Source: Barthelona sp. PCE
Taxonomy: Eukaryota
NCBI GenBank assembly: GCA_040285745.1
Contig: JAUFOR010000004.1
Location: 744,001-808,000 of the forward strand
DNA length: 64,000 nucleotides
Reading direction: 5' to 3'
Shown: piece by piece, positions 1 to 64,000 of the stretch
Numbering within the stretch: position 1 is the stretch's first letter
How the letters are laid out: every line of letters starts with the position of its first letter
Notes under the pieces: model-generated
Databases searched by the model: none
What the model was told of the DNA's origin: nothing
Seen by the model: only the letters and a program-made list of their open reading frames with translations
Position numbers and translations under genes: made by a program

Positions 1-46
1 CAGGTAAGAGATTATGTTTTGGTATCAGTGTCAAACTAACTAATAC

Positions 47-69
47 CTTTGCATAAGTACGTTGTTCAT
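47..69 (-). CDS. Probable first exon (MNNVLMQ...) of a gene that continues off the left edge
   Basis: ATG at 69 is followed by a GTATTA donor at 46. The window ends in TCTTACCTG, the first 9 nt of the 12-nt acceptor motif seen in the other introns, implying an intron of about 49 nt. Confidence 0.45.
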
Positions 70-141
70 GTCTTATGGGTCATTATGGTAACTTGCATAC
101 AAACACAGGTTGTTTAAACAAATCTTTTCCTTTTCATTCGC

Positions 142-1773
142 ATGCAAACTTTTTTTAGACCAGGTGCATCCAGCATCAGGCCTGGAACGTCAACTCGTGC
201 AGTCATGCAGGCAGCTGTGGGCTTAAACTCTGATTCAAACATTAGAGTTGCAGAACGCCCGCTTACAAGCTCAAGACACGGAATTGCCGGTCTCAAAACC
301 CAGTCCACAGGACGCAGGGTTCACGACCGTGGCTTTTTCTTGAGTGTTTTAAGGGAGCAATTCACCAATTTGCGAAAAGAAATCAGTAGGATTCGATCTG
401 AAATCAACAAGTATGAGACAGAAAACGCAGAAGTGGCATCGCTCACGAAAAGGAAGGATGAATTAGATAAGATATTAAAGAACCTGAACACACAGCTCAA
501 TATTCAAAAGCGCGCAAAAACTTTATTTTTGAGCGATTCTTCAGTTGAAGACATCAAGGTAGAAACATCAGGACTTGAGACCGAGGTTAACCAAACCAGG
601 AGTCTGATAGATGACATTTTTAGGGAGCGAAAGAAGTTGGAGAAATCTTTTAAGAACCGTTTATCTCGTCTTAACACCACTGAGAACAGCATTAAGAGCG
701 AATTGAGCCACAACGACTGTGAGTCGATGGAAGAGAAGCAGAAGTATCGAAACGAAACATATGATACTCTTGTTGAACTTAACGATCGATACAATGAAGT
801 TGATGGTAGGGTAGAGAAGCTTATTGCATCAGGCGACTCCAACGTTCTGCAGACAATTGAATACATGCGTCAACGCAAACAGTTGCAGGAGCAATTGAAG
901 GAAGTTAGTAAGGATCCAGAAACAGTGACGCGTGCCCTAATTTCCAGCATTAAGCAGAAAAAGGAAGAGGCTCTGTCCAAGAAGAAAGAGCTAAGTGAGC
1001 AGAAGAAGCGTCTTAAGGGTGTTATCAAACAGTTGCAAGAAAATGAAAGCATTGATGACAGTCAAAAAGAAGCAAGGATGCAGAAGTTTAATATTTTCAA
1101 GGAGAAGGTTGAGGGAATGAAGACATTCTTGGATGTCACCCCTCTAGAATTGAAAAAGAAGCAAAACGATTTAATATACACGAATTCTCGCATTCGAATT
1201 TTGATGGAAGTGTTGAGTAATTACAAAAGCGAAGAGGAGAACGTGGATGTGGTTATTGGAAGGAAGAACACCCAAGTTGAGACGTCCAACACTACTAACG
1301 AATCATTAGAGGCACAGCTTGAGGCAAAGAAGAAGCAGTTGGCTGATGTGGACAATATTGAGGAGAAGTACATTGCACGCATAGAGGAAGTACAGACTTC
1401 AATTGAGGAGATCAACCAGAAAATGGGTAATATGTCCATCCAGCAATACAAAGAGAAGATGAATGAACGGAAGAAGCGTTTAGGTTCGTTGGTTGACGAG
1501 GCACGTGTGAGGCGTGGCCATCTAAGTGCGCTTGTTCGCGAGACATCGGAGAAGTACGAGCATTTGAAATCAACAGTGAATAATTCTGAGCGTGGTCTCG
1601 TTATAGATCAGCTTTTCTCAAAGATAAGATATTTGGCTGAAATTAAGTTCTCTCTCCACGAGTTCGTTAGATTAAACAGCTCATCAGTTGAAACCCAGGA
1701 ATTGGAAGAAGAAACTGATCGTTTACTGGTGTTGCTCAATGATATTCATACAAAGGGCGGAATTGGTTTGTAA
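142..1773 (+). CDS. IFT74: Intraflagellar transport protein 74/72
   Basis: Basic N-terminus with ERPLTSSRHGIAGLKTQSTGRRVHDRGFFLSVLR, matching the IFT74 RPxTxxGxxGxKT..GRxVxD..F motif, followed by long coiled coils. Confidence 0.85.
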   Translation: MQTFFRPGASSIRPGTSTRAVMQAAVGLNSDSNIRVAERPLTSSRHGIAGLKTQSTGRRVHDRGFFLSVLREQFTNLRKEISRIRSEINKYETENAEVASLTKRKDELDKILKNLNTQLNIQKRAKTLFLSDSSVEDIKVETSGLETEVNQTRSLIDDIFRERKKLEKSFKNRLSRLNTTENSIKSELSHNDCESMEEKQKYRNETYDTLVELNDRYNEVDGRVEKLIASGDSNVLQTIEYMRQRKQLQEQLKEVSKDPETVTRALISSIKQKKEEALSKKKELSEQKKRLKGVIKQLQENESIDDSQKEARMQKFNIFKEKVEGMKTFLDVTPLELKKKQNDLIYTNSRIRILMEVLSNYKSEEENVDVVIGRKNTQVETSNTTNESLEAQLEAKKKQLADVDNIEEKYIARIEEVQTSIEEINQKMGNMSIQQYKEKMNERKKRLGSLVDEARVRRGHLSALVRETSEKYEHLKSTVNNSERGLVIDQLFSKIRYLAEIKFSLHEFVRLNSSSVETQELEEETDRLLVLLNDIHTKGGIGL

Positions 1774-1785
1774 AGTTCACATTGT

Positions 1786-2733
1786 TTACATTTTGCTGCG
1801 GTTGCGGGCGGTGATTGATTGGATTCGATCAGATAAATTGGATAAATGATCATCAAGCTTTGTGGATGGCATGTGGCTCTTTTTCAGAGTCGACCGATTG
1901 GTGAGAGGTGTGTGCGACTGTGTGATGGGTCTTGGCGGTGATGCGAGACCAGGGAAAACGGATTTAGATAACGGAGAGTACATAACGTTTGGATCCATTC
2001 TCATCATCTCATCATCCTCAAAAGCCTCATCTGCCTCAATTTCCATAGTAACGTCCTTCTGGATGAGTGTTTGTAGAGTTGTTTTCATGTTTGCGATTTG
2101 TTCATTGGTTAAATCAAGAGATTCGTTGTACATCTTTTCATTATACTCAATCTCTTCCAATTCTTCACGTAGATTCTCCTGCTGCGTCCTCTGGGCGTCA
2201 GTCTTTTCTGTGAGTTCAATAATTTCATTCTGGACCTCACTCTGTTCCTTTTCTAAAGATTGGGTTTCGCTAAACAAATCTTTTTCATAATCTTCCATCA
2301 TGAGAAGAGTTTCCTTAAGGCGGGATTCCAACTCCTTAATGGCAACCTCATGGTCTCTAATATCTTCTTCAGTCTTTTTATGGTCTTGTGCAAGTTTGTA
2401 AAATCTATCAACTTCATCCTTCTTCAAATTACGATATTTGGACTCAACTGCATCGAGATCACTTGTAAGGTTGCTCTTTTCAAGCTCCAAGGCATTCTTT
2501 TGATCTTCATGAGTTTGCAACTGAACAATTTCAAATTCTAGCTCATATAACTCTTTTAAAGTTGTCTCTATCTCATCTTGCAAGTGCTGTTTGCCCTCTG
2601 TCTGTTGTTTGATTTGGTCGAGAACAAAATCAAGTTCACCAGAAATTTTACCCAATGCTGAAAGGCTTTTAACCGGTGATACAGGGTTCTCACCAATCAA
2701 CTTTGTAGCCTTCTCTGATTCTGAACTGTCCAT
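1786..2733 (-). CDS. Hypothetical coiled-coil protein
   Basis: 315-aa ORF with E/K/L heptads and an S/P-rich tail. Confidence 0.7.
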   Translation of the reverse strand: MDSSESEKATKLIGENPVSPVKSLSALGKISGELDFVLDQIKQQTEGKQHLQDEIETTLKELYELEFEIVQLQTHEDQKNALELEKSNLTSDLDAVESKYRNLKKDEVDRFYKLAQDHKKTEEDIRDHEVAIKELESRLKETLLMMEDYEKDLFSETQSLEKEQSEVQNEIIELTEKTDAQRTQQENLREELEEIEYNEKMYNESLDLTNEQIANMKTTLQTLIQKDVTMEIEADEAFEDDEMMRMDPNVMYSPLSKSVFPGLASPPRPITQSHTPLTNRSTLKKSHMPSTKLDDHLSNLSDRIQSITARNRSKM

Positions 2734-2850
2734 AATACTTTAAATTGTTCGAAATGGGAGATATTTGGAGTTACAATTAAAATTGCAATAATAGAAGTTT
2801 CTAGTTTACTGTGTTGGTAGAATATTGATGTTTTACTCCTGTACAATCTG

Positions 2851-3716
2851 TTAATTATTTTCTTCTTGTGATACATCATTAAAAGAATCTTCCATCTCTT
2901 GTTGACTTGCTTCTATCAATTCCTCAATTGTTGTGTCAGGGAAATATCCATTAAACTTAGTTTCTAACTCATTACCAGAGAAACAAGGTAATTCCTTAAA
3001 TTTAAGTTCACCAGCAATAGCGACAGCCATTGTCTTGAACGTAAATTGAGTTTCTTGAGGAAGGGGAAGGTTCTTTATCAGATCACAACAGAAAAGAGTT
3101 CGCTTCTTCCAATCTTCTGCTACGTCGAACCAAACAAAGATTCTATACATGTCACCGCGTCTACTCAAACCAATACCATTGATGTGGTCGCCTCCCAACA
3201 GCCTGTCATACCGACCGCTGATGAAATTAATGACAAACTTCTCACTCACATAGTTCATGATACATCCTGGAATGGTCAAGATGATGTTTTCTCCGTTAAT
3301 GTTACTATCATGTTCCCACATGGGACAAGAGTAGTCCTTGAATAGGTGATAGTTGACGCTCTGTCTATATTCAGTGATTGGCTTCATGTGCTGATATATT
3401 TGCCAAAATTTTTCAACCTAAATGTTAGTGTGTGTGTTTGGGTGGATACAGACCAAACAATGGGGCCTTCGATGAACGAGAGCCGCACATAAAGTGTACC
3501 TACACAATTCAATAAAGCGCAATAAGCTTAATCGAAAAAAATGGTCTGGATTGATCATACAGTGGAAAACTCGAAGAGGGGGAGGATACCTGCCGCATAA
3601 GTATCGTTAGTCACTGTGGTTTGCTTCGAACGTGAAGCATACGACCAAACGAAAGTGTGTAGCAGTGGGTGTTCGTTTTCATTAATCTGTGGTGTGTTGG
3701 GAGTGTCTTGTGTCAT
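2851..3716 (-). CDS. eIF4E: Translation initiation factor eIF4E family, 2 exons (3716-3561, 3417-2851), about 240 aa
   Basis: Splicing joins HPLLHTFVWSY...FEFST to VEKFWQIY; YHLFKD, PMWE and IFVW motifs follow. The ORF track shows only part of exon 2. Confidence 0.9.
3418..3560 (-). other. Spliceosomal intron, 143 nt, phase 0, with fold-back structure
   Basis: GTATGA...ACTAACATTTAG; removal restores the conserved eIF4E (S/T)VExFW motif in frame. Confidence 0.9.
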
Positions 3717-4143
3717 GTGGGGCCCCAAATAACTTGGAATTGGATGTGAAAGGGGAAAAATAGTGTAATTGGGCTAAAAAACTAGCAGAAACTTTCATTT
3801 CTTACGTTTAGGTTAATAAACTGCAACTGAGCACATGATGTAGAAGATGTGCAATTTCAATATCTTCAAAGAGCGAAGCAGTAGCGAATGTTGATCTGTT
3901 TTTCAATAACTTCTATCGATGTTTTATTTGTAATAAAAGGGTGATATATTACTTTATATCCACAATTTGGGAAATAAAAGTAGCATAAATTCAGATGAAA
4001 TAAAAGACTGTTTTTAAAACATTGTAGGAAGATTTATTATGGTAATGTACGTGCTTAGCCATTGAATGCAGGAACATTTAACCCAGAAAAGCAACTCAAT
4101 ATTCTTTTTACTCGCTTTCATCAATTCTTCTTGTTTATATAGA

Positions 4144-4857
4144 ATGCTAAAAGTATTTGAGATTATTGCATCCTTTCACCTTGAGCATCGGATGATGTTT
4201 GTGTCCGTGGCAATTGGGCTTTGTGTTGTTTCTGTTTTGTTGAGTTTGTTTAGACAAAAAGGACCTAAGGGTCGTGAAAACATCAGTGTGATATGCGGTC
4301 CCAACGGGGGTGGTAAGACACTTCTTTTTTACCACATTATGGAGTATCTATCTGGTAAGAGCTTTTTGCCTGAAGATACTATCACTTTACCGAGTTTAGA
4401 GACAAATAAGTCATCTTACGAGGGTAGAGAGATCATCGACGTGCCCGGAACAAGCCGTTTTCAGCATGAATTATTGTCATTATGGAGCAAGTGTAACAAA
4501 TGTGTTTTTGTTGTTGATTTAACTCAATTATATGACGATGATTACGTATATGACGTCGCGGACACATTCGTGAGGTTCCTTGATAGCGAGTATCTCTTAA
4601 GGAACGAATCATTTGCTTTGTTTTTAAACAAAACTGATGAGATCGTCATTGCTACAGAGGAAGAAGCTTTAGAAATCATTGAAACGGGCATCAACAAGGT
4701 CATTGATTCGAAGAATTTACAGCCTAATAACGTAAAGAATCGAACACATTTTTCTTTTGATGATTACAATTTTACAACGTTTTACGACAGTTTGTATGAA
4801 CCTAGTGATAATATTGAAACTTTATATTCATCCGCAGCTAATAAACCCACTCAGTAG
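4144..4857 (+). CDS. SRPRB: Signal recognition particle receptor beta subunit (Arf-like GTPase with N-terminal TM)
   Basis: N-terminal TM, G1 GPNGGGKT, G3 DVPG, G4 NKTD. Start uncertain (4066, 4144 or 4192). Confidence 0.8.
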   Translation: MLKVFEIIASFHLEHRMMFVSVAIGLCVVSVLLSLFRQKGPKGRENISVICGPNGGGKTLLFYHIMEYLSGKSFLPEDTITLPSLETNKSSYEGREIIDVPGTSRFQHELLSLWSKCNKCVFVVDLTQLYDDDYVYDVADTFVRFLDSEYLLRNESFALFLNKTDEIVIATEEEALEIIETGINKVIDSKNLQPNNVKNRTHFSFDDYNFTTFYDSLYEPSDNIETLYSSAANKPTQ

Positions 4858-5276
4858 TCGTCGTCAGAATCTATCATGAGATCTCCATCAAAATTATACA
4901 TTGTCTTAAGTCGAACTTCGAAATTCTCGATATCTGTCATTGTTTCGACCATTGTTTGGAGGTTTTTATACTCATCCCTCTCCCTCTCCTTCTCTAAAGC
5001 ATCTAATTCAGCTGTATTAAAGTCTGTTTGTTGTAAAGAAGAATGTGTAAGTTGTAGACGTTGACTTTGTGTTTTTGCGAATTTTTGAAGAGTTTCATTT
5101 CGCTTGTGACTCAACCAGTTATCACGCATTTGCTCTAGTTCAGCATTACGAACTTTCTCTTCTTGCTCCCTTTTAATTGCTATTTTTTCGTTATCATAAT
5201 TAATCCATCCGTTCGAAGCATCAAACTTCCCCGTATTGCTAACATGTTTAGCATAGAATGTCTTTGGTTTTGACAT
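4851..5276 (-). CDS. Hypothetical protein, 141 aa
   Basis: Charged helical ORF with ATG start; its 3' end overlaps the SRbeta stop by 7 nt. Confidence 0.65.
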   Translation of the reverse strand: MSKPKTFYAKHVSNTGKFDASNGWINYDNEKIAIKREQEEKVRNAELEQMRDNWLSHKRNETLQKFAKTQSQRLQLTHSSLQQTDFNTAELDALEKERERDEYKNLQTMVETMTDIENFEVRLKTMYNFDGDLMIDSDDDY

Positions 5277-5416
5277 GCCTGTGTGTTTGAAAAGGTGATA
5301 TTACGAAAAACACATTTTTTTGGTTGCAAGGGCTTGTAGTTGCCACAGAGTAGTTGTTTACCGCATCCAAAACATTTTTACTCGTTACTACAATTCACAC
5401 CTTTTTCATTCATCGT

Positions 5417-8400
5417 ATGACAAGCGAAGAACCACCACTGTCTCACGAGCCGGAGGTGAAGTCGGAAGAGACACCGATAAACGATGAAGAAGTATACATT
5501 AGCGGAATGGCGAGCGATTTGAAATTGAAGATTAATGACGTTGTTAGTTTACGTAAATCTAAGAATCAGAGCCTCAAGAGGCGCGTGAAGCTTCTCAACC
5601 AAACATGCGACGGCTTACGCGAGCAACTTTCGAGCCTTACTGAGCAGAAATTATCATTAAACAATCAGCTGCACGATAAGGAGGTCGAGGTCACCGGATT
5701 GCTTCAGAAGATTGAGGATTTCCGAGCGGAAATTCAAGAAGGCGTTAGCTTGCGACTTGCAAAAGATCGAGAGATAAGTGAGCAGTCGATATCAATCGAT
5801 ACGCTTCAAGCTGAGCTGGAAACTGCCCGTAGTCAGCTTGACTTGCTCCAGAAGGAGATATCTTTACTGAAAGGATTGCGTACGAAGAATCAAGAACTAG
5901 AGATTGAGTCGAAGAAGTTTATTCATGAAATTGAAGTTCTTAGGACTGATTTACAGCTTGAAAAAGACCAAGTTGAGAGTCTGAGTCAGCGCTTGGTCGT
6001 TGAGAAGCAGAAGAGCAGCGGATCTGAGGAAATCATCGAAACTGAAATTAGGAAAAGATCCCATTTTTTTGATGAGCAGATTGACAAGCTCACTGTGAAG
6101 CTTGATGCCCTTGAGACAGAGAACGATGATCTCAGAGAGCGTATCTATAGCATCAACACCGAGAACGTTGATTTGAAACACCATGTTGACGATAAAATAT
6201 CCAACATTCGTGTTCTTGAAGGTGAGCTCTCGCTTACACGCTCAAAGATCCCAACACCTCGCCCTCCGTCAATCAGCACCATGGTTATGACCGAGCTGAT
6301 GCATGAGGATATTCTTGAGATGGAGACCGAACAGACTCAGTTGAAGACTGTACAGTACGAGCTTGATGTTGCTTTGCAGCGTATTAGAGAGCTTGAGATC
6401 ATTGAGAAGGAGCACACTTCACTTCGTTCAGACTACAACGCTCTTCGGGGTGATTATGAGTCAGTATTGGCCAAGGTTGATGTTCTACAAGTATCAGAGA
6501 AGCGCCTTAATAATGAAAACCACAATATATTAAAGGAAAAGGAGAAGCTCTTTGAGGAGACAGTACATCTACAGGAGGAGCTTGACCTTGTGGCTGATAT
6601 TAAAATTGAGAACAAAGAATTACGAGATGCTGTTGACAGGCTCAAAACCCAGCTGTTCCAAGCCAATGATGAGAGTATGCAGATGGAGAATTTCATGAAT
6701 GAGGGCAAACGCGCTCTGAAGCAACGTGTTATCGATGTTGAATCTCGGGATGAGTCAATTGTTCAGTTGGAGAAAGAAAACAAGGGTCTGCGTCAGAAGA
6801 TGCTTTTTGAAGCCGAAGAGTTTGAAATTCGTGAGGATAAGCTTAAGAAGCGCATTATTAAGCGTGATGATGAGATTTCTGTGTTGAACGATGAGCTCAT
6901 GCACTTTAACAAGAAGTATGACGACACTAATGAGAAGTTGAAGCAAATGGTGGAGGACATAGGTAGCTTGAAGCCATACAAGCGTAAGTATGATATTCAG
7001 AATGATCGTATGGTTGAAGTTCGCGCTGAAAACAGTGAGCTAAAGAAGACAAACCGCGAAGTGATGGCCAAGTTACATGATTATGAGCGAACAAAGCAGC
7101 ACGTCAAGGTTGCTGATGATCGTGTCTCTGAAATGAGGCAGCATGTCAGCGTTCTCGAACGCACAGTCAAAAAACAGTCGAAAGAAATTGACGAGTTGGC
7201 AACGGAGAAAGATATTGCTAGACGCGAAATTGACACTCTACGTTCTTTGTTGGAGTCTACTTCAGTTCCCGTTGCTGCTACAAGCAGTGATGATTTTGAG
7301 GTGCCCAAGGGCATATTTACACAACAGCACGATGTTCTCACACCTATTTTACAGAATTTGTCCACCGGTATCATTCAGTCGCAGGTTTCCATGACTCAGA
7401 CCATCGATCTAGTCAGAGATCAGGTCGTGAACGTGCGTGAGAGCGTTGCAAAGCGCTCAACCCGTGATTTTGTAGTGCAACTGAAGACTGTCCTGTTCAA
7501 ATTTAGAGAACTAAGCAAAGCCCACGCGCGTCTGAAGTCGCAGCACAGTGATATGGCAAAGAGGTTTGAGCTTCTGAAGAGTACCACGCTCAAGATGGAA
7601 CTGTTGCCCTCAACATCGGAAGAGGATATTTTGGCATTTAACCAGAGTACGTTACAATGGAAGGAGGACTCCATGGAGCTCGCTGATATGCGCGGTAAAA
7701 CCATTAAGAGATCGGAGTATGACCTCACCACGTCGAGTCTGACAGCCCAGCTTGAATCGACGCGTCAACAACTAGAACAGGAGCGTAAGTTCATGAAGGA
7801 GTCTCTCACAGACCTCAAGGAGTTCTACGAAGGTCGTATCAACAAGATGACTGATGAGCACGCTTCACAACTGGAGCACCAGATGTCGGTGAAGGCTGAG
7901 ACATTGATGATTGAGACCGAGTCTTTGAGGGAGACTGTTGCTGAACAAAACAAGCAGATACAGTTCCGAAACCAATTCATCCTCAAATTTAAGAACCTGA
8001 TGCCGTATATTAGTTCACTTGAAGGGCAACTTCAGCAGACAAATATGCTTGTTGCTCGTCTTCTGGGACTTGTCAGGAGTGTATGCGAGGATGGCACTCG
8101 TGAGCGTGTCGACAACGCACGTATCCGTCACATTCGCAAGAAGGCTCATGAGCTCATGAGTGCTGCTGAAGAGATTCGTGAAATGAAGGTTCCAACCGTC
8201 ATTAAGTCTTCAACAGAGAAGCTTATGAGAGAGAACAGAGAGCTTGAGCTGCACTATGCCAACCTCAAAACGTTTGTTTTCCAAGTATTCAACATCCTGG
8301 AGGTTGAGCCTGATCTTGATGGTTCACGCTTGAATGATGTGTTGATGGTTTTAACAAAGCTGAAGCACGCTTCCATGAAGGATTCTATTGCTCTTTCTCG

Positions 8401-10459
8401 TATTCAGAATGATATGGCAGAGAAAATGGGAACAAAATTGGTTGAGTTGCAGTCTAATCTATCCATGTCTGTCAAACAGATTGATACGTTGCGTACAGAT
8501 CGGGATCGTCTTAAGAATACATTGCACAACACCCGTAAGGAGTTGAGTGAACTGCAGATGAACGTTGAGATGGAGAGAAGCGACAGTGGGTTCACAGAAA
8601 CCCAGGTTCGCATTCTCACTGAGCAGAACACATCATTGCTTGCACAAACTGAGCAGATGCGTCAGAGAACCAAGACGGTCATAGACGAAAACACCGCTTT
8701 GTTGAGCACTAACTCTTCCTTGAAGACTAATAATTCTGTTCTTGAGAACAGACTACGTGATTGGGATTTGATCATGTCCTGTTTCTCCATGTCTGCTCCC
8801 ATTGCGCAGTACCGTGATATTGTCAAGGGAATGTCCAACGTTGAGTTTAATAAGAGTATTATCGAGTTATTTGTGCAAAGTGTTTGCGCTTTTGAGCCTG
8901 ACACAATTTCTAAGTTGATCTCAGAGACTGTATTGGTTGATTCAACAGCAGATCGTGAGAATATCAGTCTTGCATCACTTACAGTGTGTTTATGTCTTGA
9001 GTATGCCAGATTATCAGCAGATTACGAAGTGAAGTCATTGAAGCTCAAAAGTCAGATGGAGTCAAGCGTTAAGATCAACGAGTTACGTAATCGTGTGGAC
9101 TCTGTCAAGACAAAGAACACTGAACTTAAGGCTACAATCGGAGAGCAGGTTGATGCATTATACAAGCTAAGGAGTAACCATGAGCAGGCGAACATAATCA
9201 TTTCACATCGAGATCTCGAGATTGAGCGCTTGAAAAAGGAGCTTGGCAAGGTTAAAAAGTCTCAGAAGATGATCGAAGACATGAGTCTGCTTATTGAGGG
9301 TCTACAAAGTGCCAAAAATCGATTGGAGAGTGAAGTAGATGCAAAAGATGATCGACTACGCAGCCTAGAGAACAGTAATAACGGTCTCAAGTCGAAGATC
9401 GAAGAAATGATCGGGCTGCTGAATGAACGAGAGACTGACAATCAGAGTTTGCAGAGATCTCTTGGCAAGGAGAAGGAACTGACGCTCATCCTTCAGGAGG
9501 AGAAGCGCATGGTCGTTGAGAAGCAGGGTACCCAGAAGACAGCCAACGATGATCTTTTGCAACAGATTGATACGCAGCGTATCCTCATTAGTGAGCTCGA
9601 ATCACACTCTCAGGAGCTGGAGGGGGCACTTTCCATTATGCGCAGCGAGAAGGCTCTGCTGAACAATGAGAAGGAGAAGCTGGAAGATGAACTTGAGGCA
9701 AAGAAGAGTGAGCTCACACAGGCCCTATCATCTGTAAGTGATAGTGGTCGTGAGATTTCCTCGTTAAAGATGTCCATGGCGGATATGACAGAACAGCTGC
9801 AGAGACCAGTGTTGGTTGAGTCAGGTGTATCAGCATCTGTTGAAACAACAGTGAATGGTGTTCAATGTGACTTAGGTGACAATTCCGACGCAATTATGCA
9901 GGAGAGCTTGCGCAATTATCAGAGCGAACGTGTTCTTCTGGCTGATAAGGTTACAGAGTTGCAAGATGAACTGGATCGAAATCACGATACTATCCGTAGA
10001 GAGGTGCGACAAGAGTTCATGGAGTTCTCTCAGCGTATTGAGTTTTACAAGAGTATTGTTGACTCATTAGATTGTTTTAAAACTCCTCACGACATTACTC
10101 TCATCAAGGAGAGGTATATTGCTTTGTTTGACAAGCTCAAGACAACACAAAACGAACTTGACGCAGTGAATTCTCGCGAGAAACAAATGGAGAAGGTTAT
10201 TGATGAGCTTAGAACCAAGTTCGACAATGTCTCCAAGAAATTAGAAGAAGCTAAGGAGACTATGCGCAATTCAAATGATGGAGCAACCACACTACGCCTG
10301 AGGAAGGAGTTGTATTCTGTGAGACAACAGTATCAAGGGTTATTCCATTCATACCGAGATATTTTGATTGATTATTCGTCTCTTCCCGATCATATGTCAA
10401 AGGTTGAGTTCTACAGGCGCGTGCTTGGTCGTGTTAATGATCAATTTGCCAAGTTATAG
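5417..10459 (+). CDS. Large coiled-coil protein, possibly cytoskeletal or basal body
   Basis: About 1680 aa of near-continuous heptads with no ATPase motifs; first ATG at 5417. Confidence 0.8.
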   Translation: MTSEEPPLSHEPEVKSEETPINDEEVYISGMASDLKLKINDVVSLRKSKNQSLKRRVKLLNQTCDGLREQLSSLTEQKLSLNNQLHDKEVEVTGLLQKIEDFRAEIQEGVSLRLAKDREISEQSISIDTLQAELETARSQLDLLQKEISLLKGLRTKNQELEIESKKFIHEIEVLRTDLQLEKDQVESLSQRLVVEKQKSSGSEEIIETEIRKRSHFFDEQIDKLTVKLDALETENDDLRERIYSINTENVDLKHHVDDKISNIRVLEGELSLTRSKIPTPRPPSISTMVMTELMHEDILEMETEQTQLKTVQYELDVALQRIRELEIIEKEHTSLRSDYNALRGDYESVLAKVDVLQVSEKRLNNENHNILKEKEKLFEETVHLQEELDLVADIKIENKELRDAVDRLKTQLFQANDESMQMENFMNEGKRALKQRVIDVESRDESIVQLEKENKGLRQKMLFEAEEFEIREDKLKKRIIKRDDEISVLNDELMHFNKKYDDTNEKLKQMVEDIGSLKPYKRKYDIQNDRMVEVRAENSELKKTNREVMAKLHDYERTKQHVKVADDRVSEMRQHVSVLERTVKKQSKEIDELATEKDIARREIDTLRSLLESTSVPVAATSSDDFEVPKGIFTQQHDVLTPILQNLSTGIIQSQVSMTQTIDLVRDQVVNVRESVAKRSTRDFVVQLKTVLFKFRELSKAHARLKSQHSDMAKRFELLKSTTLKMELLPSTSEEDILAFNQSTLQWKEDSMELADMRGKTIKRSEYDLTTSSLTAQLESTRQQLEQERKFMKESLTDLKEFYEGRINKMTDEHASQLEHQMSVKAETLMIETESLRETVAEQNKQIQFRNQFILKFKNLMPYISSLEGQLQQTNMLVARLLGLVRSVCEDGTRERVDNARIRHIRKKAHELMSAAEEIREMKVPTVIKSSTEKLMRENRELELHYANLKTFVFQVFNILEVEPDLDGSRLNDVLMVLTKLKHASMKDSIALSRIQNDMAEKMGTKLVELQSNLSMSVKQIDTLRTDRDRLKNTLHNTRKELSELQMNVEMERSDSGFTETQVRILTEQNTSLLAQTEQMRQRTKTVIDENTALLSTNSSLKTNNSVLENRLRDWDLIMSCFSMSAPIAQYRDIVKGMSNVEFNKSIIELFVQSVCAFEPDTISKLISETVLVDSTADRENISLASLTVCLCLEYARLSADYEVKSLKLKSQMESSVKINELRNRVDSVKTKNTELKATIGEQVDALYKLRSNHEQANIIISHRDLEIERLKKELGKVKKSQKMIEDMSLLIEGLQSAKNRLESEVDAKDDRLRSLENSNNGLKSKIEEMIGLLNERETDNQSLQRSLGKEKELTLILQEEKRMVVEKQGTQKTANDDLLQQIDTQRILISELESHSQELEGALSIMRSEKALLNNEKEKLEDELEAKKSELTQALSSVSDSGREISSLKMSMADMTEQLQRPVLVESGVSASVETTVNGVQCDLGDNSDAIMQESLRNYQSERVLLADKVTELQDELDRNHDTIRREVRQEFMEFSQRIEFYKSIVDSLDCFKTPHDITLIKERYIALFDKLKTTQNELDAVNSREKQMEKVIDELRTKFDNVSKKLEEAKETMRNSNDGATTLRLRKELYSVRQQYQGLFHSYRDILIDYSSLPDHMSKVEFYRRVLGRVNDQFAKL

Positions 10460-10650
10460 TCTCATTTTGTGTAAAAAAATACCTGCTTTTTTTTGTGCAT
10501 TCAGTTTTGTTATTTAATATTGTCAATGAGTGGATTACACGGAATAAGATCTGAAAGACAAGAAAAAGAAACATTAGAAGATAATAAGGACTTGTTACAA
10601 TTTCTTTAGCTCTTTCATTTTTTCAAAACTTTTTTCAGCTTTCTCTTGTG

Positions 10651-11526
10651 ATGATTGTTGTATTGGGCGCTTTCAATTACGATTTATGTGCATACGGTGA
10701 ACGTTTTGCAGAACCTGGTGAGACTCTGCATTATCAAAGCTTTGAGACCGGTGTTGGTGGTAAAGGATCCAACTCAGCATGCGCAGCTGCCGTTTTGGGG
10801 GGCCAAGATGTCCATTTTATTGGTTCTGTTGGTAAGGATAAGTTTGCTGAAGAGTTTATGGAGAGTATGAGTAAGTTTGGTGTCAAAATGCACGTCTTGG
10901 AACACAAAGACGTTAGCAGCGGCGTTGCAATGATTAACATTGTAGAATCAGGTGAGAATTCAATTGTGATCGTCAATGGGGCAAATAATCATTTTACAAA
11001 TATGCATATCAGTGATTTTCCTCACTGGAACAGCGCCAATATGCTGATCTGCCAGTGCGAGATTCCATGGGAATATAACGCATTTGCCCTGCAGCATGCA
11101 AGAGAGAGAGGTATTTCAACGATTCTAAATCTTGCGCCTGCAGTCATTCCCAAAGACAGGTATTTCCTCAAGGACGTACAGTACCTCATTTGCAACGAAA
11201 TTGAGAAGCAGATGTTGGATGATGCTGTTGCTAGAGATGAAATCGAGTTCCCTGAAGGAATTATTTTCATCATCAGTCTTGGCGAAAAGGGAGCTATGCT
11301 CCTGAAAAACGGAATAGAGACACACGTAGATGGTCTCCAGGTTGATGTAGTGGATTCAACTGGTGCAGGTGACTGCCTGGTAGGATCATTCGCACATTTC
11401 AAGAGTGAAGGTTTGGAAGACAGCCAAGCATTGGCTAAAGCGTGTCAGGTTGCTTCATACTGCGTGGAGAGACGTGGAACTCAGAAATCTTATCGTTCTC
11501 TTAGAGATTTACCACCTCTTCAATAG
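10651..11526 (+). CDS. rbsK: Ribokinase (PfkB family)
   Basis: GGKGSNSA, NLAPA, CNEIE, ISLGEKGA and DSTGAGD motifs. Confidence 0.9.
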   Translation: MIVVLGAFNYDLCAYGERFAEPGETLHYQSFETGVGGKGSNSACAAAVLGGQDVHFIGSVGKDKFAEEFMESMSKFGVKMHVLEHKDVSSGVAMINIVESGENSIVIVNGANNHFTNMHISDFPHWNSANMLICQCEIPWEYNAFALQHARERGISTILNLAPAVIPKDRYFLKDVQYLICNEIEKQMLDDAVARDEIEFPEGIIFIISLGEKGAMLLKNGIETHVDGLQVDVVDSTGAGDCLVGSFAHFKSEGLEDSQALAKACQVASYCVERRGTQKSYRSLRDLPPLQ

Positions 11527-11778
11527 CAGGTTGGTGTATGTGTGATATTTTGAATAAATTAGTTACATGGTGATGTGACTTTGAGTGTTGCGCTGTTTAA
11601 CAGTTGTAAATACAGAGACTAAGAAACTTTAGTAAAAGGAAGCCTGCTATCTCTGCTATCTTTATACTACAAATAAAACTTTCTAAAAGGCTGCCAAGTA
11701 TCATAAAAACTCTACTGTGCTGCAGAATAAGCTGTTAAATAGCAAAAAACCCCTTATCTCTTTTTTAACTAATTTATC

Positions 11779-12500
11779 ATGTCTGACATCGAAATTGAAG
11801 GTACCATCGATTCTGGATCCCTTACCTACCCCAAGCAAGCCACTTCTATCCGTAAGGGTGAGGTTGTCGTATGTTCTTTTATTGCTTTTTCTTGTTGCAT
11901 GTTGTTTTTGAGTGTTTAAGATGTACACAAATCTTAATCTGCAACCTAAAAGATCACAATTTGCTTTTGAGCAGATAGGTTCGTTGACCAGCCCAACTTT
12001 TCTAGTTTAAGTTATTGACTGCATATTTTGTTGTTTTACTATCTAGAAACACTCACAAGCTTCAGGCCCGAGATGCTAATACTGATAAAACTTACATTTA
12101 GTTGTTCAAGGATCAGTTCCCCTGCAGAATTGTCAACACCCGTACTTCCAAGACTGGTAAGCACGGTCACGCTAAGGTCGTTATGACTGGTTTGGATATC
12201 TTCTCTGGAAACAAGCACGAGCTTATGATCTCCGGTTCCCACGATGTTCAAGCTGTCAACGTTTCCCGTCGTACTCTTGTCCTTCAGGAGGTTAGCGAGG
12301 ATGATGGTGCCTGGTTTGGTTCCCTTCTCGACCCCGAATCCTTTGAGGTTGAGGAGATCCGTATTAAGGAGGAGCTTGCTAAGGAGCTTCAGCCCGCTGT
12401 TGCCGAGGCTGAGGAGTCTGGTGAGAAAGAGGTTCAGGTTGTTGTTCTGGGTGCCATGAACATGACCGCCATTGATTCATTCAAGCACGTTGCCTTGTAA
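11779..12500 (+). CDS. eIF5A: Translation factor eIF5A, 2 exons (11779-11868, 12102-12500), about 162 aa
   Basis: Exon 1 TYPKQATSIRKGEVV joins LFKDQFPCRIV; hypusine motif SKTGKHGHAK is intact; strong codon bias. Confidence 0.95.
11869..12101 (+). other. Spliceosomal intron, 233 nt, phase 0, multi-stem structure
   Basis: GTATGT...ACTTACATTTAG; removal restores a full eIF5A. Confidence 0.92.
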
Positions 12501-12555
12501 AATCTCCAAGTATCTTCTGAATAAATGTTAACGGAATTCTTTTATTAGAAGAATC

Positions 12556-14497
12556 TTATTCTTTCCAGGCAGTGTCGCCTTCATAGTCTTTTAGGTCCTC
12601 ATGACAATACTTTTTCATTAACTTTTCTAATCCGTTCAATCGTCTTTGTTCAGCACCCAACTTTAAACCACTTAAAAACGCTAAACCAAAGAAATCACTG
12701 TCTACAACTTCACGTTTGATCTTTTGATCATCTTTTCTGCTTTGTAAAGGAGGATTACGAATGAACTCTCCATTTTCATCTGCAAATACTGTGCATTGCT
12801 CCATTGCTCCATCAAGATCTAGCTTAATATCACGCAAAGTAACTCTTGCCTGGTTAATTTGATCCAGGAAAGCAGCACTAAAACGTACGCCCTTGTGTTT
12901 TTGCAAGAGCTCAATATAACCTGTAATATTGTGTAAGTTAGTGGTTAAGGCCCAGCCATGGAAATCGGTTTCTGTGAAAAGACAACGGGTCATGATTTCA
13001 AGTTTTACGCATATCCAACGGTAGGCTAATACATGAATCTGGGAAACTTGGGCAAATTGAATTAATTCATCAATGTACCACATGACCTCATTCTGAACTA
13101 GGAAATCCTTCCTACAAGAGAACTTTGTGAGCTCAACAACACTCTCTTCGAGCATCCCAGCACGAATATAAATTTTTGCTAAAATATTGCTGAGACAACG
13201 GTCATTCACGTCTGAAGCAACTGCTCTGCATCCATATTCAATTGCACGGTCGTTTTGGCCTAAGTAAGAATAACACTCTGCTACAAACATCAACTCAAAT
13301 GGATCATGGAAGTCTACATCCAAATCATCAGCAGTTATTGTTTCGGTAAGGCGCAGAAGCTTGACATGGTGAAAAGCCTTCTTCTCATGCTCGATGGCAT
13401 CGACTGCCTCATGCATTAATTCAGAACATTTAAAAAATTCAAATTCAACACAACACTCCAACAAATTGAAAGCTCTCTTACGACGGTTCAATAGCGAGAC
13501 GAGCGTCTGCTTTGCCTTCTCTTTCTCACCCTGCTTGAACAACAGCTCAATTAACTGTAATTCAGCTGATAGAGAGCCTGCTTCGACCAACTCCATCAAG
13601 AAGCCGACCTTCTCTTCCTCCTCCTTTCTGTTGAGGCATGTTAAGATAGACTCTGCAGAGTGGATGTTGTACTGTAATAACTCATTTTCCATGCGAATAA
13701 CGCTGTTTTCATCATTCATTTTTTCATAAATCTTGATCAAAAGTTTCTTGATCGCAACGGTATCTCTAAAGTTTTCAAAGTTTTCTGTAATAAGCTCAAG
13801 CGCAGTCGCACATTCACCCATCCCATAGTAGCACAGAGCTTTTAAGTAGGTTAACTGCTCATATGAATTAGGGACCATTCTCTGGAATGCCTTTTCATCG
13901 TTAACCTTGATATCATCAATGGCTCTGAGGTGATCTAGCGCATCAGTGTATGCTCCCATCAGGTAGCAGACAACAAAAAACCTCAAACGGTTGACAAAGT
14001 GACGAGGGTTCTGCATAAATAGAATTCGTGCAATCTCAAAAGCATTTTGGTAATCCTGTAGGCTCAGAGCGTTCTCAAACATTTTCGAGCGTACAAACAA
14101 AGGGATGCCGCTTGAGTTCGCTTCAGCCATTTTAATGTAACGATTGAATGATGTTTGTGATTGTGGAATATCTCTTGCAGTTCTGAAGATAATACCCATA
14201 GTCTTCCATGCAAAAGCAGACTTCATGGCCCCACGGAGCCCCTTTCGACCGATTTCCAGTGCTTCATCCACTTTATGTAGACTTTCAAGGAAAAGTGCCT
14301 CTAAGCACAAAAGTTCTCCTTCGTTTGGATACTTCTTGATCAGCTTACGGGTTTCCTTGAGCCCTTGCTGATAGTTTTGCTTGTCGTACATTGACTAAAC
14401 ATGAGTTAAAAATACGTGTAGTGAGATAAAGTTAACATACAAGTGCTTCAGACAGCCTTGTCTTGTCCCTGTTCGTTGTCGGTTCAAATAAATCCAT
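12556..14497 (-). CDS. NAA15: NatA N-acetyltransferase auxiliary subunit (Naa15/Nat1-like TPR protein), 2 exons (14497-14441, 14394-12556)
   Basis: YDKQNYQQGLK...KKYPNEGE.L.L.AL, FAWKTMGIIFR, DRCLSN and DFHGWA resemble Naa15 motifs. Confidence 0.75.
14395..14440 (-). other. Spliceosomal intron, 46 nt, phase 0
   Basis: GTATGT...ACTCATGTTTAG; joins a 19-codon ATG-initiated exon in frame. Confidence 0.85.
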
Positions 14498-14564
14498 GTG
14501 AAATTGTGAAACCCCAATATACGGATAAAAAAGGTGAAACACTTTTTCATCCCATTTCATTTAA

Positions 14565-15344
14565 ATGAGGGACATTCTTTCGCTCAGTATAGCACATGAC
14601 GAAGTTGCAGAGGTATTGAAGGATGAACCAACGTTGTATGTTGAGTCTCCAAGTTCAATTGTTTCTAAACACTCAATGCATATTCATAACATAACATCAC
14701 AATTGGTGAATGATGCCACACAAACAATGTATATCATTGCAAACGAACCTACTGTTGGATACTACCACGTAAATGACAACATCGAAACGGCTATCCACCG
14801 TGTATCAAAGGTCAAGGGGGATTTGACGCACACAGACCGCATGTTGATCGATATGAACAACGTTTGCACTAAAGGGAATGAGTTATTCAAGAAATTACCT
14901 TCTTTTGGTTCTACTCTTACTACTCTTACCAAAGCTCTAGCTACTTCCAAGGAGATAGTCGACAAGCGCCTTAAGAAGCTTGAGGAGGAAGAGAAGGCAG
15001 CATTTGAGGAGAAAGAGAGGGAAAAGGAACGTGTAATAGCTGCAGCTCAGATTGTAGAAATTGAATCTGAAGAAGAGAAACCAGAAATCGTAAACGAAAC
15101 GTCAGATGACGAGACATTGGAGGAGATAGGGAGCGAGGAAGAATTAGCTCTTCCCTCAAAGGAGACAACACCTGTCTTATCTGTATTTGAAATGAGTTCC
15201 CGGGAGGTTACACCAGTTCAAGAGTTGGAGAACGATAAAAAAGAAGAACAAGCTGCGGTTGTTGATCTTTTTACAAAATCAATTACAAGATCAGCTAGTG
15301 GAAAACGTAGCCGTGCAATGATGTTACGACCAAAAGCGCTCTAG
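14565..15344 (+). CDS. BORCS8: BORC subunit 8 (MEF2BNB)-like protein with acidic C-terminal extension
   Basis: TMYIIANEPTVGYYHVNDNI matches the BORCS8 signature YxxANEPSVxxYxxQEHV. Confidence 0.65.
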   Translation: MRDILSLSIAHDEVAEVLKDEPTLYVESPSSIVSKHSMHIHNITSQLVNDATQTMYIIANEPTVGYYHVNDNIETAIHRVSKVKGDLTHTDRMLIDMNNVCTKGNELFKKLPSFGSTLTTLTKALATSKEIVDKRLKKLEEEEKAAFEEKEREKERVIAAAQIVEIESEEEKPEIVNETSDDETLEEIGSEEELALPSKETTPVLSVFEMSSREVTPVQELENDKKEEQAAVVDLFTKSITRSASGKRSRAMMLRPKAL

Positions 15345-15369
15345 TTTACTATTATTATTATTAAAATAT

Positions 15370-15882
15370 CTATTTTCGTTGCGGTTTTTTATCGCACACT
15401 CGTTGTTTAGGGACTACACCATTGAGAATATCATTGGCTATAGCTTGAGCCTCTTCCTCATCAATAGCCTCATGGTATTTGCCATCGACAGTAATGACAG
15501 GACCACAACAACAAGCACCCAAGCATTCAACATGACGTACTGTCACTTTTTCGTCTAGAAGACTGTGAAATTTGTCAAGGACCGCATCACTGCCCCGGAG
15601 AGAGCAAGGTCCACCAGTGCATACTTGTACTATATGGTCTCCAACAGGTTCACGATTGAACATAGAATAAAAAGTAACAGTTTCAAAGATTTCCTCTTCT
15701 TTGACATCAAAGTAATTCGATAGCTCATTGACATCATCATCAGATATCCAACCTGTATGATTTTGAAGTTCTGTAAGTGCTGGGATTATGGCTGACCGAG
15801 GATGATTGGCAAAGAGCAATTTTAGTTCCTTCATAGCCGGCAGCAGCCCCTTGGAAAAATTCCTTGCGATATAAGTTAGCAT
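15370..15882 (-). CDS. nuoE: NADH dehydrogenase 24-kDa [2Fe-2S] subunit (NuoE/NDUFV2) with short organellar presequence
   Basis: SAIIPAL, TFYSMF, VCTGGPC (C-x4-C) and ECLGAC (C-x3-C); leader MLTYIARNF. Confidence 0.92.
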   Translation of the reverse strand: MLTYIARNFSKGLLPAMKELKLLFANHPRSAIIPALTELQNHTGWISDDDVNELSNYFDVKEEEIFETVTFYSMFNREPVGDHIVQVCTGGPCSLRGSDAVLDKFHSLLDEKVTVRHVECLGACCCGPVITVDGKYHEAIDEEEAQAIANDILNGVVPKQRVCDKKPQRK

Positions 15883-15955
15883 TTATCGATTGATAAAGGA
15901 TATTTGTGAGTTAACACAACACATTGTGGTATCTTACATAATTCAAGACGCAGCG

Positions 15956-16332
15956 ATGGGTAAGCATTGTTATGTGTGCTGTATAATCCATATTGGCTCC
16001 TTAACATTGCCTCTAACATGATTTTTATTTTTACACTTGCCTATTTAGAATTCAGAATACATTTTCAGAGCTGGGCATGCTATCGTGGCCATGTGTACTG
16101 TGGATGATGTTATGACGAGCATAAAACTGTTTGTCTTTTTGCCTCCTTTTTGCAAGTGGATGGGCGTTTAGATATTACAATACCAGAAAGACCATTTAAC
16201 TCACCAGTAAGGTTTGTTAATTCTAATGAAAGGAATTCAGCAAATTATAAGGATAGCAAGAATCATTTATTGGGTCTTTTCTTAGTATTGCTTTTTATCA
16301 TTTATTTTGTGTATATAATTTTTTTTTCATAA
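15956..16332 (+). pseudogene. Disrupted RING-finger / C-terminal TM protein (RNF5/RMA- or SINA-like RING remnants)
   Basis: MGKHCYVC, then in another frame CYRGHVYCG*CY (TGA at 16105) continuing in frame into IPERP and a hydrophobic tail. The last CxxC is scrambled by a repeated CTTTTTGC. Confidence 0.35.
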
Positions 16333-16570
16333 AAGCTCTTTCATTTAAAAAATGTTTTGTGTTTTTGAAATGTTAATCTCCATATTGGTTATGAAGGTTT
16401 ACTTTAAGCGCTTTTACATAAAAATTAACAGAGATAGTGATGTTATTCTGAACTATTTAGCAGTTTAAATTATATTTGAGATGGATAACTTGGTTTGAAT
16501 ATGTAAAAGTTTTTGCTACTATTTTTGGTTTTGCTTTTAAAGATTTTTTTTCGTTTACACAGCTTGTTTA

Positions 16571-16945
16571 ATGTGGGGTGTTGAAGCACATACCGATGAA
16601 GAATGTGAATTTAGCGAAGATTACGTTGAAATATTAGAACCAGATTTGCTGATTTGTGCTCCGGAGCCACCTTTAATGGATGTTCCAGCAGAATCGTTGC
16701 ACGCTTACTACCCAGATGCAGATGATATGCTAGAAGATTTTCATGAACTAGTACATGATTACATTCCCCATGTCAGAGATTTTGAAGATATTCCATATTT
16801 TGGAAGTGGTAATGTATCCAATATAACAGCTGAAGACATTAATGAAGCAGAAGAAAGCTTTGTTCAGAGCAAACAAAAGCAAAATGGCTATTATTTTGTA
16901 ATATTTTTTATTTTCTACCTAGTGTTTCTTTTGTTTGATTTGTGA
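16571..16945 (+). CDS. Small acidic protein with C-terminal TM (tail-anchored)
   Basis: 124-aa ATG ORF with coding-like composition amid AT-rich flanks. Confidence 0.6.
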   Translation: MWGVEAHTDEECEFSEDYVEILEPDLLICAPEPPLMDVPAESLHAYYPDADDMLEDFHELVHDYIPHVRDFEDIPYFGSGNVSNITAEDINEAEESFVQSKQKQNGYYFVIFFIFYLVFLLFDL

Positions 16946-17277
16946 TTCAGTTTTTGTATTATGTTTTAATGGTTAACAAGTATTTTTTGACTTTGGTATA
17001 GGTACTAAGGTTGTTTGTTTGTGGTTCTCTGACAAGAAGTCAAATGCACGCTACGTGAATGGTTTTGAGCCAGTTATCAATTGTGAAGTCTTCTTGTTTC
17101 AATTATGTGTAGTGTATTGATGTGGAGCAGGAAAGTTTTTAATCAAAGAAAGCCTGTTTTTTGTTATTTTTTCCGAATTTGGTCAGTAAATCAATAGATT
17201 ATTCAAATATTTATACTTGAATGGTAGTTTAATATGTTTTTACAATGTATATGAGCGGTAAAGCTGTCATATTCTGA

Positions 17278-17772
17278 TTAGACGAAAAGTTGAGCCTTTG
17301 TTAATACTCTTATGAAATCCTCCAGTGAAACACTACCAGAACCAGTACGGTCTGCCTCATCGATCATTTCTTGAAGTTCTTCGTCACTAATTCCTGATTC
17401 ACCCAATTCATAAGCTGTGCGCTTCAAATCTTTGAAGGTAATTGCACCTGAGTTCTCAGTGTCAAATAATCTGAAGGCCTTGGCCATCTCTTGTCTTGAA
17501 TCGCGCTCACTGAGCTTCAGAGACATAACGCTTAAGAATCCCTCAAATGAAATAACACCTGAATTTGAAGGATCTATCTCACTGATAAGTCTTTTGATCT
17601 CATTCTTGTTAACCTCAATACCCAGAGCACGGAGGGCAACCTTGAGCTCCTTTGCATCAATGGATCCCTGCCCAGAGGAGTCAAACAAATCAAAAGCTTC
17701 ACGTATCTCTGAGTTCTGGTCTTCTGTAAGCTGGAATCTGGAGCGTCTGTTGCTTGCTGCGTTCATTGTCAT
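17278..17772 (-). CDS. CETN: Centrin
   Basis: [25 protein letters not shown], four EF-hand positions, [11 protein letters not shown]. Confidence 0.95.
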
Positions 17773-18150
17773 CTTTAATATATCAAATAATGTAAGAAAT
17801 GGAGTGAAAAATACAAAACATTTTCTAGTTATGTAGCTTCATGTAGGACAATATACAGCCTCACAAACAAGCTTCAAATGCAGATGCAACTTATTAATTG
17901 TAACGTAAATACAGAATTTGTCATGAAAAATGTTGTCATTTTTTCTCCTAATAATCTCCTTTCTGAACGTTTTATTGTGGTAAATAAGCAAACTTATAAA
18001 TGAATTTGGACACAAAACAAGTATAAAAGCTCAATTTTTTGTCATTTACATCTTCAACTCCACTACGGAGTATTGATTTTGTACAACTCAATAGACATCA
18101 ACATAACAAAAAAACATGTTAACTATCATTTACTGTTATGTATATGCTTC

Positions 18151-19644
18151 TTACAAAAGGCTGGCCTGATACTCATCCTGATACTTATCCAAAAGACCAG
18201 ACTGCTTGTTGAAGGCAGCGATAAGCTTATCGTACTCGTCACCAAGACCAAAGCGATCCTCAAAATAGTTGTGCTCGTACCATTGTGAGTTAAGAACCTC
18301 AACATCAATACCACGTTGTTCAACCCAAGTGAAATACTTGAGGTTATGCATACGCTTACGGTCGGTGTAGTTCAGCTCCTTTGAATAGTCAACACGTTGG
18401 TGCAGAAGAGTAACGTTGTGATCAACTGCGGCCATGGTCTCATTGTAGGTGCCGTCAGCAGCGCGCATTTTCTCCAGAACGGACATGTACATAATGCTGG
18501 AGTCTGTAGCAACTGTAAAGACGACGTCTTCCTCAGTGAGCTCGTAGTATTTGGCCATCTTGATACAACCAATAACGTTGGCGCAAGAAGAAAGGCCAAA
18601 CCAGTAGAGAGCGTCGATTGTTTCCTGAGGAATACCCTTCTTAAGGAGGTAAGCTTTGCCCTCCTCCTCGTTGAAGAGACGGAAACAGTTCATGACATCG
18701 GGATCGTGGTAAAGAGAGAGGAAGTCCATGTTGCGAACGTTGAAGACAAGAGGAACGTGCTTGTCAGAAACACCTTCAGTAGTAGTGTTACCGAAACCGC
18801 ATTCCCAAAGGGTAGGGACCTGGCGGGACTCACCAACACCAAGAACAAAGTTGGGGAAGTGCTTCTTCATGTAGTCACCAGCTGCGAGAGTACCAGCAGA
18901 ACCCTGAGACATGTAACAACCAAAGAGTCTGGCTCTCTCATCCTCATCCTTAATGTGCTCCCAAACCTTCTTGAAGGCGTCACCAGTACAGGCGTAGTGG
19001 AAAACGGGGTTAGCAGTGTCGGAGAACTGGTTGCAGACAACGCAGTTGGGATCCTCATCGAGCTTCTCGCATTCTTCAAAGATCTCACGGACGTTTGATT
19101 CACAGCCGTAGGTCTTAATGATTTCAGCACCGAGACGTTCCATGTAGTCGAAACGCTCCTGAGACATCTCCTCGGGAAGGACGGCGACGGGCTTGGCGCC
19201 GAGCATCTTGGAGATGAGGACACCACCACGGCAATAGTTACCAGTGGAAGGGAAAAGGACACGGTGGTTGGCAACGTCAACGGAACCAGCAATGATCTTT
19301 GAGACAAAGTTAGAGTAGGCAGGACCGGACTTGTGAGTGTTCGAGGGCATACGAGCACCGGGGAGAACGACGATCTTGCAGGGGACACCTGTCAACTCAG
19401 AAGGAAGAACAATGTGTTCAGGAACATCCTTGAAGCCCTTGTTTTCGTTGAACCATGAGATACGGAACAGGTTGAGGGGGTGGACCTCTTCCTTATCAAC
19501 GTTAAGGAGTTCGTCCTTAATGCATTGAGGGATTAAATCAGGGTTTCTCAATTGCTCGAACGTGGGGAGATAGACGTTGTGCTTGCGGGCAGAGTCGATG
19601 TTGGTTTGTAACCACTCTTGGTTGAAAATGGGGACCTTGGACAT
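18151..19644 (-). CDS. Fold-type II PLP-dependent enzyme (cysteine/threonine synthase superfamily), bacterial-like
   Basis: PLP lysine in PSNTHKSGPAY; PSTGNYCRGG, EEMSQERF, NQF and GSAGT motifs. Confidence 0.85.
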   Translation of the reverse strand: MSKVPIFNQEWLQTNIDSARKHNVYLPTFEQLRNPDLIPQCIKDELLNVDKEEVHPLNLFRISWFNENKGFKDVPEHIVLPSELTGVPCKIVVLPGARMPSNTHKSGPAYSNFVSKIIAGSVDVANHRVLFPSTGNYCRGGVLISKMLGAKPVAVLPEEMSQERFDYMERLGAEIIKTYGCESNVREIFEECEKLDEDPNCVVCNQFSDTANPVFHYACTGDAFKKVWEHIKDEDERARLFGCYMSQGSAGTLAAGDYMKKHFPNFVLGVGESRQVPTLWECGFGNTTTEGVSDKHVPLVFNVRNMDFLSLYHDPDVMNCFRLFNEEEGKAYLLKKGIPQETIDALYWFGLSSCANVIGCIKMAKYYELTEEDVVFTVATDSSIMYMSVLEKMRAADGTYNETMAAVDHNVTLLHQRVDYSKELNYTDRKRMHNLKYFTWVEQRGIDVEVLNSQWYEHNYFEDRFGLGDEYDKLIAAFNKQSGLLDKYQDEYQASLL

Positions 19645-19876
19645 TGAAAAGGAGGTATTTTTGTTAAGGATGCTTACATGTTTGAAACCTTCATATTGAC
19701 CACTTTAAGCGGTGCTGAGATTCATCATTACATCAGTTTCAGTGAGAAAAATGCTTGTATGACGAAAATATGAGCTTTTTTATGAACTTCCGTTTTCAAA
19801 AAATTGATAAGATTCTATCTTTTTGTCGCAATATTTTCAGAAATCCCTGCTTGGTATCATATAATTAGCTTTTACA

Positions 19877-22800
19877 TTAGTTCGTTTGAAGCATAGTCAA
19901 GAATTCAAAAGTGCTATTATGACATTGCGCATGTGGACTCAACGCAACAAAGCGACTCAAAATACCCTTGACCTTATCAGTATCTGTGGTAGTAAATAGA
20001 ACTGTTGAAAGTCTATTGTAAAAAAGCTCTTCATCTTCATCAATATCACAAAAAGAATTAAGCATATGACCAAACTTTGATGCAAAAAGTGGTAGAGGAA
20101 TGTTCTTTGATCGTTCATGAAGGTATAAAGAATTCACATTACTGCAGCTATTGATTGAGCTGTTGTTTCGAGAAATTCTACCAAGACCAAGTGCTGCAAT
20201 TGGCATAGTTGAATTGTTAAACATATTCGTGTAACTGTCTACGAAGGGATTAAAATCTAGCGTTGTGAGTTTCGAATTCTTATCCAACTGACACTGATGG
20301 TTTATGTGGAATTTTGATAAAACAAGACTATCTTCTGATTTAATCTTTGTTTTATCACTTATAACACTGAGTTTCAAGGACAGGTCACTTGAAAAGCGTG
20401 ATTTTGATTGCATTATACTCAGATACGTGTAGTGGAAGAACCTCTGTAGATCTGGTATGATTGAAACGTCAATCGTCTTTGTCTTGCCTAATAGAAGCGG
20501 CTGGATACCGTTAATCATTGCCTCCATATGCTGTGAGAGACTTAGCATTATGAGTATACTCTCCATTGGTAGATCTTGTTCACCAATGTTCTTCAGCGTA
20601 TCTGACAAATTTTGGACCCATGTGAATAACTGTTTTAGCTGATACAGAGAGTTCAGGCCTTCACTTGTCTGAATTCCACCATTAGAAAGACACAATTTTA
20701 ATACTGTGACTACAGACATGCCATGCTCCTTGACAAATGCAAGATGTGAGAAAAAGGATGGTGGTAATGTGTACTTCGTTGTGGGGTTTTTTTTAGGGAA
20801 GAATGGCAACTCAGGGAGATGCTTAAGGAAGAGGCGGACAACTGATGGTGAGTACGTTGATTGAATGAAAGGCATGTCGCAGCGATCAATCGCATGACTG
20901 AAGTTTTGACTGTACATAACCTTGTTGAAACGAAGCGATGATTTAATAATGTCTTCTGAATCAAACAGATCAGGTAGAAGCTCACTAAGAAGTGATACAC
21001 CTGTGATGTTAAAGAGAGCAGATGTATCCTGGGTGGGGAGTACCTTAAGTCGCTGTGAGTTTTCGTTGTAGATGTGGTTCCAAAGCATAAGAGATGGATA
21101 ACCAAGTGCAATTTCATCTCTCTCGCGTTTCTCTTTGATCATATTACCCTTGTCATCAAGGAAGCAGTCAACAACAGAAGCGATGTTGTAAGAAATGCCT
21201 GGGATCGGGAATGATTCATGTATCATCTCCACTGCTGCATGTCTGATACCGTTGTATTGGGCGACACTCTTAATGGCCGTATTATCAGAAAGGTGGTTGT
21301 TTGAGATGCCAGCAGCTGTCGCATAGAAGACACGATATATGTGAGAGACCATCAGGTTTTGAGTGGATGATGTGGAATCGCTAACGTGCATTCCGCTGAG
21401 ACATGCTGAAGCATATGCGTAGCCCATTCGAAGTAGGAACGAATTTAACTGCGTTGAGTTCTCCATCTCATTTGATGAATAAAAGGATGATGGTAGCGAC
21501 AGTAGAAGATTTGGTAACAATGCTTGTACAGTTATTGGTGTTGAGAACGAGAATACATTGAGCGACTGGCGTCTGAAAACATCCTTTAGCTCATCAGGAA
21601 CATCGTACTCATCGTTATAGAAAATGCAGAAGAAGAAGTTCAACTTGTTCAGCTGTAAACAGAAGTTGTTGAGATCCTCGAAGTTGGTGTTCTGCGTGAC
21701 GGTTATGCAAATGACACGACTCTTTGGATCGTGCATTTTGAGGTGGTCGATTGAAGAAATCGACACTGAACTGTGCCAAATCGCTGTGTATCGGTTGTCT
21801 GAGAATACTCGAGACATGAATAACGGAATATGATGCTTGTACGTGAATGCAACACCATATCCCAGACCAGTTCTACCAGTGATCGACTTTGACTTCAGCA
21901 AGGTTGACAAAACATTATTCGCCATGATGACATCGGGATCAGTCATAGTTTGCGATATATCAGCACCGCATATAAATTCAATGAATGAACGAAGCAGAGA
22001 TGTGAGCAGTGAAGAGTTGGGATGAGAATCAGATACAACAGCACCATCAACAATGCGTGGGATTGCTAGAGATCGTGTCAAGTTGTACACAATGACGAAT
22101 AACTGCACTTTGTTCAGATGCTCAAAGGAAGCAAACTCAGAAAGAATTTCCAAGAACTCAATGAGAATGATCTTATGTGATGAGAACATTTGCTGTTCGA
22201 TATTATGATACAATTGAGTGAAAATATCGCACTTTGCTTGGAATTCTTCCAAGAATTCACTGAAATCAAAGGAAATGATGTCTATACTTGAGAGATATTG
22301 CAGCCTGTACAATCCGTTGCTATCATACTTGCATTCTTCGACTTCGGCATTGATTGGGAGCTTAATAGTTGAGTAGTCAATGTCAAGTAATGCCAGTATA
22401 TTAGACGTCACATCTTTGTACGAACTGTACGACTCCGTTGAAACATGGTCACTATGCTCAACCCCATCAAAGAAGGCCATCATTGCAAGTAAGTAGAAAC
22501 GCTCATTCAACGGAATTTGGTATAGAATAATCTTCTTCAGGTTAGTTAACGAATCAAGTAACATATCCAGACGTGCTTTGGTACCAATTGGTGCATTTTT
22601 AGCCCCACTAACAACCATTTCAACAAAGTTAAGAACTTGGTTAAAGTTAAAATATTGGAAATTCTTCAAGAAGTTCTTGTACAAATCTGTGAAATTCTTA
22701 ATAAACAAAACAAACTCTTTGGCGAATTGAAGATATATACTACTGTAGACATTTAAGAAATCAAAACGTTCATTGACGCGCTGAATCTCTTTTTGGTTGT

Positions 22801-25800
22801 TGTTCAGGTTTTCAAAAAGATAAACCAAATTGCTAAAGATGCTATCGATGTTGGTAATATTTGAATCAATCTGACTGGTTGTAAGGAATATATCATTCTT
22901 AATTGTAGTTGTTTTTTCCTGGAAAACCTGCAATTCTTCTTTGAGTCTGAAAAATTCCTCGCATAAATCAGGTGAATCGCACTTGAATATATGCTTGAAG
23001 ACAACACGCTCCATCAATCCGTTTGAAGGAGAAAGTTCAATGTGATTGAAGAGAGTGCTAACCGACTTGACATTCTCAAACAGATCAGTAGAATCAACGA
23101 CGAAGAAAATATTGGGCAGTCTGTCAATGTCTATATCATACATAACACCATTCACCTTGAAATAATTGAAAGAACCGGAGAAGCAGTTGAATAAAGTTCC
23201 AATTGCTTCTTGGAAGATACCCAAGTCTTTGCTACTATTGAGACGCCATATGATACAATCTTCGTTGATCACCTCCTCATAGTTGTATGTGGCAAAGTCG
23301 TGCGAAGGAATATTGAGATATGATCTCATTATTGATGCGGGATCGTATATGATCATGGGTGCATAAACGGACGAAACCATTGCACCACAGAAGAACTGTG
23401 CCAACTCCGGGTCACCAGCCACACAATGAAGTGATTCGGGGAGAATAGAGCACACAACATCCCTACGCTCAAAGAAAGTTGTAAATGAAACATTTTCATT
23501 ACTAGGCATTATGTTTTCAATCATATTGCTGAGTATTTTGTCACGACTACTGTGCACGTGGTTGCGATACTGTAGATATAACATGACAGATAAGGTATTC
23601 CAGAAAACATTGATACGAGAAGGTGTAGATATGTGAGTACAGTTTTTCATAATATCTTTAAGGTCATTGACCACTAAATCAAATTGTAAAAGATTACGTT
23701 TGATATTAGCGAGGAAATTTTGGTTCATTCTGATTTTTTTGGTTAAAAACTCCAGTTTTTCAATGTATTCCTTTTGTTTGCTTTGATTCTTCTCAATCTT
23801 CGTTTCAAACAATTTGATTACATGTTCTAAGTTATCAAATTCAGTCGAAAGCTCTTCTCTTCGTGTTATCAAATGGAAACGATCGATATAAATAGTAACC
23901 AGAGGCTCCAAATAAACAAAGAACTTCAAGAGTCTGACAGCAACTGGTAACACTGCAGAGAGAAATGCAGCACTGAAATGCGGTTGATTGTAAAGCAACT
24001 TCATGAGAGAGAAGTTATTTAAACCTAAACCACCAATTAAATCGCGGAAAGGAACGGAAAAATCAGAATCAGTGATTTTGTTGAATTCAACTTCCATTGA
24101 TGTTGGATAAGAATAAGTTCCGGAGGAATGGTCAATAACTACTTCAAGATTAGGACTGAAGAACGCTAAAATGAATGCAAAAGTATCTTGAACAACCAAC
24201 CAATCAGGGTTTTGTTTTGCATTTTCAAAAACACGACGGACAAGAGTTGGAATTTCCTTCAGATGCTGAAATTCTTCTTCAAACTTCTCAAGCATGATCT
24301 GACTGCGTTCGTTGAAAGTAGCAATGTTCTTATTGATGCTATCAAGTTCAAGTGACACACCCATCAGTTGAGTTGATGAATTAGATTTCTCAACTTGCCA
24401 ATCTGCTAATTCGGTTGAGATTTCACTGAGACAATCAAGCTCCTTTCCCTGTAGTTCCTGGAGGCTATCAATTTCCTCTGTGGAATTCGTGTTCTTGCTG
24501 CGTACAGTTTCTTCAAGACGTAGTAAGACTTGGAGACTCTGTTGCAACCTGTTCATTGTGTCTGCGTCTGACTCAAAAGATTTGACAGCTGCCAAGAAGA
24601 CATTGCTCATAATGAGACCGTATTTGCCTAATGTTGTTGGTGTAAGGTGAACGGTGAATATCTGTGATAAATCGGGAATATTGCGGTAGAGAGTCTTTTC
24701 CAACACAGTATGAGCATCGAAGTTGATTTTCTCATTCACACTGTTAACCAAAATTTTGCGTTTAGCATTAATCTCCATTTCTGATTGTTCTTCCTTCGTT
24801 TTGCGGCGAGCACGGCTCCTTTTCTCCTTCTTTTCTTCCAGAACAACTGTCTCACATTTGGGTTTGTAAGAATCCAACATAGAGATGAGTTCATCAGCAG
24901 TAATGTTAAGAGATGATGTGTCTTCATCTCTCTTCTTTTTCTTCTTCCTCTTCTTTGCTTTCTTTTTGCGTTGTTCCTTGGAAAATTCTTCGCTAAGATT
25001 CTTACCTTGAGGAAGGATTTGTACAAAACTAGCAGTTAGTGTCGCAACACATTTTCCAAAGTCAAAGCTCATAAGCTGCTCAATATTTTCAGGTTTCGTA
25101 TCTTTGTGTCCAATTATCTTATCATTCAGTAATTTTTGAAACTGAGGCGCTTCGACTATACCCGCACTGAAAGTGTTTTGAATCTCTAAAACAGGGAGAG
25201 TCTTCCACATTACACTTAATGCAAATTCTACAGGTAACCAGTCAATTGAACACGTTGTATCTGTGACAATCACCTTAATATGACTAAAACTATCAATATG
25301 TGACAATAAATCAAGCAAAAATGACTCACGCTGTTTAGCAACCGAACCTCGAACGATAATAAGAGAATTATCTTTGATATCAGCCATCTGAGTACCCATT
25401 TCTAAAAACACCGGTCTTAGCGGCAGTGATAGGAATAATATAATGCAACGAATAAAGTTGAAATCATATAAAGGAAGATAGTAGCGTGAAACAACATCGC
25501 TTTGCATGAGAATGTGAATTCCCTTCACATGTAACTGACTCAACAAGAAAGCTGTCTGGAATAATTGTAGATGACAGCTCTCAGATTCTTTAACGTAAGG
25601 GTGTAAAGGCTCTGGAACGAACTGGATGATTGCATTATTAAATTCACTAACACTGAAATATTGGACGCAGTAAGATCCATCAACGTATCGAATCAGCGGT
25701 AGAACACGATCAAACGAATTAACAACGTTTGGCATATTCTTGCTCAGTTTTGATGGGGAAAACCCAGATGTCACGCTTTGTGTCTCACTGTGCTGATCTG

Positions 25801-28800
25801 ATGCACCAGCTGAAGACATTGTTGACTGGAATGAATCACGGTGACCCTTTGAAATTGAGAAAACCTTGCTCATTGTGTGAGTGAAGCTCTTATCGAAGTC
25901 TACATCGACCAAATCATGCAAATAAACCTCTATAATACTGAAAGAAATCCTAAGAAACTCTGAAATTTCCAATTTGGGATCAGGTTTAATGTTGAGTAAA
26001 CTCTTAATAATATTAATGAATAGTAGCTTTGACATTCGACGATGTTCGGGCTTTAGATTATCAAGGAAACGTTCAATAATGTTAAAGAGTGTGTTCATCA
26101 GTTGTGGTGTAAAGCAATGATATCCATTACTCTCCTTGAATATATTCACGCACAGTTTTCCAGCTATCTCTCTTGGTGAAATATCGGTTGTGATGAACAG
26201 AGGAAATGTACGTTGAGATAACTTATTATTCATTGCACCTCGCGTCTCAGACGCACAAAAGTACAGATCATTAACTGTGACCATCGATCTAGGGTCATTT
26301 GTGTCAAGATGGAACACATTATCTGTGACTAGTGAGTGTATTATAGTACTTTCCATTGTGCTATTGTTGATACTGTCCAGTTTGAAGATATGCGCAATAT
26401 CATGAAACTTCTTCTTTGGGACATAAACACCAGAGCTAACCTGATTAGTCCTACTCTTAACAATATCGAGAATGGATGTTTCACTATATCCTTTTAATCG
26501 AATAAAGTCCATTGTCTCGTCAACATCAAAAGTTGACTGGTCTTGTTGTGTGAGGAATAGTGCTTCAAGAAGAGTAGATCTGCCTGAATATGATGTTCCA
26601 CACAAGAGTGGGATGAGAGGGGTTCCAGTACTAAGTTCGTTCTTTCTGTTTGTGAACAAAAGATCAACAAGGAACTGAACGCTTGCAAACTCCTTCGAGA
26701 AAATGACGTTGATATTCTGAGCGTTGATAACTGCATCAATATTCACCAATCCACTTTCTATAACACACGGTTCAATTTTGCTGTCTATGATGAGGTTTTC
26801 AGCAGGTAACCATTCAGCAGAATGTACGTCAATGACATAGTCAAATATACTGGGTAGACTAACCTGTGTTGGGTTTCTACGTCGATAGTTCAGTGAGGAG
26901 CGACTGAGTAACTGTGTCTCCTTGATGCTATCAACTGTGTTCATTATACTATCAGGGATACCTGGTAGTTTTAATGACAAATACAAGAATACTGTAAACT
27001 TCTTCTTGTCATCGTTGGAAAGGACAGAACCCAAACATGTAAAGAGCGCGTAAGAGAATATCCTGCGAACTATATGAGAGGGAAGAGGGAAGTTGAATGC
27101 GCTGGTGTTTCCAGTGAAGTTAATAATGAGGGCACCAACAATTTCACTCATGATCCTGATACAAGAGTTCCTGGTCAGGTGGCGTAACGGCTTCAAACGA
27201 AGTGGGTTATCCTCCAATGAAGGTGTGAACAGGAACGTGTATGCACGGTCAAAGAAGGTCAAGAAAAGCCATTCAAGTAATTGGTACGTGTGTTCAATCG
27301 TGATTGACCCACTACGTCTCTTATCCTTTTGCTGTTCATCAATCTCACTTTCAATCTCCATCTCAATCAACGAGGAATTTGTATTGAACATTGTTAAGTT
27401 CTCAATGGTTGGTGAAAAGTCATAGTTCATCTGAGAGCTGTTGGCTTTCTTCAGTTCGAGATTCTTCACCTTCTCAACTACAATTTTAACCAAATGCTTC
27501 CAATCAATTGCATCGCTGTTCATATAAAAGACAGGGATCACCGACCCATAAACAGATTTTTGAACAGAACTGGGCAACTCTACAATGAAAACAAACTCAT
27601 TATTCATGAGATAACGTTCTTCCTTTTGTCTTAAGAATGAACGTGTTGTGAACATTGATGTACCAAAACTCAGCAAGTTATTCAGGTGCGGACTATTCTC
27701 CTCAGTGATATGCACATGAATGAATGTACAGTAGTTATTTGAGTCCAGGTTTGGTTTTGTTATTGGAACAATGATGTCTTCAAAGGACAGATTGGGGTCA
27801 AGCTGATCGAGGAACACTTCCTTATATTCAATCTGTTTCGTTATAAGCTTCTCCAAACAGCGGACAAGAGCACGGATAAGTGTTGTTTTACCGCTACAAG
27901 AATCACCTGAAAGACCAATGAAGTTTGAGAAGAGCAATGATACAAACATATTTGAAGCTAGTTTTTGAATATGTGTAGATGGTGATAGTAATCCTAGAGA
28001 GTCATATACTACTGCCAACTCCGAACAAAGTGGTGTATCATACAGAATCTCGCCAAACTCTTCCAACGTGCCAGTTGAGTGCAATGTTTTTCCTGACTTC
28101 GTTGATTTGAAAGATTTATGAGATCTAGCGGAATTTTGTCCAATATAAGGCGTGAGAGTCGGTGCATTATGAACACTGCTCAACAGCAGATCATGTGGAA
28201 CATGCTTGAACTCATGAGAAAGTCTTAGGTTAAATATTTGTTCAAGTAATTTGTTAAATTGTGACAAACGAATATTACCAACGTTAAATGTAGCCAAATC
28301 TTCAAGTTTGATGGGAAGGATACGTGAATTCAGTTGCATAGTGCTAGGACTTGGCTTTATCGATGTTGTCCTATGATCAGACCTTGATGTGCTCTCATAC
28401 ACCTGCTTTTTCTTATTTGATGCGTCTGCCTCATAATATGTCTTGTAGAAACTGAAACTTAGATCATAAACTTGACTATTCTGTTCAAAATGATAAATAT
28501 CTAAAAGAGAGCTTAACTCTTCATCGTTTTTAAAGGTTGAATCAAACACATAAATCAAGGATGTTACGATGATTTGGGACTCATGGCTGGTGACAGAGTG
28601 AATGTACTTGCTATTTTGTTCAGAATCCTGTATGGAGAGTGAACAGTTTTTCTCAAGAGCGTCACGATCTTCTTTAGCTACAGAAAATGCACTAAATAAA
28701 TGGTTAATGTAGTTAGATGGTAGTACAGTATGTTCTCTGCCTTTCATAATCGAAATAATGTGTAACAATTGGAGAACTTGACCATATCCAATGGTTGTTT

Positions 28801-31800
28801 TCATTTCCCTCTCAAAACATTCAAAAAACAATGATATTTTCTTAGCCAGACCTGAAGCATCGACAAAACCCTCAGAAATAAGAGATGTGAAGATTAGAGA
28901 TCCGAAATTCGGCTTAGATAAAGATACTGAGCGGGCAAATTGCTTAAGTATTTTCTTCTTCTCATCAGAGCTTTCAACAAAGGTCTGACTTAAAACAAAT
29001 CCACTGTTTCTATCAATCTTCAATGGGTGAGATTCAATATTAAGTTGTATAACCGATGAGCTTTCCTTCTTTGCATTTTCATAAATAGTACAATAATGGT
29101 TCAGTTCTTCTAAAACTGTGTTTTTCAAGCAGTTGATGCCATGGAATAAGACCCAGATATCAGTACCTATAGCTGCGTTGAACAATCGAGAAAGCTGGGC
29201 AGATGAACAACCCAATGCACAGTTGAGCGTGAGGATCATCTTACCCGCAAAAGTAGAAACAAAACGCATAATATCATGTGATATTGAGCTCTTTGAGTCT
29301 TTTAGAACAAAGTATTGTCCACTATTAATATAATTTATGATTGTAGTCGCCAACTGCACATAATCAGTAGTAGAAACTGGAGCAATTAACTGCGAATGTG
29401 TATGAAAAGTAGTTGGTGACCGCTTTCGATACGATAGAAAATCATAGCCGTACGTCATCATGTTGAGACCTAAACCGATCAGGAGCTCCTGTTCGTCTTT
29501 TGAAAGATAAACACGGAATCGTGAAGCCCACTCAACATCATACGTGCTCTTCACTCTTGAACGCAGTATATGCTCAAACACATCCTTATAGTACAAACAA
29601 TTTGAAAGAATATACTTGAGCTTAACAACAGAAGTGTAATCTGTGTAAGTGACGCCCAATTCCTCCAAAGCTGCATTGTTAGGATTGCCGTAGAAAAGAG
29701 AGCTTAGCTGACAAATCATAATGCTTAGTTGATTCAGAGCATTATTTGACTCCAATCGACCAGCAGAACCCGACATGGTTGATGACTCAATTAAATTTGT
29801 GAGTGTAACGGAATTGGCGAGCATTACGGCCTGTAAATGATGAGTGTTCAGAGAGTTTAGTACTGAAGCAACACTGAAATTGGCGTCACAACAGCATTCA
29901 ACAATACTCTTTTTGCTCGCCAACTTAACAGCATCCTTGATTGTGTACATGAACGTTCCAATCTGATGAATTAAATCTTCACCATGCAAATCAAACAGAT
30001 CAATGGACTGCTGGAAACCAATATACTCATTAAGGTTGGTCTTAAAACCAATAATGACCTGGGGAAGAAACTTATCAAAGACTAATTCTTCAATAAACGG
30101 AAAAACACTGTGCAATAATCGCACGTCAACGAAATTATCCTTCTTCTTCTTCGCATCCACATGAATTGTACCCAGCTCATCTGTTGAGTTAACATCCATA
30201 TGGTTAACAAACATTTCTCTATTAATGGGACTAAGTGTAGCCAACAAACTGAGCAAGTGCTCACGTGTGATGAAGAAAAGAATAGGGTGGTGCGCACGTT
30301 TCATCTCTAACAATTCTTCTAATTTCTTCTCCATATGAGAAATGAGAGATGCGAGTTGTGGTAAGAAAGTCTGACTCATGAGAGACAACTCAAAATCATT
30401 ATCCTTCATGTTAATAAAACAAGGCAAAAGTAGAGCGTCACAATCCTTGATAAATGAGATGATTGAATTCCAAAGACCAGAAAGACCACTAAATACGTTG
30501 AAGACAGATGTGGCACTTGTATCACTTTCCTTAAGAAGATTGAGACCGGGGAAGATTTTGTGCAATAAAGTGAGTTGATGTTGGAGATTCTTTAATTGTA
30601 TTAATTGAGTTTTAATCTCCATTAGGATGCTTATCCACATCTCAACGTTTGAACAAACATGACTTTTAATGATGAACTTATTGATTGTAAACGCCTTTGT
30701 GAGTTCAATTTTGGCAATCGTTAGCTTATGATAGTACAAATCGCAATACTCCAATAATTTTTCGATTGTATGATCGGAGACCACCTCCACTTCAGGGAGT
30801 AACTTGGTAAACGTCAAACAATGTGCTGAAAAGCGATATATAACTTCATCAAGGGTATTTTGAATGCTGAATTCCAAAGAAGACAACGCAAGAAGCTGCT
30901 CAATAAAACTTTTTGATGAAACAACATCAAATTCAACTAAAAACTTCACACTAAGTTCGCTTAAATCAATTGAATCGGCAAAAACAATATCTTCAGTTAA
31001 AGAAGTGGATATAATATTTGTACTGTTAGCCTTTGCACTCAAGTGATCAGTTAAACACCTCCAGTAGAATGAATTCAATCTAGACGAAACCAACTTATGA
31101 AGAACGGGTAACAGTGCATCTAAGAGATCACGAGTTTCGTAAATACTCTTGAGTAGTGATCCACTCGAAAACAAACCTGCATTCAGACCAGTACCATCAA
31201 AAACACACTCAAGCTTCTGATTGAGCTTCATAAAATCAATTTCAGCAGAACCAAGATCAAGCTCCAATACCTTAGTGTTGAGAATAACGCTGCTTAAACT
31301 ATGGAATTCATCATATATATCAATCAAAGAACCACTCAGACTTGTCATCTGAATTATATTATCCAAATCAGGGTCCTTACCAAATAGCGGCAGATAAAAT
31401 AGCTCTGCACCAATATTAAGCAAATCTATATCATAAAGTACTTTGTCCAACATACTTGCAAAGTTATTATGTATCTCGCGGACTTGTGCAATCGAAATAT
31501 TGTTCTTTAAAGGTGAGGAACTCTCAATCTGGCTTGCTAATTTCACAAGATCAATGCGGATCTGCTTACGAATAGCCATGATCTGGTTAACAAGATCTGG
31601 TGTGAGGGACTTCAGTTTTGCTTCAGCCTCTTGTAATGAATGAACAACTTCTAACCAAACACTATCAACTGTTAGTAAAAGGAAGGCTTCTTCGACTTCG
31701 AACATTGTACTACCAGGGAAACATTCCTCGGTGACAACATGAAGTAATGATCCACGTCTGCTACCAAATGCAGAACCCATATCTGGTATATTTGTATCCA

Positions 31801-34800
31801 AACCAGAACCAACACTGGAAACGTCAAAATTGAACTGGAAGTTTTGATCAGCTGTCTCACTCTCAAACTCAATGCTGTTGAATGAAGCAATGGATCGATT
31901 AGATGGGATGGCAGAAACATCAATTTTCATTTCTTGCAGACGCTCATTCAAACGTTTACGGAGCGAATAACCACGGAAAATACGTTGAATGACGACAGCA
32001 GCATGTTGCTGCTTCTCTCTATGAGCAGCTGCAGCACGGGAAGGCCTGCGCTTTTTAGAGAATGGGCGTGAATTGAATAGCATAGTTTGACCAGTTTCAA
32101 AGCCACCGACAATTGAAGGTCTGCGGCTGGAAGGCCGGCTACGCTGCAACGGAACACTCTTCAGAGCTTCTATTGACATTGTATCCTCAAATACATCATC
32201 TTTAAAATCCAGACTCTCGCCTTCTTCAAATCCAGCATTGTGCGATTCTTGGATAAGGTCAAGTTCTGCTTCAAACTCCTGAACATGCATCTGTTTTTTC
32301 ATTGATCGATGTTGGCATTCCTCTTCAAACACCTGTAACGGACTTGGGATATTCGTTTTTTTTGTATTCTTGTAGTGTTTTAGGATACTTGAATACTGTT
32401 TTGCAATCTGTGTCGCATAGACGAGCGCTTCAGGCTGAACACCGGCGTTGTATTTCGCAATGAAATCATAGATTGCTTTGATTTGACCAATTTTAATGCT
32501 GATCTCTGTATCAGTATCCTTAACATCATTCACAACATCCTTCACAATTTTGAAGTCGTTGATTGTCTTGACGACGGAAGAGAATGAGTTGAGCTTCTCC
32601 GAGCAGTCACTGACAACACACTTGAGTTCAGTAGCGGCTAGTTTCCGCAATGGACGCGAACACAAATCGTACCATACCCTGAGCTCGCTTACTAGCGCAG
32701 CTTTGAGTGGCTTGAGACTTAAAGATACACCAGCCACTCGTGTGTACTTGACAAAATCATTGTGTTCAACGAGAATCTCCATTGAAGAGTTCAAATCCTT
32801 GAAGATTAATTCAGCGCTGTTAAGATCAAGGTTATTCAGTGAAATACTACCACTGTCATCATTACCAGAATTGAAATCATTAAATATGCTTGTTAAATTA
32901 GTAAACGGATCAGAAATGAAAATCCAGTCGAACTTGTTGCTGATATCATCTAACACATGTGAAAAGTTCTGCTGAAGCTTGCTGAACATCTCAAAGCACA
33001 AAAACATATTCAATATGTCCGTGTCCTCAAGGAAAGCATTGTAAATACTGCAGTTAAAATCAGGCAGCATACCCAAGCTATCAGTGCAGCATTCAACAAC
33101 TTCACATGCATCGTTAATACCCTCTACAATTGGTAAATCAGCAAAGCTATGGATTAAAATAAATAAAATCTGTCTGATACCATCCTTAAGTGTAAGCTCT
33201 GTGGAGTTATCGATTACTGGATACTGAATAAGAATATGGGGGACTTTAAGTACGACGTCAAGCACAAATACTGGTTTGTAGGTCCCGTCGTCACATAAAT
33301 AACCCTTTGTGAGAACGTTATGAAGAGATTTAAGATTCTCAATTACAACAAATTTCAAAACTCTAAAGATTTGTCCACTTAATCTTTGCTTGAATACGTT
33401 TAACTCTTTTAATAAATCTCCTTTTTTCTCTAAGAAAACATCAGTGTCATAACAGTTATCATTCTTTTCATATGAATCAACAATAAATTGTTCCAATTCA
33501 AACAAACTATCTTGAAGTTCAGCTAAAAACTTCTTGATACTTTGTATAAACTGTGAAATCGATTGCTGCTGAATATCTATGAAAGCTGTTAAATCAATAT
33601 TATTGATATCAATATCTTCATTTAAAACATAACTGAAATCAAAAATCTTATACTTCAGAAGTCGTAAAAGAGGATACAGCATGCGTTGATACAAAATATT
33701 GTCTAAAGAAGCTAGGTTGGCTTTAAGCAATGTGAGAGAGTGCTCACACTTGAACACGTACTCATCCAAAATCATAGAATTCCATGTAAGAATGGCAAGA
33801 CCCTTTGAAAAACTGGTTTCAACCAATTCAATGGCATGTAGTAGTAACGGAAACAGCAAGGGAGAAATCCTGCCGAACAAATCTTCACGAAGGGTTAATA
33901 ACTCTTCGAGTTTGTTTGCAAAATTTAGATAGTTGTTCTGCTGTTTCAATACAATTTCTGTACAGTTGGGTAAATCTAAAGATTTTCCACTACTGTCTTC
34001 TAAGGATTTAGAATCATAAACGCTGTTGAGGAATTTCAAATTCTTGATCATTTCCTTTAGCTGGGATGCAAACATAATAACAAGATTTTTATCCTTATCA
34101 AATGTTAAAAGGTTCTGGTTCAGGTTCAGTCGCAAAAGCTCAATGTGTTTAGTAAATGAATAATGATGAACAACTTCAAACTCTGTAAGATCGTTAAAAA
34201 GATGATTGTACTGAATAACAGTATTACTCAGGAACCCTGGTGACAGGAAAACACGCAGTTTTAACACACAATTCAATTCAGTAGTGAGTTTATCCGTGAG
34301 TACCTTAACCAGGCTTATCTTTGAACTTATGAGAGGAAGATTCTTAGAAGTGGGTTTGTCTTGATCCTTGAGGAACTTCTTCTTCAATTCTTCAACATTG
34401 TCTTCAAACTCCTTCAACAGTTGATTGGAAATATCTTCAAATGCTTGTTCAAGATAATTGAGCTTGTACAGTTTCTCCAATGACAACAACTGATTGATAC
34501 GCTCAACTAATGTCAGCTTATTGTTCTCGTTCAGCAAGAACAACTGTGGTAGATATTGATAAAGATCCTTTTGTACTTGAAGATTTGTGTTGATAACACG
34601 TGTGAAGATTTTTTTCAGATTTGTGTCAAAAGTAGTAAGAGGATCGAATGTACTTGTTTTTAGATTCTTCAACAAGTACTTAAGATACTCCAAACTATTC
34701 AATTTGATATCTGGTAAGTCATAGAATATGATATAAACTTCTAGAATTTGCTTTAAAAGCATAAGATTCTCTCTAAATTGATTAATATCATAGAATATAT

Positions 34801-36145
34801 CTTCATCAGAGATTACAATGTTGAATTCATAGAAATGTAATCGATTTTGATTAAAGTTGAATTGGTAATTAGAGATAAGCTCATCCAAATTATTCAATAA
34901 TTGAATCAAACTTTTTAAATCATGAATCTGAAGTAACAAATGCAACGAACTGCTTGTATGAATGGGAAAGAGAACACTCCTTGTAAATTTAATAAACAAA
35001 TTGTTGAAGAGCATGAGGAGATATTTGACAGAACTAGTATCACAAAAAAGATTACAGTTCCTCACCAAGATGAGTAAAATCTCAAAAAAGTGAGGTATTT
35101 GATTGACTACCACATCAATAACACTTGAAAAATGTGAATATTTCAAATGACCCTCTTTAAAGCTTTGGTTATTTAATAAATGATTAAACTTATCAAAACT
35201 GCTCAAGTAGGAACATATTTCTTTGGTTTCCTTTTGACTTTCCATTAAAAGATTTTCATATTTTCTCCAGTTTTTCAAAACTAAAGTAGAACGATTAAGA
35301 GTTAATAAATCGAATATATTCTTTACGTTCTTCTGTTTCAGTTGCTCGATGATTGCGTTGATACTTGATAATCTATTTTTCCAATAAGAAAGCTCATCAC
35401 TCGGAAGGGCATTGAAGAAATTTTTTCTGATTGCAGCTATGTTTTGCATCTCTCCACAGATATCCTTAATTAACGTGATCCAACTTTCCACCAAGGTTTC
35501 ACAGTAAAATATGTTCTCTGGTGTTAGAATATCAGCGCTATTACCATTTTTAGGGTTCAGATTTAAATCCTCTTTAATGTTGATAATATTATTACTAGAA
35601 GAAATTTTTGAACACAGCTCATTATAATTGGTAAGGAAATTAGCAAATGATTCTTGAAAGATATTTAATGATCCTAAATTTGTTGTGTTCAGATTTGAAG
35701 TGGATTCAACAAAAGGATTGAGAACTTTTTCAAATAGGTGACTGAAACTTGTCAATATATCACCGTTACATACGAACTGAAATGTCATTTCATCAAAATT
35801 CTCTGGAGTTAGAACAACTTCTGCTTTTCGAACAATAAGTATGGTTAAAACATCTGAGCTGAGGTCGTCAACATAGAGTTGCACGCTGCAGGGGACAGAA
35901 ACCTCCTTTATCTCTTCAATATCGTCGTCAAATACTTGAATGGTAGAATTCCTGTTGCTTAAATACAATGAAAAAGAGGAAATCGTTGGGTCCGTGAAGA
36001 ACATTTGGTACGCATTGATAATTTCCTCGGTGAAAAATGCAGTAAATGAGATATTTAATTCTGAATTGGTTAGCGAAACAGTTACAAGCTCTAATAGGCG
36101 CTTGAACCTACAATCAAGCTCTTCGGCATCGGTAATGGTGTGCAT
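19877..36145 (-). CDS. Highly divergent dynein heavy chain-like protein (~5420 aa) with degenerate AAA1 and an IQ motif
   Basis: DHC_N1-like ELSYWKNRLSSINAIIEQL and LTWNS; linker DVEWASRFRVY/YGYDFL; AAA2 GDSCSGKTT; AAA3 GTSYSGRST; stalk coiled coils. First ATG at 36145. Confidence 0.8.
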   Translation of the reverse strand: MHTITDAEELDCRFKRLLELVTVSLTNSELNISFTAFFTEEIINAYQMFFTDPTISSFSLYLSNRNSTIQVFDDDIEEIKEVSVPCSVQLYVDDLSSDVLTILIVRKAEVVLTPENFDEMTFQFVCNGDILTSFSHLFEKVLNPFVESTSNLNTTNLGSLNIFQESFANFLTNYNELCSKISSSNNIINIKEDLNLNPKNGNSADILTPENIFYCETLVESWITLIKDICGEMQNIAAIRKNFFNALPSDELSYWKNRLSSINAIIEQLKQKNVKNIFDLLTLNRSTLVLKNWRKYENLLMESQKETKEICSYLSSFDKFNHLLNNQSFKEGHLKYSHFSSVIDVVVNQIPHFFEILLILVRNCNLFCDTSSVKYLLMLFNNLFIKFTRSVLFPIHTSSSLHLLLQIHDLKSLIQLLNNLDELISNYQFNFNQNRLHFYEFNIVISDEDIFYDINQFRENLMLLKQILEVYIIFYDLPDIKLNSLEYLKYLLKNLKTSTFDPLTTFDTNLKKIFTRVINTNLQVQKDLYQYLPQLFLLNENNKLTLVERINQLLSLEKLYKLNYLEQAFEDISNQLLKEFEDNVEELKKKFLKDQDKPTSKNLPLISSKISLVKVLTDKLTTELNCVLKLRVFLSPGFLSNTVIQYNHLFNDLTEFEVVHHYSFTKHIELLRLNLNQNLLTFDKDKNLVIMFASQLKEMIKNLKFLNSVYDSKSLEDSSGKSLDLPNCTEIVLKQQNNYLNFANKLEELLTLREDLFGRISPLLFPLLLHAIELVETSFSKGLAILTWNSMILDEYVFKCEHSLTLLKANLASLDNILYQRMLYPLLRLLKYKIFDFSYVLNEDIDINNIDLTAFIDIQQQSISQFIQSIKKFLAELQDSLFELEQFIVDSYEKNDNCYDTDVFLEKKGDLLKELNVFKQRLSGQIFRVLKFVVIENLKSLHNVLTKGYLCDDGTYKPVFVLDVVLKVPHILIQYPVIDNSTELTLKDGIRQILFILIHSFADLPIVEGINDACEVVECCTDSLGMLPDFNCSIYNAFLEDTDILNMFLCFEMFSKLQQNFSHVLDDISNKFDWIFISDPFTNLTSIFNDFNSGNDDSGSISLNNLDLNSAELIFKDLNSSMEILVEHNDFVKYTRVAGVSLSLKPLKAALVSELRVWYDLCSRPLRKLAATELKCVVSDCSEKLNSFSSVVKTINDFKIVKDVVNDVKDTDTEISIKIGQIKAIYDFIAKYNAGVQPEALVYATQIAKQYSSILKHYKNTKKTNIPSPLQVFEEECQHRSMKKQMHVQEFEAELDLIQESHNAGFEEGESLDFKDDVFEDTMSIEALKSVPLQRSRPSSRRPSIVGGFETGQTMLFNSRPFSKKRRPSRAAAAHREKQQHAAVVIQRIFRGYSLRKRLNERLQEMKIDVSAIPSNRSIASFNSIEFESETADQNFQFNFDVSSVGSGLDTNIPDMGSAFGSRRGSLLHVVTEECFPGSTMFEVEEAFLLLTVDSVWLEVVHSLQEAEAKLKSLTPDLVNQIMAIRKQIRIDLVKLASQIESSSPLKNNISIAQVREIHNNFASMLDKVLYDIDLLNIGAELFYLPLFGKDPDLDNIIQMTSLSGSLIDIYDEFHSLSSVILNTKVLELDLGSAEIDFMKLNQKLECVFDGTGLNAGLFSSGSLLKSIYETRDLLDALLPVLHKLVSSRLNSFYWRCLTDHLSAKANSTNIISTSLTEDIVFADSIDLSELSVKFLVEFDVVSSKSFIEQLLALSSLEFSIQNTLDEVIYRFSAHCLTFTKLLPEVEVVSDHTIEKLLEYCDLYYHKLTIAKIELTKAFTINKFIIKSHVCSNVEMWISILMEIKTQLIQLKNLQHQLTLLHKIFPGLNLLKESDTSATSVFNVFSGLSGLWNSIISFIKDCDALLLPCFINMKDNDFELSLMSQTFLPQLASLISHMEKKLEELLEMKRAHHPILFFITREHLLSLLATLSPINREMFVNHMDVNSTDELGTIHVDAKKKKDNFVDVRLLHSVFPFIEELVFDKFLPQVIIGFKTNLNEYIGFQQSIDLFDLHGEDLIHQIGTFMYTIKDAVKLASKKSIVECCCDANFSVASVLNSLNTHHLQAVMLANSVTLTNLIESSTMSGSAGRLESNNALNQLSIMICQLSSLFYGNPNNAALEELGVTYTDYTSVVKLKYILSNCLYYKDVFEHILRSRVKSTYDVEWASRFRVYLSKDEQELLIGLGLNMMTYGYDFLSYRKRSPTTFHTHSQLIAPVSTTDYVQLATTIINYINSGQYFVLKDSKSSISHDIMRFVSTFAGKMILTLNCALGCSSAQLSRLFNAAIGTDIWVLFHGINCLKNTVLEELNHYCTIYENAKKESSSVIQLNIESHPLKIDRNSGFVLSQTFVESSDEKKKILKQFARSVSLSKPNFGSLIFTSLISEGFVDASGLAKKISLFFECFEREMKTTIGYGQVLQLLHIISIMKGREHTVLPSNYINHLFSAFSVAKEDRDALEKNCSLSIQDSEQNSKYIHSVTSHESQIIVTSLIYVFDSTFKNDEELSSLLDIYHFEQNSQVYDLSFSFYKTYYEADASNKKKQVYESTSRSDHRTTSIKPSPSTMQLNSRILPIKLEDLATFNVGNIRLSQFNKLLEQIFNLRLSHEFKHVPHDLLLSSVHNAPTLTPYIGQNSARSHKSFKSTKSGKTLHSTGTLEEFGEILYDTPLCSELAVVYDSLGLLSPSTHIQKLASNMFVSLLFSNFIGLSGDSCSGKTTLIRALVRCLEKLITKQIEYKEVFLDQLDPNLSFEDIIVPITKPNLDSNNYCTFIHVHITEENSPHLNNLLSFGTSMFTTRSFLRQKEERYLMNNEFVFIVELPSSVQKSVYGSVIPVFYMNSDAIDWKHLVKIVVEKVKNLELKKANSSQMNYDFSPTIENLTMFNTNSSLIEMEIESEIDEQQKDKRRSGSITIEHTYQLLEWLFLTFFDRAYTFLFTPSLEDNPLRLKPLRHLTRNSCIRIMSEIVGALIINFTGNTSAFNFPLPSHIVRRIFSYALFTCLGSVLSNDDKKKFTVFLYLSLKLPGIPDSIMNTVDSIKETQLLSRSSLNYRRRNPTQVSLPSIFDYVIDVHSAEWLPAENLIIDSKIEPCVIESGLVNIDAVINAQNINVIFSKEFASVQFLVDLLFTNRKNELSTGTPLIPLLCGTSYSGRSTLLEALFLTQQDQSTFDVDETMDFIRLKGYSETSILDIVKSRTNQVSSGVYVPKKKFHDIAHIFKLDSINNSTMESTIIHSLVTDNVFHLDTNDPRSMVTVNDLYFCASETRGAMNNKLSQRTFPLFITTDISPREIAGKLCVNIFKESNGYHCFTPQLMNTLFNIIERFLDNLKPEHRRMSKLLFINIIKSLLNIKPDPKLEISEFLRISFSIIEVYLHDLVDVDFDKSFTHTMSKVFSISKGHRDSFQSTMSSAGASDQHSETQSVTSGFSPSKLSKNMPNVVNSFDRVLPLIRYVDGSYCVQYFSVSEFNNAIIQFVPEPLHPYVKESESCHLQLFQTAFLLSQLHVKGIHILMQSDVVSRYYLPLYDFNFIRCIILFLSLPLRPVFLEMGTQMADIKDNSLIIVRGSVAKQRESFLLDLLSHIDSFSHIKVIVTDTTCSIDWLPVEFALSVMWKTLPVLEIQNTFSAGIVEAPQFQKLLNDKIIGHKDTKPENIEQLMSFDFGKCVATLTASFVQILPQGKNLSEEFSKEQRKKKAKKRKKKKKRDEDTSSLNITADELISMLDSYKPKCETVVLEEKKEKRSRARRKTKEEQSEMEINAKRKILVNSVNEKINFDAHTVLEKTLYRNIPDLSQIFTVHLTPTTLGKYGLIMSNVFLAAVKSFESDADTMNRLQQSLQVLLRLEETVRSKNTNSTEEIDSLQELQGKELDCLSEISTELADWQVEKSNSSTQLMGVSLELDSINKNIATFNERSQIMLEKFEEEFQHLKEIPTLVRRVFENAKQNPDWLVVQDTFAFILAFFSPNLEVVIDHSSGTYSYPTSMEVEFNKITDSDFSVPFRDLIGGLGLNNFSLMKLLYNQPHFSAAFLSAVLPVAVRLLKFFVYLEPLVTIYIDRFHLITRREELSTEFDNLEHVIKLFETKIEKNQSKQKEYIEKLEFLTKKIRMNQNFLANIKRNLLQFDLVVNDLKDIMKNCTHISTPSRINVFWNTLSVMLYLQYRNHVHSSRDKILSNMIENIMPSNENVSFTTFFERRDVVCSILPESLHCVAGDPELAQFFCGAMVSSVYAPMIIYDPASIMRSYLNIPSHDFATYNYEEVINEDCIIWRLNSSKDLGIFQEAIGTLFNCFSGSFNYFKVNGVMYDIDIDRLPNIFFVVDSTDLFENVKSVSTLFNHIELSPSNGLMERVVFKHIFKCDSPDLCEEFFRLKEELQVFQEKTTTIKNDIFLTTSQIDSNITNIDSIFSNLVYLFENLNNNQKEIQRVNERFDFLNVYSSIYLQFAKEFVLFIKNFTDLYKNFLKNFQYFNFNQVLNFVEMVVSGAKNAPIGTKARLDMLLDSLTNLKKIILYQIPLNERFYLLAMMAFFDGVEHSDHVSTESYSSYKDVTSNILALLDIDYSTIKLPINAEVEECKYDSNGLYRLQYLSSIDIISFDFSEFLEEFQAKCDIFTQLYHNIEQQMFSSHKIILIEFLEILSEFASFEHLNKVQLFVIVYNLTRSLAIPRIVDGAVVSDSHPNSSLLTSLLRSFIEFICGADISQTMTDPDVIMANNVLSTLLKSKSITGRTGLGYGVAFTYKHHIPLFMSRVFSDNRYTAIWHSSVSISSIDHLKMHDPKSRVICITVTQNTNFEDLNNFCLQLNKLNFFFCIFYNDEYDVPDELKDVFRRQSLNVFSFSTPITVQALLPNLLLSLPSSFYSSNEMENSTQLNSFLLRMGYAYASACLSGMHVSDSTSSTQNLMVSHIYRVFYATAAGISNNHLSDNTAIKSVAQYNGIRHAAVEMIHESFPIPGISYNIASVVDCFLDDKGNMIKEKRERDEIALGYPSLMLWNHIYNENSQRLKVLPTQDTSALFNITGVSLLSELLPDLFDSEDIIKSSLRFNKVMYSQNFSHAIDRCDMPFIQSTYSPSVVRLFLKHLPELPFFPKKNPTTKYTLPPSFFSHLAFVKEHGMSVVTVLKLCLSNGGIQTSEGLNSLYQLKQLFTWVQNLSDTLKNIGEQDLPMESILIMLSLSQHMEAMINGIQPLLLGKTKTIDVSIIPDLQRFFHYTYLSIMQSKSRFSSDLSLKLSVISDKTKIKSEDSLVLSKFHINHQCQLDKNSKLTTLDFNPFVDSYTNMFNNSTMPIAALGLGRISRNNSSINSCSNVNSLYLHERSKNIPLPLFASKFGHMLNSFCDIDEDEELFYNRLSTVLFTTTDTDKVKGILSRFVALSPHAQCHNSTFEFLTMLQTN

Positions 36146-36409
36146 GATGCCGAGACTTGTCGAGAAAAGGTAAGTAATGTAATACAAGTTTTGAAATGTG
36201 GCTTTGGTTTTTTTGAAGAACTAAGGGCGTGTACTGGTATGTTAGACCTATTGATCATAATGCGTTAGTTCTTACGTCATCTAAAGTGTAGAAATTTTCA
36301 ACGCAGGTACAAGTCATTGTTGTTGTTTCAAATCAATTGTTGTGGGATCTCTATGTTGCAAGCAGCAATGATAGCAAAAGTTGTGTGTGTTTTTGACTTT
36401 CTCTCTCTC

Positions 36410-37810
36410 ATGCAAAGTTTTTGTCTTTTTTGGGTGTTTTTAATAGCTTTTCTTGCTGTTGGGGCATGTGATATCCGTGATTCAATTATGGGATGTCAGT
36501 TTTATCCAGTAGTTCGCTTTTCGAACTTTTACGGAACGTTTGGATCATCAACTCCATTTGCTGGAGAGGATCACCAATTTGTACATTTGAATACATCACA
36601 GAAAGTGAGCAATTTTATTTCAAATTGTAATAACTCTGTAGAAACAGCAGTTCTAGTTGTTGAATCACTTTTTAATTCCAGTATACTTGAGTGTACATCA
36701 CTATCACTTCTAGGGATTAAAAAAGAAACTGAATCTGGACCATTTTTTGATATTAAAAAAGAATACAACTTTCCTTTGTTTCTTTTCAACTGCACAAAGG
36801 ATATTGATGATTTTGACACCGTTTACGTGAACTACCATCAACATACAGATGCTTCAAACACCATTAGAGATTGTGCTGATGATGAACGTTGTCAGCCTCG
36901 TGGTGGTGTGTCATTTTTTCATGAAAAAAGCAGCGATGTATTATTGCTTCATGCGCAACTTGATGCTTTTACAACTTTTTATCCATTAACATCGACTGAT
37001 CCAACGTACAGAATTGCAGGACTATTAGAGCTTTATCAAACGTTATATTCTGTTTTGAATGTAAGTTTGCTTTTTACAGATAATGACAGCTTGTATCCGG
37101 CTGGATCAGCAGCATTTCTACGTTCTTACACCAAAAGTGAATCAATCACGAATGTTTTTAGTATTCGTAGTATTGATCAAACTAATGTTCCAATCAGTGG
37201 AAATTTTTCAAAGATTTCACCGTATTTCGATGATATGAACTTCATTAGCAACACATCTACGGTTGATATCGGATTTTCTCAATTGTATAATGAAAAATTT
37301 GATTCTGATGCAGGGTATGTATTTGGAAACGATGATCTTTCAACTAATGTAACAAAATACTGTGAAAATCTTGGTCAGATTCTTGGTTTGATAGAGAATA
37401 TTTATGGTTTAACCGATCTAGGTGTTGATTGTTCAAGATTTGAAGAGATTAGAGATTCATTCAATAATTTAAATAGTTTTTATGCCGGTGTAACATACAG
37501 CACTAAATACACAAGAGTCCACTACACTTATCAGCAATTATTGAGTGATTTACTTGAATCTTATGAAATACCTTTCCATAAGGTGAATGCTGTGAATCCT
37601 GCTATTGCTTTTGAAGAAGGTACATTTTATGTTAATACGAAGATCAAAGATTTCGATATTCTAAAAGAATATCTATCCAGTGAATCAAATTGGCAATCTT
37701 ATGAATTGCAATTTTTTAAAAAAAGAACAAAAAATGTTTTGATAAAATTGTCAATACCCATCATTATTATGTTTGGTCTTCTTGGTCTTCGCTTGTTGGT
37801 TAAAAGATAG
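36410..37810 (+). CDS. Nicastrin-like type I membrane glycoprotein (gamma-secretase subunit)
   Basis: Signal peptide, VRF...GTFGSS, CQPRGGVS, SESNW before a C-terminal TM, and many N-glycosylation sequons. Confidence 0.6.
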   Translation: MQSFCLFWVFLIAFLAVGACDIRDSIMGCQFYPVVRFSNFYGTFGSSTPFAGEDHQFVHLNTSQKVSNFISNCNNSVETAVLVVESLFNSSILECTSLSLLGIKKETESGPFFDIKKEYNFPLFLFNCTKDIDDFDTVYVNYHQHTDASNTIRDCADDERCQPRGGVSFFHEKSSDVLLLHAQLDAFTTFYPLTSTDPTYRIAGLLELYQTLYSVLNVSLLFTDNDSLYPAGSAAFLRSYTKSESITNVFSIRSIDQTNVPISGNFSKISPYFDDMNFISNTSTVDIGFSQLYNEKFDSDAGYVFGNDDLSTNVTKYCENLGQILGLIENIYGLTDLGVDCSRFEEIRDSFNNLNSFYAGVTYSTKYTRVHYTYQQLLSDLLESYEIPFHKVNAVNPAIAFEEGTFYVNTKIKDFDILKEYLSSESNWQSYELQFFKKRTKNVLIKLSIPIIIMFGLLGLRLLVKR

Positions 37811-38755
37811 TTAGTCAAAGTCATAATCATCTTCAAACTTGCCAGGTTCCTGATAAACTCTTCTTTCCCTATAACCAGCTTGTCTTCTTTGAAGCATTCG
37901 TTCACGTCTTTGTCTTAAAGTCAATCTTGGTTCTTCTGCTTTTTCCTCCTCTGTTTTGGTTGTCATTTCATGCCTGCAGATTGGACACAATCGACCTTGT
38001 TTTGACCAATCTACAATGCACTGTTTGTGATACATGTGATCGCATTCAAGTTTTGCTACCTCGTCGCCATCCTTGAAGTCAGATAAACAAATGGTACATC
38101 TGGCACCTTGTTGATGCTCATCAGTCACAAAACTGAACTTGGTCTCTTCCAACATTGCACGGAAATTGGGACTAGCAGGACGTGCTATAGGTCCTTGTCT
38201 GCTCAGCTGCTGGATCACATTGTTTAGTTCCTCATCAGAACGTACGTAATCGCCCATGTTCATTGCATTTGGAGCAACAGCGATGTTAATGTTAGCACCC
38301 ATTCTATCTCTCAATTGTCTCAATTGGTTAAACACATCTGTGGGGTTCATCCCTTCAACAGATAATGTAAACGTATGGTCAGCTACTCTATTAACTCTGA
38401 CTTGGGGTACTTGAACATCCTCAATTTCTGATACATCATCTTCTGACAACTCACTATCAGTGGATTCCTCTAAAGGGGGCGTGTATGTGGCGTCACTTGT
38501 GGATATATCGGATAAGCTTGACTCTAAAGATACTGAATTATCCAAGTCTTCCAATGCGTTGTAAATTTCTTCATCAAGTTCAGAATACATTTCATCTTCA
38601 AGCTCATCATTTGGAAAGGCGTCAAAATTGATTGGTAACTGTTCATTTTCATCAATAATCTCAACGAATAATGAGGAACATGTTTCACAAGTTGGCCCCT
38701 CATCTGATTGGTTCAGATTACGTTGACAACTGCAGTTATAACAATATCCAAGCAT
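37811..38755 (-). CDS. RING-H2 E3 ligase, RNF115/RNF126-like
   Basis: N-terminal zinc ribbon CYNC...CETC..FVE, MGDY motif, and CTIC...C.H.YH..C...W....CPICR. Confidence 0.85.
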   Translation of the reverse strand: MLGYCYNCSCQRNLNQSDEGPTCETCSSLFVEIIDENEQLPINFDAFPNDELEDEMYSELDEEIYNALEDLDNSVSLESSLSDISTSDATYTPPLEESTDSELSEDDVSEIEDVQVPQVRVNRVADHTFTLSVEGMNPTDVFNQLRQLRDRMGANINIAVAPNAMNMGDYVRSDEELNNVIQQLSRQGPIARPASPNFRAMLEETKFSFVTDEHQQGARCTICLSDFKDGDEVAKLECDHMYHKQCIVDWSKQGRLCPICRHEMTTKTEEEKAEEPRLTLRQRRERMLQRRQAGYRERRVYQEPGKFEDDYDFD

Positions 38756-38936
38756 CAAATCGATAACAAACGTTTAATAAATTTTCGAAAAGGGAGGTTT
38801 TTTTTGTACCATATTGCAATGCACTATATTGCATATTCAAAACACATAAACATGTATATGCTCGATATAATCGCCACATTGCCCTGTTGAAAACACAGTT
38901 GAGTGTTGCTATCGCAATTCTTAACCATTTCACACA

Positions 38937-41882
38937 ATGCGCAAGCGTATTCCGAAAAAGGACAGCGATGGTAAATACATCTCTGACGACCAGCATCTGC
39001 AGGATATGGAAAAGGCTATGGTAAAGAATCCCAAAGCTTTTACATTCCAAAAACACAATAAGGCCGTTAACTTGATGCGAAGATCAATGGATATTGATAC
39101 ACTGCGGCAGAAGGTACCCGAAATGAAGGATACAACTAAAGACGATTCAGTACCAGTAGTAGTAGCAGTGGTTGGTCCTTCAAAAGTGGGTAAATCAACA
39201 TTTATTCGGTCAATGTTCAAATACTACACCAAGAGAAACCTCAATGAGATCAAGGGACCTATCACATGTGTTGTTAGCAAAACTCGTCGAATTACCTTTT
39301 TAGAGTGTAATAACGATCTCAATTCAATGATAGACATGGCAAAAATTGCTGATGTTGTAATTTTCTTGGTTGACGCATCTTACGGATTTGAGATGGAAAC
39401 TTTTGAGTTTATGACTATCATCAAAACCACTGGTTACACTACTGTAATGGCAGCTATGACCAAGTGTGACCTCGTACCCATGCCCAGGCTCAAGAAGAAG
39501 CGCAAAATGATGAAGAGGCGGTGGAAAAAAGATGTTGGTCAAGGTGGCAAGTTTTTCTTCTTTAATGAAATCGTTTCCGGTGGCAGGTTCTATAAACGCT
39601 CCGCCATTACCAATTTCCACCGTCTTTTGGTGAATTGCAAGGTGAAGAAGATTACCTGGCGTGATGCACACCCCTACATGGTTGTCAACCGTTGTGAGGA
39701 CGTTACTAATCCTGCTATCCTGGAACAGGACCCCAGCTCATCGCGCACAATGAGTTTTTATGGATGGGTAAGAGGAGTCCCACTACATGACGAGCAGCGA
39801 ATGCATCTTTTGGGTGTTGGTGATTTTGACATTGCTCACATTTCTGCTGCAGTTGATCCGTGCGCCCTTGATGATAAGCTGTCACGCAAAAGGCATCTAG
39901 GACAGAAACTGAACTTGTTTTACGCTCCTTGGACTGAACTTGGAGAAGTTGTTGTTGATGATGATGCAGCTCATATTGTTATGGCTGATCGTATCGTTAA
40001 CGATGTCGACAACGAGGAGTACAAGAAGGTCAGCGAGCTACAGCAAGAGGGTATGTTCTCTGATGATGATGATATCGATTTGGCATTCGGTACTTCCTTA
40101 GCTACAGATTCCAAGAAGGAAGAAGTCGAAGAGATCGTACAGCATGATATTGCTGATGTTCTGAAGGAGAAACGTCGTCCAGTAAGTGATCTGTTTGAGT
40201 TTAAGGATGTAAGCGCAGGAAAAATGCAGGATGATGAATATTTTGATGTTGACAGTGATATTGATAAAGAGTCAGATGTCGAAGACACAGTTGAGCTGGA
40301 TGAGCTTGATGGAATTTCCGATATTGTGCACACTGGTGGTTCTGCATACATTGACGGTCGTAAGATTTATGTTGATGAGCAGAAGCAAACTGAGGAAGAC
40401 AGTGATCTTGAAGTAGAGCTCGATGATTTCGACGACCTTGTTGAATCAGAGAAAGAGGAGGAACCCGAAGAGGAAGAGGAACCGGAAGATAAAGAGGAGC
40501 CTGAAGAAATGACAAGGAAACAGCTGCGTATGACACGTTACCAAGAACGTATTGAGCGCCGTGAGCGCTTGAAGAAGCTTCTTGGTATGCATTCACCTCA
40601 CTATGAGAAGATGAAGCGTCAGATTGAGGAGCAGGAAGAACGTGAAGAAGCCACACTCAAGTCTCTTGATGATGATGACAAGGTTAACCTGGTTGGTTAC
40701 CATGTTGGTGCCTATGTGTGTATCATCCTGCAAGATGTTGCTCCAGAGTTTGCTGTTAACTGCAAGAAGATCCAAACCAATAATCAACCAATTGTCTTAG
40801 GAGGTTTCGAGCAGCAGGAATCTGAAGAAAATCTACGCTACTGCAAAGCTCGAGTCAAGAAGCATCAGTACTATCCACGTCTGTTGAAATCATTGGATCC
40901 GATCATCATGAGTATGGGTTGGCGCCGGTTCCAAACCATACCAGCCTACATCCACACTGATGAATATCTTCGTAACAGCGAGTCATCAGAACGTATGCGT
41001 TTTGTGAAGTACACCCCGGACTTTATGCACTGTGAATGCGTCTTTTATGCCCCTGTTCATCCATTGAACACACAGTTTATTGGATTCCAAACGCTGGAGA
41101 ATGAGACTAACTCGTTCAGAGTAGCTTGCACAGGTACTGTGTTAGAAGTTAAGAAGAAGTTTAAGGTTGTGAAGAAGCTGAACCTTGTTGGTGAACCCTT
41201 TGAGATTTTGAAAAAAACTGCCTTCGTGCACAAGATGTTTTCCACAAAGGAAGAAGCTGCTATGTTTGTTGGTGCAAAGATATCGACAGTGTCAGGTGTT
41301 CGTGGTCAGATCAAGTCTATTGAAACGGGTAAGCGTTTTCCTCCAGGTTGTGTTCGTGCAAAGTTTGAGGATCGTGTTCTTGTCAGTGATCTTATTCGGC
41401 TTAAAGGATGGGTAGGTGTTGATATTCCAAAGTTCTACAATCCTTTAGCAACATTTATTGGTTTTAATCTTATGAGAACTACTGGTAAATTGCGTCATGA
41501 TCTAGGATTAAAGTCCGATTTCAAACGTGATTCTGTTTACAAGCCTGTTGAAAGAAAAGAGAGAAAGTTCCACAAAATGAGGGTTCCTGCAGCTGTGGCG
41601 AAGAATCTTCCTTTCAAGAGTAGATTGAAGGTACAACGGAAACAAGTTACTGATTATGAGCGACGTCGTCAGACAGTTCAGTCAGAAGAAGAAACTCGCC
41701 GTGAAAAGGCTCTGAACCGATTGGATGTTTTATACAGTGAAAAATGGAAGAAACAGCAGAAACAGCAGAAGGCTAAAATCGATAAACACAATAAGGAATA
41801 TGATAGACTTGCTGATATTCAAGAGAGGAAGCGCAAGCAGAGCAAGAAGGATTTCTTTGCTAGAAAAAAACAACGCACATAA
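38937..41882 (+). CDS. BMS1: Ribosome biogenesis GTPase Bms1
   Basis: NPKAF, GPSKVGKST, RRITFLEC, GFEMETFE, GWRRFQT, TVSGVRGQIK. Confidence 0.97.
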   Translation: MRKRIPKKDSDGKYISDDQHLQDMEKAMVKNPKAFTFQKHNKAVNLMRRSMDIDTLRQKVPEMKDTTKDDSVPVVVAVVGPSKVGKSTFIRSMFKYYTKRNLNEIKGPITCVVSKTRRITFLECNNDLNSMIDMAKIADVVIFLVDASYGFEMETFEFMTIIKTTGYTTVMAAMTKCDLVPMPRLKKKRKMMKRRWKKDVGQGGKFFFFNEIVSGGRFYKRSAITNFHRLLVNCKVKKITWRDAHPYMVVNRCEDVTNPAILEQDPSSSRTMSFYGWVRGVPLHDEQRMHLLGVGDFDIAHISAAVDPCALDDKLSRKRHLGQKLNLFYAPWTELGEVVVDDDAAHIVMADRIVNDVDNEEYKKVSELQQEGMFSDDDDIDLAFGTSLATDSKKEEVEEIVQHDIADVLKEKRRPVSDLFEFKDVSAGKMQDDEYFDVDSDIDKESDVEDTVELDELDGISDIVHTGGSAYIDGRKIYVDEQKQTEEDSDLEVELDDFDDLVESEKEEEPEEEEEPEDKEEPEEMTRKQLRMTRYQERIERRERLKKLLGMHSPHYEKMKRQIEEQEEREEATLKSLDDDDKVNLVGYHVGAYVCIILQDVAPEFAVNCKKIQTNNQPIVLGGFEQQESEENLRYCKARVKKHQYYPRLLKSLDPIIMSMGWRRFQTIPAYIHTDEYLRNSESSERMRFVKYTPDFMHCECVFYAPVHPLNTQFIGFQTLENETNSFRVACTGTVLEVKKKFKVVKKLNLVGEPFEILKKTAFVHKMFSTKEEAAMFVGAKISTVSGVRGQIKSIETGKRFPPGCVRAKFEDRVLVSDLIRLKGWVGVDIPKFYNPLATFIGFNLMRTTGKLRHDLGLKSDFKRDSVYKPVERKERKFHKMRVPAAVAKNLPFKSRLKVQRKQVTDYERRRQTVQSEEETRREKALNRLDVLYSEKWKKQQKQQKAKIDKHNKEYDRLADIQERKRKQSKKDFFARKKQRT

Positions 41883-41909
41883 TATTCATATTTCATCAAA
41901 TAAAAGCTA

Positions 41910-42680
41910 TCAAGATTGATTTAAGTTTTCAAACCATTTTTCACATGATGGACATATAGAAACACTGCAGCTTGCACAGCATAGGGCACACGATACTTCA
42001 GCGTTTGTAGTTAGGAAGTCAATAGTCGACATGATATTTCTGCAATACGCAAGGCTATCTTCCTTTAAACTAGTGTGTAAGAATCTTTGAAATTTACGAT
42101 AGATCTTGTGACTGGACAGCCCAAGCTCATCGGCCGACATGTTGTTGTTGTACGGTAATTCTTTCAATTTCAAAACTGATAAAAGATCATTGGAAGACAA
42201 TCGTGATGTAGGACGGGAAACAGTGCATGTTTCTGTCATATTCGTGAACTTCTGTGCAAGTAAAGGTAGCAGATGACCTCCACCAGTAAACATTAACCAT
42301 AAAGCAAGAATCGCAATACGCTCTGACGTATCTGACAAGCAAATGCATCCATGCTCATTTGCTGCGCTCACAAGGGTTATGAAATAGTCAGATAATGGGG
42401 AAATGTGCATGTATGGAAGTAGCGTTGAAGAAATTGTGACAAAACTGGCAGTTATTGATGTTTCAGACCAAATTGCCTGTCTTTGTAAAACTTTTATGCA
42501 GTATGCATCAGATGGAAGCCCCTGGTCCAAATGAGTAAGACTACCTTTGGGCAATCGTTTAGGAAATGCCTTACAGAAGGTTGAGTGCACTTTTGCACAA
42601 TAGTGATCAGAGCAAAAAGGTGTTGAGCGAAATAAATAATCGCCTGGCTCGTTACAATTAGATTTAATGCACGTAGCCAT
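41910..42680 (-). CDS. CTU2: Cytoplasmic tRNA 2-thiolation protein 2 (Ctu2/Ncs2)-like, compact
   Basis: N-terminal Cys motif with FC, SDTSERIAILAL...TGGG (compare GD..TRLA....GRG), an RP motif, and C-terminal CALC and CPSC. Confidence 0.55.
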   Translation of the reverse strand: MATCIKSNCNEPGDYLFRSTPFCSDHYCAKVHSTFCKAFPKRLPKGSLTHLDQGLPSDAYCIKVLQRQAIWSETSITASFVTISSTLLPYMHISPLSDYFITLVSAANEHGCICLSDTSERIAILALWLMFTGGGHLLPLLAQKFTNMTETCTVSRPTSRLSSNDLLSVLKLKELPYNNNMSADELGLSSHKIYRKFQRFLHTSLKEDSLAYCRNIMSTIDFLTTNAEVSCALCCASCSVSICPSCEKWFENLNQS

Positions 42681-42927
42681 GTGAAAATGATGAGATTTGC
42701 TATTGCATAGGTTTTGCTATTTTGTAGTTTTTTGTGGGCCAGCATAGCGAAAAGACACAGTTTCAGGTATCGAGAGTGTAATTTTTGAGGAAAAACTGTT
42801 CTAATTTTTTTCAAATTCTGTTTTTGTCGTACAATTCCCTTGCGCACGAAGTAAAAGTTTTAACTTCGGCCAAAAAATTGCTTCATATTGAATTAATTGT
42901 TTACCACATTCTCTCCCTTTTCAAATC

Positions 42928-44187
42928 ATGGCTGCATTAGAGGTCTTGGGCAAGGTACCACCACACATCCGAAAATTGCTTCAGGAGCCACGTAATTTGC
43001 GACTCTATAATCACCGCATACAGCTTCTATACAATAACCACGAGTTTACTGAATGTCAACGTCTTATTGATACTGTACTGAAAGAAAACCCATTATCGTC
43101 GTTTGCGCGTCATATTCAAGCGCTAATTTACCGTCATCAAGGAAAGGTTAATGATTCTGTAGAGCTTTTTGCTTCTGTTGTTGAAAATTCTGGAAATTAT
43201 GACTCAAAATACCACTACGCACGATCATTATACCTCCAAGGCCGTTTAGATGACGCGTTAGAGATGTTAAAAGAGTGTATGCGTGAACGGGATAACGACG
43301 CACAAGTGATGCATTATGCTGGTGTTTGCTCTGTTCGTCTTTCAAATAACAGCGACGCAATTGAGTTCTTTAAGAGGAGTATTAAGCTATCACATCACCC
43401 AGACAGCTATATTCAACTGGGGCGATTGTATGCAGAGTTGGATGACTCAGATATGGCTTTGCGCATGTTCAATGAAGCCATTGACTACTTCCCCCACAAC
43501 ATCAAAGTACTCACAGCATTAGGAATCCACTTTTTAAGGAAAGGACATCGTCAGAACGCCTTTAATCATCTGGGTGCTGCGCTCACCTTTGACCCATTTG
43601 ATGGGAGTGCTCTTCTCGCTGCAGGTGCTGTGTTGCAGGACTCAGGTGACGTGGAAGTAGCCCTTACAAAGTACAGAATTTTGGCAAAGAGCCATGCACA
43701 TTTGCAATTTTGGAACAACGTTGGTGTATGTTTCTTTTTAAAGAGGGACTATGTGAGTGCAGTAGCATGTCTGCAGCGTGCACTAGAAATGAGTCCCTTT
43801 GATTGGATCATTAGTTTTAATCTTGCTTGTGCATACTTAATGACAAGGCAATATTTTTCTGCATTTTTGAACATTTCACGTTCAATTAATCTCAACAGGA
43901 AATATGCAGCTTCATTTAAGTTCTTGGCATTAGCGTTGACGAAATTGGAAGATCATGTTAATGCTGAACAAGCGTATATTCGTGCTATTAAATTAGCTGG
44001 AAATACACCTGATCATGTCACATTGTTAAATTATGCAATTTTTCAATATAATAGGGAAAATTTCACAGGTGCAAAGGATACATTCCTGCAATTTCAGAGA
44101 GTTTATGACACATTACCACCAGACGAGAAGAATATTGCAGAAGTTGCTGCCAATAATCGTATTATGAAAAGTGCGCTTAATTTGTAA
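42928..44187 (+). CDS. BBS4: BBSome subunit BBS4 (TPR)
   Basis: NHRIQLLY...C..LID, LGAALTFDP, GDVEVALTKYR, WNNVGVCFF, PFDWIISFNL. Confidence 0.92.
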   Translation: MAALEVLGKVPPHIRKLLQEPRNLRLYNHRIQLLYNNHEFTECQRLIDTVLKENPLSSFARHIQALIYRHQGKVNDSVELFASVVENSGNYDSKYHYARSLYLQGRLDDALEMLKECMRERDNDAQVMHYAGVCSVRLSNNSDAIEFFKRSIKLSHHPDSYIQLGRLYAELDDSDMALRMFNEAIDYFPHNIKVLTALGIHFLRKGHRQNAFNHLGAALTFDPFDGSALLAAGAVLQDSGDVEVALTKYRILAKSHAHLQFWNNVGVCFFLKRDYVSAVACLQRALEMSPFDWIISFNLACAYLMTRQYFSAFLNISRSINLNRKYAASFKFLALALTKLEDHVNAEQAYIRAIKLAGNTPDHVTLLNYAIFQYNRENFTGAKDTFLQFQRVYDTLPPDEKNIAEVAANNRIMKSALNL

Positions 44188-44198
44188 ATGTCTATTGT

Positions 44199-47108
44199 TT
44201 ATTCATCATCACTGTCATCATCTTCAATAATAAACCGACTGAGGGGTGTTGCTTGTAACTTTGTATCCAGATTACCTGAAGTGGGATCCTTGTGGGTCTT
44301 AACTCTTGCAAAATCAATCTCAAAGTCAGATTCATACACTAAATCTTCATCATCATCAACAAACAGAATGCCAAGATCGTTCTCCTCTTCATCTTTCTTC
44401 TTCTTCTTCTCCTTCACTTTATCTTCTTTCATCTTAATGTTTGACGACATACGAATATCTTCAATATCTTGATCATTAAAAATATCATCATCAAGAACAA
44501 CAGTGCCTGTTTGGTCATAAGTCGCACTGGATGTGGTCCCTGTTGCAGTTCCAGTCATTTTTGTTGTCTTGACGTTCGGTTGGAATAGAAAGAGAACAAT
44601 ACTGCTTGCAACTCCCTTGTCTTTGTATAAATAGCGCTTGCAGAATGTTTTCTGAAAATACTTGACGAACTTCTTCAGTTTAACAGCATAATCATGTGCC
44701 GGGTTCATACCAGTGGTCTTGCTCTTCAGCAACGCCACGTCTATGTGCTTCTTTGCCCATTGGTTCATGGAGTTATAAGTATCAATGTATCTCATCTGAA
44801 TGAAGTACCTGAAACACGTTTTGTTCTTTACCAAATGTATTAGCATGGACAGCGAAGCATTAAGCACGCTCCAAGTACTTCTGTCAGGGAATTGATTCAA
44901 GAACAGTAAATTGTGAACGATAACAGGGTGATAGAATGGTTGAATAAACGTGTTAGCCGACAGAGCGCTCTCCTTTCGGTGCTTTTCGTACATTTGCGAA
45001 GCTTCTTCATCATCCGACTGGATTTGACTCAGAATTTGACTGGCCAAATCCAGTGACTTCTCCTCATGGGCAACTGCAACCTCGTCCTCTTCATCAGAAT
45101 CCTCAATCTCAAATGGGTTCTTTGCCTCTTCAGGGACGTTACTTAAAACAGAATTATCTGGTAGTTGAGTATTCTCATCATCAACAACAAAATAATCATC
45201 AGCAATTGTAACGTTGTCAGGTCTTGTTGGTTTCTTCTTCTTACTCTTCTTGAGTTTACGGGTGGTCATCTTACCAAGAACAACTGTTTTTTTTCGGAAA
45301 AGGAATTTGCGAAGCACATCAACGATAACAATAGAACTTTTTAAAACACTAATACTAGCACTCTGTTGGGTTTCGTTGTTGTGGCGGCCTATGTGGAATG
45401 TGCGAAGATATTGTGGAATATTTGTTGGTAGCCATCCATTGAGAAAAATCAAATCCAGAAAAGTCTCTCCTGTTATCTTCTGTGTCAGACTTTCATTATA
45501 CAAGTAGAACGCAAGGTCCAGAAGGTTTGATAGCATTGCTAGATTGACACTCTGTATACCAAACAATGTGCTCTTAACTGTTTTTTCTCCTAAACTCAGT
45601 TCATGAAATTTATGAGTAACCATAAGAAAACTTTCATCAAAGAAGAGTCTCTCAAGGAATGTTCCTGTCACAAGAATAACTTTGGACTTGTAATATTTGA
45701 TGAAACTAAATAGAAAACGAAGTAGAAGAAAAATGTTCTTCAAAAACCTCAAAATCTTGGGTGCTCTAATATCTTGTAGCGGCTGCGCTGAGAAATAGCT
45801 CAGCTCAGAATACAAAATGGTAAGCACCTCTTCTTTTATGAAATATTGTGTAGCGAGGGTGTACATATCCTTAATTACCTGGGCATTTCGGATGTGATAA
45901 TCACTCAGCTCCTTCATAGACTCCTTCAGGCCGCGTGAACTGGTTGAAATAGTTGTTGCTCCTTTCACCTTGTCTTTTAATACAATATCATTCGCGCAGT
46001 TTGTGATTCCGCTCGAAAATCGAGAATGTCTTGTGGTGGCAATATCCCTGTCCAGTAAAATATTTCCAATTCGATTGAGCGCAACAAGGTTCTCTTTAGA
46101 AATGGAGCTTGAGTACTCTCCGTTACTTGAAGACAAGAAAGATTGGCTTGAAAAATGCTGAATATCAAAGCCGACAAAAAACCGGGTCAAAATCTTGATT
46201 ATGTCTCTTGTAAAATCAACAAAGTACTGTACTGTGTGGAATGACTTGTCACTAACAACCTCCAACATTATAAACAAGTTCTGCAACACTTCTGCTTTAA
46301 ATAGTCCTGAAAATAACTGCTCATGAACTTCACTCACATGTGAAGAATCAGAATTATATCTTGTACTGATCGTTAGTGAGTCAAGAATGTGTATGAGACC
46401 TAGACACTTTGAAACATCGTTGGTGTCAACAGGTAGCTTCTTGTCACGAATTCTAATGAAATTCTGAGTTAACTTCTTAATAGCAGGCGCCATATGTGAG
46501 AAAAAGTTGGATTTCAATAATTTTTGCTTCATTTTGTACATTTCAGTGCGAAGCGATAACGAAAATTCTCCAGCATATCTGTATGTTGGTGACAATTTTT
46601 TTTGGCAAAGTATTGCAATGGTACTGAAAATCAAGTCCGCAATTTGTTCGTATTCATCATCATCAAACGATCTAGTAAGGTCCAGGAGAGATGTTATCTG
46701 TACTGAAATGATTGATGTGTGAAAAACAGCAAAACTTGTGCTTAAGTGCTCATCTTGGTGATTAAGTAGGTTTTTAATTTCCTTTAATGCATATAAACAC
46801 CTTGAAAAAACAAAGTCCTCAGAAAGCCCATGGTTCTCTGATGATTTACCAGCCTGATTAATACCGAAATCTGAGCAAATACTAAGTAACAACCCAGATT
46901 GTGAACTAATAGCTTGTTTACGCATGTTTGTAGCATTTATCCGCTCTACCTTTGTTTGCTTCAACTGCTCAATCTTCTCTAAATGTGGATTTCTCTTACC
47001 AAATTCCTTTAAATCTTCTTTGGTGTCTTCAACGACAAACCCATCGTCTTCGTAACTCCCACCGTATTCGTCCGTGGCGATCAAGGACAAGTTTCCTTGA
47101 TTGCTCAT
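44199..47108 (-). CDS. Timeless/Tof1/Swi1-like replication fork protection protein
   Basis: CLYALKEIK.LL, RHSRFS signature, helical repeats and acidic tail; likely ATG at 47108. Confidence 0.6.
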   Translation of the reverse strand: MSNQGNLSLIATDEYGGSYEDDGFVVEDTKEDLKEFGKRNPHLEKIEQLKQTKVERINATNMRKQAISSQSGLLLSICSDFGINQAGKSSENHGLSEDFVFSRCLYALKEIKNLLNHQDEHLSTSFAVFHTSIISVQITSLLDLTRSFDDDEYEQIADLIFSTIAILCQKKLSPTYRYAGEFSLSLRTEMYKMKQKLLKSNFFSHMAPAIKKLTQNFIRIRDKKLPVDTNDVSKCLGLIHILDSLTISTRYNSDSSHVSEVHEQLFSGLFKAEVLQNLFIMLEVVSDKSFHTVQYFVDFTRDIIKILTRFFVGFDIQHFSSQSFLSSSNGEYSSSISKENLVALNRIGNILLDRDIATTRHSRFSSGITNCANDIVLKDKVKGATTISTSSRGLKESMKELSDYHIRNAQVIKDMYTLATQYFIKEEVLTILYSELSYFSAQPLQDIRAPKILRFLKNIFLLLRFLFSFIKYYKSKVILVTGTFLERLFFDESFLMVTHKFHELSLGEKTVKSTLFGIQSVNLAMLSNLLDLAFYLYNESLTQKITGETFLDLIFLNGWLPTNIPQYLRTFHIGRHNNETQQSASISVLKSSIVIVDVLRKFLFRKKTVVLGKMTTRKLKKSKKKKPTRPDNVTIADDYFVVDDENTQLPDNSVLSNVPEEAKNPFEIEDSDEEDEVAVAHEEKSLDLASQILSQIQSDDEEASQMYEKHRKESALSANTFIQPFYHPVIVHNLLFLNQFPDRSTWSVLNASLSMLIHLVKNKTCFRYFIQMRYIDTYNSMNQWAKKHIDVALLKSKTTGMNPAHDYAVKLKKFVKYFQKTFCKRYLYKDKGVASSIVLFLFQPNVKTTKMTGTATGTTSSATYDQTGTVVLDDDIFNDQDIEDIRMSSNIKMKEDKVKEKKKKKDEEENDLGILFVDDDEDLVYESDFEIDFARVKTHKDPTSGNLDTKLQATPLSRFIIEDDDSDDE

Positions 47109-47239
47109 AGAAAGGGTTATGTAAAAAAATACAGCATAGAAGTCTGTTTTGAGATTATTTGAAGAATCAAAATGATTAGAATAGTGTAGAATGACCCACA
47201 ATGATGATGATTTAATTTTTTATTAATACTTACATACAA

Positions 47240-48793
47240 TTAAACTTCATGTTCACTGTTTTCAGAATCCAACAAGGGCTTATATTCTTGAGGTCCTGCA
47301 TTTCTGAAGGAGCGGAAGAATACCATAGTGATAGACATAACAGCAATAGCAATAGAAGCATACAAAAAGCTTTTCTTCTCAAAAATTTCATACAATATGG
47401 CTTGGATGATAATTCCCAATGGTTGAGTACCTTGGGAAGCAATCAGAAGGAAGTTAGCAAGGCGAGGCATATGAGTCATTGATCTGAACCATTGGAATAT
47501 GATGAAAATGTTAAAGGTATCAAGAACACCGACTAAAAAGTTTGCTGAATACAAAAAGTTCAATTCAATAACGTAAGTGAAGATACCAAAGCAAGCAGCA
47601 ATGGCACATGTTGAAACAACAATAATGATGCTGAACCAAGGAGCCTTGAAAAACTCAACACTTACAAACAATGATACGATTGCACCGATGATGTTACCGA
47701 TAGCCCAACTGGAGAAAAGCATACCAAATACAGTCGGAGAGTTCCAAATATCTTTAGCAAGTGCAGGAATACCAGCAAAACCGATACCTGAGACCAAAAT
47801 TGAAGTGATAGCAACAAAGATTAACATTTCGTAAGTTGACCCTTCTCTTCTGGCTTCCTTGAATGAATCCTTCAATGTTGGTAAAGGAGGGTGTTGTAAA
47901 AGTGAAGCATCAATGAATTTCGTAAATAAGAGGAGAATAAAAGCAACAACTTGGGTTAAACCAATTATTAAGAACGCAGGCCAGATTGTATCGATGACCT
48001 TATCAGTTTGGTAATATATACTGATTAGCCAGCCACCAAGCCAAGAACCAGTAGCGACAGCAAGTAAGTTAACAACTTGGACAGCAGCATTGATTTTGGA
48101 AATGTTACGGAGATAAACGGTTGACAGGGCAGGGAAAAGACTCAAGGCAGGGAAATAGAAGGCATCAGCGATACCATATATAAGGACAAAAATAATAACA
48201 ACATACTCCTTACCACCTTGATGACCCTGTGCAAGCAACCAAGATTGAATACAGACAGCAATGGCTCTAACAGCATTGGAAGTGACCATAAGCTTCTTCG
48301 GGCTGAATCTCTCAAATGTATCAGAAAAGATCAATATGATTAAACGAGGTAAATAACCAAGCATTAGTGTGAAACCCATAGTAACAACAGATGAAACAGA
48401 GAGCATAAGTATAGTAATTGCAATGAAATATGCTGCATCTGCTGAAAGAGAGAAGAACTCAGTTAAAAGAGAGATAATCACACTTGCCGTCCAAGGAGAA
48501 GGAGGCTTAACAGGCTCATCCGACTCTCTGAATGGACTATCGGACTGAGCAGCGATAGCCTCTTCAGCGATTTCAACAACAGATTCATCAGAAACATCTT
48601 CATCTTCAGCAGGTTCAATTTTCTCTTCATCGTTGGGCTCAGTGTCTTGGTTTTTCAGATCTTCGTCATTATCTAAAGGAGTAATATCAACAACTTCCTC
48701 TTCATTATTTTCTGCAACTGTTGTATCCATAACTTGAGCATTATTGTCATCTAATGCTGTTACTTTTGTTTCTATAACTTCGTTGGGATCCAT
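47240..48793 (-). CDS. Major facilitator superfamily transporter (DHA3/MefA-like) with acidic N-terminal extension
   Basis: About 12 TMs, ERFSPKKLMVTSNAVRA, AFYFPA and GNIIGA motifs. Confidence 0.8.
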   Translation of the reverse strand: MDPNEVIETKVTALDDNNAQVMDTTVAENNEEEVVDITPLDNDEDLKNQDTEPNDEEKIEPAEDEDVSDESVVEIAEEAIAAQSDSPFRESDEPVKPPSPWTASVIISLLTEFFSLSADAAYFIAITILMLSVSSVVTMGFTLMLGYLPRLIILIFSDTFERFSPKKLMVTSNAVRAIAVCIQSWLLAQGHQGGKEYVVIIFVLIYGIADAFYFPALSLFPALSTVYLRNISKINAAVQVVNLLAVATGSWLGGWLISIYYQTDKVIDTIWPAFLIIGLTQVVAFILLLFTKFIDASLLQHPPLPTLKDSFKEARREGSTYEMLIFVAITSILVSGIGFAGIPALAKDIWNSPTVFGMLFSSWAIGNIIGAIVSLFVSVEFFKAPWFSIIIVVSTCAIAACFGIFTYVIELNFLYSANFLVGVLDTFNIFIIFQWFRSMTHMPRLANFLLIASQGTQPLGIIIQAILYEIFEKKSFLYASIAIAVMSITMVFFRSFRNAGPQEYKPLLDSENSEHEV

Positions 48794-48956
48794 TAAAAGA
48801 ACGTAAAAATTGATAAAGGGCTAAATGAAAAATACAAATCAAATTACTTTTTACTGATATTAAAAACACTTCTACAACACATAACCTACCATAGTAGCAA
48901 CGCAACGATGATACAGTATCCTGAAATGAACATTAGAAAGAATATTGAAAAACTCT

Positions 48957-51900
48957 CTAAGTATTTTGCGGTTGAGCAAAAGGATTCGTTTGAAAATGAC
49001 CCATGGACTGGAACATTCCATTCCAATTAAGATCAGGAATAGCAGCGTTCGGGAACGGGAAGTTGAACATAGGATTCATTGTGTTAAATGTGTATGGATT
49101 ACTCATGAATTGAGCAGGTATAGCAGGTGTAGTTGTAGCAGCGTCCTGTCTCTGTTCAACGACCGGCTCCTCTTGAGACTCTTTATCGCTCTCCATGATA
49201 AATTCTTCAGGTTCAGGTTCGCGTTCTTGATATTCTTCAACCGCAATGTTAGCTGGCTTAGGCTGATTGATCAAATTCATTTGCATCTTAACACGACGTT
49301 TGTTAAATGTGAAGTATGGGTACTCATTTGATAGTGGCATGGGAGCATTTGTTAAGTGACTTGTTAGCTGTGCTGCCAAAGCACCATCGAAAGGAGAACG
49401 GTTGCTGTGAATCTTTGAAGTGGAAGGAAGGTGAATCTGAGAAGTACGCCAGTTACCAAACTGTCCTTCAACCAAACAGCCATGCTTCTTAAAGTGATGC
49501 AACAGCAGATTCCAGAGTGGGTTTGATGCCAAAACCTGTGGGTTTCCAACTAAAATGATACCATACTGAGCACGTGTAAGAGCAACATTAAGACGACGAG
49601 ATTCGCGTAAGAAACCAATGATTCGAAGGGGGTTGGAACGTACACATGACATAATGATATATTTCTTCTCTCTACCCTGGAACGAATCAACACTAGCAAC
49701 TTCGAGATCACGAATGATGTCTGTTGTTACTATCGACTGCCTGTTTAGCAAATTTGTTAAATAAGCACGTTGGCCTTCATACGGTGTGATGACACCAACT
49801 TCAGAAGGGTGTGTACCAGACTGAATGAAAGAGGTGATTGCCTTTAGGACGATATCTGCCTCTGTGCGGTTAATGTATGACGTACCACTGGCTGAAAGTT
49901 CTTCGATGCCGGTTGAAACGTGAAATACCATTGGACAATCAGCGACAGGCCAATTCCAAGTGAGTTGGTTAGTTCTGTCCTCAAATGATACACCGTTTTG
50001 GAGAGTTCCTTCATAGAAAACACGAGAAGGGAACTCACTCAAACGAGGATGCATACGGTACTGTACTTCCAGGCGGTAGGGCCAGTAGCTGAGAAGCACT
50101 AATCGCTCAAAGAGACTTTGGACGAAGCCAGCCTTTGATGCGCTTTTGTCCATAACAACGGGGCCAAGTTGGCAGTGATCACCAATAAGGATAACCTGTT
50201 GTGCACCTTTTGTGATTGGAATGAGTACCTCAGGTTCAGTTGCTTGTGTTGACTCATCGATCAAGACAGTCTTGAAGCGGAATTTCGAGAGACGGCTGTC
50301 ACCTGCACATACACAAGTGCAAACAATGACATCAGCAGCATGTAACATGTTGATCTCCACCTTAGTCTTGACCTTGCGAAGAACTCTCTCGTCAGAAATC
50401 GTCAGAAATCCGTCCTCCTGTTGTTTTTGAATGAGCGCGTGTAATCTTGGGTTCTCCTCATGGTCGCAATACTGTATGAGTTTGTGTAAACATAAAAACT
50501 CAATGGATGAAGGGATATTCTCTCGAGAAACAGCACAGAAGCGAACAACGCGGACACCAGTTTTATGGATCTGCTGTGCGAGTTGGTCTGCAGCAATGTT
50601 TGATGGAGCACAGACGAGTACGGGTGTCTGTTTCTTCTGGACCAAGTGATAGATGATTGTGGCCGAGGTGACAGTCTTTCCGGTTCCGGGAGGACCTTGG
50701 ATAAGTGCAAGAGGCTGTTGCAACACCTGCCTAATAGCTTGCGCCTGACTGTGATCAAGCGGAGGCAAACCAGGAGCGCTGAGATCCTGAGGAAGGGTGA
50801 AACGAAGGCGGGTGATCTTGTCGTCCTGTCCTAACAAATACTTCTTGATGATCGGTGAGCACGAACGTGGTTTTTGGAAACGTCTAAGGGCCATCTTCAT
50901 ACGATCAAAGGAGATTGATTTCCATACGAACTTAACGGTGAACACTGCTGATAGATTCATTTTAAATGAATGATTTGTAATCGATGCAATGATTTCTTCA
51001 CTTGATGAACGTTGTAAAACGAAACCTTGTGTTGATGTAAAGTTTTTTTGTTTCTTCTTTGTGAACTTCTGCTCTGAAATAACATTTTGAGGAAGCGTAA
51101 TCAGAATAGAATCACCAGGGATAATGCGAAGATCAGTTTCAAACATTGGTAATTGAAATTTGGCAAGGATTTGAGTACCATCGTTTTCAAAAGTAACTTC
51201 AATATTGGGGAACTGCTGACTTTCCTTAAGTTTCCTTTGATTTTCAGCCTCCTTGTCGATGAGCTTTTCAAAAACTTCAGTGTACTGATCAATGGTATCA
51301 TATCTTAACAAAATGGGATCACACTCTTCAACTAAGCTAAGCTCGGGTGCTTTAAGATCTTCATATGTTTTGGAGGCATCAGTGTGCCACAAGTTCTCAA
51401 GCATCAGAGCATCTTGACGAGTAATACGACGATACTCTTTTGTTTGAGTTTTATACGGAGCTTGAACCAACCATTCAACGAAACCTTTGTTTTCAATCAA
51501 TGGTTGCCAATTGGACGTGTCCCAACTCAAATCCTTGTGTACTGCTCTGTGTAAACAACGATCACGACAAACTAAAGCCATAACGTTATCTTCTTTTGCC
51601 GGAATAAAGCCCAAAAGAAAAATGTTGCGACATCTACAGTTGAAACACTCAAGTTGTGTTTCTCCAAGTGGATTAGCTGGATGTAAACTAACATTGTTGT
51701 GGTGTGATCGAACCATATGATGAACGATATGTGATGCAGAACTCAATCCCTCCTTGCTGTTACAAAACCATTTCTCACAGATTTCACAATAAACCAGACT
51801 ACAGGCATCATTACAGCTACAATACTCGCATTTTTGTTCGACTTCCACAGGTTCATACTCTTCCTCGGATGCGCAGACCTCGTCTTCTTCCATGTGCTCT

Positions 51901-52004
51901 TCGATATCATCGAACCAACCTTCCTAAAGGTAAGAAATTTCCCAATATCTCCATTGTTTTCATACATCATGTTCTTCGTACTCGAAACTAGCTTCTTTCT
52001 CCAT
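48957..52004 (-). CDS. UPF1: NMD RNA helicase UPF1, 2 exons (52004-51966, 51923-48957), about 1001 aa
   Basis: CH domain (KWFCN, SHIVHHMVRS, LECFNC), QGPPGTGKT, DESTQ, SVDSFQGREK. Confidence 0.97.
51924..51965 (-). other. Spliceosomal intron, 42 nt, phase 0
   Basis: GTATGA...TCTTACCTTTAG; joins MEKEASFEYEEHD in frame to EGWFDDIEEHM. Confidence 0.8.
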
Positions 52005-52099
52005 AAAAAAGTGTCAATGGATGGTTGAAAAGGTAGAATAAAACACTATAGGTTGTTATTGCTTCTTTCTTCCTTTTGAAGGTTATTCATAACTTACGA

Positions 52100-54028
52100 A
52101 TGCAAGACGGAACAGTCAATGTTTTAAGAGACTACATCAGAGAGGCTAAATCGTTCAATGAATCACTAAACCATCATGAATCAGCTATGAAGGTTGTTCA
52201 TGTAATTAAGACCATTGAAACGATTCTAATGGATGACCTGTCCAAAATGACAGTCGATGACGAGGGGTACAAACATGTTCGCCCCCTTACAACAAAGGTT
52301 GGTGAGGCAATTGAACTTTTAAACGCTAGTATTACTGGAGGTTGTGGTTGCTTCTGTCGCCCCAACGGGGATATCAATTCTGCTGAACTAAATAATGTTG
52401 CGGAGGATATTACGAGGATTTCTGAATTAATTTCTATTAAGCCCCGAAATTCCATACTTGACCAGGAAATAATGGAGGGTGAAAAGTCTACTAACCCTTC
52501 AGTCGATAAATTTTGGGAGGATAACTTTCCAAATCACAATGAGGTTGACGCTGATGATTTTGGTACTGCTCTCACAACTTACATATCCAATGAGTATCCC
52601 AGTTTGACCTCTTTGGACAACTCAAGAGGCAAGGATGTCTTGGAAACCTTTGTTGAGAGAATGAAGAAAATTACAGTGCCATCACAAGAATTTTACACTA
52701 AGCAATTGTTCGCTGCAAAGCTTCAAGACAAAGCTATCTGCGAAGCCTTTGATTCATTGTACGATCTTGAGATTGTACAAGTCAATGAAGCAATCCAGAA
52801 GATGCAAACTGATCAGACTTTATCAGTGATGGTGAAATTTTTGAATGATAATGATGTGAGCTCAACCACTATCATATACATATTCCGATCTTTGACATCT
52901 CTAATCGCAAAAGCTCAGATTTCACGTGGTGAGATCACAACTTCACGATATGTTCGTATGTCAATGAATGCCCTCAAGACCCTTCCGTTGAACGATGTTT
53001 ATGTTATTTATGATTTCTTTACAGCAATCATGAACACACCCCAGTATCAAATTGAGGGTGCTACACTCAAGAATAACTTACGACAAAGTGGGTTGACAGT
53101 ACAGTTGGCTGGTCACATGACAGCTCTTATGGATAAGCCATCACATCTCAAACCTCTGTTGGAGTTTTGTATCTGTGCAACAGCCAGTCATGTCCCTACC
53201 AAGTCTGAGTTCGGCAACAAGGGTATTTTGGTGTTGATTCTAGGTATTCTTCAGAAATATCCCGATGAAAGCAGTTTAGTTCATCGTGGACTTTATGCTT
53301 TACGTAATTCACTGAGTCAGACGCCTGGCAACCGTGCTCTTGTCTCCCAACAGAACGGTGAAGAGATCATTATTGATGTTATCAAGCAACACAGTACTGA
53401 TCGTGATATTGTACATCGTGGCGCTGGAGCTATTCAGAACCTGACGTGCAAAAATTCAAAAGCTAAGAATCGTCTTTATGAACTCGGTGTTGCTCCTCTC
53501 CTTGTTTCCCTCATGGAAGAATTTATTGATGATGCAGTTCCTCTTGAGTTTATCGCTTGGGCTATGCGTAATACATGTGCTCACCATACTGAATGCAAAC
53601 ATGCCTTTATTGAAGCTGGATGTGCTGATGTTTTTGCTCGTGTCCTTGATCGTCAACGTAAAGAAATGCGTGTTGTTTTGCGCATATGTGGTGCTATTGA
53701 GAACTTATCTTCATCTGTTGAAAGTAACAAGATTAAATTCGGTGAAAGTGATGTAATAAGTGTTCTTAGCAGCGTCCTTACGGAATATACACAAGATGCG
53801 TCTTTCTTTGATGAAGATCAGCAGAGAATAGACTTGGTTTTGGCAGAAATTTTGGTTGCCATTAAAACTCTTTCAAGCGTTGAGTTTATTAAGCGTAAAT
53901 TTATTGACAATGAGGTGTTGGATATTCTCAATGATATTGAGAGTAGCTGTTCAAGGAACTTGATTGATGAAGTTAAAAAGGTCATCAATCTTTTAACCAT
54001 TGAGGGTGATGATAGATATAATCAGTAA
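52100..54028 (+). CDS. Armadillo-repeat protein with helical N-terminal domain
   Basis: Roughly 43-aa repeats with GAIQNL, WAMRN and GAIENL; first ATG at 52100. Confidence 0.8.
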   Translation: MQDGTVNVLRDYIREAKSFNESLNHHESAMKVVHVIKTIETILMDDLSKMTVDDEGYKHVRPLTTKVGEAIELLNASITGGCGCFCRPNGDINSAELNNVAEDITRISELISIKPRNSILDQEIMEGEKSTNPSVDKFWEDNFPNHNEVDADDFGTALTTYISNEYPSLTSLDNSRGKDVLETFVERMKKITVPSQEFYTKQLFAAKLQDKAICEAFDSLYDLEIVQVNEAIQKMQTDQTLSVMVKFLNDNDVSSTTIIYIFRSLTSLIAKAQISRGEITTSRYVRMSMNALKTLPLNDVYVIYDFFTAIMNTPQYQIEGATLKNNLRQSGLTVQLAGHMTALMDKPSHLKPLLEFCICATASHVPTKSEFGNKGILVLILGILQKYPDESSLVHRGLYALRNSLSQTPGNRALVSQQNGEEIIIDVIKQHSTDRDIVHRGAGAIQNLTCKNSKAKNRLYELGVAPLLVSLMEEFIDDAVPLEFIAWAMRNTCAHHTECKHAFIEAGCADVFARVLDRQRKEMRVVLRICGAIENLSSSVESNKIKFGESDVISVLSSVLTEYTQDASFFDEDQQRIDLVLAEILVAIKTLSSVEFIKRKFIDNEVLDILNDIESSCSRNLIDEVKKVINLLTIEGDDRYNQ

Positions 54029-54046
54029 ATTGCATAATAAGGTATG

Positions 54047-57000
54047 TTAAGGAGCTATAAGAGTTTCAGAACCTTGAAATCCATTTTCAAATTCATCATT
54101 AAGTTGTTTAAAACCTTTAGATTTAATTAAAGAATAAATTACAACACCTGAAAAGAAAATTAGTCCGTAAATATATCTCACAAACATATAAATTGTACTG
54201 AAATCAAGATGTAAAAGATTAACAATTGTAAGAAGAATGGTTAAATATATTAAAGATATGGTATTTAATACTGGGAATACAAAAGGTTTTGATATGAAGA
54301 AAAATGCCATGATTGTTATTAAAAGTATTGAAATAAATTCAGGACAATAAGTTCCTATCCCTACACAAATCATTATTAAAAAATAACTTCTTTTCAGATT
54401 TCTTTTAAACCCAATGCGTTGTTTCAGGCTTCGATAAATGAGTAGAGATCCAAAAAGCAGCATTAACATCAGTACCCCACTGAGTAGAAATCGACGAGGG
54501 GTTGTCATCTCGAAATCGTAGTCATACGGGGTGTATATTGCATCACTGAATATTGAATCGTTGATCAAATCTCTTGCACGGACAAAAGTAAGAAAATTAA
54601 ATAGATCTTTTAGCATCAATGGCAGAAAAACAAAAAAAAGTGAAACTGTAATTTGATGATACTTCTCAATGAAAACCATTTTTTTTGAGAAAACATTACG
54701 TATACCATATATTCCATAAGGTAATAAAGTAAGCATCATAATCATTAAATCAAAAATTAAAATAATCTGGTTCATATCAGTGAAAGCCATAGTTGTAACA
54801 CGAGTTATGTAACTAATAGTAATGAAAGGGTTGAACACAGTTTTTAGAAATACAAATAAGAAATTATCATCATCTAAGGAGAAGAAAAAATCCTTATTTG
54901 TTGAATAAAGTAAAGGTAAAGTTAATAAAAATAAATCTTTGAGCAAACGAATGGCTTCCCACACATCATAATCGAGTGTTGTGTTTGATTTAATGTTTAA
55001 AATCTTACACCAAGGTACAAGATGACCTCGGGAATACAAACGTGTGAGAATAAGTAGAATTACAATTTGACAACAGAGCGCAATGATGATCCAGTTTCTT
55101 GGTAGTAAAACAGCACATCCACCTCGAATGGCATCATAACTGACCAACAATGAGTGATACATCATCTGACAACGTAAACAACCTTGTCCTCTACGAAGAG
55201 TCGAACAACCGTTATAATCCTCAACAACAATACCTTGAGAAGTATATGCGTTTCTTGTAATAGGATTCAACGTATTGGTCGTTTGACCACTTAGAAGAGG
55301 CATGACCTTACCACCCGTGCAAAAAGTATTCCCTTTGATCAAATAAGCAGTTCCACTCTCAGGTCTTTCAACAATGAATTCACCCTTCATTAGATCATAG
55401 TACGGCCCGCTCATACGAGCTGCAACGAATGGGTGTTTTGCATTGACCGACAGTGAATCAATCATACAAGAACTTCCAGAGTAGTTTGGATTGAACTGTC
55501 GTGTATTAACTGGACAGCCAACACACTTATCAACACTGAAATACTTCCCAGGCAGACACGAAGGTAGTGCAATCTGTAATTGAGATCTCATCATTTGAAA
55601 AGGATAGAATACTGACACTGTATAGTTGTGAACCATTTCAGTGTTATTGAGCATCAACTTTCCGGAAGATAAATCGTCAAATTTATCAAATTCAATGTTG
55701 TAAGGCAACAGTTTACCATCAATTAAGTAATAAATTGGTATTATCGAATGTTTATCCATCTTTTTCCTCATTGAAAAGGAAATTTGCCACGTATTTTCTC
55801 CTTTGTGTACTTTAACAGGATATATGCTTTCAATAAACACACTTTCTATTTGAGGAGGTGCAGCTATTCTGTATTGATCAACACAAACATGTTCACTAAA
55901 GCATGAGAAATTTCCAATTGAATTCGAAAGTATAAGATTTTGGCAAATACAATTCACACCATATTGAACATTTCTCAGTGAACATGTTGCACTTTCTATG
56001 TAAATATCAGGAAACCAATTTTTGGTAGTTCGATTGGTGATTGTCAATGTATTAAATGAAGCAAAATTATGATAATTGTCAATAGAAAAAGGTTCGTATA
56101 TATCAAAAGAAGCTAATGATCCCAGGAACAATATGCTAAAGTGATCAGAAGGGGGTCTGTGAAAATGAACGTTCTCATAAATAATGACTTCCAACGATGC
56201 TTTTTGTGTTATGCTAAACGTACTACAAAAAATATTTGAGCTATTAATTGCAACACGTAATGTTCTTAAGCTCCCTTCAGATAATATCACAGTCGGCATC
56301 TGCAACTCTGAATCTAAAATATCAACCTCAAATTGCTTATGTTTAAGCAAAATTCCATAAACTAAACCCGTGTTGCGAATAATCACATGATGTAACACTA
56401 AATTAACGTGCTTGTTCCGTAAACTGGTGGCGGTGGGATCACTGTTGAACTCAAAGATTGAATGAAATTCACAACCCATAATCGACATATTCTTCACAAT
56501 CACACCTTCCACAGAGTTCTGTACAGGTACGATGAATAATGGTATGTTACTGACGATAGTAGAACTGGATATCCGAAGATTTTCAATATAAAAAGCTTTC
56601 ATCAGAGTAACCTCTATACTATGATGAAAGCCAACTGAATAAAACGAGACCAAGTTAAACATTTTAAACTTCAGTTCTCCAAAAAAAGAAACTCCATCGA
56701 AAAACACATTGTAATTATCCACGTTATGAAATGATTTAAAAATCCATAGATTCTTAAAATAACAATTGGTCATTTGTTGTATGTACATGTCTTCTGTAAT
56801 TTCTGAATTATTCCAATCAACCATATTAAAATACAACACTACAAAACTTGAAAACATTACGTCAGCATGATTAAGCGTCACGTTCTGAAAGTAAATCTCT
56901 GAATTTTGAAAACTTGAAATAATGAAACCTCCCTGCTTAGAAGCTACATTGTTAAAAGTTGTATTCTCAAACGTCAGCATACCGGTCGGTGGATTTAAGG

Positions 57001-58042
57001 GTTGAAAAAGTTTGATATCTTTGAATTCGCTATTGCTAATAATCACATTGTTGATCATGATTCCTAAAATAGGGTCAAAAGTGAAACGAGCGTTGTGAAA
57101 TTTCACATTATCGATTTCAAAATCTTGAATGGAATGGTAACTAATCATATTATTAAGTTGTCGAAGTTTAGCATTAGAAAATCGAAATAATTCCACTGGT
57201 TTTTCAAAGTTCAATGAAGTAAACGGTGTACCATCAAATGTTAATTCTAAGACTGAACAAAACAATGATAAATCCTGAATGTACGATTTGGTGACAGTAA
57301 TGCTTCTAATTTTCTGATCACAATCATTAATCAATCTTATTTCACCTTCTATTGTTGTCGAATTAATTATTGTTGTGATGAAAGCAGTTTTTAAATCGGA
57401 TTGAATAAAGTTAGAAAGTGTTATCGAGTTGTACTCCACTTCTTTAACATATATGAGATAAAAATTACTAGTTTGGAAATCAACATTATAAAAAAACACT
57501 TGAGAAGTGTGACTTATATTTAAAAAAAATAATTCAAAAACTGAATTAGAGAATGTGAATGTGTTAACGAAAGATACGTTGAGTTCTAAGATATGAGACC
57601 TTTCAAATATTACTTCAAGGCAATGTTTGATAGTTCCCCTAGTTATTGAAGACAAATAATTTAATGATCCAAAATTTTCCCAAACATTGAAGTAGATTTT
57701 TGATTCAATGAATGATGCAGAAACATTAGTACTTATATTTATGTTTTCAATGTTGATTTCTGATGATGTGGCCGAGAAAAAGGCAAAATCTTCAATTTTC
57801 TTATAATAACCAGTGAAGACAATTTTAATGTTATGACATTCAACTATATTGAGTCTAGAAGCCAGTCCTTCCTCGAATTTTAGAGTGATCTGGCAATCAG
57901 AAACATCTTTAATAGTCGTTTCTTTCCCTACAATAATAATATTGTTGCATGAATCATAATTTTCAACTATTTCAACAGATTTAACACATGGAAACCACAA
58001 AACAAGCCCGATAAGCAATAAAAAAAGTAAATTATTGCACAT
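54047..58042 (-). CDS. Large surface/receptor-like membrane protein: signal peptide, beta-helix-like ectodomain, Cys-rich stalk, several TMs
   Basis: N/I/F-rich beta repeats, CLPGKY...CVGCPVNT, C...RRGQGCLRC, and about 7 hydrophobic segments. Confidence 0.7.
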   Translation of the reverse strand: MCNNLLFLLLIGLVLWFPCVKSVEIVENYDSCNNIIIVGKETTIKDVSDCQITLKFEEGLASRLNIVECHNIKIVFTGYYKKIEDFAFFSATSSEINIENINISTNVSASFIESKIYFNVWENFGSLNYLSSITRGTIKHCLEVIFERSHILELNVSFVNTFTFSNSVFELFFLNISHTSQVFFYNVDFQTSNFYLIYVKEVEYNSITLSNFIQSDLKTAFITTIINSTTIEGEIRLINDCDQKIRSITVTKSYIQDLSLFCSVLELTFDGTPFTSLNFEKPVELFRFSNAKLRQLNNMISYHSIQDFEIDNVKFHNARFTFDPILGIMINNVIISNSEFKDIKLFQPLNPPTGMLTFENTTFNNVASKQGGFIISSFQNSEIYFQNVTLNHADVMFSSFVVLYFNMVDWNNSEITEDMYIQQMTNCYFKNLWIFKSFHNVDNYNVFFDGVSFFGELKFKMFNLVSFYSVGFHHSIEVTLMKAFYIENLRISSSTIVSNIPLFIVPVQNSVEGVIVKNMSIMGCEFHSIFEFNSDPTATSLRNKHVNLVLHHVIIRNTGLVYGILLKHKQFEVDILDSELQMPTVILSEGSLRTLRVAINSSNIFCSTFSITQKASLEVIIYENVHFHRPPSDHFSILFLGSLASFDIYEPFSIDNYHNFASFNTLTITNRTTKNWFPDIYIESATCSLRNVQYGVNCICQNLILSNSIGNFSCFSEHVCVDQYRIAAPPQIESVFIESIYPVKVHKGENTWQISFSMRKKMDKHSIIPIYYLIDGKLLPYNIEFDKFDDLSSGKLMLNNTEMVHNYTVSVFYPFQMMRSQLQIALPSCLPGKYFSVDKCVGCPVNTRQFNPNYSGSSCMIDSLSVNAKHPFVAARMSGPYYDLMKGEFIVERPESGTAYLIKGNTFCTGGKVMPLLSGQTTNTLNPITRNAYTSQGIVVEDYNGCSTLRRGQGCLRCQMMYHSLLVSYDAIRGGCAVLLPRNWIIIALCCQIVILLILTRLYSRGHLVPWCKILNIKSNTTLDYDVWEAIRLLKDLFLLTLPLLYSTNKDFFFSLDDDNFLFVFLKTVFNPFITISYITRVTTMAFTDMNQIILIFDLMIMMLTLLPYGIYGIRNVFSKKMVFIEKYHQITVSLFFVFLPLMLKDLFNFLTFVRARDLINDSIFSDAIYTPYDYDFEMTTPRRFLLSGVLMLMLLFGSLLIYRSLKQRIGFKRNLKRSYFLIMICVGIGTYCPEFISILLITIMAFFFISKPFVFPVLNTISLIYLTILLTIVNLLHLDFSTIYMFVRYIYGLIFFSGVVIYSLIKSKGFKQLNDEFENGFQGSETLIAP

Positions 58043-58147
58043 TAAAAGAGAGAAAATATTTTGCAAGTTTTAATTTACAATTATTTAAATGAAGCATGTC
58101 CTTTCACTATAATCATGGTTTCAAGTTATATTTATTAAAAAATTATT

Positions 58148-59728
58148 TTAACTCAGACCAAATAAAACCCTTTTTTGAGTATCTTTGGTCAATGAAAATA
58201 GTGGAGATTTCTTTGGAGTAGAACTGGGATTAATGGGAGTAACAGGTGTTTGCGAAGCTTTTAAAGTTTGTGGAGAATATGTTCGTTGATAAGATAACGG
58301 ACCTTTTTCACGAACTAGTTGACGTGGTGTTTTCATGTGAATAGGTTTTCGCTGTCTTGTAACAGTTTTAGGTCGTTTGTCCCTTTGTGACATTGATGCT
58401 TTCTTTCCTATAATCATACTATTCGTGTTTTTAATTGGTGCAGTATCAGGTCGTTTCACAGTCATTCGCGGAGGTTTAATACAAAAACTCCTTTTCAAAC
58501 TCATATTACGTTCCTTAAAAAAAAAGTCATGTTGATGAACAGAACCATCACTCAAAAAAATCTTAACATAACATTCTTTGCCTTTTAATGCCTTTGGAGA
58601 TTCAGAAATTTGTAATAATAAAGGTATACAAATTTTGGGATTATTCGCAATCAACAAAATTCCACTTGAAGAAATAGTTACGTCATGTAATTGAATACAA
58701 TTATCTTCATTTTCACCAATTTCCAAGCATTCAACATATACCTGATCAGTGGGTATTGCTAACTTTAGTGTCACTATAAAGTCTGTAAAAGAAATTGGCT
58801 TAACCATTCGAACTGGTGTTTCAGGCTGTGTTTTTCTAATCCTAGCTGTTTTAGCATGTTGACTGGGTGTTCCTATCGAATCTCGATGTAATACTTTAAT
58901 GCTTGGCGCACTATTCACCCTCTTTAATCTGCTAGGGGTTTTAGGGACTTCTACTATAGTATCACCCTCATTCGTTAATCCTGGTGACTTCACAATACGG
59001 TTCACTACAAGAGGAGAGTCCAGTAGGAAATCATGGTCTTTCAGGTCTCTGGTGCGATTGTCTGTTTTTACCGTAACAGGAGTGATTAACATACCTGATT
59101 CAGTTGATGGAAGAGCACGATGACTGCTTAAAACTTCATTCAACTCTCCAGAAAATGAAGATCGGCGTGATGGGTGAACGTCAGCTAATGGAATAAGCTT
59201 TAGCTTCTCCATATCTAATTGTGAAAGGTCGCTTTTCATATCTGCATTCTCTTTTCTAAAGACATCAATGCTTCTTTGGGATGTTAAAGTCCTATCATCT
59301 GTTTGAACCATGTCTGTAGAAGGCGAAGATTGCAGTCTTGATCGGGCAGTGTATGACTTTAACCTTCTTGGAGTTGGGGTTTGCTTAGTGATGATTATTG
59401 ATTCTGTTAATGGGTCAGGATTACTATTCTTCCTCTTTTTTGTCCCCATTTTATCCAGATCAAGCGAAGGAACAACTATTTTTTCCTTGCGACGCTTTTT
59501 CCGACGAACAGAATTTGTTGTTGATGGTCTTTCAATTTTCTGCGTTAATCTTTTGAATGCCCTCTTCCCAAATGTCTTTCGCTCTACGTTTGGTATTTCT
59601 AAAGCATCAATGAGAGACTTTCGTGTTTTATAAAAACTTTGTGAATGCTGTGTTTCAAAATTTGCATTTATAGACCTTGCCCTAGTTATGAAGGAGTCCA
59701 GGCGAAGCTGGAGCTGCCGATAGTTCAT
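58148..59728 (-). CDS. Hypothetical basic S/T/P-rich protein
   Basis: 526-aa ORF with many TP/SP sites and RPxT motifs. Confidence 0.7.
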   Translation of the reverse strand: MNYRQLQLRLDSFITRARSINANFETQHSQSFYKTRKSLIDALEIPNVERKTFGKRAFKRLTQKIERPSTTNSVRRKKRRKEKIVVPSLDLDKMGTKKRKNSNPDPLTESIIITKQTPTPRRLKSYTARSRLQSSPSTDMVQTDDRTLTSQRSIDVFRKENADMKSDLSQLDMEKLKLIPLADVHPSRRSSFSGELNEVLSSHRALPSTESGMLITPVTVKTDNRTRDLKDHDFLLDSPLVVNRIVKSPGLTNEGDTIVEVPKTPSRLKRVNSAPSIKVLHRDSIGTPSQHAKTARIRKTQPETPVRMVKPISFTDFIVTLKLAIPTDQVYVECLEIGENEDNCIQLHDVTISSSGILLIANNPKICIPLLLQISESPKALKGKECYVKIFLSDGSVHQHDFFFKERNMSLKRSFCIKPPRMTVKRPDTAPIKNTNSMIIGKKASMSQRDKRPKTVTRQRKPIHMKTPRQLVREKGPLSYQRTYSPQTLKASQTPVTPINPSSTPKKSPLFSLTKDTQKRVLFGLS

Positions 59729-59775
59729 TATATAAACTCGAAGGAGAGTGTTTATAGGATAACAACTGCTTTACC

Positions 59776-61509
59776 ATGGCATTTTCTGTGAATGAAGAGT
59801 TCCCTTTACTCATCGACAACGATGATGCGGCAAATGTTAAAGATAGTAAGCCGAAGAAGCTTGGTTTTTGGTCAACTCTATTTCGTATCGCAAAAAAGGG
59901 GTTTTCTGGCTGGGGTTCTAAAGTAACCAGATTAGTGCTTTTGTTACTCGTTATTTCGATCATTAATACAATTTTGAGATACTATTGGGTGAGTATCCCA
60001 AGTCACATTCAAAAATCTCTTCGGAGTAAGGATAAGAATGTATTTGTGGACTCATCCATAAGGGGTGCATTGTACATTGTAGGATTGGGTATTTGTGCAA
60101 GTGTTTTTAAGTATTTTGGAAATTATACCAAAGCTCTTTACCGCAAGAATATTAATATTCACTGTCACGAAAAATACATGCACGGTGACATGTATTACCA
60201 ATTGGCATTCACCCGTGCATTGGATAATCCCGATCAACGATTAACAAAAGACATCGATTTGTGGTCACAGAGTTTTGGAGCTTTGTTTTATAGGATATGG
60301 AATTGCATGCTCGACGTTGGCGTTATGGCTTATTCCTTGTATAAGACAATTGAGATTTTTGCTTTAGTGCCCGTTGTTGCTCTATTACTTTGTGTTTTAG
60401 TGATTTGTTTGCTTATTAAACGCGTTGTACCTCGCATTGTGAAGCAACAGGAGCTCGAAGGCACGTTCAGAGATAAGCATACGACTATAAAGGATCAAGC
60501 AGAAGTGTATGCCTTTACAAAACAAGATCGTCTTTTACAAAAACAGTTAGATAGTCGAATTCATGATGTTGTAATGAATTACAAAAGTATCCAATGGGGC
60601 TATTTCCCTATAGATCTTTGGAATCAAATATTTGCATTTGGAAAAATTATATTTGGCTTTATGTTACCTGGATTACTATATTTTTTTATTGATAAATTCC
60701 ATACTGATGATTTTATGGATGGTGTATTGACAAGCGCTCTCGCTACCGCTGAGATATTTTCGCAAATCAAGCAGATTAATCACATAGTTGAAGATTCTGC
60801 TGCTCTTGTTGGTTATACAACTCGTGTTGGTGAATTTTTGTGCTATGAGGCACATAAGAACAGATTCACATCATTAGTTTTAAAAGACCCTAAGGCTATA
60901 TTGGTCAAGGGTCCTCTTGTTTCACCTAACGGTGAAGAAATTATTTCAGCAATTAATGTTTCATTCGATTTTGAACAATACAAATCATTTGCACTTGTTG
61001 GACCATCTGGGTGTGGTAAATCGAGCTTGGTTCGTGTTCTTGGTGGACTATGGAGTTCTCATTATGTTGAAAAATACTCAGATATTAAGTTTTTCCCGCA
61101 GCAGCCTCACATACCTTCAAATGATCTTTTTGAGTACATAATGTACCCAGAACAGGCAAAATCAATCAATATGGTTCGTCTTATGAATATTGCAAAGATG
61201 ACCAGAATGGATATATGGTTTGGGTTAGATCATATTGATGAAGATGGAAATTATATACCGTTTAGAGTTAATGACACGCTATCACCAGGTGAAATTCAAC
61301 GGCTAACGTTTACAAGAATGCTTTATAATGCGAGTACTACTAGTATTTGTGTTGCTGATGAACCCACGAGCGCCTTGCCTTTAGAAGAGGGACGAATATT
61401 ATTGGCTTTGCTTAAAGAAGAATACTTTGGTGTTATTGCGATTGTACATGATGAGTCATTGCATGATGTTTTTGAAAATGTAATTGAATTTGAAAATTTA
61501 ACTTTTTAA
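59776..61509 (+). CDS. ABC transporter subfamily D half-transporter, ABCD4-like
   Basis: DNPDQR, LEGTFR, GPSGCGKSSLVRVLGGLW, LSPGEIQRL, DEPTSAL. Confidence 0.88.
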   Translation: MAFSVNEEFPLLIDNDDAANVKDSKPKKLGFWSTLFRIAKKGFSGWGSKVTRLVLLLLVISIINTILRYYWVSIPSHIQKSLRSKDKNVFVDSSIRGALYIVGLGICASVFKYFGNYTKALYRKNINIHCHEKYMHGDMYYQLAFTRALDNPDQRLTKDIDLWSQSFGALFYRIWNCMLDVGVMAYSLYKTIEIFALVPVVALLLCVLVICLLIKRVVPRIVKQQELEGTFRDKHTTIKDQAEVYAFTKQDRLLQKQLDSRIHDVVMNYKSIQWGYFPIDLWNQIFAFGKIIFGFMLPGLLYFFIDKFHTDDFMDGVLTSALATAEIFSQIKQINHIVEDSAALVGYTTRVGEFLCYEAHKNRFTSLVLKDPKAILVKGPLVSPNGEEIISAINVSFDFEQYKSFALVGPSGCGKSSLVRVLGGLWSSHYVEKYSDIKFFPQQPHIPSNDLFEYIMYPEQAKSINMVRLMNIAKMTRMDIWFGLDHIDEDGNYIPFRVNDTLSPGEIQRLTFTRMLYNASTTSICVADEPTSALPLEEGRILLALLKEEYFGVIAIVHDESLHDVFENVIEFENLTF

Positions 61510-62856
61510 AACTTTTAAAGGTTTAATAAAACTATTTTCACTTGGTTGCAGGTTAAAAAAATGAAAGCTTTTCAGCCATATCTTGATTAAAACCTTGCAA
61601 AATTGCTTAAAAATCACTGTATGTTTCTTATACTTCTCTTTTTGTCTCAATTCTTCTCTGGAAATATCATTATTTTGACTCTGTCTATCTACTATAAATA
61701 TATATGAATTTAACACAACATCTTTCAAAAACTTCATACGATCATAATAATAACTATCTTCAGATAAGTATATTGCATCACACAAATATCTCACATCTCT
61801 CAATTTTTTGCATATTATGTGCATTGTTTCGAAAGCTTTATCAAGCATTAACTCATTATACCTGTGATTAGCATCTAAATGCTTGAAAGGAGGACTGATA
61901 TGAAAACTCAAACACTCAAAAATTTCTAACACAATAAGCATTGAGTCAAAATCCTTCATTTTCTCTAAATTGTGAAGAACTTTTTCGTATATAACAGAAT
62001 ATTCTCTTAAATCTAAACTATTATATAATGTAGAGATAGCCATACGAACAAAATTGGGACAAATTCTAAATAATGTATCCGTGTTTAACACCATTTGTTC
62101 CAATAGCTTCAGCAAATGCCTGTTTTTGCAATAGAAACGAATATAAATTAAATAAAAAGACAGTCCTGTGTAAAAAAGAGTTTGAATGCATACATTCATA
62201 CATTCAATCATACCACCACATTTCATGATGAAAGACACACATGCAATTGCCTTGCCTCTTTGCGGTAAACAAGGATACTGTTGTTCAATACGAACTAAAT
62301 TGAAAAACTCTAATGCCAGATTGAGGAATCTGTCATCTTCATCTCTATTAGGAGTTTCATCGAGTGTAAACCCACGTGTAGGGTACACTTGATTGATCTC
62401 TTCTTCTTCTATACCTTCACCAATCGCACAAAAACAAAAAGGTTGCTCACTATCTTCAAATATTGATCGAAAAATCTGCACTTCATCTCCAAAAAAGCGA
62501 TACCGCAGGACAACAAATTGTGTTAATAAGGCTAAATTCTTGGCCAATTCAAGATTGCCAGCAATGAAAGTAACTTTGTTTCCAACAACATTTTGTTCAA
62601 TTCCTGTTATCTGTGAACGATAACGCTGTAATACATGGTACATTTGAGTAAGAATGACGACAAAATCATCTTTTGAAGGTATTTGATCCTCATAAACAAA
62701 GCAAAACTGTGATAGAACCTCATCAGAAGGTAAGTGACATATATTTTCCAACACTCCTTTAATAGTTGGACAATTTCCGTACAAACTAGATCGATCGACA
62801 CATAATTGGACTGGTCTTGAATTATCTTCTTCTGAAATCATGTTCAAGCCTTCCAT
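61498..62856 (-). CDS. Hypothetical helical protein
   Basis: 452-aa ORF whose 3' end overlaps the ABCD gene by 12 nt. Confidence 0.7.
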   Translation of the reverse strand: MEGLNMISEEDNSRPVQLCVDRSSLYGNCPTIKGVLENICHLPSDEVLSQFCFVYEDQIPSKDDFVVILTQMYHVLQRYRSQITGIEQNVVGNKVTFIAGNLELAKNLALLTQFVVLRYRFFGDEVQIFRSIFEDSEQPFCFCAIGEGIEEEEINQVYPTRGFTLDETPNRDEDDRFLNLALEFFNLVRIEQQYPCLPQRGKAIACVSFIMKCGGMIECMNVCIQTLFYTGLSFYLIYIRFYCKNRHLLKLLEQMVLNTDTLFRICPNFVRMAISTLYNSLDLREYSVIYEKVLHNLEKMKDFDSMLIVLEIFECLSFHISPPFKHLDANHRYNELMLDKAFETMHIICKKLRDVRYLCDAIYLSEDSYYYDRMKFLKDVVLNSYIFIVDRQSQNNDISREELRQKEKYKKHTVIFKQFCKVLIKIWLKSFHFFNLQPSENSFIKPLKVLKS

Positions 62857-63242
62857 TGGTGTTTAATTTGTCATTATGCCCATCTTTCGCAATAGAAAAG
62901 GGTTAAATAGGTGAATTCAAAATACTATTGTATTACAAGTTTAACAGGAAATAAAAAGTGAACCCAGCACCGCCTCACACTGCTTATCACAGAGAAACGT
63001 TGCTTTTTAGTAAATAGGATATGAGAGATAAATTGCCTGATTGTAATTATTCAAGTATATTACTTAACAAATTCATCAGTGGATCTTGTTTATTCACTAT
63101 TTAGGATTGTTTGCATATTAGAATAAATGATATTAAGATGTTTTTGAATATTTATTTATGACCTATCACCAAGAATCATACGCATATATATACACACCGT
63201 GTTTAACACACCCCTATATCTCGAAAAGTCGAAAAGTTTCAC

Positions 63243-64000
63243 TTAGCTGAGCATTTCTTCCAATGCCTTGAAAGATTCCTGCATGTTAAATTCAGAAGGT
63301 TGTGTGGATTCAGATTTTTTGATTGGACTCTTCCTCTTAACAGTTTGTGGTTTAGCTGCCTTTTGCTTTGGAAAAGACAGATATTTAGTCATGTTTTGAA
63401 TCGTTGTATGTTGCAAATCTTGCTTAGTGTGATGTCGCATTTTTTCCATAATTCTTATTGTTTCTCTTTGCTTTCTTTTCTGCTTCTGCTTCTTACCTAC
63501 ACTTTCAAGATAACTCATTGCTTGTATTGTATCTTGATGATTATCATTAGCAGAATAACTTTCAATACTGTTATTTTTTAAATTTTTAATGCTACTTTGA
63601 GTTGGTAACATATATCTGTGAACTTTGAACGGAGATTTTTTTTTTTTCATAGATAAAGTGTGTTTATCATGTTCATATTCTTCGCAATTAACTTCAGAAC
63701 TATTATTACATCTGCTATCGCTATCAATTGACTTAATCTCTTCATCTTTATCTACTATATCATTTGGTGATTGAAAAGCATTTTCCACCTTACTGGCAGA
63801 TTTAAATGGTGTGATTTTAATACTTTTTTCAGTTTCTGTATCCATTGGAGTTTCAATTTTTTCAAAATTTTTATCTTGAACTGGGGTAATTGGTGAAGAA
63901 TTTTCTAAAGGACTTGGCTCAACGATATTTGATACTGTTGTAGGACTAAAAAATTTGTGTTTATCAACAATTTTGGAATCTTTTAAAGGGATCTCAATAC
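63243..64000 (-). CDS. Hypothetical low-complexity protein, 5'-partial
   Basis: The frame of ORF 63243-63845 stays open to the window edge. Confidence 0.65.
   Translation of the reverse strand, partial: IEIPLKDSKIVDKHKFFSPTTVSNIVEPSPLENSSPITPVQDKNFEKIETPMDTETEKSIKITPFKSASKVENAFQSPNDIVDKDEEIKSIDSDSRCNNSSEVNCEEYEHDKHTLSMKKKKSPFKVHRYMLPTQSSIKNLKNNSIESYSANDNHQDTIQAMSYLESVGKKQKQKRKQRETIRIMEKMRHHTKQDLQHTTIQNMTKYLSFPKQKAAKPQTVKRKSPIKKSESTQPSEFNMQESFKALEEMLS

Follow-up and report, generated by a model that had tools for sequence, protein, structure and literature searches.

Hydrolysis of ATP at AAA1 is needed for the dynein powerstroke cycle, and AAA2 is a binding-only nucleotide site in the known dyneins. 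Non-motile dynein heavy chains are already known as a kind (DNAHX, DNHD1, and Kollmar's orphans), and among them DNHD1, which is not known to carry the DHC_N1 dimerising tail, is tied to ciliogenesis defects. DNAHX is described in the cited sections of its preprint as a non-motile derivative of class 3, seen ATP-bound at AAA1, whose partner in sea urchin looked canonical rather than like a second dead chain, and the same sections call it absent from protists (bioRxiv 10.1101/2025.01.18.633724). They also present DNHD1 as a full-length heavy chain without the AAA1 Walker B residues (bioRxiv 10.1101/2025.01.18.633724), and Kollmar's 2016 survey, in the sections cited here, treats DNHD1 (class 11) as specific to metazoans (PMC5100056). 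That survey reports divergent motors joined to tails of ancient classes (class 3 and class 4), proposes an outer-arm heterodimer of classes 12 and 13, describes these two classes for Holozoa/Metazoa, places basal orphans in Thecamonas and Guillardia, and says of the ATP sites that they were 'not analyzed in detail' (PMC5100056). By our own inference, DNAHX is probably class 12 of the survey.

The chain compared here with these systems is encoded in a 64-kb window, the whole stretch of DNA that was analysed (G000:C4:744001-808000), in the 10,234,662-base, eight-contig genome of Barthelona sp. PCE, a lineage described in the cited part of its source as having the smallest genome among free-living eukaryotes (PMC11316075). 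An earlier note on this DNA had described an intact dynein heavy chain ORF and proposed domain mapping. The ORF (Table 1) is indeed intact, and the mapping returned dynein profiles, DHC_N1 in the tail (E 8e-48) and AAA_6 at residues 2299-2458 (E 2e-11). From base composition about 356 stops would be expected across the 16-kb frame and none is present, which rules out a frameshift or assembly artefact as its source; the other two frames contain 299 and 566. The note attributed its length to Ser- and Lys-rich inserts: the chain is serine-enriched (10.4% versus 7.1%), but its lysine richness is only local (a run at residues 3723-3739), the overall content being 6.3% versus 6.2%.

Table 1. Features of the dynein heavy chain-like gene, in positions of the 64-kb window
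Feature	Position	Strand	Residues and remarks
Dynein heavy chain-like ORF	19877..36145	minus	5,422 aa, stop-free
DHC_N1 tail	33758..35500	minus	residues 216-796; Pfam E 8e-48; class 3 (outer-arm gamma, DNAH5/8) type
Ser/Arg-rich tail insert	31712..32362	minus	about residues 1262-1478, approximate edges; specific to the four gamma-derived copies
IQ motif	31949..32005	minus	residues 1381-1399; Pfam E 0.0025, over cut-off in genome search
Linker	29480..31366	minus	residues 1594-2222; hhalign probability 99.6
AAA1 large subdomain	28745..29311	minus	residues 2279-2467
AAA1 Walker A replaced	29276-29302	minus	KDSKSSISH, residues 2282-2290
AAA1 Walker B replaced	29132-29146	minus	FHGIN, residues 2334-2338
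AAA1 sensor I replaced	28979-28993	minus	LSQTF for ITMNP
AAA1 sensor II replaced	28775-28789	minus	GYGQV for DFGLR
AAA2	26798..27979	minus	residues 2723-3116
AAA2 P-loop kept	27884-27907	minus	GDSCSGKT, residue 2747
AAA2 arginine finger facing AAA1 replaced	about 27530-27547	minus	column-anchored alignment
AAA3 large subdomain	26117..26695	minus	residues 3151-3343; weak hhalign hit (E 6e-4; E 0.003)
AAA3 P-loop position	26576-26599	minus	GTSYSGRS, residue 3183
In-frame GT..AG stretch, 45 nt	26329..26373	minus	removed as putative intron in the deposited P0001 model
Lys/Glu-rich insert before stalk	24752..25009	minus	about residues 3713-3798
Putative stalk	23690..24592	minus	coil 3852-3965, 123-aa gap, coil 4089-4152
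Gap at MTBD position, basic-poor	23882-24250	minus	charge count; approximate edges
Putative AAA5 with buttress hairpin	22499..23458	minus	about residues 4230-4549; pLDDT mostly 70-84 at 4377-4549
Putative AAA6 and C-terminal domain	19880..22498	minus	residues 4550-5422; position only

The genes around the ORF are unrelated housekeeping genes, and a functional gene neighbourhood was rejected. A centrin-like EF-hand gene (17278-17838, minus strand) lies 2 kb downstream, probably by chance in this gene-dense genome. Elsewhere in the window are a thioredoxin-like [2Fe-2S] ferredoxin gene (15370-15882, minus), which we take to be of the NuoE type and which would as such be of interest for reduced mitochondrial organelles; an ABC transporter with ABC_membrane_2 (59758-61509, plus), presumably of the usually peroxisomal ABCD type, in an anaerobic metamonad; and three long ORFs of 1,701, 1,006, and 1,340 aa (5354-10459, plus; 44199-47219, minus; 54047-58069, minus) without a Pfam match at E 0.001.

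The 5,422-aa chain is one of many degenerate heavy chains in this organism. Family searches of the genome found 20 heavy-chain-like ORFs, nine canonical and at least 11 degenerate, all counts being lower bounds. Four of the canonical chains were identified as gamma, beta, 1-alpha, and 1-beta; the other five were classed as three single-headed and two cytoplasmic chains from length, domain content, and place in the tree only. The degenerate set, at least 11 strong, comprises four gamma-derived, five probably beta-derived, and two single-headed-derived chains, 10 of the 11 with full-length frames, and it occupies 164 kb (1.6% of the 10.2-Mb genome) versus 119 kb for the canonical set. Since intact class-3 and intact beta chains exist in the same genome, the degenerate gamma and beta copies are extras.

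The four gamma-derived chains (group A: the 5,422-aa chain with C8:1848063, C8:2075471, and C6:193526) are 4,806-5,883 aa long and only 15.6-21.8% identical in pairs. The nearest named record of the 5,422-aa chain, P0001 ('hypothetical protein PCE1_002398 [Barthelona sp. PCE]'), is identical to the ORF except for a 45-nt intron call; the group A paralogs carry residues at the aligned columns, and the stretch may be coding sequence. The deposited models of three group A genes (P0001, P0002, and P0004) each drop one in-frame stretch as a putative intron (15, 16, and 21 residues). No ortholog from another organism was found: the single homologous protein among 1,010 scored candidates was P0001, the chain's own named record, and in the best 150 of 542 library hits only the four group A records exceeded 300 bits.

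The five chains of group B (G000:C2:586664-602776 (+), C4:948361-962991 (+), C1:306738-322124 (-), C2:556339-571911 (-), and C2:1157409-1173152 (+); loci L045-L054) are 4,867-5,354 aa long and contain no GxxxxGK[ST] anywhere; in profile tests AAA1 and AAA2 were not locatable, and weak AAA4, AAA5, and C-terminal signals appeared in order. Sequence comparison makes them probably beta-derived. Their tail profile ranks outer-arm beta first against PDB (105 bits versus 53 for DNAH5 and 45 for DNAH10) and the linker scores best with the beta chain of this genome; against the genome's own chains the tail scores gamma above beta (21.6 versus 4.0 bits), and a word-based search limited to proteins of at most 5,000 aa gave seven weak hits, six of them named DNAH10. 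Two of the five form a younger pair (30.6% identity), which leaves four deep lineages, matching the four in group A. The remaining degenerate chains are a 4,239-aa single-headed-type protein (G000:C8:560091-572864 (-), L035-L036), which has lost Walker A and B of AAA1 and kept the AAA2 and AAA3 P-loops, and a 3,187-aa DNAH6-like protein (G000:C3:1268628-1278197 (+), L032-L033), which has a degenerate AAA1 and ends after AAA4 and the stalk region, with no second half seen in the flanking sequence.

On sequence, the tail and linker of the 5,422-aa chain are class 3. Its first 1,000 residues match seven PDB sequences: DNAH5, Chlamydomonas gamma, four Tetrahymena outer-arm entries, and a 4,730-aa chain labelled CFAP57, which is also the second-ranked match for the intact gamma chain. 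Group A profiles score 95 bits against the genome's gamma chain versus at most 2 (tail) and 43 (linker) against the other eight canonical chains, and of the best 150 of 542 library hits there were 114 with a match to a canonical chain, gamma being best in 87 of the 114 (two of them the family's own records). With canonical outer-arm gamma chains (DNAH5/DNAH8, Chlamydomonas gamma) the protein shares tail, neck, linker, the order AAA1-3, and probably, by predicted model, the stalk/AAA5 fold; it differs in being about 780 aa longer, in carrying a strict IQ motif in a new insert, and in the loss of all AAA1 catalytic motifs. Absent from it are the Walker A and B motifs, sensors I and II, the AAA2 arginine finger, and the canonical basic MTBD of motile gamma chains.

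By sequence, AAA1 retains none of the motifs on which ATP binding and hydrolysis are known to depend. The loss of Walker A reported in the earlier note is real, although two alignments pair GPAGTGKT with DSKSSISH, one residue off the register given there; the Walker A lysine is absent in either register (KDSKSSIS or DSKSSISH). The readings of Walker B as FHGIN and of an AAA2 P-loop preserved as GDSCSGKT were likewise correct. All nine canonical chains of the same genome have GPAGTGKT and DEFNR in AAA1, and the ATVSR arginine finger, invariant in the nine, aligns to GSVIP. An intact AAA1 P-loop elsewhere in the ORF was rejected, there being only two P-loop-like motifs, which were placed at AAA2 and AAA3. 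The lysine-to-arginine change that the note saw at AAA3 is present, but it is not diagnostic outside AAA1: it is weak evidence because canonical AAA3 and AAA4 loops of this genome vary too, the AAA4 P-loop having arginine in five of the nine chains. Across group A the Walker B acids are lost in all four chains, C8:2075471 keeps the AAA1 Walker A, and the AAA3 P-loop is not conserved, being intact in one paralog; the G..GK of AAA2 is invariant in 13 of 13 aligned rows. The fold round AAA1 is kept in a model of residues 2170-3130 (pLDDT 72-85 at about 2300-2400), with which Foldseek returned dyneins (E 4e-12), the model having canonical chains in its alignment and a mean pLDDT of 46.7.

An insert between neck and linker is specific to group A. 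The gap between landmarks on its two sides measures 229-282 aa in group A versus 22-31 in 103 of 105 other rows and 55 in the genome's own gamma chain. That intact chain (L027/L026, G000:C3:259984-273909) has a 30-aa insert of its own at nearly the same neck loop (residues about 1250-1285), which its Skoliomonas ortholog P0013 is without. Only 133 of 5,422 columns are identical across group A, and the best-conserved window is the IQ motif, identical in all four paralogs at nine of 20 columns; the AAA2 P-loop window ties for second (5 of 20). None of the nine canonical chains has the strict IQ pattern, which one group B chain (C4:948361-962991) carries twice, inside the linker region. IQ-like motifs have been predicted earlier in gamma tails (PMC5669419, in the part cited), and in the Chlamydomonas structure LC4 does not bind via the predicted IQ motifs, according to the cited part of that report (PMC7817835), so an IQ match need not be one that is used. 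The description 'catalytically dead but maintained' is thus supported: the AAA1 site has lost five catalytic elements, and the frame, the fold, the AAA2 P-loop, and the IQ motif persist across four paralogs.

The dynein domain order claimed in the earlier note stands by sequence from the tail to AAA3, but beyond that it leans on weaker evidence. Profile-profile comparison gave no match to AAA4, the MTBD, AAA5, AAA6, or the C-terminal domain for group A, the last 2,000 residues of the 5,422-aa chain have no profile hit, and in an hhalign-type profile test the C-terminal domain aligned at the matching position non-significantly (E 0.55). Coil prediction found a third coil at 4400-4465 besides the two of the putative stalk, a layout that matches the intact gamma chain (118-aa gap and buttress). 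The Lys/Glu-rich insert would probably lie in the AAA4 small subdomain. In an Atlas feature search with residues 3400-5422 the clusters listed were all dynein stalk/AAA5 (top 0.91), with a recognition value of 1763, below its mark. For a model of residues 3830-4620, built from the four group A paralogs alone (mean pLDDT 42.7), every listed Foldseek row contained dynein (best E 3.2e-4, two rows below 0.001), and a wide structural search with it gave generic helical hairpins only. In the stalk/AAA5 half, dynein is recognisable through predicted fold and language-model features alone. The segment at the MTBD position, within approximate edges, has eight Lys plus Arg and a net charge of -4, versus 15-21 and +1 to +9 in the nine canonical chains, and the MT family profile matches those nine only and not the 5,422-aa chain.

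Because the tail is outer-arm class 3, DNAHX/class 12 is a closer analogue than DNHD1. The earlier note's analogy to DNHD1, judged here by description, holds only in the sense of a non-motile heavy chain: both have lost the AAA1 Walker B, but the 5,422-aa chain has a class-3 DHC_N1 tail, which speaks against orthology to animal DNHD1, and the most DNHD1-like architecture in the genome is that of G000:C8:560091-572864. With DNAHX the chain shares an origin in the DNAH5/8 class, a length of about 5,200-5,400 aa reached through insertions, a degenerate AAA1, an altered stalk tip, and a coexisting intact class-3 chain. It differs in that DNAHX keeps the Walker A lysine and is far less diverged, whereas the 5,422-aa chain has lost all AAA1 motifs, has three paralogs, and carries an IQ insert where DNAHX-like proteins have none; it also seems to keep a coiled-coil stalk of normal length, whereas that of DNAHX is folded back in the cited sections of the preprint. 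DNAHX is further marked by a locked pre-powerstroke state, a phi heterodimer, and a folded AAA4S insert that touches the C-terminal cap; the Lys-rich pre-stalk insert of the 5,422-aa chain is at most a candidate counterpart of that insert, its coil spacing looks canonical, and the model of this region is weak. An expansion to nine copies, as in groups A and B, is not among the descriptions of classes 12 and 13 in the cited sections of PMC5100056.

Group A is one clade with very long branches in every tree. In the tree that includes cytoplasmic dyneins (29 of 42 rows) it is unplaced, and seven of 47 fixed-backbone placements survive; once they are left out (26 of 33 rows), its sister is a clade made up of DNAHX-like animal proteins with P0078 and P0012, and its grouping with the wider DNAHX-like clade has SH-aLRT 88.8 and AU 0.956, with 11 of 41 placements surviving. 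Here 'DNAHX-like' is our label, given from length, hosts, and Walker A pattern. A position as sister to Fornicata-plus-BaSk gamma survives (p 0.08), and fixed-backbone placement tests rejected three others: an origin by recent duplication from this genome's gamma chain (AU p 0.0096 and 1e-5), a position as sister to that chain plus its Skoliomonas GEM-RC1 ortholog (p 0.029), and any place among the animal DNAHX-like members. Long-branch attraction could produce exactly the DNAHX-like grouping. A shared insert was rejected, the IQ insert being absent from DNAHX-like proteins, and Walker A is kept in all 18 non-canonical rows among 119. We lean towards an independent origin of group A, and regard shared descent with DNAHX-like proteins as somewhat the less probable history. 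Six further class-3-like chains with a partly degenerate AAA1 come from non-animal or unnamed records (P0014, P0050, P0108, P0078, P0012, and P0164); P0050 clusters with a Nyctotherus ovalis fragment, and P0012/P0164 and P0078 group with DNAHX-like proteins. If P0164 is ichthyosporean, as we presume from its gene-id prefix, the DNAHX-like clade would extend to unicellular holozoans.

We consider it probable, at about 0.85, that the 5,422-aa chain is a dead motor kept for a function. For the whole of the scheme that follows, a non-motile, calmodulin-binding, outer-arm-like scaffold, the odds seem to us even. Without hydrolysis at AAA1 there would be no powerstroke cycle; AAA2 would still bind a structural nucleotide that holds the ring, and the stalk tip would bind microtubules weakly or not at all. 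The tail would use its N-terminal domain to pair with a heavy chain of beta type, for which the simplest candidate is one of the five degenerate beta-derived chains, to give a motor-dead outer-arm-like dimer; beta and gamma heavy chains are described as heterodimerising via the NDD in the cited part of PMC7817835. Calmodulin or a related EF-hand protein would bind the IQ insert beside the linker and make the complex calcium-responsive. The job would be structural or regulatory, namely to fill or space outer-arm sites along part of one flagellum of an unlike pair or, alternatively, to handle active arms during assembly. There is room for region-specific arms because the two flagella are unequal and heterodynamic and attachment is by the posterior one, as the cited part of PMC13087550 describes. 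Extended to the family, this would become a parallel motor-dead outer-arm system of some four calmodulin-gated gamma/beta pseudo-dynein heterodimers, either metamonad members of class 12/13 (DNAHX) or an independent re-invention, which is a tentative idea that we would not expect to hold in full. Both models are of low confidence overall (pLDDT 42.7 and 46.7), and this, together with the C-terminal half lacking a profile hit, speaks against the scaffold reading. The low Atlas recognition value, the weaker beta assignment of group B, the Walker A kept in C8:2075471, the unused IQ motifs of Chlamydomonas, and the canonical-looking partner of DNAHX in sea urchin weigh in the same direction.

Most of the motor has eroded past profile detection and one family member ends at 3,187 aa, as might be seen in functionless duplicates heading for loss, yet this is improbable for a 16-kb frame free of some 356 expected stops, in a family with 10 of 11 frames at full length, an IQ motif and an AAA2 P-loop common to paralogs at 16-22% identity, and a cost of 164 kb (1.6%) of a 10.2-Mb genome. 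A motor still active through AAA2 or AAA3 in place of AAA1 is the least probable of the readings considered: the AAA2 P-loop is conserved and that of AAA3 is intact in one paralog, but the latter is not conserved in group A, AAA2 only binds nucleotide in known dyneins, and the stalk tip is poor in basic residues. The basic-poor tip would fit a protein that works as the model proposed for DNAHX, dimerising with canonical chains in an inhibited, phi-like state for flagellar transport rather than residing in the axoneme (bioRxiv 10.1101/2025.01.18.633724, in the cited sections). The same class-3 origin, the similar length, and the best tree placement beside the DNAHX-like clade also point that way, but we think it unlikely, as it leaves five further dead beta-derived chains unexplained and DNAHX-like proteins, ATP-bound in the cited sections with Walker A kept, are without the IQ insert, whereas the 5,422-aa chain probably cannot bind ATP in that way. 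The large paralogs, nine in all, are more numerous than outer-arm sites, and with their extreme divergence and the unusual cytopharynx and fibre set described in the cited part of PMC13087550 they could be taken to build or cross-link fibres of the flagellar apparatus or of the long barthelonid cytopharynx; the tails keep an outer-arm signature, however, and nothing ties family proteins to those structures, so that such a non-axonemal role seems a little less likely still than the transport role.

New relative to the known non-motile chains are the scale of the family, an AAA1 site erased completely, the insert with its IQ motif, and the pairing of gamma and beta sets. A literature search on Barthelona and Skoliomonas dyneins, with most subscription papers outside its scope, found no description of the family, the word 'dynein' occurs nowhere in the main texts of PMC11316075 and PMC13087550 or in six text-readable supplements of the former, and supplements of the Kollmar and DNAHX papers may list metamonad orphans. 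In a tiny genome there are more dead chains (at least 11) than live ones (nine), a balance that is difficult to account for unless the dead ones have a function. The family suggests that dyneins can have work other than that of a motor, and its IQ insert indicates a specific regulatory input. Should the link to DNAHX be true, the claim that the DNAHX family is absent from protists falls, and if the heterodimers proposed above are class-12/13 members, non-motile dyneins would be pushed back towards the last common ancestor of eukaryotes. The matched gamma- and beta-derived sets offer a place to test, in a culturable cell, the class-12/13 dimer that Kollmar proposed.
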